IMG/VR virus record: IMGVR_UViG_3300022204_000183
DNA: 42,772 nt
Origin: a virus
Taxonomy: Duplodnaviria > Caudoviricetes
Reading direction: 5' to 3' (one strand)
Shown here: piece by piece, positions 1-42,772 of the stretch
Position numbering within the stretch: the stretch's first letter is position 1
Layout: each line of letters starts with the position of its first letter
Notes under the pieces: model-generated
The model's database searches: none
Told to the model about the DNA's origin: nothing
Seen by the model: only the letters and a program-made list of their open reading frames with translations
Position numbers and translations under genes: made by a program

Positions 1-1218
1 TCAACCCTTTTTGATATTGATAATATTGCCATTGTCAGAGGGGGTAACAGACTGCACACCTTCAACCCCAAGCGCGGCGCTGTCTATATATCTCTGCGTA
101 GTAGAGAGCGATGTATGCCCTGCATACTTCTGCAAGATAATTCCCCCGACCCCTCTTGCGGCGGCTTGAGTAAGCACACTGTGGCGGAAGAGGGCGTATG
201 GAGCGATGTCTATCTCTGCCACTTTTGCCGCCTTTCGGACTATCTTGTATAGCCGGGTCTGCGTGTATGGAGTTCCTGAAGGCAATGTAAATACATAGCT
301 GTTTTTAAGTTTATTTTTGCAGAGTTCCTGCAGTGTTGACAAAAGCTCGGGATGAATGGGGAGTATCACGACACCGCCGGTCTTGGTTCCCTTCTCTTCC
401 ATGTATCCATCCCCGCTGAACGCGCGCTGAACCGTCACCGATCCGCAGGGGAAGTTCTGCCTCTTGGAGAAATCCAGATCCATAACCTTCAGCGCTCTCA
501 GCTCGTTAATTCTCATCCCGTGCCTTGCCCCGAACCAGACTATAGGGCGATGATATTCCGGCGTAATGGCGGCGATGATTATATTCTGCGTTTCATAATC
601 GGCCCACTTCACCGCCTTCTTGGGAACCTTAACCGCCGGAAACTTCGGGCAAGTGCTTATGTATTCTCCATCGACTGCCCAGATAAAGAATGTGCGGAGG
701 GAGTCCACAGCGTTCTTCAGGTTTTTATCTTTCCATTTCAGGGGTTCGTCTTTTAAATATATCAGCAGATCGTTAAGGCTGTGCGCCTTGATGCTTCTGA
801 TATCGATGTTTTTAAAGTAGGGGATAAAACCTTTTTCAAAATATCTCTTTATGTCGGGATACCATGCAGGGGAAACACGTTCTTTGGTGGCGACCAAATA
901 TTTTTCCGCCAGATTTGTAAAGCTCCACTCGTTCTTTCTGCCAGGGAGATACTTCTGGGGATTGTGTTCGGGGCCTCCTTTTTCTTCAACCTCGATTTCA
1001 CGGCTGATCTTCTCTTGCAGGTCCTTTGCTTGCCGTCTGTTGGCCAGAACGACTCCATGCTCATCTGACGTTATTTCATATCTTTTTTTCTTGTACCGGT
1101 AGATTATCCTGTACCGCGCTTCCCCTCTACAGCCATTCTTTCGCGGATAGACATCGCCCCTCATGTTGTCAGTGTACGGTCTGTCTACAACATTTTGCAA
1201 GCCGGGGGTGGGATTCAT
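1..1218 (-). CDS. int: Tyrosine recombinase / phage integrase
   Basis: Catalytic motifs GMRINE (R), YALFRHS (H-x-x-R-like, first His replaced), AGHTSLSTTQRY (H...Y); SAM-like core region. Alternative start ATG at 1164. Confidence 0.92.
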   Translation of the reverse strand: MNPTPGLQNVVDRPYTDNMRGDVYPRKNGCRGEARYRIIYRYKKKRYEITSDEHGVVLANRRQAKDLQEKISREIEVEEKGGPEHNPQKYLPGRKNEWSFTNLAEKYLVATKERVSPAWYPDIKRYFEKGFIPYFKNIDIRSIKAHSLNDLLIYLKDEPLKWKDKNLKNAVDSLRTFFIWAVDGEYISTCPKFPAVKVPKKAVKWADYETQNIIIAAITPEYHRPIVWFGARHGMRINELRALKVMDLDFSKRQNFPCGSVTVQRAFSGDGYMEEKGTKTGGVVILPIHPELLSTLQELCKNKLKNSYVFTLPSGTPYTQTRLYKIVRKAAKVAEIDIAPYALFRHSVLTQAAARGVGGIILQKYAGHTSLSTTQRYIDSAALGVEGVQSVTPSDNGNIINIKKG

Positions 1219-1221
1219 CGT

Positions 1222-2181
1222 TTACTCTTTTCCATTGGCTTTCCCGGGATTGTCTGTGACATTGTATTTTGGCTGAAACCTCTTTATGAGGTAGGTTTCT
1301 GCAGCCCCCAGATACTCTGGGGAGACAGGAATATATGAGAACGAATCGAAGAGTTTTGTTTGTTCTCTAGAATGGCCCGATATACGGTACAAAATATTGA
1401 TGCTCATCCCGATATAGACGATCTCATCCTTATCCAGCAGAAAATATACGCCGGATATGACGGGCGAATTTAAAATTTTGTTCTTAAGAATAGTCTCTAC
1501 TGTTAAATTATTCAGAGTGTGATAGCTAATGTCAGATAAAACGTAAGCTCCTGCATGCAAGGCTTCATAGTAGTTGGCAATAAGCGCAGGCTCCCCAAGC
1601 GAAGGGCGTTCACTAATAGAATTATATGTATATCGAAAGGTTATGAGTAATGCTGTTAGCCGTGCTTCCCAGAAGGAAATTTTGGAACAGGAGCCAATGC
1701 ATACTTCATCAATATTGAGCAGGTTGCATCGGCTCCCATCGCGCGACACTTTAAGAATTTGTATATACAGCTTTTCTATGCCTTCTACTCTTACTCCGAA
1801 TCCATCTATTTCTGTGTCAAAATACGTTTCGTTTGTGTCTTTCCTGCATGGGATATCTGCGACAGCCTCTTTAGTTAGCTTTAAATAGTGAACAGCCCCT
1901 CTTTTGTGGACTTTATGTTTTATGTCTAGTAGCTCCAAGTGTGGCTTCCGCAATGCCTCAGACGGCTTTCTTGTAGCAGGAATGTCGTACGTAACGGGGA
2001 GCTTGTATTTTGCAGGGTTAAGGGGGACTTTAAATTCCGCTGCGGGTTCAGTGTTTGGCGCGCAACCCACTGGATCCCCGCTTTCGCGAGGATGACAAAC
2101 AGGGGGGAGGGAGGAGGCGCGGGGAGACGCAGAACCGCATGGAGTTTCCTCACGGGGAGTCGGCGCGATAATGTCGCGCAT
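1222..2181 (-). CDS. Fusion of an integrase arm-binding-like (DUF4102-like) domain and a C-terminal GIY-YIG nuclease domain
   Basis: KLTKEAVADIP...YFDTEIDGFGVRV...IGSCSKISFWEAR resembles Arm-DNA-bind_3; SGVYFLL...VYIGMS...RISGH...AAETYLIKRFQPKYN is GIY-YIG-like. True start uncertain because the N-terminus is low-complexity and contains a repeat copy. Confidence 0.65.
   Translation of the reverse strand: MRDIIAPTPREETPCGSASPRASSLPPVCHPRESGDPVGCAPNTEPAAEFKVPLNPAKYKLPVTYDIPATRKPSEALRKPHLELLDIKHKVHKRGAVHYLKLTKEAVADIPCRKDTNETYFDTEIDGFGVRVEGIEKLYIQILKVSRDGSRCNLLNIDEVCIGSCSKISFWEARLTALLITFRYTYNSISERPSLGEPALIANYYEALHAGAYVLSDISYHTLNNLTVETILKNKILNSPVISGVYFLLDKDEIVYIGMSINILYRISGHSREQTKLFDSFSYIPVSPEYLGAAETYLIKRFQPKYNVTDNPGKANGKE
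2070..2097 (+). repeat. 28-bp palindromic REP-like repeat, copy 1
   Basis: CTGGATCCCCGC-TTTC-GCGAGGATGACA. Confidence 0.95.
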
Positions 2182-2327
2182 AGGTGAGGCCGGCTTAGCC
2201 GGACAGATATCGCAATGTGGTTTTAAAAATACCCTGTCCGCCGGGAAAAAGCAAGTGGAAAAATGGGGAGTATTCGCATATCCGTATCAGGGGGGTAATC
2301 GGGTAAAATGCCGATTGAGGAGGAGTG

Positions 2328-2897
2328 ATGGAAAAGAAGGGAACGATACTTATAGTCGACGATGACGAAACTGTCCGCCACCAGGTGAAGCGGATATTTT
2401 CCGCCGAGTACGACATCATCGAGGCGGCGACGGCGGAGGAGGCAAACAGGATAGTACGCCACGGAGCAGGGGACATCCGCCTCATAATTCTGGACTATCT
2501 CCTGTCCGACAAGGGGCGGCTGACAGAGACAGGGCTCGATCTGTTTCGGGGATGGGTGAAGGATTGCCCGATGCTTCCGCCGGTGATCATGATGACGGCC
2601 TATCCGACGACGAACCTGGCGGCCGAGTTCTCGCATAACTACTCTGGAATAGCGTTTGCCGAAAAGCCTGTTCGCCCGGAGGTGCTGAAAGCGCTGGTTG
2701 AGGATTCAATACAGCGGAGCGGACGAGAGATGGAGTGGCGAAACCGGCAGTGCTATGAACTTATCCGCATGAAGGTCGGGGGGAGGATAAAGGACATTCT
2801 CCAGTCGATGAGCCCGGCGGTCGAGCGGATAGAGCCGCTACCACTTCGCGATGAGATTCAGCGGGGCCTTGATCGTATAGCCGGCCTGCTTAAATGA
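2328..2897 (+). CDS. Orphan response regulator (receiver domain plus short helical tail)
   Basis: ILIVDDD, IILD (phosphoacceptor), MMTAY and EKP are all intact; strong RBS GAGGAGGAG. Confidence 0.88.
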   Translation: MEKKGTILIVDDDETVRHQVKRIFSAEYDIIEAATAEEANRIVRHGAGDIRLIILDYLLSDKGRLTETGLDLFRGWVKDCPMLPPVIMMTAYPTTNLAAEFSHNYSGIAFAEKPVRPEVLKALVEDSIQRSGREMEWRNRQCYELIRMKVGGRIKDILQSMSPAVERIEPLPLRDEIQRGLDRIAGLLK

Positions 2898-3099
2898 TCT
2901 GATCGAGGATACGGAGATGCTCCATGTTTGGCGAGCGCATGGCCGAGCCCCATTTTTTCGCCGTGACCGGATGAACCCGGCACTTCTCGGCCAGTTGATC
3001 CCATGTGAGGCCCGCTTCCTGCCGTCGAGAGTTGATCTCTTCGCCGAGGAGATGGCGGTTTTCCGCGTCGATGTCGACAAGTTTTTTTCTTTTTTTCAT
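2890..3099 (-). CDS. XRE-family HTH protein
   Basis: INSRRQEAGLTWDQLAEKCRVHPVTAKKW...RSP Cro/CI-type HTH pattern; last gene of a leftward operon. Confidence 0.8.
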   Translation of the reverse strand: MKKRKKLVDIDAENRHLLGEEINSRRQEAGLTWDQLAEKCRVHPVTAKKWGSAMRSPNMEHLRILDQII

Positions 3100-3137
3100 A
3101 TCATGTGTTCCATTCCTCGTTTTCGTCGAAAAGTCTG

Positions 3138-3419
3138 CTATTGTACCCCCTTTATTATTGCGGAAAAACGGTCTGAAAAATTGTGTAGATTCCCTTGTCC
3201 GTCGAATACGTCCGGCAAAATAACCGCCCCGAGAATATTATCTTCGTCGATGAAATCTTGTGCTTGTGGATAATCCGGGAAATCAATAGTATCAGTTTCA
3301 GTTATGAGCAATACCCGGTTATATTCAATCAGCCCGTTTTTGGTTAGTATTTCCCATGCGTCTGTTTCTGTAATTTTTCCATGACCAATTAAATCGCATA
3401 TTTTTTGTATATCGTTCAT
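3138..3419 (-). CDS. Hypothetical protein
   Basis: 93-aa ORF with RBS AAGGGGG; co-oriented in the leftward operon. Confidence 0.7.
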   Translation of the reverse strand: MNDIQKICDLIGHGKITETDAWEILTKNGLIEYNRVLLITETDTIDFPDYPQAQDFIDEDNILGAVILPDVFDGQGNLHNFSDRFSAIIKGVQ

Positions 3420-3452
3420 TTTTTTATCCCCCTTTTTAAAGTTATTGTTTCC

Positions 3453-3680
3453 TTAATATCCAGAAGGTTTTAATAAATCCCCGTTATCATCTGTCAATTC
3501 AAGCCTTGCGGCATCCTCTAACGTGATAACAATCCCCTGCGGATGTTCATATCTCGCAGACAATTTAGAGCCTACCGGGTAGATTGTAGCATCCAACCGA
3601 GTGACCACCGAACCATCTGAACAGTGCAATACGGCAACATTCCCATCCTCGTTTATTCGACCGAATATCTCCATTTTCAT
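3453..3680 (-). CDS. Hypothetical protein
   Basis: ATG at 3680 (MKMEIFGR...) preceded by AAGGAGG, just downstream of a consensus promoter. Confidence 0.75.
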   Translation of the reverse strand: MKMEIFGRINEDGNVAVLHCSDGSVVTRLDATIYPVGSKLSARYEHPQGIVITLEDAARLELTDDNGDLLKPSGY

Positions 3681-3717
3681 ATCCTCCTTATTAAATGTTT
3701 CTCTTTGTCTCTTGGTT

Positions 3718-3748
3718 ACATGATAGCCTAATATGGCTATCATGTCAA
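3718..3748 (-). promoter_or_regulatory. Sigma70-type leftward promoter overlapped by a perfect palindromic operator
   Basis: Minus strand TTGACA-17 bp-TATCAT; 11-bp inverted repeat ACATGATAGCC-N6-GGCTATCATGT at 3718-3745. Confidence 0.85.
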
Positions 3749-4032
3749 GGGGGAAAAATAAAAAAATAATTATTTTTTTTAAAATACTGCGCATATATTT
3801 TCACACTTAAAGGTGCGGGGTAACTCTCTGGATTGTGTGTCTGCTTTCCCGTATCCACTTGGGTGACAGTGAACAGATGCGCAATTCCCTGCACACATTA
3901 CGCCCCTAATAATCCCATAAATATCATAAATATGGAATTTCCCTGCGCATTGACACCCCCATAATTGCATGTACGATATAGTCAGTGGGAAGCAGGGGGA
4001 AATAGATTTTTCGTGTAATTTTCGGTACCGTG

Positions 4033-4041
4033 TGGTATAAT
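4033..4041 (+). promoter_or_regulatory. Extended -10 promoter element
   Basis: TG-G-TATAAT upstream of RBS GGGGAGGAG. Confidence 0.55.
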
Positions 4042-4066
4042 AGGGCATAACCGGGGGAGGAGCGAG

Positions 4067-4201
4067 TTGCTGAAACGAATGCTGAATTGCAGGCTGATCA
4101 TGGCCATTCGGATCGGCTGGCGCTTTATGGCGTGTCTGGACGAGTACGACCGAAAGGCAGTTCTTACCGTATTGAAAATTGACCGAACTGTAAAAACTTA
4201 G
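4067..4201 (+). CDS. Small hypothetical protein (44 aa, TTG start; not in ORF track)
   Basis: Open frame LLKRMLNCRLIMAIRIGWRF...RTVKT behind a strong RBS and an extended -10. Confidence 0.4.
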   Translation: MLKRMLNCRLIMAIRIGWRFMACLDEYDRKAVLTVLKIDRTVKT

Positions 4202-4384
4202 CGTATCGTTTCGAGCCACCTTGCGGTTTTTTGTGGGTGAGCGACGGGGAGAAGGTGCAAATCTTCCTATATTCTGTCCGCCCTCAAAAGTTTCCACCTT
4301 GTCAAGAAATAGTGTTAATATGTCGATGTAAAGAGATGTCAAGGCGATAACTATTTTAACTATTCTGAAGGAGGTTCTACGCCA

Positions 4385-4726
4385 ATGAACACACCAATGA
4401 CGTTCAATGTCCTTTTCGAAAAGGATGGCAATGCTTGGGTGGGTCACTGTCTGGAGTTGGATATAGTTTCTTCCAGGGAAGATTTTGAATCCTCTATGGA
4501 GGAGATGGGAGATTTAATATCGACGGCGGTAAGCTACGCCTTTGCAAATGACAACTTGGAAAACCTTTACCATCCAGCTCCGCCAGAGATGTGGGAAAAG
4601 TTCTATAAGTGTAAGGGCCCAAAGGTAGACTCGCGCAAAGTTTTGGTTGGTCATAACTTCACAGACCCGAATCAAGGCAGGTTTGTACCGCCTGAAATTA
4701 CGGCGAACGCTTGTTGTGTCGGGTAG
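4385..4726 (+). CDS. hicB: HicB-like antitoxin
   Basis: FNVLFEKDGNAWVGHCLELDIVSS...EESMEE-like partial RNase H fold signature; RBS AAGGAGG. Confidence 0.75.
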   Translation: MNTPMTFNVLFEKDGNAWVGHCLELDIVSSREDFESSMEEMGDLISTAVSYAFANDNLENLYHPAPPEMWEKFYKCKGPKVDSRKVLVGHNFTDPNQGRFVPPEITANACCVG

Positions 4727-4961
4727 CAGGCCTCTAAGACTTCGAGAACTCAAAACCCGCCTGCAAGAGTATGGGGTGAGAATGATGCAAAATCGAGGAA
4801 AAGGGTCAGAGATGATTCTTTTAAAACCTGAAATCCCCGGCTCCAACAAAGGAGCCCAATACCCAATTAAAAACCACGGTCCCGGAACTGTAATAGGAGA
4901 AGGTACTATAAGTGCCTGCTTAAGGCGCTTTGAGATAAACCCGAAGGATTTCTGGAAATAA
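4716..4961 (+). CDS. hicA: HicA-like toxin (dsRBD fold)
   Basis: PLRLRELKTRLQEYG...RGKGSE...YPIKNHG...IGEGTISACLRRFEI; overlaps hicB stop; GTG start at 4716 inferred. Confidence 0.7.
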   Translation: MSGSRPLRLRELKTRLQEYGVRMMQNRGKGSEMILLKPEIPGSNKGAQYPIKNHGPGTVIGEGTISACLRRFEINPKDFWK

Positions 4962-5032
4962 AGGCACCTTGGAAGGGATCCGAAACACAGTTTAAGTGTT
5001 AATAATTAACAAAACGGCTCTGGTCGGCAGAG

Positions 5033-5359
5033 TTAAGGTTTCGGTCGTTCTGAATAGACCTTGATAATATCCGCAACCATCTTTTTATCTTTTTCAATTA
5101 GCCCCTTGAATGACTCAAAAATAATCTTCTCCTCCGGGGTGACGGCGAGCCGTTCCGGTTCCTCGCCGGTGAGGAGCCATGTCGGGTCGCAGTTTGTAAT
5201 CTTCACAAGTTTGTAGAGATAGTCAGCATCGGGTTGGCGCCGCCCTTTCTCGTAGTTTAAAACCGTGTTGAAATGCACACCTGTTTTATAGGCGATATCG
5301 GACTGGTTAAATCCGGCTTTTTCTCGCGCCTCTTTCAATCGGTCTTTAATATCAGTCAT
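5033..5359 (-). CDS. Phage repressor, XRE HTH (CI-like, no S24 peptidase domain)
   Basis: RLKEAREKAGFNQSDIA...YEKGRRQP...WLLTGE; divergent from the early operon. Confidence 0.88.
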   Translation of the reverse strand: MTDIKDRLKEAREKAGFNQSDIAYKTGVHFNTVLNYEKGRRQPDADYLYKLVKITNCDPTWLLTGEEPERLAVTPEEKIIFESFKGLIEKDKKMVADIIKVYSERPKP

Positions 5360-5400
5360 TTATATCCACAAACAAAGGAAACAAAAATAGATAAAAAATA

Positions 5401-5429
5401 TTGACAAACTCATACGCATGTGTGAGTAT
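5401..5429 (+). promoter_or_regulatory. Early rightward promoter (PR-like) with operator
   Basis: TTGACA-17 bp-GAGTAT with a TG extension; imperfect palindrome ACTCATAC-GCAT-GTGTGAGT at 5408-5427. Confidence 0.7.
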
Positions 5430-5734
5430 ATATCCATGAAGGTTGTGCAAACGTTCTCTGGGAAAGTTTCGGGGGGGAGAAACTGCGTGGACATCCTTGG
5501 TTTGCACAACTCCGGTAAGCACAAAGTAGATCCCCTCCTTTTTCTTTCAATTCTTATTTTTGCCACATTAAAAGTCATACAGACGCACGTCTTTCATCAT
5601 ATCAATTTTTATGTGTTCTTTCCCGTAAGATTTGCTCCTCGATTTTCATCAGCGGGATGGTGTGTGAAGGGCGCGGGGCTCGGCTTCGATTTCGGCCCCG
5701 CGTCTGATTATCAATCTATCGCATGGGGGTGTGT

Positions 5735-6418
5735 ATGAAAACTGGTGAAGGAAAAGCCAAAGGAAGTAACGGGAACGGGAACGGCGCAGGAGAGCGGCAG
5801 TCGCTCGGGCGCAATGCCATATCGGAATCGCCGGAGCTGGCGGAGGAGGTGCTGAGCCTGACGGGGGATATACAGTCCCTCATGCGCCGACTGATGACAA
5901 CAAAGAATAGCGAGTTGAAAAGCGCTGTCGAGGCGGAGAGAGCGAGGATCAAGGAGGACGCGGAGCGGATAGTCAACCGTTCGCCTGGTCTCTGCACGGC
6001 ATTCGCCGACCTGATAGGGAAATCCAAAACTCTTGTCTTGGGGAGCATGAGCCGTTTCACTCAGGCAATGCAGATGCAAGCGTCATGGATAGTTCCCCTC
6101 ACGCTCTTCTTTAAAGACACAACCCTGCTTGAAGGTATCGCCATGAGGTGCGGATATGGAATACACAAACTGCCGTCACCATCGGACGAGACGAAAGAGG
6201 GGCTGATGTTCCGCATGGGGAAATACGTCGGGGAGTCGGGAGTGCTCCTTCAAAAGATGTCGGACGCTCTTGAGGATGGAAAGATCACCGACGCGGAGAA
6301 GAGAGAACTGTATGCGGAGGGATGCGTGATAATCCGCCATCTCCTCGAGGTTTTGGAGAGCGTAAAGCTGATCGCCGAAAAGACCGAAGCGGCGCGAGTG
6401 CAGAAGGGGGAGGAGTAA
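5735..6418 (+). CDS. Phage regulatory protein, CII/CP76-like
   Basis: C-terminal ALEDGKITDAEKREL motif typical of the family; first gene of the early operon. Alternative start 5723. Confidence 0.65.
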   Translation: MKTGEGKAKGSNGNGNGAGERQSLGRNAISESPELAEEVLSLTGDIQSLMRRLMTTKNSELKSAVEAERARIKEDAERIVNRSPGLCTAFADLIGKSKTLVLGSMSRFTQAMQMQASWIVPLTLFFKDTTLLEGIAMRCGYGIHKLPSPSDETKEGLMFRMGKYVGESGVLLQKMSDALEDGKITDAEKRELYAEGCVIIRHLLEVLESVKLIAEKTEAARVQKGEE

Positions 6419-6420
6419 TC

Positions 6421-7125
6421 ATGGAGCGGATAAAGATATACGATCGTTTCAGGGGTGGAGTGATATACGAAGCAAGCGATAACGCCCGGACTATCAAGGA
6501 GGCGGTCGAAGAGGGGGTGGCAAGGGGGGTAAATCTAGCTGGCGCGGATCTGAAAGCCGCTAACCTAGAGGGAGCAGAGCTAAGTTACGCAAACCTTGCG
6601 GAAGCAAACCTGTCGATAGCGAACCTTAAGGGGGCGAAGCTATGGAAAGCGGACCTTCGGAAAGCTTCTCTAGAACAGGCGAATCTTGCGGATGTCGATC
6701 TTCGTTACGCGCACCTGTTCGGCGCATATCTTGGCGGGGCGAATCTTGTGAGAGCAAAACTTAATGGAGTTACTCTTGCGAGAGTCTACCTTCGGGGGGC
6801 GAATTTCGAGGGGGCGACGGGATATTCGGATTCGCTCGATGTGCTGATGGAACTCATCCGCCAGTTCCCGGTAACGACATTCAGCGAACCGGAATGGCGC
6901 GCGATAGGGATCATCGCCGTGCACAGTTTCAGCATTAATCGTATTCCTGATCTACCACTATATTTCGATAATGATCTCTATCCTGTATTTGAAAAGCTGG
7001 CAGAAAAAGGGTTCGGCGAATGGCTGTATCTATACAAAAAGAAACTGCAAGTACAAGTAATTGAAGTTGCCGGGGCGGTTGAGCGGTCCGGCGTGGGCAG
7101 TAACGTGACAGCATTGGAGGAATGA
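6421..7125 (+). CDS. Pentapeptide repeat protein
   Basis: Long A(N/D/K)Lxx pentapeptide array; RBS GGAGGAG before ATG 6421. Confidence 0.9.
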   Translation: MERIKIYDRFRGGVIYEASDNARTIKEAVEEGVARGVNLAGADLKAANLEGAELSYANLAEANLSIANLKGAKLWKADLRKASLEQANLADVDLRYAHLFGAYLGGANLVRAKLNGVTLARVYLRGANFEGATGYSDSLDVLMELIRQFPVTTFSEPEWRAIGIIAVHSFSINRIPDLPLYFDNDLYPVFEKLAEKGFGEWLYLYKKKLQVQVIEVAGAVERSGVGSNVTALEE

Positions 7126-7468
7126 ATGATGTCTCATCGTAACGGAGTGTCCGGCTAGGCCGGGCAGGTAACGCAATGGACGACGGACGGTCGACGATCC
7201 CTAATATATTAACCCTGCCATTGAGTGGGGTGGTGAAGCGACCGTCTGTCATTGATAACAGAGTATTAATAACGCCCTCCAAAGGGCCGGAGACGTCGGC
7301 TGGTAAACTCTCAATAATTCGTGGTGTTTTGGTTCAGATTTGTTTTCATTTTCTTACGGCTCTCCGGCCATTGTTTATAACGTGTTTCAGGGAAATCCCC
7401 CCTATGCAACTGGCCGGGAAGGTTGCCCCCATGCACCGACCCGGCCAGCTTTTTACCATCGGCTTGCC

Positions 7469-7496
7469 TGTCATCCTCGCGGATGCGGGGATCCAG
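7469..7496 (-). repeat. 28-bp palindromic repeat, copy 2 (inverted)
   Basis: TGTCATCCTCGC-GGAT-GCGGGGATCCAG on the + strand. Confidence 0.95.
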
Positions 7497-7519
7497 TCGC
7501 AGAGGCAACGGGGTGACGG

Positions 7520-7906
7520 ATGAGAAATGACCTTGAACATCAGCATCAGGTAGCCCTCATTAATTGGGCGTCGGCGCACGAGAATAAATATCCGGGTTTG
7601 CATCTGCTCCACGCGATACCGAACGGGGGGCACAGGAATAAGGCGACCGCCGGAAAGCTGAAAGCGGAAGGTGTGAAAGCAGGGTTTCCTGATCTTCTGC
7701 TCCCGGTACCGCGCGGGGAATATCACTCGCTCTATATAGAAATGAAAAAACCTGTCACGCGATCGAGCGGAAAGGGGAGCATCAGCAAGGCGCAGAGCAC
7801 GGTGATTGAAGAACTCCGGTCTTTCGGCAACGCGGTTGTCGTCTGTTACGGGTGGATAGAGGCATCCCAGGCGATCATTGATTATTACAAGGGGGCGGGG
7901 AGATGA
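7520..7906 (+). CDS. VRR-NUC domain nuclease
   Basis: HAIPNGG...LKAEGVKAGFPDL...LYIEMK PD-(D/E)xK pattern. Confidence 0.9.
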   Translation: MRNDLEHQHQVALINWASAHENKYPGLHLLHAIPNGGHRNKATAGKLKAEGVKAGFPDLLLPVPRGEYHSLYIEMKKPVTRSSGKGSISKAQSTVIEELRSFGNAVVVCYGWIEASQAIIDYYKGAGR

Positions 7907-8235
7907 GGCACAGCAGGGATAGTGTCGGCTTTGGGGACCCGCCATCCTCTTGGGAGCCGTATTACATGGACGAGGAGCTGATAGATATCGCGCACTGCGT
8001 CACATGCGCGCGAAAAGGTAAACAGGTGAAGGCGACAAACAGGTCGGGCTTATGCGCCGACTGCCTGTACGGGAAGAAGAAGCCGGAGCGGAAGAGGTGC
8101 GGGAAATGCCGGAGGCCGTTCATGGGGATGAAATCCCAGGACGACTGCCATCTCTGCACTCATGCTCGCCGTCATGCGTCGGCCCGGTCGGCAAAGAAGA
8201 GGTTCTTGGCGAACCACGCGGGGGCAAAAGGATGA
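7903..8235 (+). CDS. Hypothetical Cys-rich (Zn-binding) protein
   Basis: Four CxxC pairs; ATGA coupling to the upstream gene. Confidence 0.7.
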   Translation: MRHSRDSVGFGDPPSSWEPYYMDEELIDIAHCVTCARKGKQVKATNRSGLCADCLYGKKKPERKRCGKCRRPFMGMKSQDDCHLCTHARRHASARSAKKRFLANHAGAKG

Positions 8236-8477
8236 TAGCAGATATGTGGATGCTGGAAACAGGTATGCCGGGCAGATTGGATATTGCGGAGGTTGCTACC
8301 TCTTCGCGCGTGGTCACTCTTGGGAGGGCGATACCTAAGCTCGGCGAAAAGACGAAGCGGAAGATCATAGGAATAATGAAAGAGGCACTGGATCCCCGCG
8401 TACGCGAGGATGACAGGGGGGCGGGGAGGCCCAGCCCTTCCCGGTCGAATATTTTTGAAGAAAGGAAAGAGATATGA
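8232..8477 (+). CDS. Hypothetical protein carrying repeat-encoded LDPRVREDD
   Basis: ATGA overlaps at both ends. Confidence 0.6.
   Translation: MIADMWMLETGMPGRLDIAEVATSSRVVTLGRAIPKLGEKTKRKIIGIMKEALDPRVREDDRGAGRPSPSRSNIFEERKEI
8388..8415 (+). repeat. 28-bp palindromic repeat, copy 3
   Basis: CTGGATCCCCGC-GTAC-GCGAGGATGACA. Confidence 0.95.
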
Positions 8478-8785
8478 ATGGTGAACAGCAGTATCCCGGT
8501 ATGGCAGGCGAAATGGAAGAGAAGGGGTCCAGTATAATCGAGTCTGAACTGGTCCAACTGCGTGAAGTTGTTGATACCGGATTAAAAATGGTGGAGGAGT
8601 TGGAAAAAAAATTATTCTCGGTACTGTCCCCACGCAAAGGTATACCACTTCCGCCACCTCAAACAGAAAACAAAGATGTTGAAAGAAAATACTCTTTATT
8701 CACCGACCAAATAAGATCCTCAAGGAGAGGTGTTCACACAATACTAGAGAGGCTTAAAGGTCTCGCTTCACGGTTAGAGGTTTAA
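8474..8785 (+). CDS. Hypothetical protein (helical)
   Basis: 103-aa coupled ORF. Confidence 0.7.
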   Translation: MNGEQQYPGMAGEMEEKGSSIIESELVQLREVVDTGLKMVEELEKKLFSVLSPRKGIPLPPPQTENKDVERKYSLFTDQIRSSRRGVHTILERLKGLASRLEV

Positions 8786-8864
8786 CGATGAATTTCAACT
8801 GCGGGGATGACGTGGCGAACAGGCGGATGCGGGGCGGCTGACAGTTTCATAGGGAGGTAGAGGC

Positions 8865-8939
8865 ATGGACGAAATAGATTTGATGGTTTTGGTTTCATGG
8901 TTGTTTCTCATATTGGAGCTGGTGGTGCTGGCATGGTGA
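8865..8939 (+). CDS. 24-aa hydrophobic micropeptide (not in ORF track)
   Basis: MDEIDLMVLVSWLFLILELVVLAW after RBS GGGAGGT; stop overlaps the next ATG. Confidence 0.45.
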   Translation: MDEIDLMVLVSWLFLILELVVLAW

Positions 8940-9091
8940 CGGCGGAGCAGAAAAGGAAACTGGAAGTGCTGAAGAAAAAATGGAAAGCGGTCTGGAACTT
9001 GCCGGAGATAGTGCAGGGGTATGCGCTCTTCGGGATAGAGAAGGCCAGGCGGAGGGTAGTTGGCGAAATTGAGCGACGGGAACGGGCATAA
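8933..9091 (+). CDS. Hypothetical protein
   Basis: MVTAEQKRKLEV...; coupled to flanking ORFs. Confidence 0.5.
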   Translation: MVTAEQKRKLEVLKKKWKAVWNLPEIVQGYALFGIEKARRRVVGEIERRERA

Positions 9092-9341
9092 GTGCGCGAG
9101 TTGCAACGATACCGGGTGGATAGATGTTTATTTGCGATGCACGTTTTGCGGGTCGTGGGCGGAAAAATGCGAGAGGTTTCAGATGAAAGATAAAACAGAC
9201 GGAGCGGGGGAGCGGGTGAAGATCAGGGCGATTATAAACGGCGTATATGTAGCGGTTGATGGGCGGGAGTTTTCGCAACGGCTCGGCCAACTGGATAAAG
9301 ATGATTGTTTGTTCGTCCCCGCAAAGAAGGAGGAGGAGTGA
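9060..9341 (+). CDS. Hypothetical Cys-rich protein
   Basis: CASC...CTFC; stop overlaps the ATG at 9341. Confidence 0.55.
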   Translation: MAKLSDGNGHKCASCNDTGWIDVYLRCTFCGSWAEKCERFQMKDKTDGAGERVKIRAIINGVYVAVDGREFSQRLGQLDKDDCLFVPAKKEEE

Positions 9342-9565
9342 TGGGAGAAAAAGTAGATCATCCCTCTCATTACGGGGGCAAAGACAATCCATATGAGGCG
9401 ATAAAAGTGATCGAGGCATGGAGCCTCGGTTTCAACTTGGGAAATGCGATCAAGTATATTTCACGCGCAGGGAGGAAAGAGGGTTCGCCACCTCGTGAAG
9501 ATTTAAAAAAAGCGGCGGGGTACCTGGATCGCGAGATTAAAAAGCATGAAAGGACGGGGAAATGA
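9341..9565 (+). CDS. DUF3310-family protein
   Basis: VDHPSHY...EAIKVIE...FNLGNAIKYISRAG.K...EDLKKA signature. Confidence 0.88.
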   Translation: MGEKVDHPSHYGGKDNPYEAIKVIEAWSLGFNLGNAIKYISRAGRKEGSPPREDLKKAAGYLDREIKKHERTGK

Positions 9566-10266
9566 AATTCACAAAGCCATATTTTCTTATCGAAGATGAA
9601 ATAGACGGGTCAAAGATATTAAATAAATTGGAGCGTGCAGGGCGCACCTGCTACAAGAGCGAAGACCGTATAACCGAAGAATCATCGCCCAAGTTTGTTA
9701 AATCGATCCTCGACAGGGGGCATGAGTCGGTTATTGAACATGAATCCGTAAGTGTCCGAATAATATGTGACCGAGGTGTAACCCATGAAATTGTCCGGCA
9801 CAGGCTTGCCTCGTACTCACAGGAATCTACTAGATACTGCAATTATGGCAAGGCCGATGGTGTTACGTTTGTGATCCCGCCTTTTTTGAGGCAGTTGGAA
9901 ATAATAGAGCCGGGGGTGAATTACAAACTTGATGACATCATCCAGGTCTTTAAAGAAAGCGCCGTTGACCAAAAAGATGATGTGTCGATTGAATGGTTTG
10001 TGGCAATGGCACAAGCTGAAAAGACATATAACAATATGCTGGCACTGGGTATGAGTCCCCAGTATGCGCGTTCAGTTTTGCCAAACAGCTTGAAAACCGA
10101 AATCGTCATGTCATGTAACTTGCGCGAGTGGCGCCATTTTTTCAACCTTCGCACAGCAAAAGCGGCGCATCCTCAAATGCGGGAAATCGCCGTTCCACTG
10201 TTAAAGGAATTCCAGAATTTAATACCGATTATTTTTGACGATATTGAACCTTTTGAAGGTGAATGA
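9562..10266 (+). CDS. thyX: FAD-dependent thymidylate synthase
   Basis: RHRLASYSQESTRY ThyX motif, GHESVIEH, ARSVLPN, NLREWRHF. Confidence 0.96.
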   Translation: MKFTKPYFLIEDEIDGSKILNKLERAGRTCYKSEDRITEESSPKFVKSILDRGHESVIEHESVSVRIICDRGVTHEIVRHRLASYSQESTRYCNYGKADGVTFVIPPFLRQLEIIEPGVNYKLDDIIQVFKESAVDQKDDVSIEWFVAMAQAEKTYNNMLALGMSPQYARSVLPNSLKTEIVMSCNLREWRHFFNLRTAKAAHPQMREIAVPLLKEFQNLIPIIFDDIEPFEGE

Positions 10267-10406
10267 GGTTTGAAATGACGATTGAAATGAATCGTGTGAC
10301 GGTTGCGGAGCTGGAACGGATGCTCACGCACGGTTACTGGTACCCGGATGTCGGGATGTTCAGTTTGTCGAGCAGGTATCTGATTATCTTCAGCGGGGTG
10401 AATTGA
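10263..10406 (+). CDS. Small hypothetical protein (47 aa; not in ORF track)
   Basis: ATGA overlap with the thyX stop; fills the gap to 10417. Confidence 0.5.
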   Translation: MRFEMTIEMNRVTVAELERMLTHGYWYPDVGMFSLSSRYLIIFSGVN

Positions 10407-10416
10407 TGGGGGACGT

Positions 10417-10938
10417 GTGAAGCTCGGAACCAAGACGCTATTATTCGGTGTCCACCAGGTGGTCATTCATCCGCTGTTGGTGACTATCGCCTGGTGCAAG
10501 CTGTATAAATCGTTTCCTTCGTTCAAGGAGCTTGTCTGCATCATCATTCACGACTGGGGATACTGGGGTAAAGCGTCTCTCAAGTGCGAGGACGGCGATC
10601 GACATCCTGAACTGGGAGCAAAAATCGCCGGGAAGCTGTTCGGGCCGGAGTGGTCGGATTTCATTCTGGGTCATTCATCTTTTTATATTGTTCGACACCA
10701 TATCAAAAGGTCGAAGTTGCTGGCACCTGATAAATACTGGCACTGTTTCACGCCGTTTTGGTTTTATCGGTGGCTGTCTGTACCTACCGGGGAGATGAAA
10801 CATTATCGAGAGCTTGGACATGCCCGTCAGGTAGCGAGATTCGAAGCGAGTGATGAAGAATGGTACGAGGAATTGAAGAGAGCGTCACAGCAGAAGGTAG
10901 ACAACTGCTATCAGATAGATAAAGAAAGGCTGGCGTAA
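10417..10938 (+). CDS. HD-domain-like phosphohydrolase
   Basis: H...IIIHDWG...HPELGA...GHS...APDK spacing like the HD superfamily. Confidence 0.6.
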   Translation: MKLGTKTLLFGVHQVVIHPLLVTIAWCKLYKSFPSFKELVCIIIHDWGYWGKASLKCEDGDRHPELGAKIAGKLFGPEWSDFILGHSSFYIVRHHIKRSKLLAPDKYWHCFTPFWFYRWLSVPTGEMKHYRELGHARQVARFEASDEEWYEELKRASQQKVDNCYQIDKERLA

Positions 10939-12032
10939 TGGGAAACACAAAAATTGAATGGACGGATGCTACATGGAACCCGGTGACGGGGTGTACGAAG
11001 ATCTCGGAGGGTTGCAAGAACTGTTATGCGGAGCGGATGGCGACGACCCGGTTATCGAAAATGCCGTCGAGCGGATACAGCCCGGAGGATCCGTTTGCCG
11101 TGACGTTGCATTCTGAAAGGTTGAATGAGCCGTTGAAGTGGATGAAACCAAAGATGGTTTTCGTCTGCTCAATGGGGGATATCTTTCATGAAGATGTGCC
11201 GTTTGAGTTTATAGCCAGAATCTTTTCAGTAATGGCCTTGAATGAACGGCATATATTTCAGATTTTGACAAAACGACCAGAGCGTATGGCCGAGTTTTTG
11301 AAATGGGTAGAAGCTTGTTACGCCAGAATGTTTGAAAATGATGAAGGCTTGCGAGTTTTGCCGAACGTCTGGCTTGGTGTGACCGCTGAGAATCAGGAGC
11401 AGGCGGATAAAAGGATCCCGATTCTATTGGATATCCCAGCGGCAAAAAGGTTCGTGAGTATAGAGCCGATGCTGGGGGAGATAGACATAAAGCCGTATAT
11501 CGGGTTGCGTTCATTGAAATGTAAGTGTGGATACCACTCTGACGAAATGGATCTTGTTCCGCGCGGTCTCTCTAGGGGTAAGGAAAATTTAATCTGCCTT
11601 GAGTGTGGATATAGAGCAGAAGAAGGTCCGGTTCTCGACTGGGTGATATGCGGCGGGGAGACGGGGCAAAATGCCAGGCCGATGAATCCTGAATGGGCTC
11701 GTTCCGTTCGTGACCAGTGCAAGGAAGCCGGGGTTCCTTTTTTCTTTAAGCAGTGGGGGGAGTGGGGGCTAAATGAATGGACAAACGGGATGTTTCCCGC
11801 TCTTGAAGAGTATCGCGGAACGATGCGAGCATTCACCATTGTTGACCATTCGAACCGGACGGAAATAGGAAAAACAACGTATAACGTATTTCCCCTTGTT
11901 GGCAATAGCTATGAAACATTAACCCGGGTCGGCAAGAAGAAGGCCGGTTGTCTGCTTGATGGAGTTGAGCATAAGGAGTTTCCACTGGATCCCCGCCTTC
12001 GCGAGGATGACAAAGAGGGGGCGGGGAGATGA
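10938..12032 (+). CDS. Phage Gp37/Gp68 (DUF5131) family protein
   Basis: TKIEWTDATWNPVTGCTKISEGCKNCYAE, SMGDIFHE, LTKRPER, WVICGGETG, FFFKQWG; has a Zn-ribbon insert. Confidence 0.93.
   Translation: MGNTKIEWTDATWNPVTGCTKISEGCKNCYAERMATTRLSKMPSSGYSPEDPFAVTLHSERLNEPLKWMKPKMVFVCSMGDIFHEDVPFEFIARIFSVMALNERHIFQILTKRPERMAEFLKWVEACYARMFENDEGLRVLPNVWLGVTAENQEQADKRIPILLDIPAAKRFVSIEPMLGEIDIKPYIGLRSLKCKCGYHSDEMDLVPRGLSRGKENLICLECGYRAEEGPVLDWVICGGETGQNARPMNPEWARSVRDQCKEAGVPFFFKQWGEWGLNEWTNGMFPALEEYRGTMRAFTIVDHSNRTEIGKTTYNVFPLVGNSYETLTRVGKKKAGCLLDGVEHKEFPLDPRLREDDKEGAGR
11985..12012 (+). repeat. 28-bp palindromic repeat, copy 4
   Basis: CTGGATCCCCGC-CTTC-GCGAGGATGACA. Confidence 0.95.
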
Positions 12033-12241
12033 CATCTCTTGAGCGGTTTTTGCTTTACGGAATGGTGTATTTGTGGGTGCTTCGAGGCATGTTCGGTTTT
12101 GTTGAAAGTGACATGTTCATAGGCTTTGTGAAGGGCTACAGCGGTAAGACGCCGGTAGAACATGCCCAGCAATTCGGCGAGAAACACCGTCCTTGGTTTA
12201 AGCGTGTGTTTTTGTCAAACGACAAAGGGGAGGGGAGATAG
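12029..12241 (+). CDS. Hypothetical membrane protein
   Basis: N-terminal hydrophobic segment; ATGA coupling. Confidence 0.6.
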   Translation: MTSLERFLLYGMVYLWVLRGMFGFVESDMFIGFVKGYSGKTPVEHAQQFGEKHRPWFKRVFLSNDKGEGR

Positions 12242-12370
12242 GTGCACAGCTGTCCTGAATGCGGTCAGGCGTGTCGCTGCGCCGGTTTTAAGTCCGACCT
12301 CGGACCGGAATACGATGAGGAGTGCACCCACTGTCTTGATAGCGATGATGACGGGGAGATGGAAGGATGA
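12242..12370 (+). CDS. 42-aa Cys-rich microprotein (not in ORF track)
   Basis: GTG start directly after the upstream stop; MHSCPECGQACRC...CTHC; ATGA overlap with the next gene. Confidence 0.55.
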   Translation: MHSCPECGQACRCAGFKSDLGPEYDEECTHCLDSDDDGEMEG

Positions 12371-12540
12371 GTGAGCAGGAGAAATTCTACGCGTTCCTGA
12401 ATGAGATGTTGGAGGCGTTCAGGGTTGTCGGTGGTGTGTTCGCCGGTTTGTTTTTGGTTTTCGTGGCGCTGATCGTGTACTGGGGGAACGAAAGAAAAAT
12501 TAAAGTGCTCATTTCAAAAATAAGGATGAGGATTAAGTGA
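12367..12540 (+). CDS. 57-aa single-TM protein (not in ORF track)
   Basis: MSEQEKFYAF...VVGGVFAGLFLVFVALIVYW...; its TGA overlaps GTG 12537 and abuts ATG 12541. Confidence 0.6.
   Translation: MSEQEKFYAFLNEMLEAFRVVGGVFAGLFLVFVALIVYWGNERKIKVLISKIRMRIK
12406..12424 (+). repeat. 19-bp direct repeat, left copy
   Basis: ATGTTGGAGGCGTTCAGGG, identical at 13964-13982. Confidence 0.9.
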
Positions 12541-13781
12541 ATGGTAATAGTGCCGAGATCACTTGTATCGAGCTTTGCGCTGGATACTCTGGAATTTCCC
12601 TCGGACTTGAACGAGTTATCCCGGGTCTGCGCGTCGTCGCTTACAGCGAGATCGAAGGTTTCGCCTGCGTCAATCTGGGAGAAAAGATGGAACGCGGGTG
12701 GCTGGATCCGGCTCCTGTCTTCACGGATCTTAAAGAGTTCCCGGGCGAAGAGTTTCGTGACAAGGTACACCTCATCACTGGCGGATATCCGTGCCAGCCG
12801 TTCTCCGCTGCCGGAAAGCGGAAAGGGGAGGACGATCCGCGACATTTATGGCCTCACATTGCACGACTCATCAAGACAGTTCGGCCTGTTTGGGTGTTCC
12901 TTGAAAACGTCGAGGGACACGTTACGCTTGGACTCTCCACAGTTGTCAGCGACCTGGGAGAGTTGGGTTATCGAACAACGTGGGGACTATTCAGCGCGTC
13001 TGAAGTCGGCGCACCTCACGGACGGAAACGGGTCTTCATTCTTGGGGAACTGGCCGACGATATGCGCCGCTCAGAATCGGAACAGTCGAGGGGCAATAAT
13101 TCTCAAGGGGACAGCGCACCAAGATCACGGTTCGGCGCTGGGATTGGAGCAGGTGGTAGAGCTTGCCGAAGGGATATTGCCAAAGGAAATGACATCCCCG
13201 GAGGAGATACCAGCAGGGCGGAAGAATCTGTGGACGACGGCGGTGAAGCGAGAGATGTGGGCGACACCAAACACACTGGATCATTTACCGGAGAGAAGCC
13301 CGGAGGCGTTGCGGCGGCAATTCAATACAACAAGGATTGGGCGGACATCTCCGGCAAATCTTCGGGAACAGATGAACCCTGCAAATTATCCGAGGCAGAT
13401 GTACCCGACACCTACGGAGCAGGATGCGAAGAACAATGCCGGCCCTTCTCAATTCGAAAGGAACTCGCTCCCGCTGAATGCGTTTGTGACCGTTGGCCAG
13501 CAGGACCGGGAGAAGAGCAGTACGGATGGGAGCCGCCGCGAACCACCAAACCATTCGTCCGTATCGCAAACCGACATGGAGGCTTTATCGACGAAGCAAG
13601 AGAAGCGGAACAACAGGAAGCTGAATCCTCGATGGGTGGAGACGCTGATGGGTTTGCCGATTGGATGGTGCAGGCCGACAGCCGACAGGATGAACTGCGG
13701 ATGCTCGGAAACGGGGTCGTACCGGCAACGGCAGCGAGAGCGTGGACAGTTTTGTACGGTCGGATGAGGGAGGGGAGATAG
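12537..13781 (+). CDS. DNA cytosine-C5 methyltransferase, catalytic (alpha-like) frame
   Basis: Motif I LCAGYSG, IV GGYPCQPFS, VI ENV, VIII HGRKRVF, X LRMLGNGVVP; no recognisable motif IX in this frame. Confidence 0.92.
   Translation: MNGNSAEITCIELCAGYSGISLGLERVIPGLRVVAYSEIEGFACVNLGEKMERGWLDPAPVFTDLKEFPGEEFRDKVHLITGGYPCQPFSAAGKRKGEDDPRHLWPHIARLIKTVRPVWVFLENVEGHVTLGLSTVVSDLGELGYRTTWGLFSASEVGAPHGRKRVFILGELADDMRRSESEQSRGNNSQGDSAPRSRFGAGIGAGGRACRRDIAKGNDIPGGDTSRAEESVDDGGEARDVGDTKHTGSFTGEKPGGVAAAIQYNKDWADISGKSSGTDEPCKLSEADVPDTYGAGCEEQCRPFSIRKELAPAECVCDRWPAGPGEEQYGWEPPRTTKPFVRIANRHGGFIDEAREAEQQEAESSMGGDADGFADWMVQADSRQDELRMLGNGVVPATAARAWTVLYGRMREGR
12541..13767 (+). CDS. Overlapping +1-frame ORF, putative beta subunit of the methyltransferase
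   Basis: 408 open codons; WPT/WTT/WATP/YPTP repeats and KLNPRWVETLMGLPIGW (motif IX-like). Confidence 0.7.
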   Translation: MVIVPRSLVSSFALDTLEFPSDLNELSRVCASSLTARSKVSPASIWEKRWNAGGWIRLLSSRILKSSRAKSFVTRYTSSLADIRASRSPLPESGKGRTIRDIYGLTLHDSSRQFGLFGCSLKTSRDTLRLDSPQLSATWESWVIEQRGDYSARLKSAHLTDGNGSSFLGNWPTICAAQNRNSRGAIILKGTAHQDHGSALGLEQVVELAEGILPKEMTSPEEIPAGRKNLWTTAVKREMWATPNTLDHLPERSPEALRRQFNTTRIGRTSPANLREQMNPANYPRQMYPTPTEQDAKNNAGPSQFERNSLPLNAFVTVGQQDREKSSTDGSRREPPNHSSVSQTDMEALSTKQEKRNNRKLNPRWVETLMGLPIGWCRPTADRMNCGCSETGSYRQRQRERGQFCTVG

Positions 13782-13964
13782 ATGGGATTGCCGGGGACAT
13801 GCCCGCTGTGTGAAAAAGTATTCATGATGGAGCATCCGAAGGAGGTTTGCGACAAGTGCAAAGGGTTCAAGCCGCATCCGCCTGTTATTGCCGAACGGGG
13901 GGAGCATGTTTCATCCGTCGTGAAGAGGCGGAATAAATCGCCGGAGAAGCTATACGGGACTTAA
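13782..13964 (+). CDS. Small Zn-ribbon protein
   Basis: CPLC...CDKC; strong RBS. Confidence 0.65.
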   Translation: MGLPGTCPLCEKVFMMEHPKEVCDKCKGFKPHPPVIAERGEHVSSVVKRRNKSPEKLYGT

Positions 13965-13982
13965 TGTTGGAGGCGTTCAGGG
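13964..13982 (+). repeat. 19-bp direct repeat, right copy
   Basis: ATGTTGGAGGCGTTCAGGG. Confidence 0.9.
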
Positions 13983-14012
13983 CGATGAATGTTTTTAAAA
14001 AAAGGAGGATCT

Positions 14013-14378
14013 ATGGCAAATGAACAGGAAATAACGTTGGAGAATGTTGGCGGGGGGGTAGCGGCGGAGCTGTTCGCTATCGAACTGGAAAAGGTAGTGG
14101 CCAACATCGCTGACCCGAACATCGAGGCGGAAGGGGTGAGGGAGATTACCCTGAAAGTCCGCTTCAAGCCGGACAAACAGCGGAAGACATCGCCGGTGGA
14201 TATATCCGTATCGTCGAAACTCGCAGGGAGACGGGCGCATTCAGCGATGGCGTATTTCGGGAAGGACCAGACAGGGCGGCCTGTGGTTATAGGCTACAAC
14301 CCAAATCAGACGACGTTCAACTTCATGCCGGAAGGCGTATCAGCAATAAACGAAAAGAAGGAGGCGAAACATGCTTGA
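14013..14378 (+). CDS. Conserved phage protein (first of a commonly paired couple)
   Basis: LENVGGG...ELEKVVANIADPN...REITLK pattern; RBS AGGAGG. Confidence 0.7.
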   Translation: MANEQEITLENVGGGVAAELFAIELEKVVANIADPNIEAEGVREITLKVRFKPDKQRKTSPVDISVSSKLAGRRAHSAMAYFGKDQTGRPVVIGYNPNQTTFNFMPEGVSAINEKKEAKHA

Positions 14379-15096
14379 AGAAGCGATGACCTATTTTAGA
14401 AATCTGGTGCAGGAGGTAACGCCGGTCGAGGAGGTGGACGGGCGAAAATACAACAACAGCGGCGGATCGCTGAAACCAATCCTTGAACCTTTTCCCGGGG
14501 TGATGGGGTTTTCTACGTTGTCCGGTCTGGTAGCCTGGGCGAAAGAGCAGGTGATCGAGATTGAAAAAGAGGGGAAGAGGGAGAAAACCCCGCCTTATTT
14601 TGTAGTTGATAGTTTCTGGCGGGTCTCTTTTTATGGGCCGGTTTGCGGGGCGTTCAAGCAACGTCCATTGATAGCCGGAGCCGACCACGTCCACAAACCG
14701 TTCCCCTTTGGGCGGGAGCACGATACGGAGGAATTTATAATCGCCCTTCAGGCGAAGTTCATCATGGACGACAACTTGAGAACCTTGCTGAGCCTTGCCA
14801 GCCGTGTTGAGGACAAAACAATCATCGGTGCCGAGGATAATGGCATTTCGCAGACGGTCACCGCCAAGAAGAGCGTCGCGACAAGGGAGAATGTGACCCT
14901 GCCGAATCCGCTGATGCTGAAACCGTTCTCGACGTTCCCGGAGATAGATCCGCCAGCGAAACCGTATGTCATGCGAGTTAAGGCCGGCCTGAAGTGGGTG
15001 CTTTACGAGACGGACGATACCGCATGGGGAGTCGAGGCGACCAAGCGGACGGCGGCATGGATAACGGCGAACTCGGAATTCAAGGTTTACTCGTAA
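14371..15096 (+). CDS. Conserved phage protein (partner of 14013..14378)
   Basis: EEFIIALQAKF...DNGISQTVT.K...LPNP..LKPF.TFPEI pattern. Confidence 0.75.
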   Translation: MLEEAMTYFRNLVQEVTPVEEVDGRKYNNSGGSLKPILEPFPGVMGFSTLSGLVAWAKEQVIEIEKEGKREKTPPYFVVDSFWRVSFYGPVCGAFKQRPLIAGADHVHKPFPFGREHDTEEFIIALQAKFIMDDNLRTLLSLASRVEDKTIIGAEDNGISQTVTAKKSVATRENVTLPNPLMLKPFSTFPEIDPPAKPYVMRVKAGLKWVLYETDDTAWGVEATKRTAAWITANSEFKVYS

Positions 15097-15147
15097 AAAT
15101 GTTAAGCCAGGGGGGGCATGTTGCCCCCTCGAAAAAAGGAGAGAAAT

Positions 15148-15357
15148 ATGGAAGTCGTAGAAAACCGGAAGAGGCCGACAGAAAAAGCCAAGTTCAGTAT
15201 GCGAGATAACAGAGGGGTCGCCGTGATCGATTGTATCGAATGCGAAAGAGGGCGGCACGGGACAGAGGAGAAGTGTTCCAGTGGTCACCACCTTAAAAAA
15301 GGGCGGCAAGGGTGTTGCTGTTCAGGAACCTTGCTAAGCACCTTAACACTGGATTGA
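15148..15357 (+). CDS. Small Cys-rich protein
   Basis: CIEC...C...CCC; RBS AGGAG. Confidence 0.6.
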   Translation: MEVVENRKRPTEKAKFSMRDNRGVAVIDCIECERGRHGTEEKCSSGHHLKKGRQGCCCSGTLLSTLTLD

Positions 15358-15370
15358 AAGGGAAAAGCTA

Positions 15371-15398
15371 CTGGATCCCCGTCTGCACGGGGATGACA
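15371..15398 (+). repeat. 28-bp palindromic repeat, copy 5 (intergenic, compensatory changes)
   Basis: CTGGATCCCCGT-CTGC-ACGGGGATGACA, perfect stem. Confidence 0.92.
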
Positions 15399-15412
15399 GG
15401 AAGGGAGGATTA

Positions 15413-15655
15413 ATGGCTAGAAAGTATTTTTGTGACGTGTGCGATACCGAATACGAGGAAGGTTCTCATCTTGTAATAAACACAGGGGGGGATCGCAAGG
15501 ATATCAGGTTTTCTGATATATGCAGGGAATGCAGGGATACGATTATGGATGCCGTCGCGACGATCGTCAAAAACAAAATTCGGTCCAGCCACGGGATACC
15601 TGAGAAGGTAGATATCGAATCGCTTGAAAAGGATATCGAGATCGTATCCTCATAG
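15413..15655 (+). CDS. Small Zn-ribbon protein
   Basis: YFCDVC...DICREC; RBS GGGAGG. Confidence 0.75.
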   Translation: MARKYFCDVCDTEYEEGSHLVINTGGDRKDIRFSDICRECRDTIMDAVATIVKNKIRSSHGIPEKVDIESLEKDIEIVSS

Positions 15656-15683
15656 ACAATGAGCAACAGGGAGAGATGAGAGA

Positions 15684-16508
15684 TTGAAAAAGGAAGGACA
15701 GGCACCGGCGTTTCAGTTTTATCCGGGTGATTTTTTATCAAATCCGCAGATAACGCTGATGACACCGGAAGAGCGCGGGGGATATATAAACCTGATCTGC
15801 TACGCATGGCAGGACGGGGAGTGTTCGTTGCCGAACGACGAGACGCTATTGGCGCGACTGTCCGGTCTGGGTGAAGGGTGGTTGAAGGGGTGTTCAACCG
15901 CGATTATGAAAATGTTTGAAGTGGACCCGAACGACAAGACGAAAATCTTTTCAACTTGGCTTCGCGACGAGCGCGAAAAGCAGAGACGACACAGGGAGGC
16001 GAGCATACGCGGGGGGAAAAACTCCGTTAAATCAAGGGGATTGGCTCTCAAGGGTACTTCAACCGGGCAGGTTGAAGGGGCGTTGAACCCTTCTTCTTCA
16101 TCTTCTTCTTCATCTTCAGACTTCAGTCATAAAAAGAAAAATATAAAAAAGGAAAAAAGCATTAACCCGGATTTTGAGAAGTTTTACGAGCTGTATCCGC
16201 GCAAGGAGGCAAAAGCCCGGGCGCTAAAAGCATTCGAGCAGTTAAAGCCGGATGAAAAGTTGCTCGGCGTGATACTCACACGTCTGGAACTCCAAGTGAA
16301 CCGCTGGAGAGCCACCGGTACCGCGTCGGAATTTATCCCCTTGCCTGCAACGTGGCTGAACGGCGAGCGGTGGGAGGACGAGGTTACGAATAAATCCAAT
16401 TCTGGCGGGAAGAAGCCCGGCGTAAACGGAACAAACGGGGCGGGGCATCGCCAGGTGAGGCCGGAACCTGCCAAAGAGCGAGATAAGGCCGGAGCGTACG
16501 ATTTATGA
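15684..16508 (+). CDS. Replication initiator (YdaU/DUF1376-like N-terminus)
   Basis: PAFQFYPGDFL...EERGGYINL..; Ser-rich linker; FEKFYELYPRK...PATWLNGERWEDE C-terminal domain; followed by a helicase loader. Confidence 0.85.
   Translation: MKKEGQAPAFQFYPGDFLSNPQITLMTPEERGGYINLICYAWQDGECSLPNDETLLARLSGLGEGWLKGCSTAIMKMFEVDPNDKTKIFSTWLRDEREKQRRHREASIRGGKNSVKSRGLALKGTSTGQVEGALNPSSSSSSSSSDFSHKKKNIKKEKSINPDFEKFYELYPRKEAKARALKAFEQLKPDEKLLGVILTRLELQVNRWRATGTASEFIPLPATWLNGERWEDEVTNKSNSGGKKPGVNGTNGAGHRQVRPEPAKERDKAGAYDL
15871..16165. other. Putative replication origin (iteron-like repeats plus A-rich tract) inside the initiator gene
   Basis: GGTTGAAGGGGTGTTCAACC palindrome at 15880-15899; TCAA/TGAA(G/C) repeats at 16048, 16059, 16073 and 16084; A-rich tract at about 16130-16160. 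Confidence 0.55.
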
Positions 16509-17302
16509 AACATGTGGCAGATTACGTAAACCCGTTCCTCAAACGGTTCGAGGAGGTGCAGGCGCGCCACGAGGCGGAGCTGGCGAAGTGCAACCTTTCA
16601 TGCAGGGTTACCGTGCCGAGCGAGACCCTCAAGAGCGAAGAGCCTGAGATTTTGAAAACCGCGATCGAGGATATCAGGTTCTCGCACAAGGGAAGCTGTG
16701 CCGGAGTCGAGGCCGCTGTCGCTGAGATAGAGAAACGGCTTCGCTATCTGAAAAATACCCGGATGGCGGCGTATCTGAAGGCGCAGGGGTTCTCGGAGCG
16801 GGACATCAGAGCTGTCCTTTTCTCGCCGCTGAATACACTCTATCCCGCCTGGCAGGCTGTTGATAAATACATGCGGGGGGGGTACGAGGGGCGGAGTTAC
16901 GGGACGGGTGATTGTCTGATACTCGCCGGACCGCCCGACGCGGGGAAGACATTCGCGGCAGTGTGGGGGGCGGCGCAGATCCGCAAGGGGCAGAGGTATA
17001 TTTTCTGTTCCGATATCTCGCCCAAACTGCGACACGAGCAGGGGTTTCTGGAATGGATGAGCAAAGCGCCGTTTCTGGTGCTCGACGATTACAACGGAGC
17101 GGGGAGCGATCCGCATTTCAACGAGGCGCTGAAAACGGTCTTTCATCATCGCCATGCCGGCAAGTTGGCGACGATAGTGACGACGAACAAGAACATGGAG
17201 GATTTCAAGGCGAGCCTGCCGGAGGTGATATTGTCGCGCCTGTCGAAACGCCGGGGTGGCTGGGGCGTATTTGTAGAGGTTGCAGGAAAGGGGGGGGAGT
17301 GA
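16505..17302 (+). CDS. DnaC/IstB-like ATPase (helicase loader)
   Basis: Walker A GPPDAGKT, Walker B LVLDD, TIVTTN, ILSRL. Confidence 0.85.
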   Translation: MKHVADYVNPFLKRFEEVQARHEAELAKCNLSCRVTVPSETLKSEEPEILKTAIEDIRFSHKGSCAGVEAAVAEIEKRLRYLKNTRMAAYLKAQGFSERDIRAVLFSPLNTLYPAWQAVDKYMRGGYEGRSYGTGDCLILAGPPDAGKTFAAVWGAAQIRKGQRYIFCSDISPKLRHEQGFLEWMSKAPFLVLDDYNGAGSDPHFNEALKTVFHHRHAGKLATIVTTNKNMEDFKASLPEVILSRLSKRRGGWGVFVEVAGKGGE

Positions 17303-17967
17303 TGGTAATTGAAGACATGAAATATATTGAATGCCCTGCTTGTGATGGCAAAGGCAGTACCGGTCATATGTTTGCTTGTGGGCAAAGTTCAGAATGGGAA
17401 AATGTCGATCTTGGATGCAATCTTGTTTGGCATTTTTGCCCAATGTGCAAGGGGAGGAAGAAACTGCCTTCCGGTCGGGATGGGTGGAAGATAGCAGGTG
17501 CTAACATGAGAGAAATTCGAGAAAGCATAAAATACTTTGTCGGTTCTGAGAATGGGCGTTGGTGTTTATCCGGTGATGGCGGCGATGGTTATGAACGGCG
17601 AAATCTGACAGTAGGTGAAACGGCCGAATATCATGATATACCGGCCAAGGAATTGCACAAGATGGAGCTTGGGGGAATGGATCTCTCAAAAATTGCGAAA
17701 TTATATATGCCAATGTACCTCTGGGCCGTAGACAAATGCTCCGTCGAGGGATGCGAATTACCCGGAGACCGTCTCTGTGATTATCCGGTATCAGATGATA
17801 AGAGCTGTGATTTTATTGTTTGCGAAGATCATTCGATTGAAATCGGGGTGGATATCCACCTATGCCATGTTCATGTTGAGTTCTACAAAAAAGCAAATGA
17901 TGCTTCCGGTATGCAAACGACAAGTAAGCTGCTGGGGCATGAGATATCCAGAAAGAGGGGGGAGTGA
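17302..17967 (+). CDS. Hypothetical multi-Cys protein
   Basis: CPACDGKG...CPMCKG (DnaJ-type CxxCxGxG-like) plus a C-terminal Cys/His cluster. Confidence 0.7.
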   Translation: MVIEDMKYIECPACDGKGSTGHMFACGQSSEWENVDLGCNLVWHFCPMCKGRKKLPSGRDGWKIAGANMREIRESIKYFVGSENGRWCLSGDGGDGYERRNLTVGETAEYHDIPAKELHKMELGGMDLSKIAKLYMPMYLWAVDKCSVEGCELPGDRLCDYPVSDDKSCDFIVCEDHSIEIGVDIHLCHVHVEFYKKANDASGMQTTSKLLGHEISRKRGE

Positions 17968-18254
17968 TGAAGTACCGGTATATGATTTCGTTTCAGTGCC
18001 CCCGGGTAGACGGCTCCGACATAGTTTACCGATGCGCCGAGTTGACCGCTGAAAACCCTATTCTCAGGGTGGCAGATTTCCGAGAAGGGTTATCTCAACT
18101 ACATCCAGAACTTGATATCCCCCATTTTGTGCCGACGTATTTTGCTTTGCTGGAAAAAATCCCTAGTCGAGCCGAGAAGGTGGGCTATTACGTCTATTAT
18201 TGCATCGTGGTTATGTTGTTTCTGTGGTTGGTAATTCATTTGGGGGGGGAGTGA
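17967..18254 (+). CDS. Hypothetical protein, C-terminal TM
   Basis: Coupled ORF with a hydrophobic C-terminus. Confidence 0.65.
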   Translation: MKYRYMISFQCPRVDGSDIVYRCAELTAENPILRVADFREGLSQLHPELDIPHFVPTYFALLEKIPSRAEKVGYYVYYCIVVMLFLWLVIHLGGE

Positions 18255-18820
18255 TGAGTAAAATATATAAAGTAAGCGAATGCAATAGGTGTCCTGATTT
18301 TGTCCGTTGTCGGCATCTTAGGTGTCAGACAGGATTTAAAGTTGGCAGGATTCATCCTGATTGCCCCCTTCCCGATGATACCAGCGAGAGCGAAACTAAT
18401 AGTAGCAGTGAAGAAATTGTATCACTAAGAATGCAACTATCAAAGATGCGAATAGCGAACAAGGAAGAGACCGACCAACTGAAAGCACAGGTGGCAGTGT
18501 TGCATGATATAGCCTCTAGCCTGCTGGAAAAGGTAGAAGAAAATGAGATAAATAGCGACTATCTGATATATAACCGCAAAATTAACGAATTGCCTAAAAC
18601 TGCTATCGAATACATGGAAGAGTATCGGCGGCTAAAAGACGAGATAACAACTATGGCAGATCGCAATCGTGCTTTGATTAGTGTAGTGGATAAGATGGAA
18701 GAGGTGTTAAAAAATGTTCTTAGGCGTGTAGAACCTCACTCAATAATTAAGGGCGACGATTCTTATTCTTTGTCAATGGGCATTGCCCAGACAATAACGG
18801 AGGCATTGAAAGATGTATAG
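18254..18820 (+). CDS. Hypothetical protein (Cys motif plus coiled coil)
   Basis: CNRC...HPDCPLP followed by a heptad-rich region. Confidence 0.7.
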   Translation: MSKIYKVSECNRCPDFVRCRHLRCQTGFKVGRIHPDCPLPDDTSESETNSSSEEIVSLRMQLSKMRIANKEETDQLKAQVAVLHDIASSLLEKVEENEINSDYLIYNRKINELPKTAIEYMEEYRRLKDEITTMADRNRALISVVDKMEEVLKNVLRRVEPHSIIKGDDSYSLSMGIAQTITEALKDV

Positions 18821-19010
18821 GTCAAACCGTCACGAGTCCAGCGTCTGCTTAGCGTGTAAGCATGAAGATTTTAATGAGAATTTTAATCACGGTATCGCCG
18901 ATACGGGAGACTATAGTGTGAGCTGTCCCAAGTGTGACGCCGGTGAAACAATGATATCAGATATTGATTATTTGAGTTTCGGCCCGTTTGAGGTGGGGAG
19001 AAAGATATGA
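18813..19010 (+). CDS. Small Zn-ribbon protein
   Basis: CLAC...CPKC. Confidence 0.6.
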   Translation: MYRSNRHESSVCLACKHEDFNENFNHGIADTGDYSVSCPKCDAGETMISDIDYLSFGPFEVGRKI

Positions 19011-19303
19011 AAGGTAAGGCACCGGGGGGCGGGGCGTTCGAGGTGTTTTTATATACTGGTATGGTAGGTGCGTTGCTAGGCTCGGGGGAATTTCTAATGG
19101 CTATGATGATGTTCATGGTCTATCTCTATTTTCTCGCAAATATGATCGTTCAATCACTTAAACAGGCACTGGCTCCCCGCGTTCGCGAGGATGACAAGAA
19201 GGGTGAGGCATTGAACGCGCCTGATGGCGCACCACAGACTGAAGTCTATGCTACCAAAACGGGAAGCGGGGATGACAGGGCGGAAGGGATGCAGGATGGA
19301 TAA
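19007..19303 (+). CDS. Hypothetical membrane protein carrying repeat-encoded LAPRVREDD
   Basis: Two hydrophobic segments; ATGA coupling. Confidence 0.6.
   Translation: MKGKAPGGGAFEVFLYTGMVGALLGSGEFLMAMMMFMVYLYFLANMIVQSLKQALAPRVREDDKKGEALNAPDGAPQTEVYATKTGSGDDRAEGMQDG
19169..19196 (+). repeat. 28-bp palindromic repeat, copy 6 (a half copy GCGGGGATGACA lies at 19266-19277)
   Basis: CTGGCTCCCCGC-GTTC-GCGAGGATGACA. Confidence 0.92.
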
Positions 19304-19517
19304 AATAAAAATCGAAACTGATGGGCAGAGGACGAACATAACATACGGTGGAAAACCCGTGAAGCATATTACCAAAGCGGTGATTGAAATGACTCCCAGA
19401 ACCAAGACGCTCACATTGACGGTTGACGACCTTTTTGACCTGGATGCAGAGTTCCCGCCGGAGTTTTGCCGGATAGTGAAAGAGAAGACAGTTGAAATAA
19501 AGGGGGAAGGGGGATGA
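19296..19517 (+). CDS. Hypothetical protein
   Basis: MDKIKIETDG...; coupled ORF. Confidence 0.65.
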   Translation: MDKIKIETDGQRTNITYGGKPVKHITKAVIEMTPRTKTLTLTVDDLFDLDAEFPPEFCRIVKEKTVEIKGEGG

Positions 19518-19942
19518 GATGTGAGAACTGCGACGAGTACGACATAGAGCCTTTGGCATGTGATCCGACGGATCCATACTGTCACGGCGTGGATGACTAT
19601 CTGAAGAGAGAAGAAGCCGGAGAGGTTATTCCTGCGAGCGGCTGTCCGAAAAAAGCTGTGGAGGTAAAAGTAAAAACGACTCCACCGCCGGAAGGGCGGT
19701 ATTGCATCCGTGACACGATAGACCGGAGGGAGATATGCGAGAGGTATCTGTACAGCACCCATAGAGATGAAATATTTTGCGGCAAACCGCGTGACGGGAA
19801 GTATTTGGCGATTGAGCATGAAAAAACATTCGGTCGCCGTCCGCTCAAAATCAGGGAGTGTTTAGAGGAGACGACAAAGCAACTGGATCCCCGCGTTCGC
19901 GAGGATGACAAAGAGGGGGATAACGATGAACGGGGAGAATGA
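19514..19942 (+). CDS. Hypothetical Cys-rich protein ending in repeat-encoded LDPRVREDD
   Basis: MRCENC...C...C...CP; ATGA coupling. Confidence 0.65.
   Translation: MRCENCDEYDIEPLACDPTDPYCHGVDDYLKREEAGEVIPASGCPKKAVEVKVKTTPPPEGRYCIRDTIDRREICERYLYSTHRDEIFCGKPRDGKYLAIEHEKTFGRRPLKIRECLEETTKQLDPRVREDDKEGDNDERGE
19883..19910 (+). repeat. 28-bp palindromic repeat, copy 7
   Basis: CTGGATCCCCGC-GTTC-GCGAGGATGACA. Confidence 0.95.
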
Positions 19943-20138
19943 GCAGGTGCAGGGGGGGGCGGCGGAAGGGCGGAGATTTATCGGCGTGACCGCCGTGGCA
20001 AAGCGCTGGGATGTCTCCGAAAGCACTGTTCGCCGTCGCCTGGAAGAAGGGTATCTTCGCGCGCTCAAGGTGGGGCGGCTCTATAAAATACTGCTGTCAT
20101 CGGTTCACGAATACGAAAAGAACAACATGAACTGCTAG
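19926..20138 (+). CDS. Excisionase-like / MerR-type HTH DNA-binding protein
   Basis: VTAVAKRWDVSESTVRRRLEEGYLRALKVGRLYKI (HTH_17-like). Confidence 0.82.
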   Translation: MNGENEQVQGGAAEGRRFIGVTAVAKRWDVSESTVRRRLEEGYLRALKVGRLYKILLSSVHEYEKNNMNC

Positions 20139-20303
20139 TTTGCCCCTCCTCTGTTCCTTCTTTAGCATCTATAGCCCCGCAAGCGTCACAACGACCGCTA
20201 ATTAATTCAAATTCGTCATATCCTATAGCCAATTATAGCAACAGACATTAACCAGAGACCGGGAACTGCAAAATGAAATGATCAAACAACAGGGGTTACG
20301 AGG

Positions 20304-20549
20304 TTGGATGCGGAACAAGTCGATGCGATAGCCGAAGCACTATATAAAAAGTTCGAAGAGCGCGGCGCTTCTCGCGCCTACGTCAGCGCTTCTACAGGAA
20401 TCCCCAACTGCTTTTTCTACACTCCTAAAGACAACATCCTCATCGGTGTGAAACGAATCCTCTGGTACATGGTCATTGCCGCCGCCGCCGGAGTGGTACT
20501 GCTCCTCAAATCGCCACGCGAGGTCTGGCACATCCTGACGGGGAACTGA
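20304..20549 (+). CDS. Hypothetical membrane protein
   Basis: C-terminal TM ILWYMVIAAAAGVVLLL; start of the late region. Confidence 0.6.
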   Translation: MDAEQVDAIAEALYKKFEERGASRAYVSASTGIPNCFFYTPKDNILIGVKRILWYMVIAAAAGVVLLLKSPREVWHILTGN

Positions 20550-21397
20550 TGATAATCATCCATCACGACGACTATGACGGGCGATGCTCTGCCGCGCTGG
20601 TGAAGCTGAAACATCCAGGAGCGAGGCTTCACGCCATCGACTACAAGGACAACTTCCCGATACAGTCCATAGCCGACAAGGAAGAGGTATGGCTCCTTGA
20701 TTATTGTCCGCAAGGGGCGCTGGAGCTCGATTTCCTCCTAGCCAAAACATACAACGTGACATGGATAGACCATCACAACACCGCTCACCTGAAAAAACTT
20801 CCAGGCTTTCATGTGCTTCAGCGTCGTGCCGTGTCGCGCGACACCAGCAAGAGCGCCGCCCTGCTCACATGGGAGCATCTATACCCCGATGCGGAAGCTC
20901 CGCAATTCGTGCAGTTGATAAACGATTTTGACCTTTTCAAATTCGCCTACGGGGAGGCAACGACGCATTTTATTGCCGGTATCTCTGCCGAAGATACCGC
21001 CGCCGATTCGCCGCTGTGGGGGAAGCTGATGAATGACGATTACCTGTTCAAGAAGATCATTCACAACGGGAAGATCATAAACCGCGCCTCCGTGATGGCG
21101 GGGAGTGAGTATCTCGGCAGGTGGGGGTATGAGACGGTATTTGAAAACCACATTTCGATAGCCTGCAACATGGGGCGGCCCGTGAATGATCTGTTCGCGG
21201 GGGTACGCAACAAGTATCCGGTGATGATCGCGTACGCTTATGACGGGGAGAAATACTCAGTCTCTCTCTACACGACCGATCCTGATATAGACGTTTCCGA
21301 GATAGCGGCGAAGTATGGCGGCGGGGGACATCGAGGGGCGGCAGGGTTCATCTGTGCCGAGTTGCCGTTTAAAAAATTCCAAATTCAATACAACTAG
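20549..21397 (+). CDS. DHH/DHHA1 phosphoesterase (nanoRNase-like)
   Basis: HHDDYDG, LLD, WIDHH, DFD and GGGGHRGAAGF motifs. Confidence 0.92.
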   Translation: MIIIHHDDYDGRCSAALVKLKHPGARLHAIDYKDNFPIQSIADKEEVWLLDYCPQGALELDFLLAKTYNVTWIDHHNTAHLKKLPGFHVLQRRAVSRDTSKSAALLTWEHLYPDAEAPQFVQLINDFDLFKFAYGEATTHFIAGISAEDTAADSPLWGKLMNDDYLFKKIIHNGKIINRASVMAGSEYLGRWGYETVFENHISIACNMGRPVNDLFAGVRNKYPVMIAYAYDGEKYSVSLYTTDPDIDVSEIAAKYGGGGHRGAAGFICAELPFKKFQIQYN

Positions 21398-21407
21398 GGG
21401 AGAAGCG

Positions 21408-21950
21408 ATGAAGATATGTATTGATCCAGGTCACGGCGGTTCTGCTTTAGGGGCAGTTGGTCCCGGGGGAACATTCGAGAAGGACATCAATCTATCGGTT
21501 GCTCTCTACCTCTCTATGGGTCTACGCGCATTCGGGCACACTGTGGAGCTCACTCGGTCGGACGATTCCACCGTCTCTCTACAGGAGCGTTGCGCGATTG
21601 CCAATGACTTTTCGGCTGACCTCTTTCTATCCATCCACTGCAACGCGAATGAAGATAGAACCGTCACGGGTATCGAGTGTTATACCACCAAAGGGGAGAC
21701 CGAATCGGATCGCTGGGCGGAATTGATTAAAGCCTCGCTTATGGAGCACTTCCCGGGTCACAAGGATTTTGCGGGTAAGGGTTTGTCGGAAGAGAATTTC
21801 TACGTTCTCAAGCATACGCGTATGCCAGCCGTTCTGGTAGAGCTCGAATTCATTTCAAATCCTGAAATGGAGCAGGTCTTGAAAGAGAAGGACTCCGTCT
21901 TCGCCTCGGCGATAATCGCCGCGATGCCGCTAAACAGGGGTGAAGAGTGA
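21408..21950 (+). CDS. N-acetylmuramoyl-L-alanine amidase (Amidase_3) endolysin
   Basis: IDPGHGG, EKDINL, LSIHCNA, PAVLVELEFISN. Confidence 0.95.
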   Translation: MKICIDPGHGGSALGAVGPGGTFEKDINLSVALYLSMGLRAFGHTVELTRSDDSTVSLQERCAIANDFSADLFLSIHCNANEDRTVTGIECYTTKGETESDRWAELIKASLMEHFPGHKDFAGKGLSEENFYVLKHTRMPAVLVELEFISNPEMEQVLKEKDSVFASAIIAAMPLNRGEE

Positions 21951-21989
21951 AACATAACTTCAAATCAAAGGAGAAAGGGAGGTAACGAC

Positions 21990-22313
21990 ATGGATATAGC
22001 AGTGATTGTTTCTATTTTAAAGCCGATTATAGCATCTGCGCTTTCAGGTATGGGAGCGGGGTTCATAATCAGCATGAAAAAACTTGTGAAGGAGGACAGG
22101 CCGGAAAGGTTCAACCTGGCGAAGCTCTTCTCTACCGGTGCGGTCGGTATGCTCCTCGGCGTTCTCGCCTATGCGCAGGGGTACGACCTGACAATGGCAA
22201 ACTACGACAGCTATCTCGCGGCAAACGCTCTTGCGGTAATGATGGCGCAATCGGTCTGGGAATTCGGCGTACGCATTTACGACCGATGGAAATCAGGTAA
22301 GGCGATACTCTGA
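21990..22313 (+). CDS. Putative holin
   Basis: 107 aa with 2-3 TM segments and a basic C-terminus, between two muralytic enzymes. Confidence 0.6.
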   Translation: MDIAVIVSILKPIIASALSGMGAGFIISMKKLVKEDRPERFNLAKLFSTGAVGMLLGVLAYAQGYDLTMANYDSYLAANALAVMMAQSVWEFGVRIYDRWKSGKAIL

Positions 22314-22834
22314 TGAAACGGCTCATCCTCGCGGTGCTGGTGTCGGTCACGCTGGAGGTGTTCAACGTCTCCATATACCTGATAAAGAAACTGAAGCATT
22401 TCCTTCTGCTCGTTATCGTGCTCTCCATAACATCCCCTTCGTCTGCATCCGCGTTCTGCTTCAAGAAGGCGGGGGAGATGTACGACATCGACCCGGCGTT
22501 CCTGAAAGCTATCGCCGTTACAGAATCGTCGCTCGATCCGAATGCCGTGAGGTGCGACGAGGACGGATTCAACTGCGACCGGTCTCTCATGCAGATAAAC
22601 GACCAGTGGGCAGATCTCGCTCCGGATGAATATGAACAGGCGATGTCATCCCCGTGCGATAACGTCCTCTTCGGCACGAAGATATTGAGCGAGTGCCTTG
22701 AGAAGTATGGGCGCACCCCGCGCGGGACCGGGTGCTACAACGTCGGATATATCACAACCAAGGGGAAAGAGCGCGCGGCAATGAGATACGCGCTTCGGGT
22801 CTATAGGAATTACGGCATTCTACAAGGAGGCTGA
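22313..22834 (+). CDS. Lytic transglycosylase (SLT-like) with a long hydrophobic N-terminus
   Basis: IDPAFLKAIAVTES, LMQIN, GCYN motifs. Confidence 0.88.
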   Translation: MKRLILAVLVSVTLEVFNVSIYLIKKLKHFLLLVIVLSITSPSSASAFCFKKAGEMYDIDPAFLKAIAVTESSLDPNAVRCDEDGFNCDRSLMQINDQWADLAPDEYEQAMSSPCDNVLFGTKILSECLEKYGRTPRGTGCYNVGYITTKGKERAAMRYALRVYRNYGILQGG

Positions 22835-22837
22835 ATC

Positions 22838-23386
22838 ATGGATCATTACGTCGGAAAGAAATTGGGAGAAGAGATAAGGCAGATCATATTGGCATTCTTT
22901 TTCGTGCTCGCCATGATGCTCGGACATTGCGGAAGCCCTGCGTTTGCGGAGGGGTCTGCCGCGCCCGTGCAGGAGTATGTCGAGGTCGAGGGGGTGGAAG
23001 GGCCGGAGCTTGAGAAGGCATGGGTCGTCGCGCCGTACCTGGTCGTCACATCACCTAAAAATTATCCAGACCTGAACGATCACCGAACGGGGAAGTTTCG
23101 AGGGAAGGAGCTGTTTCACCTCTTCACGAACCCGAAGAAGGGGCTGAAGGCGTATCTGGTGATAGATGAAGACGTGAACATGGAACTCTCGGACGGTCTG
23201 CCGAACGAGATAAAGGAGACCGTATGGCACCTCGTGAGACTTACGAACCGGCTACTTAACGAGGTGGGGAGCAGGACGGCATTGCGCGATGAAATTCAGA
23301 TAGAGCGTCGCCAGCTCGTCCTCGATAAGCATATGGAGCACAACTGCCCGATGCAACACGCCCCCTCCGGCGATGGGAGCATCTGA
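22838..23386 (+). CDS. Hypothetical exported/membrane protein
   Basis: N-terminal TM or signal segment; RBS AGGAGG; end of the lysis cassette. Confidence 0.65.
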   Translation: MDHYVGKKLGEEIRQIILAFFFVLAMMLGHCGSPAFAEGSAAPVQEYVEVEGVEGPELEKAWVVAPYLVVTSPKNYPDLNDHRTGKFRGKELFHLFTNPKKGLKAYLVIDEDVNMELSDGLPNEIKETVWHLVRLTNRLLNEVGSRTALRDEIQIERRQLVLDKHMEHNCPMQHAPSGDGSI

Positions 23387-23391
23387 AGAGC

Positions 23392-24009
23392 ATGGCAGGA
23401 ACCTTTGTCAAAGTAGACGATGCGGCTGTAAGGAAGATGCTGAAGTCTTTCCCAAAGACTGCCAAGACATCGGCACGCCTGGCGATCAATACAACGCTCC
23501 GCCACGCAAAGACGAAGATAACCAAATCAGACGGAGTCATAAGGCAAAAGCGGAAGATCAAAACAAAGAAGCTGAAAGATAACATATTGATCCTCACCGC
23601 TACCGGAGCGAAGTTGTTAGGCAAATTGTTCTCAAGGAGAAGTCCCGTCTCGCTCATTTATTACGGGGCTCGGCAAACAAGGACAGGTGTATCAATCAAC
23701 GTAACAGGAACCCGCAAGGTTATTAAGCATGCCTTCATCACTACGATAGGCGGGAATAAAGGAGTGTATACGCGAAAGGCCGACGAACACGGGAAGAGAG
23801 TGGGGCGGATGCCGATCTGGAAGCTATACAGCACAGCTGTAGATGAGGCGTTTGATACGGATGCCGTGAGGCGGGGCTTTGAGATAGCGGCTCGTAAGTT
23901 TGCCCCGGAGTTTTTTCGTCAGATGAAATGGCGCTTGCAAAAGGATGGTTGGATATTGAGAGGAACCTCGAACGTTGTAGATACCGTCTCCTCCTCATTC
24001 AACAAGTAG
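23392..24009 (+). CDS. Tail-completion protein, lambda gpZ-like
   Basis: Basic protein with ARLAINTT, HAFI, GVYTR and RMPIWKL patterns. Confidence 0.65.
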   Translation: MAGTFVKVDDAAVRKMLKSFPKTAKTSARLAINTTLRHAKTKITKSDGVIRQKRKIKTKKLKDNILILTATGAKLLGKLFSRRSPVSLIYYGARQTRTGVSINVTGTRKVIKHAFITTIGGNKGVYTRKADEHGKRVGRMPIWKLYSTAVDEAFDTDAVRRGFEIAARKFAPEFFRQMKWRLQKDGWILRGTSNVVDTVSSSFNK

Positions 24010-24043
24010 TCAAGGTGAGGATATACAGTGATAATAATAGCAC

Positions 24044-24105
24044 TCAAGGTACTCCCAGCGCCTCCTGCAAAGCGGGTGCGCAGAGGCGCGGAAAGTGGCT
24101 AGGTG
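24044..24105 (+). other. Candidate packaging-initiation (cos-like) region
   Basis: GC-rich non-coding patch (AAGGTACTCCC...GCGGGTGCGC...GGCGCGG) just upstream of the small terminase, as in lambda-type phages. Positional inference only. Confidence 0.3.
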
Positions 24106-24179
24106 TAAGCATTTGAAAAGTCATTTCGTTTCGTTTGGGAAAACAGATGAAAGAAGGAAAGGGTAACAGTAATTGAAGA

Positions 24180-24710
24180 ATGGGTTTGGCAAAGCATTGC
24201 ACGTTAAAGGATCTGATGGAGTGGACCGGGTACACGGACCGGCGCATTCAGCAACTTGTGGACGAAGGGGTTGTCAGGAGAGAAGGGCGCGGTAAGTACC
24301 TGCTTGCTGAATCTCTGACGGGACTGTTCCGTCATATAGAGATGCAGGCTAAGGCAGGAGACAAGGAGACCTTAACTGAAGCGGAGATCAGATACAAAAC
24401 CGCGAAGGCGGAAGAGACTGAATTCAAACTAGAGGTTGATAAAGGAAATTACTTTTACAAAGAGGATGTCCGACTTGCTGTATCGAACATGCTATCAACA
24501 TTCATCGCCCACATGCGCGCCTTGCCAACCAAGATGGCAATCCGCCTCGACGGATTGCCAAAAACTGAGATAAAGAAGGAGCTGGAATTTGGCATCCGTG
24601 ACTGCACCGACGAACTCCGAGAACTTGCTATCGCCCCTGAAAGAGGTCGAAAGGTTCCTCGCCGAAATAGCAAACGAAGTTCTAAGGATTCCGCCTCGGC
24701 GAAATCTTAG
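24180..24710 (+). CDS. Terminase small subunit (Nu1-like)
   Basis: N-terminal wHTH (TDRRIQQLVDEGV...GKYLL) plus coiled coil; overlaps the large subunit. Confidence 0.88.
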   Translation: MGLAKHCTLKDLMEWTGYTDRRIQQLVDEGVVRREGRGKYLLAESLTGLFRHIEMQAKAGDKETLTEAEIRYKTAKAEETEFKLEVDKGNYFYKEDVRLAVSNMLSTFIAHMRALPTKMAIRLDGLPKTEIKKELEFGIRDCTDELRELAIAPERGRKVPRRNSKRSSKDSASAKS

Positions 24711-26499
24711 CGAATGGGCAGATAACTACGCGTTCCTTTCCGGCGATAGCGCCAGCGTCGGCAAGTGGCGAACCCTGCCATATCAGAAGGGGATAATGGA
24801 CGCTATTACAGATCCGTCTGTCGAGCGTGTGACGGTGATGAAAGCGGCGCGCGTCGGCTATACGAAAATCATCAATAACACGATCGCCTATTACGTTGCC
24901 GAAGATCCCTGCCCGATACTGGTAGTACAGCCGACCGTGAACGACGCGCAGGATTACAGCAAGGAAGAGATTGCCTCCATGATCGCCGACACGCCGATAC
25001 TTCGCGAACTGTTCCCATCGCCCAAGGCGAAAGATTCCGGCAACACGATTGAAAAGAAGGTTTTCCCCGGCGGGTCACTTCGCCTCATCGGAGCGAACAG
25101 CGCGACGGGCTTCCGCCGAATATCCATCCGGGTACTTATCTTCGACGAGACAGACGGCTACCCGCCGACAGCGGGGTCTGAGGGTGACCAGATAAAGCTG
25201 GGTGAACAGCGCACTTTATGGTTTCCAGACAGGAAAATCATCGCCGGTTCAACGCCGACCGAAAAGGGTAATTCGAAGATCGAGAAACTCTTTGCGAAAT
25301 CCGACCAGCGTTATTACTTCGTACCCTGTCCGCATTGCGAGAAGTTTCAGGTGCTGAAATTCTCCGACACGCAATACAGCGGGGAGATATCGAGCTCCAT
25401 CAAATACGCTTTCATGTCGTGGGATAAGGACGCGGACGGGAAACCACTGCCGGAGACGGCCCATTTCACATGTTGTCATTGCGGATGCGTCATTGAAGAG
25501 AAGGATAAACGGTGGATGCTGGATCGAGGTGAATGGCGAGCGACCAAGCCTTTCACAGGTCACGCTGGTTTTCATATATGGGCGGCGTATTCGGTCTCGC
25601 CGAATGCGACATGGGCCCAGCTTGTCTCGGAGTTCCTCGACTGCAAAAACAACCCAGAGGAGTTGCAGACGTTCGTCAATACAGTTCTCGGCGAAGTGTG
25701 GGAAGAGCAAGGTGAGAAGGTGAGCGAGCATGTTCTCCTGTCCCGCCGCGAGGAGTATGCAGCGGAAGTTCCCGCCGGAGCTCTGGTATTGACGGCCGCT
25801 GTTGACGTTCAGGGCGACCGTCTGGAAATGGAGGTTGTCGGGTGGGGGATGTACGAAGAATCGTGGGGCATCGCGCGGAAGGTCATCTATGGAGATCCTA
25901 CGCAACAACAGGTTTGGGAAGAACTCGACAAGGAGTTGCTGAGGACATACCGTCATGAATCTGGAACGGATCTGACTATCTCGGCGGTAGGAATAGACAC
26001 CAGATACCAAACGGATTATGTATATTCGTTTGTCCGCCCTCGTATGTCCCGTCGTATTTACGCGCTGATGGGGGTAGGTCGCCCAGGTTATCCGATAGCA
26101 GGAAGCCCACAGCAGAAGAAAACCGGTCGCAACCGCCGTCCCGTTCCGATATGGCTCGTCGGCACGTTCCAGGCGAAAGGGCTTATCTATTCGCGATTGA
26201 AAGTAACCAACCCCGGCGCTGGATATTGTCACTTCCCGATGTGGTATGATGAGGAATATTTTGCTCAAGTGACCGCTGAGAAGATGGTTACTAGGTACAA
26301 GAAAGGATTTGCCCACAAGGAATGGGTACAGATCCGGTCTCGCAACGAAGCCCTTGATATCCGCGTCTACAATCTCGCCGTATTGCGGATCCTCAATCCC
26401 GATTATCGCGCCCTTGCCGTTTATCTCGGGCAGTCTACCGATCCGCTCCCTCCTCGTCGTGGCGGTCGTCGCGTCATCAGCCGGGGGATATCGGGATGA
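24589..26499 (+). CDS. Terminase large subunit (lambda gpA family); start uncertain
   Basis: PYQ, KAARVGYT (Walker A), LIFDETD (Walker B), GSTPT, CPHC, VDVQ, RNEALD. Confidence 0.96.
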   Translation: MASVTAPTNSENLLSPLKEVERFLAEIANEVLRIPPRRNLSEWADNYAFLSGDSASVGKWRTLPYQKGIMDAITDPSVERVTVMKAARVGYTKIINNTIAYYVAEDPCPILVVQPTVNDAQDYSKEEIASMIADTPILRELFPSPKAKDSGNTIEKKVFPGGSLRLIGANSATGFRRISIRVLIFDETDGYPPTAGSEGDQIKLGEQRTLWFPDRKIIAGSTPTEKGNSKIEKLFAKSDQRYYFVPCPHCEKFQVLKFSDTQYSGEISSSIKYAFMSWDKDADGKPLPETAHFTCCHCGCVIEEKDKRWMLDRGEWRATKPFTGHAGFHIWAAYSVSPNATWAQLVSEFLDCKNNPEELQTFVNTVLGEVWEEQGEKVSEHVLLSRREEYAAEVPAGALVLTAAVDVQGDRLEMEVVGWGMYEESWGIARKVIYGDPTQQQVWEELDKELLRTYRHESGTDLTISAVGIDTRYQTDYVYSFVRPRMSRRIYALMGVGRPGYPIAGSPQQKKTGRNRRPVPIWLVGTFQAKGLIYSRLKVTNPGAGYCHFPMWYDEEYFAQVTAEKMVTRYKKGFAHKEWVQIRSRNEALDIRVYNLAVLRILNPDYRALAVYLGQSTDPLPPRRGGRRVISRGISG

Positions 26500-26696
26500 A
26501 GCGAAAGCGACGCGTGATCTCGACCGGCGTGATAGCGCGAACGCTCTGCGTCACCGATCGACGGGCGCGCCAGATAGTGACCGAAGAGGTGAGCAAAGGG
26601 AATCTGGAAGCCGCCCCGCGCGTAGGGAACGGCTGGTACCGGGTCTTTTCGGACAGTTTTCATTCATGGCTGGAAACAAAACAGGCCGGAATATGA
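26496..26696 (+). CDS. Small HTH DNA-binding protein
   Basis: ISTGVIARTLCVTDRRARQIV...WYRV excisionase-like HTH. Confidence 0.7.
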   Translation: MKRKRRVISTGVIARTLCVTDRRARQIVTEEVSKGNLEAAPRVGNGWYRVFSDSFHSWLETKQAGI

Positions 26697-26761
26697 AAAT
26701 AATTAAAAAAAGCGGAAATACCGGAAACACGCCTCTATTTATTCTTGACAAAATGTAAACC

Positions 26762-26983
26762 ATGGCAGGAATAACGCTCGAACAGGCAGAAGCAAAATTG
26801 GCCGAATGGATGGCCGCCGACACGGCTGTCGCAAGCGGACAGGCGTACTCGGTCGCCGGTCGTTCGCTTAATCGCGCCGACGCTGCGCAGATCCGTGAAA
26901 ACATCACCTATTGGAACGCACAAGTCAATAAACTTTCAAAAGGTAGCGGTGGCATCCGCATACGGGGAGGCACTCCGCTATGA
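26762..26983 (+). CDS. Head-tail adaptor (gpW-like/DUF6148-like)
   Basis: GITLEQAEAKL.EW..A...GQAYSVAGRSLNRAD; lies just before the portal. Confidence 0.82.
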   Translation: MAGITLEQAEAKLAEWMAADTAVASGQAYSVAGRSLNRADAAQIRENITYWNAQVNKLSKGSGGIRIRGGTPL

Positions 26984-28611
26984 GCCCCGCTGAAATGGAA
27001 AAGAGGCTGAGCGAAGCGGCAAAGGGTAACCTCCTCGACCGCGCGATAAAGGCGTTTGACCCGGTAAGAGGCAAGGCCCGGATGCAGGCCCGGATGCAGA
27101 TGGCGGCTGCCGAGTCGTCAACGACCGCCTATGTCGGCGCGTCGCGCACACGAAGACAGCTTAGCTCGTGGAAACCCCTTGGAGGGGATGCCGACACCGA
27201 CCTCATGGGTGAGTTGCCGACCCTTCGTGAGAGATCCCGCGATATGATCCGCAATATACCTCTTGCCACCGGCGCGGTCGGCACGGTCTGCACAAACGCG
27301 GTCGGGCCGGGCTTGAAACCACAGTCAAGGATAGACCGCGACTATCTAGGCATGACCGAAGAAGATGCCGACGCTTTTGAGCGGAACGTCGAGCGCGAAT
27401 GGAAACTCTTCTCCTCGCAGTGCGATTACGGTCGCGCCCTCAATCACGGCGCATTGCAGTTCCTTGCTTTCCGTTCCGTTCTTGAGAACGGCGATTCATT
27501 CGTCAACATGCCATATATCAAACGCCCGGGCGATACCTACGGTCTGAAACTTCAGCTGATAGAAGCCGACCGAGTATCAAATCCGAACAGGCAGAGAGAC
27601 ACCGACACGCTGGTCGGCGGGGTAGAGAAGGATACAACCGGCGCACCTGTCGCCTATTACGTTTCCAAGAACCATCCTGGCAAAGCCTACGGTTCGACGA
27701 AGGGCGAATGGGTGAAGGTAGACGCGTTCACGAATACAGGTCGCCGCAACATGCTTCACCTCTACCAGATGGAGCGTATAGCGCAGTCGCGCGGTATTCC
27801 GTATCTCACGCCGGTAATGGAGACGTTGAAGATGCTCGGGAAGTACACCGACGGCGAGCTGATGGCCGCCGTCATATCGTCATACTTCACGGTCATTCTA
27901 AGGGACAAGGACGGCAACGAAATGGATCCGATGAAACCGGAAACGGAAACAAAAGCAAAGGGGACCGATGAGGATTTCAAGCTCGCCCCCGGTGCCATCC
28001 TCTCCGTTGGCGAAGGGCAGGGTGTCGATGTTGTCAATCCGGGTCGACCGAACACGGCATTCGATCAGTTCGTCATGTCGATGGCGCGCCAGATAGGAGC
28101 CGGTCTCCACCAGCCGTATGAAGTCCTGATAAAACACTTTACCGCCTCATACTCAGCTTCGCGCGGCGCGCTTCTTGAGGCGTGGACGTTCTATAAAAAA
28201 ATGAGGCACTTCCTTGTAACCTCCTTCTGCCAGCCGACATACGAAGCGTTCTTTTATGAAGCGGTAGCTAATGGGCGAATCATAGCCCCCGGTTTTTTCA
28301 ATGATCCGCTCATCCGACAGGCGTATCTCGGCACCGAATGGATAGGTCCGGCAATGGGGCAGATAGATCCGCTGAAAGAGGTCAATGCCGCCGAGAAGAG
28401 GCTCGATATAGGCATGACGACCTTGTCGCAGGAAACAGCTTCCTACAACGGAGGGGATTGGGACCTGAACCATCCGCAACAGGTAAAGGAGAGAAAAAAG
28501 AGGCTCGAAGGCGGTTTGATATCGGAAAAGATACCACCGACAGACATAAACACTAACCGCGAACCGGATAACTCTTCCGGCTCGGATTCTGACAGGGAGG
28601 ACGGTAAATGA
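26980..28611 (+). CDS. Portal protein, lambda family
   Basis: LRERSRDMIRN, LQLIEADR, QSRGIP, YSASR, IDPLKE motifs. Confidence 0.95.
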   Translation: MSPAEMEKRLSEAAKGNLLDRAIKAFDPVRGKARMQARMQMAAAESSTTAYVGASRTRRQLSSWKPLGGDADTDLMGELPTLRERSRDMIRNIPLATGAVGTVCTNAVGPGLKPQSRIDRDYLGMTEEDADAFERNVEREWKLFSSQCDYGRALNHGALQFLAFRSVLENGDSFVNMPYIKRPGDTYGLKLQLIEADRVSNPNRQRDTDTLVGGVEKDTTGAPVAYYVSKNHPGKAYGSTKGEWVKVDAFTNTGRRNMLHLYQMERIAQSRGIPYLTPVMETLKMLGKYTDGELMAAVISSYFTVILRDKDGNEMDPMKPETETKAKGTDEDFKLAPGAILSVGEGQGVDVVNPGRPNTAFDQFVMSMARQIGAGLHQPYEVLIKHFTASYSASRGALLEAWTFYKKMRHFLVTSFCQPTYEAFFYEAVANGRIIAPGFFNDPLIRQAYLGTEWIGPAMGQIDPLKEVNAAEKRLDIGMTTLSQETASYNGGDWDLNHPQQVKERKKRLEGGLISEKIPPTDINTNREPDNSSGSDSDREDGK

Positions 28612-30044
28612 AACTTCTAAAAATCCTGGGTACGCCATGGGGGATAAAAAGAGAAAAGTACGAGGAGATAATCAAAACCTATTCCGGTATCATGGCTGGC
28701 CCGAAAATAGCCCTTGATGGTCTGTTCGGTGTATTGAAACAGCCCCTGCCATCAGATTATTCAATCGAAAACGGCATCGCCGTTATCGCTCTTGAAGATG
28801 TTCTTCTTAAGAAATATTCCGTGTTCATGGGCATCTTCGGCGGGACATCCACGGAAATAGTGCGTGAACAATTCAAACATGCATTGGCGAACAAGGATGT
28901 GAATAAAATCGTCCTGAAAATAGATAGCCCCGGCGGGACTGTCGACGGAACGCAGGATCTGGCAAAGCTTATTTATGATTCTCGCGGCATCAAGCCGATT
29001 GTTTCGTTTGTAGATGGAATGATGCATTCGGCGGCAACATGGGTAGGTACATCCGCCGACCGAGTTGTGATTTCAAACGAAACCTGCGATATCGGCGGGA
29101 TAGGCGTGGTTACAGCACACATGGATATTTCTGAATTCGAAAAGAAACTGGGAGTGAAAACCACCGAGATATATGCCGGTAAATACAAGCGCATCAATTC
29201 TTACTATAAACCTTTAAGTGCGGAAGGAAAGCAGGAGCTTCAGGATGCGGTCGATTACCTCTATTCCGTATTTGTAGAAAATATCGCGCAAAACCGTGGA
29301 GTTAGTACCGATGTTGTCTTGGAAAATATGGCCGATGGACGTGGCTTCATCGGGAAACAGGCAATAGAAGCCGGTCTCGTGGACAGTGTGTCTTCGTTCG
29401 ACCGGTTAATGGAAGAATTGGCAGGGAGTGCTTCTGCCGCAAAACCGAATGCAAAGGTAAGTGGTACCGATGCTCAAACAAAAGGAAAGGAAAGGATGAT
29501 GGATAAAGACAAATTGAAAGCCGACCATCCCGAACTCTACGCCGCAGTGTTGGCGGAGGGGAAGGAGCAGGCAAAGGCGGAACATCTACCAATGACTTTG
29601 GAATCTACCGCCATATCGGCGAAGGGGGTAGCGGAAGACTATCCCGCGATAGCCAAGGAGTTGAGCGAAGCGGGGATGAAAGCCGAGCGCGATCGCGTCA
29701 CGGCAATTATGGCGGTTCCCGCTCTCGGTCATGGCGATATCGTCGCCTCCTGCCTGAAGGACGGCAAGAGCGCGGACGAATGCGCCTCACTGATACTGAA
29801 AGCGGAAGCGAAATCAAGGTCGGATGTACTGGCCGACCTTCAGCAGAACTCGCCATCCGCGCTTCCACAACCTGCTTCCGACGCGGAGACCGCGAAGGTG
29901 GGAGGAACAACGGAAGAGCAGGCAAAAGCGGCTTGGGACAAGGACGAAAAACTTCATGCAGAATTTTCGTCATTCGAGTCCTATCTCGCCTATGTAAAGG
30001 CGGATAAAGGCGGACAGTCCAAGATTTTCAAAGGAGGTAAATAA
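28608..30044 (+). CDS. S49 (SppA-like) prohead protease with C-terminal scaffold (gpC/Nu3-like)
   Basis: IDSPGG, MHSAA, GGIGV, AGKYK; ERDRVTAI scaffold region; internal ATG with RBS at about 29496. Confidence 0.92.
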   Translation: MKLLKILGTPWGIKREKYEEIIKTYSGIMAGPKIALDGLFGVLKQPLPSDYSIENGIAVIALEDVLLKKYSVFMGIFGGTSTEIVREQFKHALANKDVNKIVLKIDSPGGTVDGTQDLAKLIYDSRGIKPIVSFVDGMMHSAATWVGTSADRVVISNETCDIGGIGVVTAHMDISEFEKKLGVKTTEIYAGKYKRINSYYKPLSAEGKQELQDAVDYLYSVFVENIAQNRGVSTDVVLENMADGRGFIGKQAIEAGLVDSVSSFDRLMEELAGSASAAKPNAKVSGTDAQTKGKERMMDKDKLKADHPELYAAVLAEGKEQAKAEHLPMTLESTAISAKGVAEDYPAIAKELSEAGMKAERDRVTAIMAVPALGHGDIVASCLKDGKSADECASLILKAEAKSRSDVLADLQQNSPSALPQPASDAETAKVGGTTEEQAKAAWDKDEKLHAEFSSFESYLAYVKADKGGQSKIFKGGK

Positions 30045-30595
30045 TGGCTACAAGAGCAAGCGATCTCGCTCGCCCCTTCGAGTTGGGGGATATCAACGAA
30101 CTTCCCGTTCTCGCTACTGACATCATATACGAAGGGTCGGCTGTAGGCGATAACGGCTCAGGATATGCTCGCCCCCTCGTAGCGGGTGATCCTTTCCGTG
30201 GTTTCGCTGAAAGGAAGGTGGACAATTCCACCGGCGCGGCAGGGGACAAGAACATCCGTGTCCTCACCCGTGGTCTGGTACAGCTATCTATCGGCTCGCT
30301 GGCAATCACGGATGTAGGTAAGGATGTGTATGCTTCCGATGACGACACCTTCACCTTGACGCAAGGGAGCAACACACGCATCGGGTATGTATACAGGTTC
30401 GTTTCTTCCGGCGTCGGCATTGTCGCCTTTTCCGCAAACAGTGGAGTAGAAGCAGAACTGACAGATAGTACCACAGGCACGGCTGATGGAACGGTTGCGG
30501 ACGTTGGCGGAGCGTTCAGCCAGGCGACGCTTAACAACAATTTTGCCGATATCATCGCGAAGGTGAATTACCTTCTGCGCCGCATCGGTCAGTAA
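30044..30595 (+). CDS. Head decoration/cement protein
   Basis: Position between protease and capsid; IYEGSAVG...FRGFAE beta-rich pattern. Confidence 0.7.
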   Translation: MATRASDLARPFELGDINELPVLATDIIYEGSAVGDNGSGYARPLVAGDPFRGFAERKVDNSTGAAGDKNIRVLTRGLVQLSIGSLAITDVGKDVYASDDDTFTLTQGSNTRIGYVYRFVSSGVGIVAFSANSGVEAELTDSTTGTADGTVADVGGAFSQATLNNNFADIIAKVNYLLRRIGQ

Positions 30596-30606
30596 GGGGG
30601 TATGAA

Positions 30607-31653
30607 ATGAAAAAAATAATAATCTTGTTTCTTGCACTGTTTGCGGGGTGGTTGACCTCCACGCCGTATGAGCCCGTTATGTCGGCTGACGGCGCATTGT
30701 ATGCCCTTCCAATCATAGGTATGGGAACAGCAGGGCTGTCAAGCCGCGCGATAATCGGCGAGTTCTATGCCCGGCTATCGCAGAACATCGGCACGAGCTG
30801 GATAGATCCAATTTCGATGCTGTTCACTTCCGATCAGGCTTCCGAGAATTACAAGTGGCTGGGTATGGCTCCTGCCATGAGGGAGTGGGTCGGCGGTCGA
30901 CAGGCGAAAGGTTTCCGTGAAAATGGAATAACGATTGAGAACAAGGAATACGAAGCCACGCTGGAAGTTCTTGTGTCAGAGTTACGCAGGGATAAAACCG
31001 GTCAAGTGCTCACCCGGATAAGGGACCTTGCGGACAGAACTAACGCTCACTGGGCGAAACTTCTTTCCGCTCTTGTAATTAATGGCGAATCTTCTCTCTG
31101 CTATGACGGTCAGTATTTCTTTGATACCGACCATTCCGAGGGTGATAGTGGTACGCAGTCGAACGACATTACGTCGGATGTAGCCACAACCACAGCGCCG
31201 ACCGCGGCGGAGATGGAGAAGGCTATCCTTGCTGGTGTTGCACAAATACTCGGTTTCAAGGACGACCAGGGCGAACCGATGAACGAGGAAGCAACATCTT
31301 TCAGGGTGATGGTTCCCGTCCCATTCATGGCATCGGCTGCCGCCGCCATAAAGAATCCGGTTATCGTGGATGGTTCCGGTTCCAGAACGAACACCATAAC
31401 GAACATCGGAGGATTTAACATCGCTCTTGATGTCAATGCGCGCCTTTCCTGGACCGACAGGTTTTCGATATTCCGCGCCGATGGCAACGTAAAACCGTTC
31501 ATCCGCCAGCAGGAGGAAGACGTAGTGTTGTCTGCCGTGGCAGAAGGATCTGAACTCGAATTCAAGCATAAAAAACATGAATACGGAGTTTCGGCAATCC
31601 GAAATGTTGGATACGGATACTGGCAGCACGCTTGTCTGGTGACACTGGTATAG
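30607..31653 (+). CDS. Major capsid protein, Mu gpT-like, with a hydrophobic N-terminal extension
   Basis: YKWLGMAPAMREW, IENKEYEATL, CYDGQYFFDTDH, KPFIRQ, GYGYWQ. Confidence 0.92.
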   Translation: MKKIIILFLALFAGWLTSTPYEPVMSADGALYALPIIGMGTAGLSSRAIIGEFYARLSQNIGTSWIDPISMLFTSDQASENYKWLGMAPAMREWVGGRQAKGFRENGITIENKEYEATLEVLVSELRRDKTGQVLTRIRDLADRTNAHWAKLLSALVINGESSLCYDGQYFFDTDHSEGDSGTQSNDITSDVATTTAPTAAEMEKAILAGVAQILGFKDDQGEPMNEEATSFRVMVPVPFMASAAAAIKNPVIVDGSGSRTNTITNIGGFNIALDVNARLSWTDRFSIFRADGNVKPFIRQQEEDVVLSAVAEGSELEFKHKKHEYGVSAIRNVGYGYWQHACLVTLV

Positions 31654-31676
31654 CGATAGCTATTAACGGAATAAAT

Positions 31677-31696
31677 GGGGCGGGGAAACCCGCCCC
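31677..31696 (+). terminator. GC hairpin after the capsid gene (attenuator or stability element)
   Basis: GGGGCGGG-GAAA-CCCGCCCC; U-tract is weak. Confidence 0.55.
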
Positions 31697-31713
31697 GCTT
31701 AAACGGAGGATTA

Positions 31714-32316
31714 ATGAAAAAGTATAAAGTGATAGGCGCATCAGCAAATTTCCATTCCGGGAAATTGCAGGTGACCGAGGAACAGTTCAAGGCAAGGAGC
31801 CACGCACTGAAAAAACTCACAGATGAAGCTGGCGGAACATGTGAAATCCTTTCACCTGTTCAATTCAAAAGGGGAGAAGAGATTGGATATGACGGAGCCG
31901 TCTCCAAGTCTCTGCTGGCCGATATTTCCCCCGCTGATGATACCCCGGGTTCAGACGGCGACAATACCGCCGACACGCCACCGGATCCTGTTCTCGCTAT
32001 CCTTGACGGCAACGTCAGCCAGGTGATTGACGCACTGGGAGACTGCACAGGCGAAGAGCTGGCGAACCTCAAGGCGGCAGAGGAGGCAGGGAAAACCCGT
32101 AAATCCGTCATCAAGGCGATCGATGACGAGCTTGCGAAGCGCGCGGATAAAGAGGAAGAGGCGGAACTTCTAGCCCTCATCCCGGATTACACCGACGAAG
32201 ATCTGCAAGCGGTCAAGGAAGAAGAGCTGGAAGGCGCGAACCGCGAAACGATCATCAAGGCGATTGATGACGAGCTTGCGAAGCGTGAAGCGGATAAAGA
32301 GGAAGAGACTGAATAA
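31714..32316 (+). CDS. Acidic head-associated protein with a duplicated helical domain
   Basis: IKAIDDELAKR(E)ADKEEE occurs twice; RBS GGAGG. Confidence 0.75.
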   Translation: MKKYKVIGASANFHSGKLQVTEEQFKARSHALKKLTDEAGGTCEILSPVQFKRGEEIGYDGAVSKSLLADISPADDTPGSDGDNTADTPPDPVLAILDGNVSQVIDALGDCTGEELANLKAAEEAGKTRKSVIKAIDDELAKRADKEEEAELLALIPDYTDEDLQAVKEEELEGANRETIIKAIDDELAKREADKEEETE

Positions 32317-32609
32317 TGGGAATAGAGACCGAAGCCGACCTCGACACATTCCTCTCAACATCCGGGTTTGGAGTGACGGGGCTGTATAACGGCAACCCTG
32401 TCAAGGGCATCTTGAATAAAAGGTTTGTCGAGGTCGGCAATATTGAAGGCTATCATCCTGTCTTCACTGTGAAGCGCTCACAGTTTCCCACGGTTAAAAA
32501 AGGGGATGAGATAACAATCGAATCGGTTGTCTACACGGTATCGTTCCCCGAACCGGACGGCACGACCGGCACAGTCGGTCTTGTTGATCTGGTATTGAGA
32601 GAGAAGTAA
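32316..32609 (+). CDS. Head-tail joining protein (gpFII-like)
   Basis: KKGDEITIESVVYTV..PEPDG pattern and gene position. Confidence 0.75.
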   Translation: MGIETEADLDTFLSTSGFGVTGLYNGNPVKGILNKRFVEVGNIEGYHPVFTVKRSQFPTVKKGDEITIESVVYTVSFPEPDGTTGTVGLVDLVLREK

Positions 32610-33043
32610 TGGATCACAGGGCGGAACAGATAACGGCAAAGATCCTCACCCTCGTGACCGGTCTGGCGACAACCGGCGCGAACGTCGGGCGCGACGTGCT
32701 GGATCCGCTGGAAGATACGGAGCTTCCGTTCCTCTCCGTCGCGCAGGGGGAGGATACAAAGATGGAGAGCTCTTTCGAATTTATAGATTCGTCGCTCACG
32801 GTGATAATCACGGCATACCTGAAGGCGAACAGCGCGCTCACAACCACGCTCAATCAGATAAGAAAAGAGATAGCTATCGCTCTATCCGCTGATTACACCC
32901 TCGGCCTCGCGTGGGTTCTCGATTCAAACGAGGGTGATGTCTCGGCGCCGGAGCTTTTGACCGACGCGGAAAAAGGTGTTGCCCGGCAGGATATAGCTTG
33001 GCATGTGCATTACAGGCGGTCACGAACCGACCCATCAACATAG
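32609..33043 (+). CDS. Tail terminator-like protein
   Basis: Acidic, 144 aa, ELPFLSV, DYTLGL; precedes the tail tube. Confidence 0.65.
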   Translation: MDHRAEQITAKILTLVTGLATTGANVGRDVLDPLEDTELPFLSVAQGEDTKMESSFEFIDSSLTVIITAYLKANSALTTTLNQIRKEIAIALSADYTLGLAWVLDSNEGDVSAPELLTDAEKGVARQDIAWHVHYRRSRTDPST

Positions 33044-33054
33044 GAGATAAAGCA

Positions 33055-33180
33055 ATGGCAGAAAAAAAAGAAGTGACGATGAAACGGAGGTCGGGGGGAG
33101 CGGAAGAGGTAAAGCCGCCAGCGACGGAACAGTCGACCGACGAAAAAAAAGGAGGGACCGGCAATGTTGTCAAAAAATAG
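33055..33180 (+). CDS. Small hypothetical protein
   Basis: RBS AGGAG; MAEKKEVTMKRR... Confidence 0.5.
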   Translation: MAEKKEVTMKRRSGGAEEVKPPATEQSTDEKKGGTGNVVKK

Positions 33181-34096
33181 CGTCCTACTGTTCAAGACCG
33201 AAGTAACCTACAAGACCGATCCGGTTCCGACGGCCGCCACAGACGCGCTGGTCGTTCAGGATCTCTCTATTAAACCGGCAAACGAGCGGATGGTCAAACG
33301 CTCCGGCATAGATTCCACCCACGGACCGCTTCAAACCCTCTACGGAGGCTCGTTGATGCAGGTCGAGTTCAATCACGAGCTGAAAGGCTCCGGGACGGCA
33401 GGAACAGCCCCGAAGATAGGCCGCCTCCTGCAGGCATGCGGTATGGCGGAAACGGTTGTCCCCGCGACATCCGTAACCTACGACCCCGCAAGCAGTGGGC
33501 AGAAGTCGGCCACCATTTACGTCTACCGCGACGGGAAGTTGTACAAACTCCTTGGATGCAGAGGGACGTGGAAGATGGCAAACGCGGCAGGAAACCCCGG
33601 CGTAGTCACATTCACATTCACCGGACATCTCGCCCTCACGGGCGGGGTAACGGACGTAGCCCTTCCGTCACCGACGGTCGAAGCGACTGTCCCGCCGGTG
33701 ATGAAGAGCGTTGCGCTCACGGTCGGCGGCTTTTCTGCTACCGTTTCGAAGGTCGATATCGATTACGGCAACGTGATGAGCATACGCGACGATATGAATT
33801 CCGAGAACGGCTACGCGGAGATACTGCTGTCAGACAGGGAGCCGACCTGCACACTAGACCCTGAAGACAAGCTGATAGCGACAAAGGACTGGTTCCAGGA
33901 TTGGCGCGGCGGAAATCTCCTCGCTCTCAATCTCGGTCCCGTGGGAGCGGCAGGCAACCGGGTGACGATAACAGCTCCGAAGCTGGTCTTTACGGCGATA
34001 GCCGAAGGGGACCGCGAAGGGGTTGTCACGATGGACATCACCGCGCAGTTGAAAAAGGATTCCGGCGACGACGAACTGTCAATCGCCTTTACATAA
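33164..34096 (+). CDS. Major tail tube protein
   Basis: KTEVTY.TDPVP, ELKGSGTAGTAP, LLQACG, GCRGT, DREG motifs. Confidence 0.85.
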   Translation: MLSKNSVLLFKTEVTYKTDPVPTAATDALVVQDLSIKPANERMVKRSGIDSTHGPLQTLYGGSLMQVEFNHELKGSGTAGTAPKIGRLLQACGMAETVVPATSVTYDPASSGQKSATIYVYRDGKLYKLLGCRGTWKMANAAGNPGVVTFTFTGHLALTGGVTDVALPSPTVEATVPPVMKSVALTVGGFSATVSKVDIDYGNVMSIRDDMNSENGYAEILLSDREPTCTLDPEDKLIATKDWFQDWRGGNLLALNLGPVGAAGNRVTITAPKLVFTAIAEGDREGVVTMDITAQLKKDSGDDELSIAFT

Positions 34097-34108
34097 GAGG
34101 TAGAGAAT

Positions 34109-34462
34109 ATGAAAGCACTCGAAATAGTAGCCCCGTTCGATTACACGCTGAAGGACGAAGAGGGGAAGCCGGACGCGACCATCTTCCGCCTGCGCGGTCT
34201 CACCAGCCTGGAATATATGGAAGTGAGCATGCTTACGAAGATGAGAGGGGAGCATATAGTCCTCGATCATCGCGCCATGTCGGTAACCCTCGGCTACGGT
34301 CTGGCAGGGTGGAGCAAAATGAAGGGGGCTGACGGCGCGGATGTCCCGTTCTCGAAGAACATGACCGACAACCTGAACAGGCTCCCGCTGGATGTATTGA
34401 CCGAGCTGGCTGTAAAGATCTTCGACTGCTCAACCGTGTCGAGGCAAGACGAAAAAAACTAA
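34109..34462 (+). CDS. Tail assembly chaperone (gpG-like)
   Basis: Lies between tube and tape measure; ends at a slippery sequence. Confidence 0.82.
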   Translation: MKALEIVAPFDYTLKDEEGKPDATIFRLRGLTSLEYMEVSMLTKMRGEHIVLDHRAMSVTLGYGLAGWSKMKGADGADVPFSKNMTDNLNRLPLDVLTELAVKIFDCSTVSRQDEKN

Positions 34463-34773
34463 TCATCGCGGTCGATGTCGCGTCCAATCCGAAAGACTTC
34501 GACTGCGTGAATTGCAAGGAGCGGTACTGTGACGAAAAAAACCCGTGCCCGGTTAAAAAATGGACGATAAAGGATCCAAGGGGAGAGGTCATTCTGGAAA
34601 GCAGAGTATGCCCCCTCGGCCTCATTCCGCCGGAGGCGAATCTCCTCTTCGAACTGTACGAACATTATCGGCAGGGTCGGTTGATGTTTCCGTCCCGCGG
34701 ACTGTTGGAACAGCCGAACTACTATCTTCAAATAATGAGACTGCTGGATAAGCTATGGCGAAACCGAAAGTAG
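34453..34773 (+). CDS. Frameshift extension of the tail chaperone (gpGT-like)
   Basis: A AAA AAC at 34453-34459; the -1 frame is open from LIIAVDV... to 34773. Confidence 0.8.
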   Translation, partial: KKLIIAVDVASNPKDFDCVNCKERYCDEKNPCPVKKWTIKDPRGEVILESRVCPLGLIPPEANLLFELYEHYRQGRLMFPSRGLLEQPNYYLQIMRLLDKLWRNRK

Positions 34774-36434
34774 AATATCTGATCTCGGCGACCGACGTTA
34801 CGAAGGCCGCATGGACATCCGCCATGAACGGCCTCAACCGGCTGAAAGGGGCGATATTCAACGTTCATACGGCGGTAGTATCTCTCGCGACCGTCGGTTT
34901 CGGCGCGCTCGTAAAATCATCATTGGATTCCGTGGATGCTCTTGCAAAAGCGTCGCAGAAGATAGGTGTAGCCACAGAGACACTTGCGGGGCTTCGCTAC
35001 GCCGCCGAACAGAGCGGAGGGAGCGTAAAGGGGCTCGACGAAGCGCTGGTAAAAGCGGAAAAACGTCTGGGAGAGTTTGCCTCAAACGGCGGGGGAGCCG
35101 CTGCCATATGGCTCAAACATTTCAATTTTAATATCGGGGAGCTTCAGGATCTAAGTCCCGACCAGCTCTTTCTCCGTTATGCCGACGCTATATCATCGCT
35201 CAATACACGGGGCGAACAGATGGCGGCTATCTCGGCTCTCATGGGCGATGAATCCCGCTCTCTTCTGCCTCTCCTTGATGAAGGCGCGGCGGGGATAGAG
35301 GCTCTATCTTCACGCGCTGAATATCTCGGACTTACCCTTTCGGGTGTCGACGCGCAGAAGGTGGTAGAGGCAAACGACGCGCTCCAGGATGCTGGCAAAG
35401 CTTTTGAAGGTCTGGTGCAGGTTCTCGTGGTGAAATACGCCCCCGCGATAGAGAAAATCGCCGGCATTATAACCGAGATGACGGTTGCCGTCCGTGAAGG
35501 GGAGCGTGAACAGGCTCAAGCGTGGCGGAGCGAGTACGACGCGCTGAAGATCAAGGAATCGATCTATGGACATTTGAGTGAATCGGAGCTCCAGCGCCTC
35601 GAATACCTTAAAGAGGTCGTAAATTTCGAAAACAGACATATGAGCATCATGCAGTCGATGGCATCGGTGAAGATGAAGAGCATCGACCCAATAGTAAAAA
35701 TTACGCCGGAGATAGATGAAGAGGGAAAAGGTTTCTCGGAAGCTCAGGAGCGGAAGCTGGCTCTCGAGAAGGAGTATAACCGGCGGAGCGCCGAGATAGC
35801 GCAGGAGTGGGATGATATCTGGTCGAGCGCGGGCAACCGTTTTGCCGCCGGAGTGGGAGACTCGGTTGCCGAAGCGGTCGTTCACATGGAAAAGTTTTCA
35901 GATGTCGGACGCGCTATGGAGCAGGTGTTCCAGGGGGTCGCAAAACAAATTATCTCGACAATGGTAGAGATAGGAATAAAAAAGGCGGTTCTCTCCGCGT
36001 GGGAATCGGCGGAACGTGCCAAGACCACGACGGAAGTGGTTGCCATGAACGCGGCTATCGCCGCCAGCTCGGTCGCTCCTGCCGCGGGGGTTTCGCTTGC
36101 CACGGCAGGCGGAAACGCAGTTCCAGCCGCGTCCGGCATCGCGGCAGTTATGGCCGCCGCCGCCGTGATAGGGCAGGCGCATGACGGGATATCGAACATT
36201 CCGCGAGCGGGTACATGGATGCTCGATGGGGGGGAGCGTGTGGTTAAGCCTTCCGACAATAAAAAACTTTCAAACTTCCTCGATCGTCAGGAAAGTTCCG
36301 GCCAGCCGACGAATGTGAACGTGACCATCCACGCGATCGACGCGCAGGGGGTGGAGCAGTTGCTCACGTCGCAGAGTTCCACGCTCGTTAATATCCTGCT
36401 CCGCGCGATGAAAGAGAAGGGGGGGAGGCTGTAA
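34755..36434 (+). CDS. Tape measure protein (short, 559 aa)
   Basis: Ala-rich helical protein; C-terminal AHDG...GTWMLDGGERV motif. Confidence 0.9.
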   Translation: MAKPKVEYLISATDVTKAAWTSAMNGLNRLKGAIFNVHTAVVSLATVGFGALVKSSLDSVDALAKASQKIGVATETLAGLRYAAEQSGGSVKGLDEALVKAEKRLGEFASNGGGAAAIWLKHFNFNIGELQDLSPDQLFLRYADAISSLNTRGEQMAAISALMGDESRSLLPLLDEGAAGIEALSSRAEYLGLTLSGVDAQKVVEANDALQDAGKAFEGLVQVLVVKYAPAIEKIAGIITEMTVAVREGEREQAQAWRSEYDALKIKESIYGHLSESELQRLEYLKEVVNFENRHMSIMQSMASVKMKSIDPIVKITPEIDEEGKGFSEAQERKLALEKEYNRRSAEIAQEWDDIWSSAGNRFAAGVGDSVAEAVVHMEKFSDVGRAMEQVFQGVAKQIISTMVEIGIKKAVLSAWESAERAKTTTEVVAMNAAIAASSVAPAAGVSLATAGGNAVPAASGIAAVMAAAAVIGQAHDGISNIPRAGTWMLDGGERVVKPSDNKKLSNFLDRQESSGQPTNVNVTIHAIDAQGVEQLLTSQSSTLVNILLRAMKEKGGRL

Positions 36435-37102
36435 TGGAAACCTTCCCCTCGACTATCCCTATTTCGATGGTCGGAGACGTTCGCAACAATGTTCTCACGC
36501 TCAAGTCCCGCTCAGAATCGCAGAAACTCTTCACGCGCCGTACGGGGGGGCAGTTCTGGAGCTTCACGATAAAAATGCCTCCGCTCAAGGCGGATGAGTT
36601 TGCCGCGTTCGAGGCGTTCACGCTCCGTCAGAACGGAGGGGCGGAGCCGTTCCAGATAGTCCTTCCGCATCGAAAGCTCGCGCGCGGGGTGGCGACAGGA
36701 ACGCCGCTGGTAAACGGCGGGGCGAAGGCAGGCGCGACTGTCGTTTATGTAGACGGCTTTACCCCCGGCATTACATCCATCATGATGGAAGGGGACATCA
36801 TCAAGTTCGGCTCACATTCAAAAGTCTATACGAATCTCTATAACGTCACCAGCGCGGCAGACGAAGCGCTTCAGACTGAAACCGGCGAGGACCTCATCAC
36901 TGAAGCAAGCGAGGTTATTCTCCTTGAAAGTAGCAATCAGGCAATGCTCACCATCTGGCCCCCGCTCGTCCAGGACGTGCCGGACAATGACACGGTGACG
37001 GTCAACGGCGTTCCCTTCACAGTGGTAATGACAACGCCGATCTATTCGATATCGGCCCCAAATATATACGCAACTGAACTCGACATGGAAGAGGATTTCT
37101 AA
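36434..37102 (+). CDS. Distal tail (Dit-like) protein
   Basis: GQFWSFTI..PPL, GDIIKF, LTIWPPL; follows the tape measure. Confidence 0.75.
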   Translation: METFPSTIPISMVGDVRNNVLTLKSRSESQKLFTRRTGGQFWSFTIKMPPLKADEFAAFEAFTLRQNGGAEPFQIVLPHRKLARGVATGTPLVNGGAKAGATVVYVDGFTPGITSIMMEGDIIKFGSHSKVYTNLYNVTSAADEALQTETGEDLITEASEVILLESSNQAMLTIWPPLVQDVPDNDTVTVNGVPFTVVMTTPIYSISAPNIYATELDMEEDF

Positions 37103-37114
37103 AGGAGCAACAAT

Positions 37115-37699
37115 ATGGCAAAAAAATATTCGGAACTACCTGCGGCAACTCTGCCGTTAGCAAAAACTGATAAAGCGGCGATAGTGCAGTCCGGGGTATC
37201 AAAGCAGGTCGACGTATCCAATCTGTCATTAAAAGCCCTGGAAGGTTCCACGAATGGAAACCTTACAAGATCGTTTACCGTGCGATTAACAAGGGATTCG
37301 GCGGGGGCCACATCGAAAGCGCAGATTTTCACGCCATCCGGGGGAGGTGCCGGGTTCAATCATGGGGGGAAATTAAATACGACCCTAAGCGCATCTATCG
37401 CAAACGGCGGCAACGCTTCGGTTGGTACCGCCGGAGTGGATAAAGTTACTTTCGCTATCAATGCCGGGGGCAACACATTGACGCTTACTTTTGATAACGG
37501 CGAAACGATAACGAATTTAACTACGGCGGTATATTCGGCATCCAGTACCGGATTGGATTTTTATCCCAAAATAGACCAGGCCGGGTCCACTTTGGTTTTA
37601 TCATTCAGAGATAATCTGTATGCGGCGGTAGATTTCAATGCGATAGCGGTCAATAAATTCATTGAAGCAAGATTAGAGTATATAGTGGGGGGTGTCTAA
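37115..37699 (+). CDS. Putative tail fibre/appendage protein
   Basis: N-terminal KKYSELPAA...IVQSGVSKQV motif followed by a beta-rich domain. Confidence 0.6.
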   Translation: MAKKYSELPAATLPLAKTDKAAIVQSGVSKQVDVSNLSLKALEGSTNGNLTRSFTVRLTRDSAGATSKAQIFTPSGGGAGFNHGGKLNTTLSASIANGGNASVGTAGVDKVTFAINAGGNTLTLTFDNGETITNLTTAVYSASSTGLDFYPKIDQAGSTLVLSFRDNLYAAVDFNAIAVNKFIEARLEYIVGGV

Positions 37700-38005
37700 A
37701 TGTCGAAGTGGGAATCAGAAACAACGGAACTTGAAAGCAAGGCGCAACTAAAAAGGCATCGCGCCCATAAGATCGAAGAACTTACATTCGATAACGAATT
37801 ATCTCCGTGGTGCGATGCGGACAAGGTGAAGCAGGCGGTTTTGTTTGCCGAGGCGGACGCTGAATATGAGCAAAGAAAAGCGAACTTGAAAACAGCTATT
37901 TTGGAGCTTTCCGCAAGTGAACGGTCTATCTATTTTACGGAGATAGGCGTGCCGACCGATACAGATGTAAACGTCTGGCTCGCTCCAAGTCCGGTGGTGG
38001 TGTAG
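37700..38005 (+). CDS. Hypothetical protein (fibre-associated)
   Basis: Coupled to the preceding gene. Confidence 0.6.
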   Translation: MSKWESETTELESKAQLKRHRAHKIEELTFDNELSPWCDADKVKQAVLFAEADAEYEQRKANLKTAILELSASERSIYFTEIGVPTDTDVNVWLAPSPVVV

Positions 38006-38009
38006 CCCC

Positions 38010-38567
38010 ATGCCCCGAACCCTCACGACGGCGGTAAAGACGGCGCTTGCGAGCGGGAACATCAATCTGTTCCACTTCGTCTCGCTCGCCTTCTCCACGA
38101 CTATCTATTACACTACCGCCCCGTTCAGCATTTCATGGAACGGCGTGACATGGGTAGCGTCCGGCAATATTCTGAGACTGCCCGATATTACGGAAGAGCT
38201 GGAGCTCCGCGTCGGCTCGTGCGAGCTCGTACTCTCCGGCGTGAATACCGATAACATCGGGCTGATGCTGTCGGAGAAGTTTCTCGACAGGGAAGCGGTG
38301 ATATACCGTTTCCTGCTCGATTCAAACAACGCGGTCATTGCCGATCCGTGGATCCACTTCAAGGGGCGTATATCCACATGGAGCCTGGCGGAAGATTCAT
38401 CCAGCGGATCCAGCCTCTTGAGCCTTGATCTCGCGTCCGCACTCGCCAACTTCGAGCAGGTCGGCGGTCGACGGGGTAATCATGAGGATCAGCAGATAGT
38501 AGACCCGGGGGATGAGGGATACAAGGACGCGGATCATCAGGTCGCCATACCGTGGGGGCGAGGATAA
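38010..38567 (+). CDS. Minor tail/hub protein (gpL/DUF2163-like)
   Basis: MPRTLT, ISWNG.TW...G, FKGRI, DQQ...PGDEG...IPWGR. Confidence 0.75.
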   Translation: MPRTLTTAVKTALASGNINLFHFVSLAFSTTIYYTTAPFSISWNGVTWVASGNILRLPDITEELELRVGSCELVLSGVNTDNIGLMLSEKFLDREAVIYRFLLDSNNAVIADPWIHFKGRISTWSLAEDSSSGSSLLSLDLASALANFEQVGGRRGNHEDQQIVDPGDEGYKDADHQVAIPWGRG

Positions 38568-41074
38568 TGGGTTTTTCAATTAATATCCCCACACCGAAAA
38601 TAACCATCCCGAAGGTAAATATCGGGAACAAGATAGCGAACGCCGGCATATGGGCGGCGAACCAGCTCACAGGCGCAGGTATCCCCACGATAGAACAGAG
38701 CGAAAATGCGATCAATCGCACGATGGATGGTATCGGCGCGGAACTCGATAGATTGACGCATCTGGCAAAACTCGCAAAGGCTTCTGTCTATTCGGATATT
38801 TCCAAGATACCGATACCGTACGGCGTAACCCGCGCGGAAGGGCGCGTGAAATACAGGAACTACTCCGGCACAAAGGACGAATACCTCCATCTCTGCATAG
38901 AGTTCGGCGAAGGGGAGGTCGGCGGAATAGACGAGATATATTTCGACGAAGAGCTCGCGTTCAACGCGGCAGGCACCCTGCAGGCAAGATTCAAGGACGA
39001 CGCCAGCAATCCCTACGCATGGGTGACGAAGCATTATGGCACGGTCCCGCAGACGGCCGACGCCGGTCTGATGGCGGAGTTCGGAACGGACTATCCGTCA
39101 ACGCGCCGGTTCACAGGTACCGCCTATATATATCTTAAACTACAGTACGACCAGAACATCTATACCCGCGTTCCGCACATAACGGCGAATATCCGGGGGC
39201 GGAAGGTTTACGACCCGCGCAACGGCACGACCGCCTACAGCGCGAACGCCGCGCTGGCGATAAACGATTACCTCCAGTTTCCCCGGGGTGGCAAGGGACT
39301 GCCGTCGTCGATGGTGAACGCGGACTATATAAAATCGGCCGCCGATGTCTGCGACCAGCAGGTCGAGGAGTTCCAGGGTTCCGGCACGACCATCGCGAAG
39401 TTCGAGGCAAACGGTCTGGTCGACACGTCGAAAACGATGTTCCAAAATATTCAGGATCTCCTTACAGCCTGTCGAGGCTGGCTGCCGTTCATCCAGGGGG
39501 AGTACCGCCTCATCATAGAAAAGGACGAAGAGCCGGTGTTCGACTTCGACAGCTCGAACGTGATGGAAGGAACCCTCACCGTTAGCGGAGGGTCGAAGGA
39601 GGATATGCTCAACCGCGTGAAAGTGAAGTTCTCAAACCGGATAACCGATTCCGGCACAGGCGCGATAAGCTGGCAGCCGGGCCTAGCCGTGGAGGACAGC
39701 TCTGTTTTCCGCGCGGATGATAACGGAGTGGTGCTCGAAAGCGAGATCGAGATGCCGTTCGAGATCTCGCCATACCGCGCGCACTACCGGGGCGAAACAG
39801 TTCTCAAGCGGAGCCGTCAGCCCCTTGCCGCGTCGTTCGTTGCCAGCCCGGAGGCTATCGTCTGCACGCCTGGTGACGTGGTGACATATACAAAAGATTC
39901 GCTTGGCTGGGAGAAAAAGAAGTTCCGCATCCACAAGATGATGCACCCGGCCGACTCGCTCGGCCTGGTCGCGGTCGTGCTGAAGGAGCACGAGCCGACG
40001 GTATATGACCACACCGTCCCGGTCGAGATAACCACACCGCCAGACACGACGATCCACAGCATGTTCTCTGTTCCGGCGCCGACCGGTCTGACGCTTCTTG
40101 CCGATAATTCGGTACATCAGACCGGGCCTGATGGTACGGTCATTCACCGCATAAAGGCGACATGGACCGCCCCGGCGGACGCGTTCGTGGTCGATTACGA
40201 TTTTGAATACAAGGTGAGCGGAGGGGCGGAGGACTGGACGCGGACACGGATACCGAAAACGACTGAACACTATATCAAAGGGGTGAAGGGGGAGCAGAAT
40301 TATGATGTCAGGGTTCGCGCCGTCAACTCGATAGGCGTTGTCTCTCCATACGTCACCAAGACGAACTGGCCAGTAAATAAGAAAACCACCACGCCAAGCG
40401 CGCCAAGCAGTTTATCTGCCGCAGCAGTATTTGGCGGAATAAGATTGAAGTGGATTAATCCTACGGAAATAGATTTTAGCTATATCAAAATATATAGGCA
40501 CACCAGTGATTCCCTTTCTAGCGCGACCATGATTGCAGATGTGCGGGGTAATGTATTTATAGATAAATATGCCAATCCCGGTAACACATATTATTACTGG
40601 ATTGTCGCTATTAATACAAGCGATTCCGCCAGTGCATTTCATCCTGCGCTTAACGGGGTTACATGTGTAAGTGATGATATACAGAAGAAAATTAAAAGCT
40701 ACAATGCTGGGCCGGTAACGATCGCATATTCAGCCCCCGGTATGTTGTTAAACCAGATACAACTTCCCGCTGTTCCAACAAAATATGAGTGGCAATGCAA
40801 GGTGAAAAACACATCTACCTCAGCGGTAAATTACAATATAGTTATAGAAACACGTTCACTTATCGGTGGCTCATGGACATATTGGGCGGTAAAAACTTAT
40901 AATTTTACAGTCGCGGCATTAACTGAAGATCATAAATATGGCTATGTGAATAACAGATCCCCTTACATGTGGAACAGTTATCATAATATAAAGGCTTACA
41001 CAACAACCGTTGGAGCAACATTGGAATTGTCGGAAATATTTTTCGAGGTGTGGGGGGAAGAGATCCCTTTCTAA
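38567..41074 (+). CDS. Tail tip / host-specificity protein (gpJ-like) with FN3 domains
   Basis: IPIPYG, GEGEV, RGRKVYDPR, DYL, PGDVV; FN3-like YDVRVRAVNSIG and YYYWIVAIN. Confidence 0.9.
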   Translation: MGFSINIPTPKITIPKVNIGNKIANAGIWAANQLTGAGIPTIEQSENAINRTMDGIGAELDRLTHLAKLAKASVYSDISKIPIPYGVTRAEGRVKYRNYSGTKDEYLHLCIEFGEGEVGGIDEIYFDEELAFNAAGTLQARFKDDASNPYAWVTKHYGTVPQTADAGLMAEFGTDYPSTRRFTGTAYIYLKLQYDQNIYTRVPHITANIRGRKVYDPRNGTTAYSANAALAINDYLQFPRGGKGLPSSMVNADYIKSAADVCDQQVEEFQGSGTTIAKFEANGLVDTSKTMFQNIQDLLTACRGWLPFIQGEYRLIIEKDEEPVFDFDSSNVMEGTLTVSGGSKEDMLNRVKVKFSNRITDSGTGAISWQPGLAVEDSSVFRADDNGVVLESEIEMPFEISPYRAHYRGETVLKRSRQPLAASFVASPEAIVCTPGDVVTYTKDSLGWEKKKFRIHKMMHPADSLGLVAVVLKEHEPTVYDHTVPVEITTPPDTTIHSMFSVPAPTGLTLLADNSVHQTGPDGTVIHRIKATWTAPADAFVVDYDFEYKVSGGAEDWTRTRIPKTTEHYIKGVKGEQNYDVRVRAVNSIGVVSPYVTKTNWPVNKKTTTPSAPSSLSAAAVFGGIRLKWINPTEIDFSYIKIYRHTSDSLSSATMIADVRGNVFIDKYANPGNTYYYWIVAINTSDSASAFHPALNGVTCVSDDIQKKIKSYNAGPVTIAYSAPGMLLNQIQLPAVPTKYEWQCKVKNTSTSAVNYNIVIETRSLIGGSWTYWAVKTYNFTVAALTEDHKYGYVNNRSPYMWNSYHNIKAYTTTVGATLELSEIFFEVWGEEIPF

Positions 41075-41727
41075 TAATTTTTAGACATTAGCCGCACAGC
41101 GTAGTAGTTGCTGTGTTGCAGGTCGGCGATGTCGAGCAAAGTTTTGTCGAACTCGAAATACACAGCCTGACCTTTGGTCGCGCCTTGCACGAGGAAATCA
41201 GACGTAGCATGCCATGCAAAAACCGTATCAGGGAACATGTCATATTTGCCAGCCAATGAAAGTAGGCTCTCGGCTGTTGGTAGTGTCCAGTTCGTCCGTC
41301 CGCAAAAAGCGATATCGTTGACTGCATTTATATAGAAGGGCATAGTGCAAGTATAAGGAGAATCTCCATCTGGGGGGTAAGTGAAAGTGTTGCGGTAATC
41401 TCTTAATCCCCTGTGATCAGTCCCAAGCGTTTTTACTTCCCATATGACATTTAATTCTTTATCTTCTACGCATTGCCACGCTTGGGTGCTGTATTTAGCC
41501 GTCTGGTCGGAAAGAGGTTTTCCAGATACATCAAGCTTTACAAATCTTGAGTCTGGGAACTGCTGGTCGTTGACATTCTCTTTCCCGCGTACTGTTATGC
41601 TTTTGTAGCGGATGTCTGTTGGGGGCTCACATATCACATCTGTTGTTCCCGGAGCCGCCTGATTATCGTTACCCGACGGGACCCCGCACGACACCAGAAA
41701 CAGGGAGATTAAAAGAAGCCATTTCAT
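41071..41727 (-). CDS. Lipoprotein with a DUF1566 (Lcl C-terminal, CLec-like) domain
   Basis: Lipobox LVSC; CVED...IWEVK, CGRTNWTLPT..EL-like, FPDT, AVRL. Confidence 0.8.
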   Translation of the reverse strand: MKWLLLISLFLVSCGVPSGNDNQAAPGTTDVICEPPTDIRYKSITVRGKENVNDQQFPDSRFVKLDVSGKPLSDQTAKYSTQAWQCVEDKELNVIWEVKTLGTDHRGLRDYRNTFTYPPDGDSPYTCTMPFYINAVNDIAFCGRTNWTLPTAESLLSLAGKYDMFPDTVFAWHATSDFLVQGATKGQAVYFEFDKTLLDIADLQHSNYYAVRLMSKNY

Positions 41728-41831
41728 TCAGTTCACCTCGAATGTTCCTTTCTGATTTGTAGTGAAAATATACCATAGAGTAGGCACTACAGGAACTGGA
41801 AAAAAGGTCTACTTGTATATATTCTTCACTC

Positions 41832-42608
41832 TCATCCCTGCACCTCCGGGGGTGGGGGAGGCTCGGCCTTCCTGGTAGTCCTTGCGCTTGCGCGGTTCAG
41901 TTTCTTTACCGCATCCATCGCCTTATCCCCGTCTACAAGGTCGCGCTTCAAGACCTCCTGTTTCACGACCGGCGCGATGTCCCCTATCTCTAGCCTCACT
42001 TTGGGATTGAGCTTCTTGAGTTCCTTTCTGATCTCTTTCAGCACGGAGTCACCCATGATCGCGGCCGCAATCAGGTATCGGCTCACAGCCTGCCTTTGGG
42101 CATGGAACTCTTTTAGAGATGAGTTACCCCGCCCCTCTTTCGAAAGGAGGTAAAGGCTTTCTATATCGTCCGTTTTTCTGTGGTTCATCTCAAGGAGATT
42201 GAAGGAGAGCACGATCTCCTTGTCGATAGGCTGGGCGAATTTGATTTTATATATAAGCCATTCGATTCCGTTTGTAAGAGCCACCCACTCGCAACCTTCG
42301 TTGGCAGCGTAATCGACCGACTGTTTTGTATGCTTGTCTTTGAGGTCGAGGCCGATGGCTTTTACTTCTATGAGCAGGAGAAGCCTGTTCTTTACCTTGA
42401 TGGCAAGATCGCAGTACGTTCCCCTGATGGCATATTCGGATGTGATGTCGCTGTATTTGTCGTAGCCGAACAGATCCTCTAGCAGGTCTTTGATGATGGT
42501 TACGGTATCAGCTTCGTTTATGTCTCGCTCCTTTGCAGACGCAAGAATAGACTGATAATTTTTTAACTTTTTACTGATACGCTCGACGACCCTTTTCGGA
42601 ACAGCCAT
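41832..42608 (-). CDS. Stand-alone HsdR N-terminal-like PD-(D/E)xK nuclease
   Basis: NEADT, FGYD, EY, CDLAI, IEVK, Q...YA, LTNG..W motifs. Confidence 0.8.
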   Translation of the reverse strand: MAVPKRVVERISKKLKNYQSILASAKERDINEADTVTIIKDLLEDLFGYDKYSDITSEYAIRGTYCDLAIKVKNRLLLLIEVKAIGLDLKDKHTKQSVDYAANEGCEWVALTNGIEWLIYKIKFAQPIDKEIVLSFNLLEMNHRKTDDIESLYLLSKEGRGNSSLKEFHAQRQAVSRYLIAAAIMGDSVLKEIRKELKKLNPKVRLEIGDIAPVVKQEVLKRDLVDGDKAMDAVKKLNRASARTTRKAEPPPPPEVQG

Positions 42609-42652
42609 GACAACACACCCTCTCTAACTCTGATTAATTCATCTCCACTTAT

Positions 42653-42772
42653 TCACCTGGTGAACAGGATGACCGCGAGAAGTTGTAATACAACGAACCC
42701 GACCAGGTATAGAAGAGCGTCAGCCATGCTCATGAGCCACCTCTTCGCGACCGCTGCCACTGTCAGGATCAT
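42653..42772 (-). CDS. Small hydrophobic ORF at the window edge (39 aa, possibly partial)
   Basis: MILTVAAVAKRWLMSMADALLYLVGFVVLQLLAVILFTR; the window ends exactly at its ATG. Confidence 0.35.
   Translation of the reverse strand: MILTVAAVAKRWLMSMADALLYLVGFVVLQLLAVILFTR

Follow-up and report, generated by a model that had tools for sequence, protein, structure and literature searches.

The window analysed here, a stretch of 42,772 nt, is a temperate prophage. Its early/replication arm contains a gene for a C5 cytosine DNA methyltransferase. Among selected ORFs scanned with PHROGs and Pfam, the neighbours include DUF5131, ThyX, small ORFs and phrog_997. No restriction endonuclease gene, such as the adjacent cognate endonuclease of a type II restriction-modification system, was found among the neighbours scanned, which included part of the small ORFs.

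Two ORFs occupy the methyltransferase locus (Table 1). Frame B lies wholly inside frame A on the same strand, and the two start codons are four bases apart. The sequence-only reading had described two nested ORFs of about 410 codons with frame B stop-free for 408 codons, and both points are correct. An in-frame TAA (12534-36) immediately precedes the GTG of frame A, and the TAG of frame A adjoins the ATG of the next gene at 13782. As also noted earlier, the TGA of the upstream 57-aa ORF (12538-40) overlaps the GTG of frame A and abuts the ATG of frame B. A Pfam scan of this upstream ORF gave only a sub-threshold match. The Shine-Dalgarno-like stretch preceding the genes likely serves the starts of both A and B. 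A similar motif is found upstream in 77/123 relatives, versus 38/122 and 40/123 in upstream control windows; this enrichment is suggestive and carries little weight, because one in-gene control window scores 83/123. In a survey of the host genome, the A/B pair is the sole same-strand overlap of at least 300 codons among 826 stop-free stretches of at least 400 codons (99th percentile 158 and 211 codons). Of the sequencing runs listed as containing this DNA, none was of RNA; the single run with full coverage, which may be where the DNA came from, showed no differences, and the other had a small share, so these runs carry no evidential weight here.

Table 1. Features of the two-frame methyltransferase locus and its prophage context
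Feature	Position	Strand	Remarks
Prophage context (42,772 nt)	1..42772	.	temperate prophage: integrase, repressor, CII-like, replication, lysis, head, tail (PHROGs and Pfam, selected ORFs)
Upstream 57-aa ORF	12367..12540	+	hydrophobic stretch; in frame with B
Shine-Dalgarno-like stretch	12522..12532	+	purine-rich; 4-10 nt before GTG of A, 8 nt before ATG of B
Frame A	12537..13781	+	GTG start, 414 aa; catalytic (alpha-like) C5 cytosine methyltransferase chain
A motif I (SAM binding)	12570..12596	+	alignment
A motif IV, catalytic Pro-Cys (Cys86)	12780..12806	+	alignment
A motif VI (ENV)	12897..12911	+	alignment
A motif VIII (R-x-R)	13017..13037	+	alignment
A W-P...W-E-P-P-R element	13494..13541	+	conserved, inside variable region; alignment, profile
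A motif X and C-terminal helix	13689..13754	+	alignment, structure model
Frame B	12541..13767	+	+1 frame, ATG start, 408 aa; partner (beta-like) chain
B N-terminal region, aa 1-170	12541..13050	+	overprinted on motifs I-VIII of A; predicted helices
B module 1 (W-P-T-I...)	13051..13230	+	60 aa; close match in P0126
B module remnant (W-T-T-A...)	13231..13257	+	9 residues
B module 3 (W-A-T-P-N...)	13258..13401	+	widespread type: 24-member cluster, array positions 1-4
B module 4 (Y-P-T-P-T...)	13402..13493	+	end approximate; similar in P0125 and the Paenibacillus phage Diva internal gene
B motif IX-like segment, aa 359-376	13615..13668	+	nearly invariant in 124 sequences

Frame A matches PF00145 over aa 9-181 (Pfam, E 7e-37) and phrog_363 (PHROGs, E 6e-57). 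Its structure model has a Rossmann-type large-domain fold and matches M.HaeIII/M.HhaI (E 6e-14). C5-methyltransferase motifs I-VIII and X are present; Pfam, alignment and the structure model confirm the earlier assignment of motifs I, IV, VI, VIII and X. The motif IV Pro-Cys is invariant in 124/124 aligned sequences, and motif I has Ser at aa 18, a position occupied by Gly in 94% of relatives. By alignment and structure model, frame A lacks both motif IX and a folded small domain. The middle ~200 aa had been regarded as shadow translation. This description fits approximately aa 175-317, which are unconserved and of low confidence in the structure model, but not aa 320-335, where an alignment of 40 sequences revealed the A-frame motif W-P-x-x-P-G-x-x-Q-x-x-W-E-P-P-R, many of whose columns are invariant or nearly so. 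The pLDDT is about 80 at aa 321-330, and the motif profile is found in frame A in 132/235 loci (135 in any frame) among the matches listed. This element could contribute to recognition.

Frame B matches phrog_1008 (PHROGs, E 9e-23), and scans with Pfam and NCBIfam found no model that fits the protein. Among 38 B-like proteins, NCBIfam matched none and Pfam gave one weak PF00145 match, to a motif X-fused protein. PDB sequence searches with frame B and its profile returned 0 matches, and ESM Atlas gave nothing but unnamed clusters, its recognition value being under the threshold. The structure model of B alone is poor (pLDDT 55, pTM 0.23), and a Foldseek search with this low-confidence model gave no match. 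A long confident helix is predicted at aa 133-161 of the N-terminal region, with conserved W139, V143, R147 and R153, and this region is likely to serve for docking or as a scaffold. The B N-terminal profile is found in the +1 frame in 235/235 loci among the matches listed.

The second half of B contains W/Y-x-T motifs at aa 171, 231, 240 and 288. Four W/Y-x-T-(P) repeat units had been proposed; the four motifs are there, but they mark only three full modules and the 9-residue remnant. In the family, a locus has 0-8 modules of median 38 aa in varying order, with 150 clusters among 576 units, and the last module lies a median of 42 aa before motif IX. Frame B contains tandem exchangeable modules between motifs VIII and IX. 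The TL motif, P-T-(I/L/V), is not found in each module: module 1 here has P-T-I, yet I/L/V follows the module Thr, as in the published TL consensus, in only 37/410 modules, and Pro follows it in 313/410. The W-x-T-P modules are likely target-recognition domains. The motif IX-like segment that had been recognised in frame B is also present. Pfam gave no match to this segment of B at the present locus. The equivalent segment of L223, a single-frame relative, can be aligned with M.HhaI 271-313 (conditional E 0.006, below significance) and with PF00145 positions 273-318 (E 0.013).

Relatives were collected as the best 80 per scan, ranked by likeness to A, so the set favours the window's clade. Six of 241 loci, in which the motif IV/VI pattern was unmatched, were left out, giving 235 loci. 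A representative set of 123 was picked by the N-terminal motif of B, and stops were counted in 50 of 51 representatives below 80% identity, the remaining one having codons that could not be translated. Classification by regular expressions (168/242 conforming) is an undercount due to diverged motifs and truncated contigs, and profile classification was used instead. By profile, 194/235 loci among the matches listed have the B N-terminal region and motif IX in the +1 frame and motif X in frame 0. Two plasmid matches inspected were ordinary NgoMIV-type restriction-modification genes by annotation, and one served as a control.

Both frames are under selection. The catalytic region of the present locus has 0 stops in the +1 frame, versus 3.2 expected by codon permutation or 9.7 by a GC-weighted null, and 1.3% of codon-permutation shuffles are stop-free in that frame. 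The 50 representatives together have 2 +1-frame stops, versus 122 (codon permutation) or 385 (GC null) expected; their +2 frame has 363 stops, and 0/50 loci are free of them. Stop avoidance across homologs had been named in advance as a test that could refute the two-frame proposal, and it came out in favour: among the matches listed, 234/235 loci have no stop in the +1 frame across 160 catalytic codons. The sole exception is L144, in which a 1-nt shift breaks both frames. Homologs likewise carry no stops in the repeat and motif IX part of frame B, and conservation of B holds at the level of single residues. Where a B residue is conserved, the third base of the A codon is fixed even though it is silent in A, as at Ala154 (G in 123/124; B Arg153), Thr148 (76/76), Thr81 (72/72), Pro60 (110/120) and Gly144 (105/113), whereas the third bases of Pro85, Pro88, Pro106 and Ala402 are near 2 bits.

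Selection in the variable region is on B. In 57 independent pairs, mismatch is 0.25 at the B wobble position versus 0.07 and 0.08 at the others, identity is 88.5% in B versus 71.8% in A, and 1010/1010 variable-region segments are in frame. Frame A is relaxed in this region yet remains free of stops as far as motif X: of the loci with IX in the +1 frame among the matches listed, 172/180 have A uninterrupted between motif IV and the end of the IX region, and 507-921 stops would be expected over 118 loci. B is under purifying selection along its length. Near-total overprinting by two real frames, as the sequence-only reading had it, is upheld by stop avoidance, fixed silent sites and the B-wobble pattern. 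The same three observations refute the idea that frame B arose by chance as a shadow ORF or reflects an artefact of assembly, to which we give practically no credence. Off-frame translations of conserved genes can look conserved and can score highly with a language model, but the conventional restriction-modification control, L242, has 5 +1-frame stops over the same region, and the layout is common to hundreds of independent assemblies.

The paired starts are a trait of the family. The offset between the two start codons falls in the range -4 to +11 nt for 123/123 representative loci, with A starting at +2, +5, -4, +8 or +11 nt relative to B, and the median B/A length is 0.97 (123 loci). The start of A at -4 in the present locus is shared with 8 relatives. 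A GTG at +2 is present in 94/123 representatives; it was rejected as independent evidence for the start of A, because B begins Met-Trp and forces this GTG. In the loci where B does not force it, 20 have ATG, 1 has GTG at +2 and the other 8 start A at -4. Of the start coupling suggested earlier, what the family shares is the nested start codons and not the tie to this particular upstream stop. Motifs IX and X have been relocated in some relatives. Motif IX has moved into A in L223, L172 and L083, and motif X into B in L070, L210, L214 and L218; both are in the +1 frame in GordTnk2 and Upyo. Mycobacteriophage ShiLan gp70 has modules, IX and X in the catalytic frame itself. The moves of IX into A and of X into B in the seven numbered loci show that the pieces belong to one enzyme. 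B is kept in L223 and L172 even with IX in A, and may have a role besides completing the enzyme.

The two-frame layout is that of a very large phage family and not of the present locus alone. The B profile matches 43,992 cluster representatives, and no Pfam model covers them. Family search patterns gave about 4,400, 1,300 and 8,400 stretches in three collections, as estimates that include some of another layout. It had been expected that annotation pipelines would miss frame B. Gene callers call it, as a hypothetical protein, in 575/1225 candidates, so B is not always missed; what does hold is that usually one frame is recorded. One GenBank phage annotates frame B as 'internal gene'. The cultured phages C75C1 and Synechococcus phage Yong-M2-251 carry the full-length form, unannotated, which makes the layout directly testable.

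The most probable explanation, to which we assign a probability of roughly 80%, is that the locus of this temperate prophage encodes an orphan methyltransferase made of two co-initiated chains, working like M.EcoHK31I but fully overprinted, with shuffled likely target-recognition modules in B. A single ribosome-binding region would serve the nested start codons, and the two resulting chains would assemble into one orphan C5 cytosine DNA methyltransferase, a proposed A/B heterodimer. SAM binding and the catalytic cysteine would come from chain A. About 140 residues in the middle of A are a relaxed linker that is predicted to be disordered and stays free of stops, which keeps the motif X helix joined to the chain. 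The N-terminal half of B likely docks on A, and B would supply the small domain, consisting of motif IX and an array of ~38-residue W-x-T-P modules that are gained, lost and reordered in steps preserving both frames. These repeats are likely to act in target recognition. By analogy with orphan phage methyltransferases, the enzyme probably keeps host restriction enzymes from cutting the phage DNA, and may do so at several sequences.

Other explanations of two selected frames are improbable to different degrees. B could be real but apart from catalysis, for example as a regulator, inhibitor or DNA-binding protein, with A active alone or with another partner. The retention of B in L223 and L172, the poor fit of the modules to the TL consensus and the lack of a structural match to B are compatible with such a role. 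We consider it unlikely, given that A has neither motif IX nor a folded small domain, that C5 enzymes use motif IX and the small domain for recognition (PMC3404938, in the part available), and that ShiLan gp70 joins modules, IX and X to the catalytic frame. Programmed frameshifting would instead produce one chain that starts in A, shifts +1 after motif VIII to the modules and IX, and returns for X. The order of motifs along the DNA (I-VIII, modules, IX, X) is collinear with such a chain, and one shift would be enough in L070, L210, L214, L218, GordTnk2 and Upyo. Two opposite shifts are required at the present locus, however, and a simple slippery-motif scan of it gave one candidate, at 13650, inside motif IX. 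Frameshifting also leaves unexplained the start of B, its stop-free, residue-conserved first 170 codons and the open linker of A, and the beta chain of M.EcoHK31I is initiated separately. This alternative is disfavoured, and we hold it marginally less plausible than a non-catalytic B.

A still more doubtful alternative accepts the family layout and takes the present copy for a decaying, inactive prophage gene. Off-consensus Ser18 in motif I and Gly162 in motif VIII, Val2 of B in place of Trp, and the 9-aa module remnant all point in this direction, and the present copy could be impaired. Against decay, each frame runs unbroken for over 400 codons and no catalytic residue is missing. The loss of the +2 start is made good by a GTG at -4, non-Gly residues at aa 18 occur in further relatives, and the prophage gene set looks complete.

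Beyond the two-chain enzyme itself, it is conceivable, though on balance we hesitate to favour it, that a phage protein family among the largest of those still uncharacterised provides the hidden specificity subunit for a two-chain multispecific methyltransferase. Co-initiation would occur at interlocked starts, and the docking half would have come from overprinting on the catalytic domain. Every 38-residue W-x-T-P cassette would correspond to one target and be swapped between phages. If true, phages would have an anti-restriction system that is programmed by cassettes and encoded wholly in a second reading frame, and in EcoHK31I-type enzymes the recognition domain would move from alpha to beta. 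The two-frame layout is in any case the rule in a large family. A two-chain enzyme would assign a function to a large protein family that lacks annotation, and would explain both the phage 'DNA methyltransferases' that seem to be without a recognition domain and why one annotated ORF, when cloned, may lack activity. If the modules set specificity, the 150 module clusters would be a natural recognition-domain library for anti-restriction mapping and methylation tools. To our knowledge, few same-strand overlaps exceeding 400 codons in which selection alternates between frames have been documented from prokaryotic DNA, and the locus is a natural system for studying overprinting and paired initiation.

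M.EcoHK31I belongs to a restriction-modification system, unlike the present gene, which is a prophage orphan. Its beta is a smaller, internal chain (309 and 176 aa), whereas B is as long as A (408 vs 414 aa) and starts at the start of A. M.EcoHK31I, from E. coli HK31, is a natural alpha/beta C5 methyltransferase of YGGCCR (PMC2836561, PMC3404938). According to the available parts of PMC2836561, activity requires beta, whose coding sequence lies in another frame of alpha, and silent removal of the beta Met codons abolished methylation. As far as that description extends, the likeness is close: the coding sequence of the first chain fully encloses that of the second, which is read in another frame of the same strand, and motifs I-VIII and X are on alpha or A, with IX on beta and the IX-like segment on B, the latter in 194/235 loci among the matches listed. 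Beta is likened to B by this described layout and not by sequence. The predicted recognition domain of M.EcoHK31I was placed in alpha, not beta (available parts of PMC2836561, PMC3404938), whereas here variable recognition-like material is selected in B.

M.AquI (CYCGRG) is a two-chain C5 methyltransferase with motif X on the small chain (PMC3404938, in part). As in M.AquI, so far as it is described there, motifs I-VIII are on one chain, and a portion of the variable region together with IX is on the other. The M.AquI arrangement of IX and X together on the second chain is not found at the present locus, where X is in frame A; an AquI-like split, but in overlapping frames, occurs in L070, L210, L214, L218 and two Gordonia phages. 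The multispecific C5 methyltransferases of Bacillus phages SPR, phi3T, rho11 and H2 (PMC8936443, PMC2413257), whose TL motif lies 10-50 aa before motif IX (PMC2413257), share with the present gene, in the parts of these papers available, orphan status and tandem exchangeable recognition-type modules between motifs VIII and IX. They are single chains in one frame with T-(I/L/V), whereas the array here is in a second frame and mostly T-P.

A further likeness is with internal-gene relatives in Paenibacillus phage Diva (DIVA_50, 'g49 internal gene'), Bacillus phage yong1, Lactobacillus phage Lc-Nu and Mycobacterium phage Rhynn, whose records describe no function for the internal gene. They share a +1 ORF (161-236 codons there), W/L-x-T-P modules, an IX-like segment and motif X in the main frame. 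In these phages the second ORF opens at codon 13-64, with stops before it, whereas the window's clade extends B to the start. A literature search found no description of such a layout beyond M.EcoHK31I and M.AquI; the available parts of PMC2884959 and PMC6070908 make no mention of two-frame methylases, and PMC11855218 concerns an out-of-frame HNH in a different methylase.

The methyltransferase locus of the window, a temperate prophage, is a real, well-supported dual-coding gene in the early arm. Its two nested same-strand ORFs have the coordinates and lengths that the sequence-only reading, made before any database search, had given them.

Extents of the two nested methyltransferase frames in the window
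Feature	Start	End	Strand	Length
Frame A	GTG 12537	TAG 13781	+	414 aa
Frame B (+1 relative to A)	ATG 12541	TGA 13767	+	408 aa

An in-frame TAA directly precedes the GTG of A, the stop of an upstream 57-aa ORF, in frame with B, directly precedes the ATG of B, as had been noted, and the ATG of the next gene abuts the stop of A. A matches PF00145 in a Pfam scan (aa 9-181, E 7e-37) and carries C5 methyltransferase motifs I, IV, VI, VIII and X, in agreement with the sequence-only reading. Its structure model, with M.HaeIII and M.HhaI as structural matches, is confident for the catalytic domain and the motif X helix and has pLDDT <50 across most of aa 192-317. B has no match in Pfam or NCBIfam, matches phrog_1008 (labelled DNA methyltransferase; E 9e-23), and gave no confident fold when modelled alone. 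Among 826 stop-free stretches of at least 400 codons in the host genome, A/B is the sole same-strand overlap of at least 300 codons.

The neighbours scanned against Pfam and PHROGs include no endonuclease. Just upstream (9305-12032), DUF3310, flavin-dependent thymidylate synthase (Thy1) and DUF5131 genes form a small nucleotide-metabolism cluster, the DUF5131 gene carrying an apparent insertion. At 16912-17967 (+), a 351-codon ORF overlaps a same-strand DnaC-like gene (16505-17302) along the last 130 codons of that gene; the N-terminal part of the ORF may be shadow. The host genome (G000) also encodes a second, distant C5 methyltransferase (C67:190157-190720), 27% identical to A over 194 columns and with no match to B.

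One related locus came from a search with the single protein, and three further scans, which used a 40-sequence A alignment, each contributed their 80 best. The resulting 241 loci are biased toward the clade of the window, and six escaped the motif IV/VI pattern, leaving 235. The +1 frame is stop-free across 160 catalytic codons in 234 of these; in the sole exception, L144, a 1-nt shift breaks both A and B. Fifty scored representatives (<80% protein identity) hold two +1-frame stops, far fewer than the 122 expected from synonymous-codon permutation or the 385 from a GC-weighted null, an outcome in favour of the sequence-only reading, which had proposed testing stop avoidance across homologs. 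The +2 frame of the same representatives has 363 stops and is stop-free in no locus, and a conventional restriction-modification methyltransferase gene (L242), the control, has five +1-frame stops.

Constraint on B over the catalytic half exceeds mere stop avoidance. The third base of fourfold-degenerate codons in A is the second position of a B codon, and this A-silent base is nearly fixed at Ala154 (123/124), Thr148 (76/76), Thr81 (72/72), Thr5 (71/71), Ala35 (96/98), Pro60 (110/120) and Gly144 (105/113). Shared ancestry does not explain these sites, because third bases at other invariant A residues (Pro85, Pro88, Pro106 and Ala402) are near 2 bits. A profile of the first 170 residues of B (B-N) matched the +1 frame in 235/235 loci, a signal partly imposed by conservation of A.

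Both starts appear to be maintained, as two co-initiated chains would predict. In all 123 representatives picked by the N-terminal W-x-x-P motif of B (locus GC 0.34-0.68), A has a start at +2 (94), +5 (17), -4 (8), +8 (3) or +11 (1) nt relative to that of B. The motif is present in 162 of 167 conforming relatives after length and completeness filters. The +2 start is forced by Met-Trp in B; of the 29 unforced cases, 20 have a frame-A ATG at the Trp codon and one a GTG, and the eight with neither start A at -4. In the window, which no longer has the Trp codon, A starts at -4.

In the variable region the coding frame is B, and A is a linker. Across 57 independent pairs, the wobble position of B mismatches at a rate of 0.25 and its other two positions at 0.07 and 0.08. 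The B translations are 88.5% identical and the A translations 71.8%, and 1010 of 1010 shared segments keep the frame. Of 180 loci with IX in +1, 172 have no A-frame stop between motif IV and the end of the IX region. In 118 representatives, selected for being open, 507-921 stops would be expected in the A linker, and the third frame of the same stretch has 936. An A-frame element (aa 320-335) is conserved within this B-coding region, with a frame-A profile match in 132/235 loci, and therefore selection alternates between frames. The middle ~200 aa of A, earlier regarded as shadow translation, are thus a relaxed linker but not wholly shadow.

Between motif VIII and the IX-like segment, B has from 0 to 8 W-x-T-P modules with a median length of 38 aa; the tandem recognition domains of Bacillus phage enzymes are about 38 aa. 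The 576 units fall into 150 clusters, and a given type can occur at differing array positions. Three of the four repeat units first read in the window are full modules, and the fourth is a 9-aa remnant. The median distance from the last module to the IX-like segment, 42 aa, falls inside the 10-50 aa that PMC2413257 (excerpt) gives for the TL motif in recognition domains; the TL consensus I/L/V occurs in just 37/410 modules. Tandem recognition domains confer several specificities on the Bacillus phage enzymes (PMC8936443, excerpt), and by analogy the modules may recognize targets. The IX-like segment is putatively assigned from its position, its conservation and the weak alignment that its counterpart in a single-frame relative, L223, gives with M.HhaI 271-313.

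Catalytic core and modules usually occupy separate frames. B-N and IX are in +1 and X in A in 194/235 loci; IX accompanies X in A in three and both are in +1 in five, four have other shifts, and 29, many on short contigs, have no IX or X match. Four loci have an early stop in A and a B frame that continues through IX and X. Among 13 annotated records translated for comparison, two (C75C1, Yong-M2-251) have a full-length B with X in A, six (Diva, yong1, Lc-Nu, Rhynn and two Bacillus/Paenibacillus plasmids) an internal +1 ORF with modules and IX, and two (GordTnk2, Upyo) modules, IX and X all in +1. The main frame of ShiLan gp70 carries all three; the other two are the conventional control and Alfacinha3, which is outside the test's fit. 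Only the Diva record names the internal gene. Thus, IX and X can reside on either chain.

Several relatives depart from the common form. In L223 (1983-3137), L172 and L083, IX is now in frame A, giving one chain with I-VIII, IX and X, and B is still open from its start, with modules; frame A of L083 is interrupted. L070, L210, L214, L218, L247 (GordTnk2) and L252 (Upyo) have an early A stop and modules, IX and X in +1, a split like that of the two-chain M.AquI but in overlapping frames; the +1 ORF of Upyo (421 codons) covers two annotated genes. In L246 (ShiLan gp70; 1986-3155) a 153-codon +1 ORF with two further modules overlaps motifs IV-VIII. L093, L095, L101 and similar alphaproteobacterial loci have a single longer, different module, a diverged IX and an entirely open +1 frame. 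L137 is broken by a transposase-like insertion, presumably IS110, and L144 (in a G run), L098 and L158 by single-base shifts. In L061 (1146-1700), L094 and L172, a +1 ORF that we take from its motif to be HNH-endonuclease-like lies immediately past IX, and frame A reads through to X. The out-of-frame HNH insertions described in PMC11855218 are similar, but here the gene is already dual-coded.

The analysis shows that both frames are intact and under selection, how the motifs are distributed between them, that the start codons are paired and that the modules are shuffled. We infer that both chains are translated and associate, because M.EcoHK31I offers a precedent; A would provide catalysis and B recognition, probably for anti-restriction. 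Frameshifting, proposed earlier as an alternative, would here have to be double and cannot account for key features, as it leaves unexplained the start and N-terminal selection of B and the open linker of A. It is possible that B has an independent role, since it yields no confident fold alone and is retained in loci with IX transferred to A; this persistence suggests a need for the B-N half and the modules themselves.

Genes related to B appear abundant, with 5,312 (1e-30), 29,307 (1e-10) and 43,992 (E 0.001) representatives matching its profile, the weaker matches being expected to take in internal-type chains and fragments. The full-text articles searched, mostly open-access, contain no description of phage methyltransferases read in two full-length, co-initiated frames, a provisional absence; a related oddity is the HNH that lies out of frame within a different phage methylase (PMC11855218, excerpt). 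In M.EcoHK31I, the beta chain lies within alpha in another frame, carries motif IX and is required (PMC2836561 and PMC3404938, excerpts), and silent removal of its Met codons abolishes activity (PMC2836561, excerpt). Compared through described features rather than beta-chain sequence, the window gene would work like M.EcoHK31I and likewise nests one chain in the other with the same motif split. In contrast to M.EcoHK31I as described, its putative recognition modules are not on the alpha-like chain A, and the beta-like chain B is not small; the window gene is therefore a variant of M.EcoHK31I rather than a plain member.
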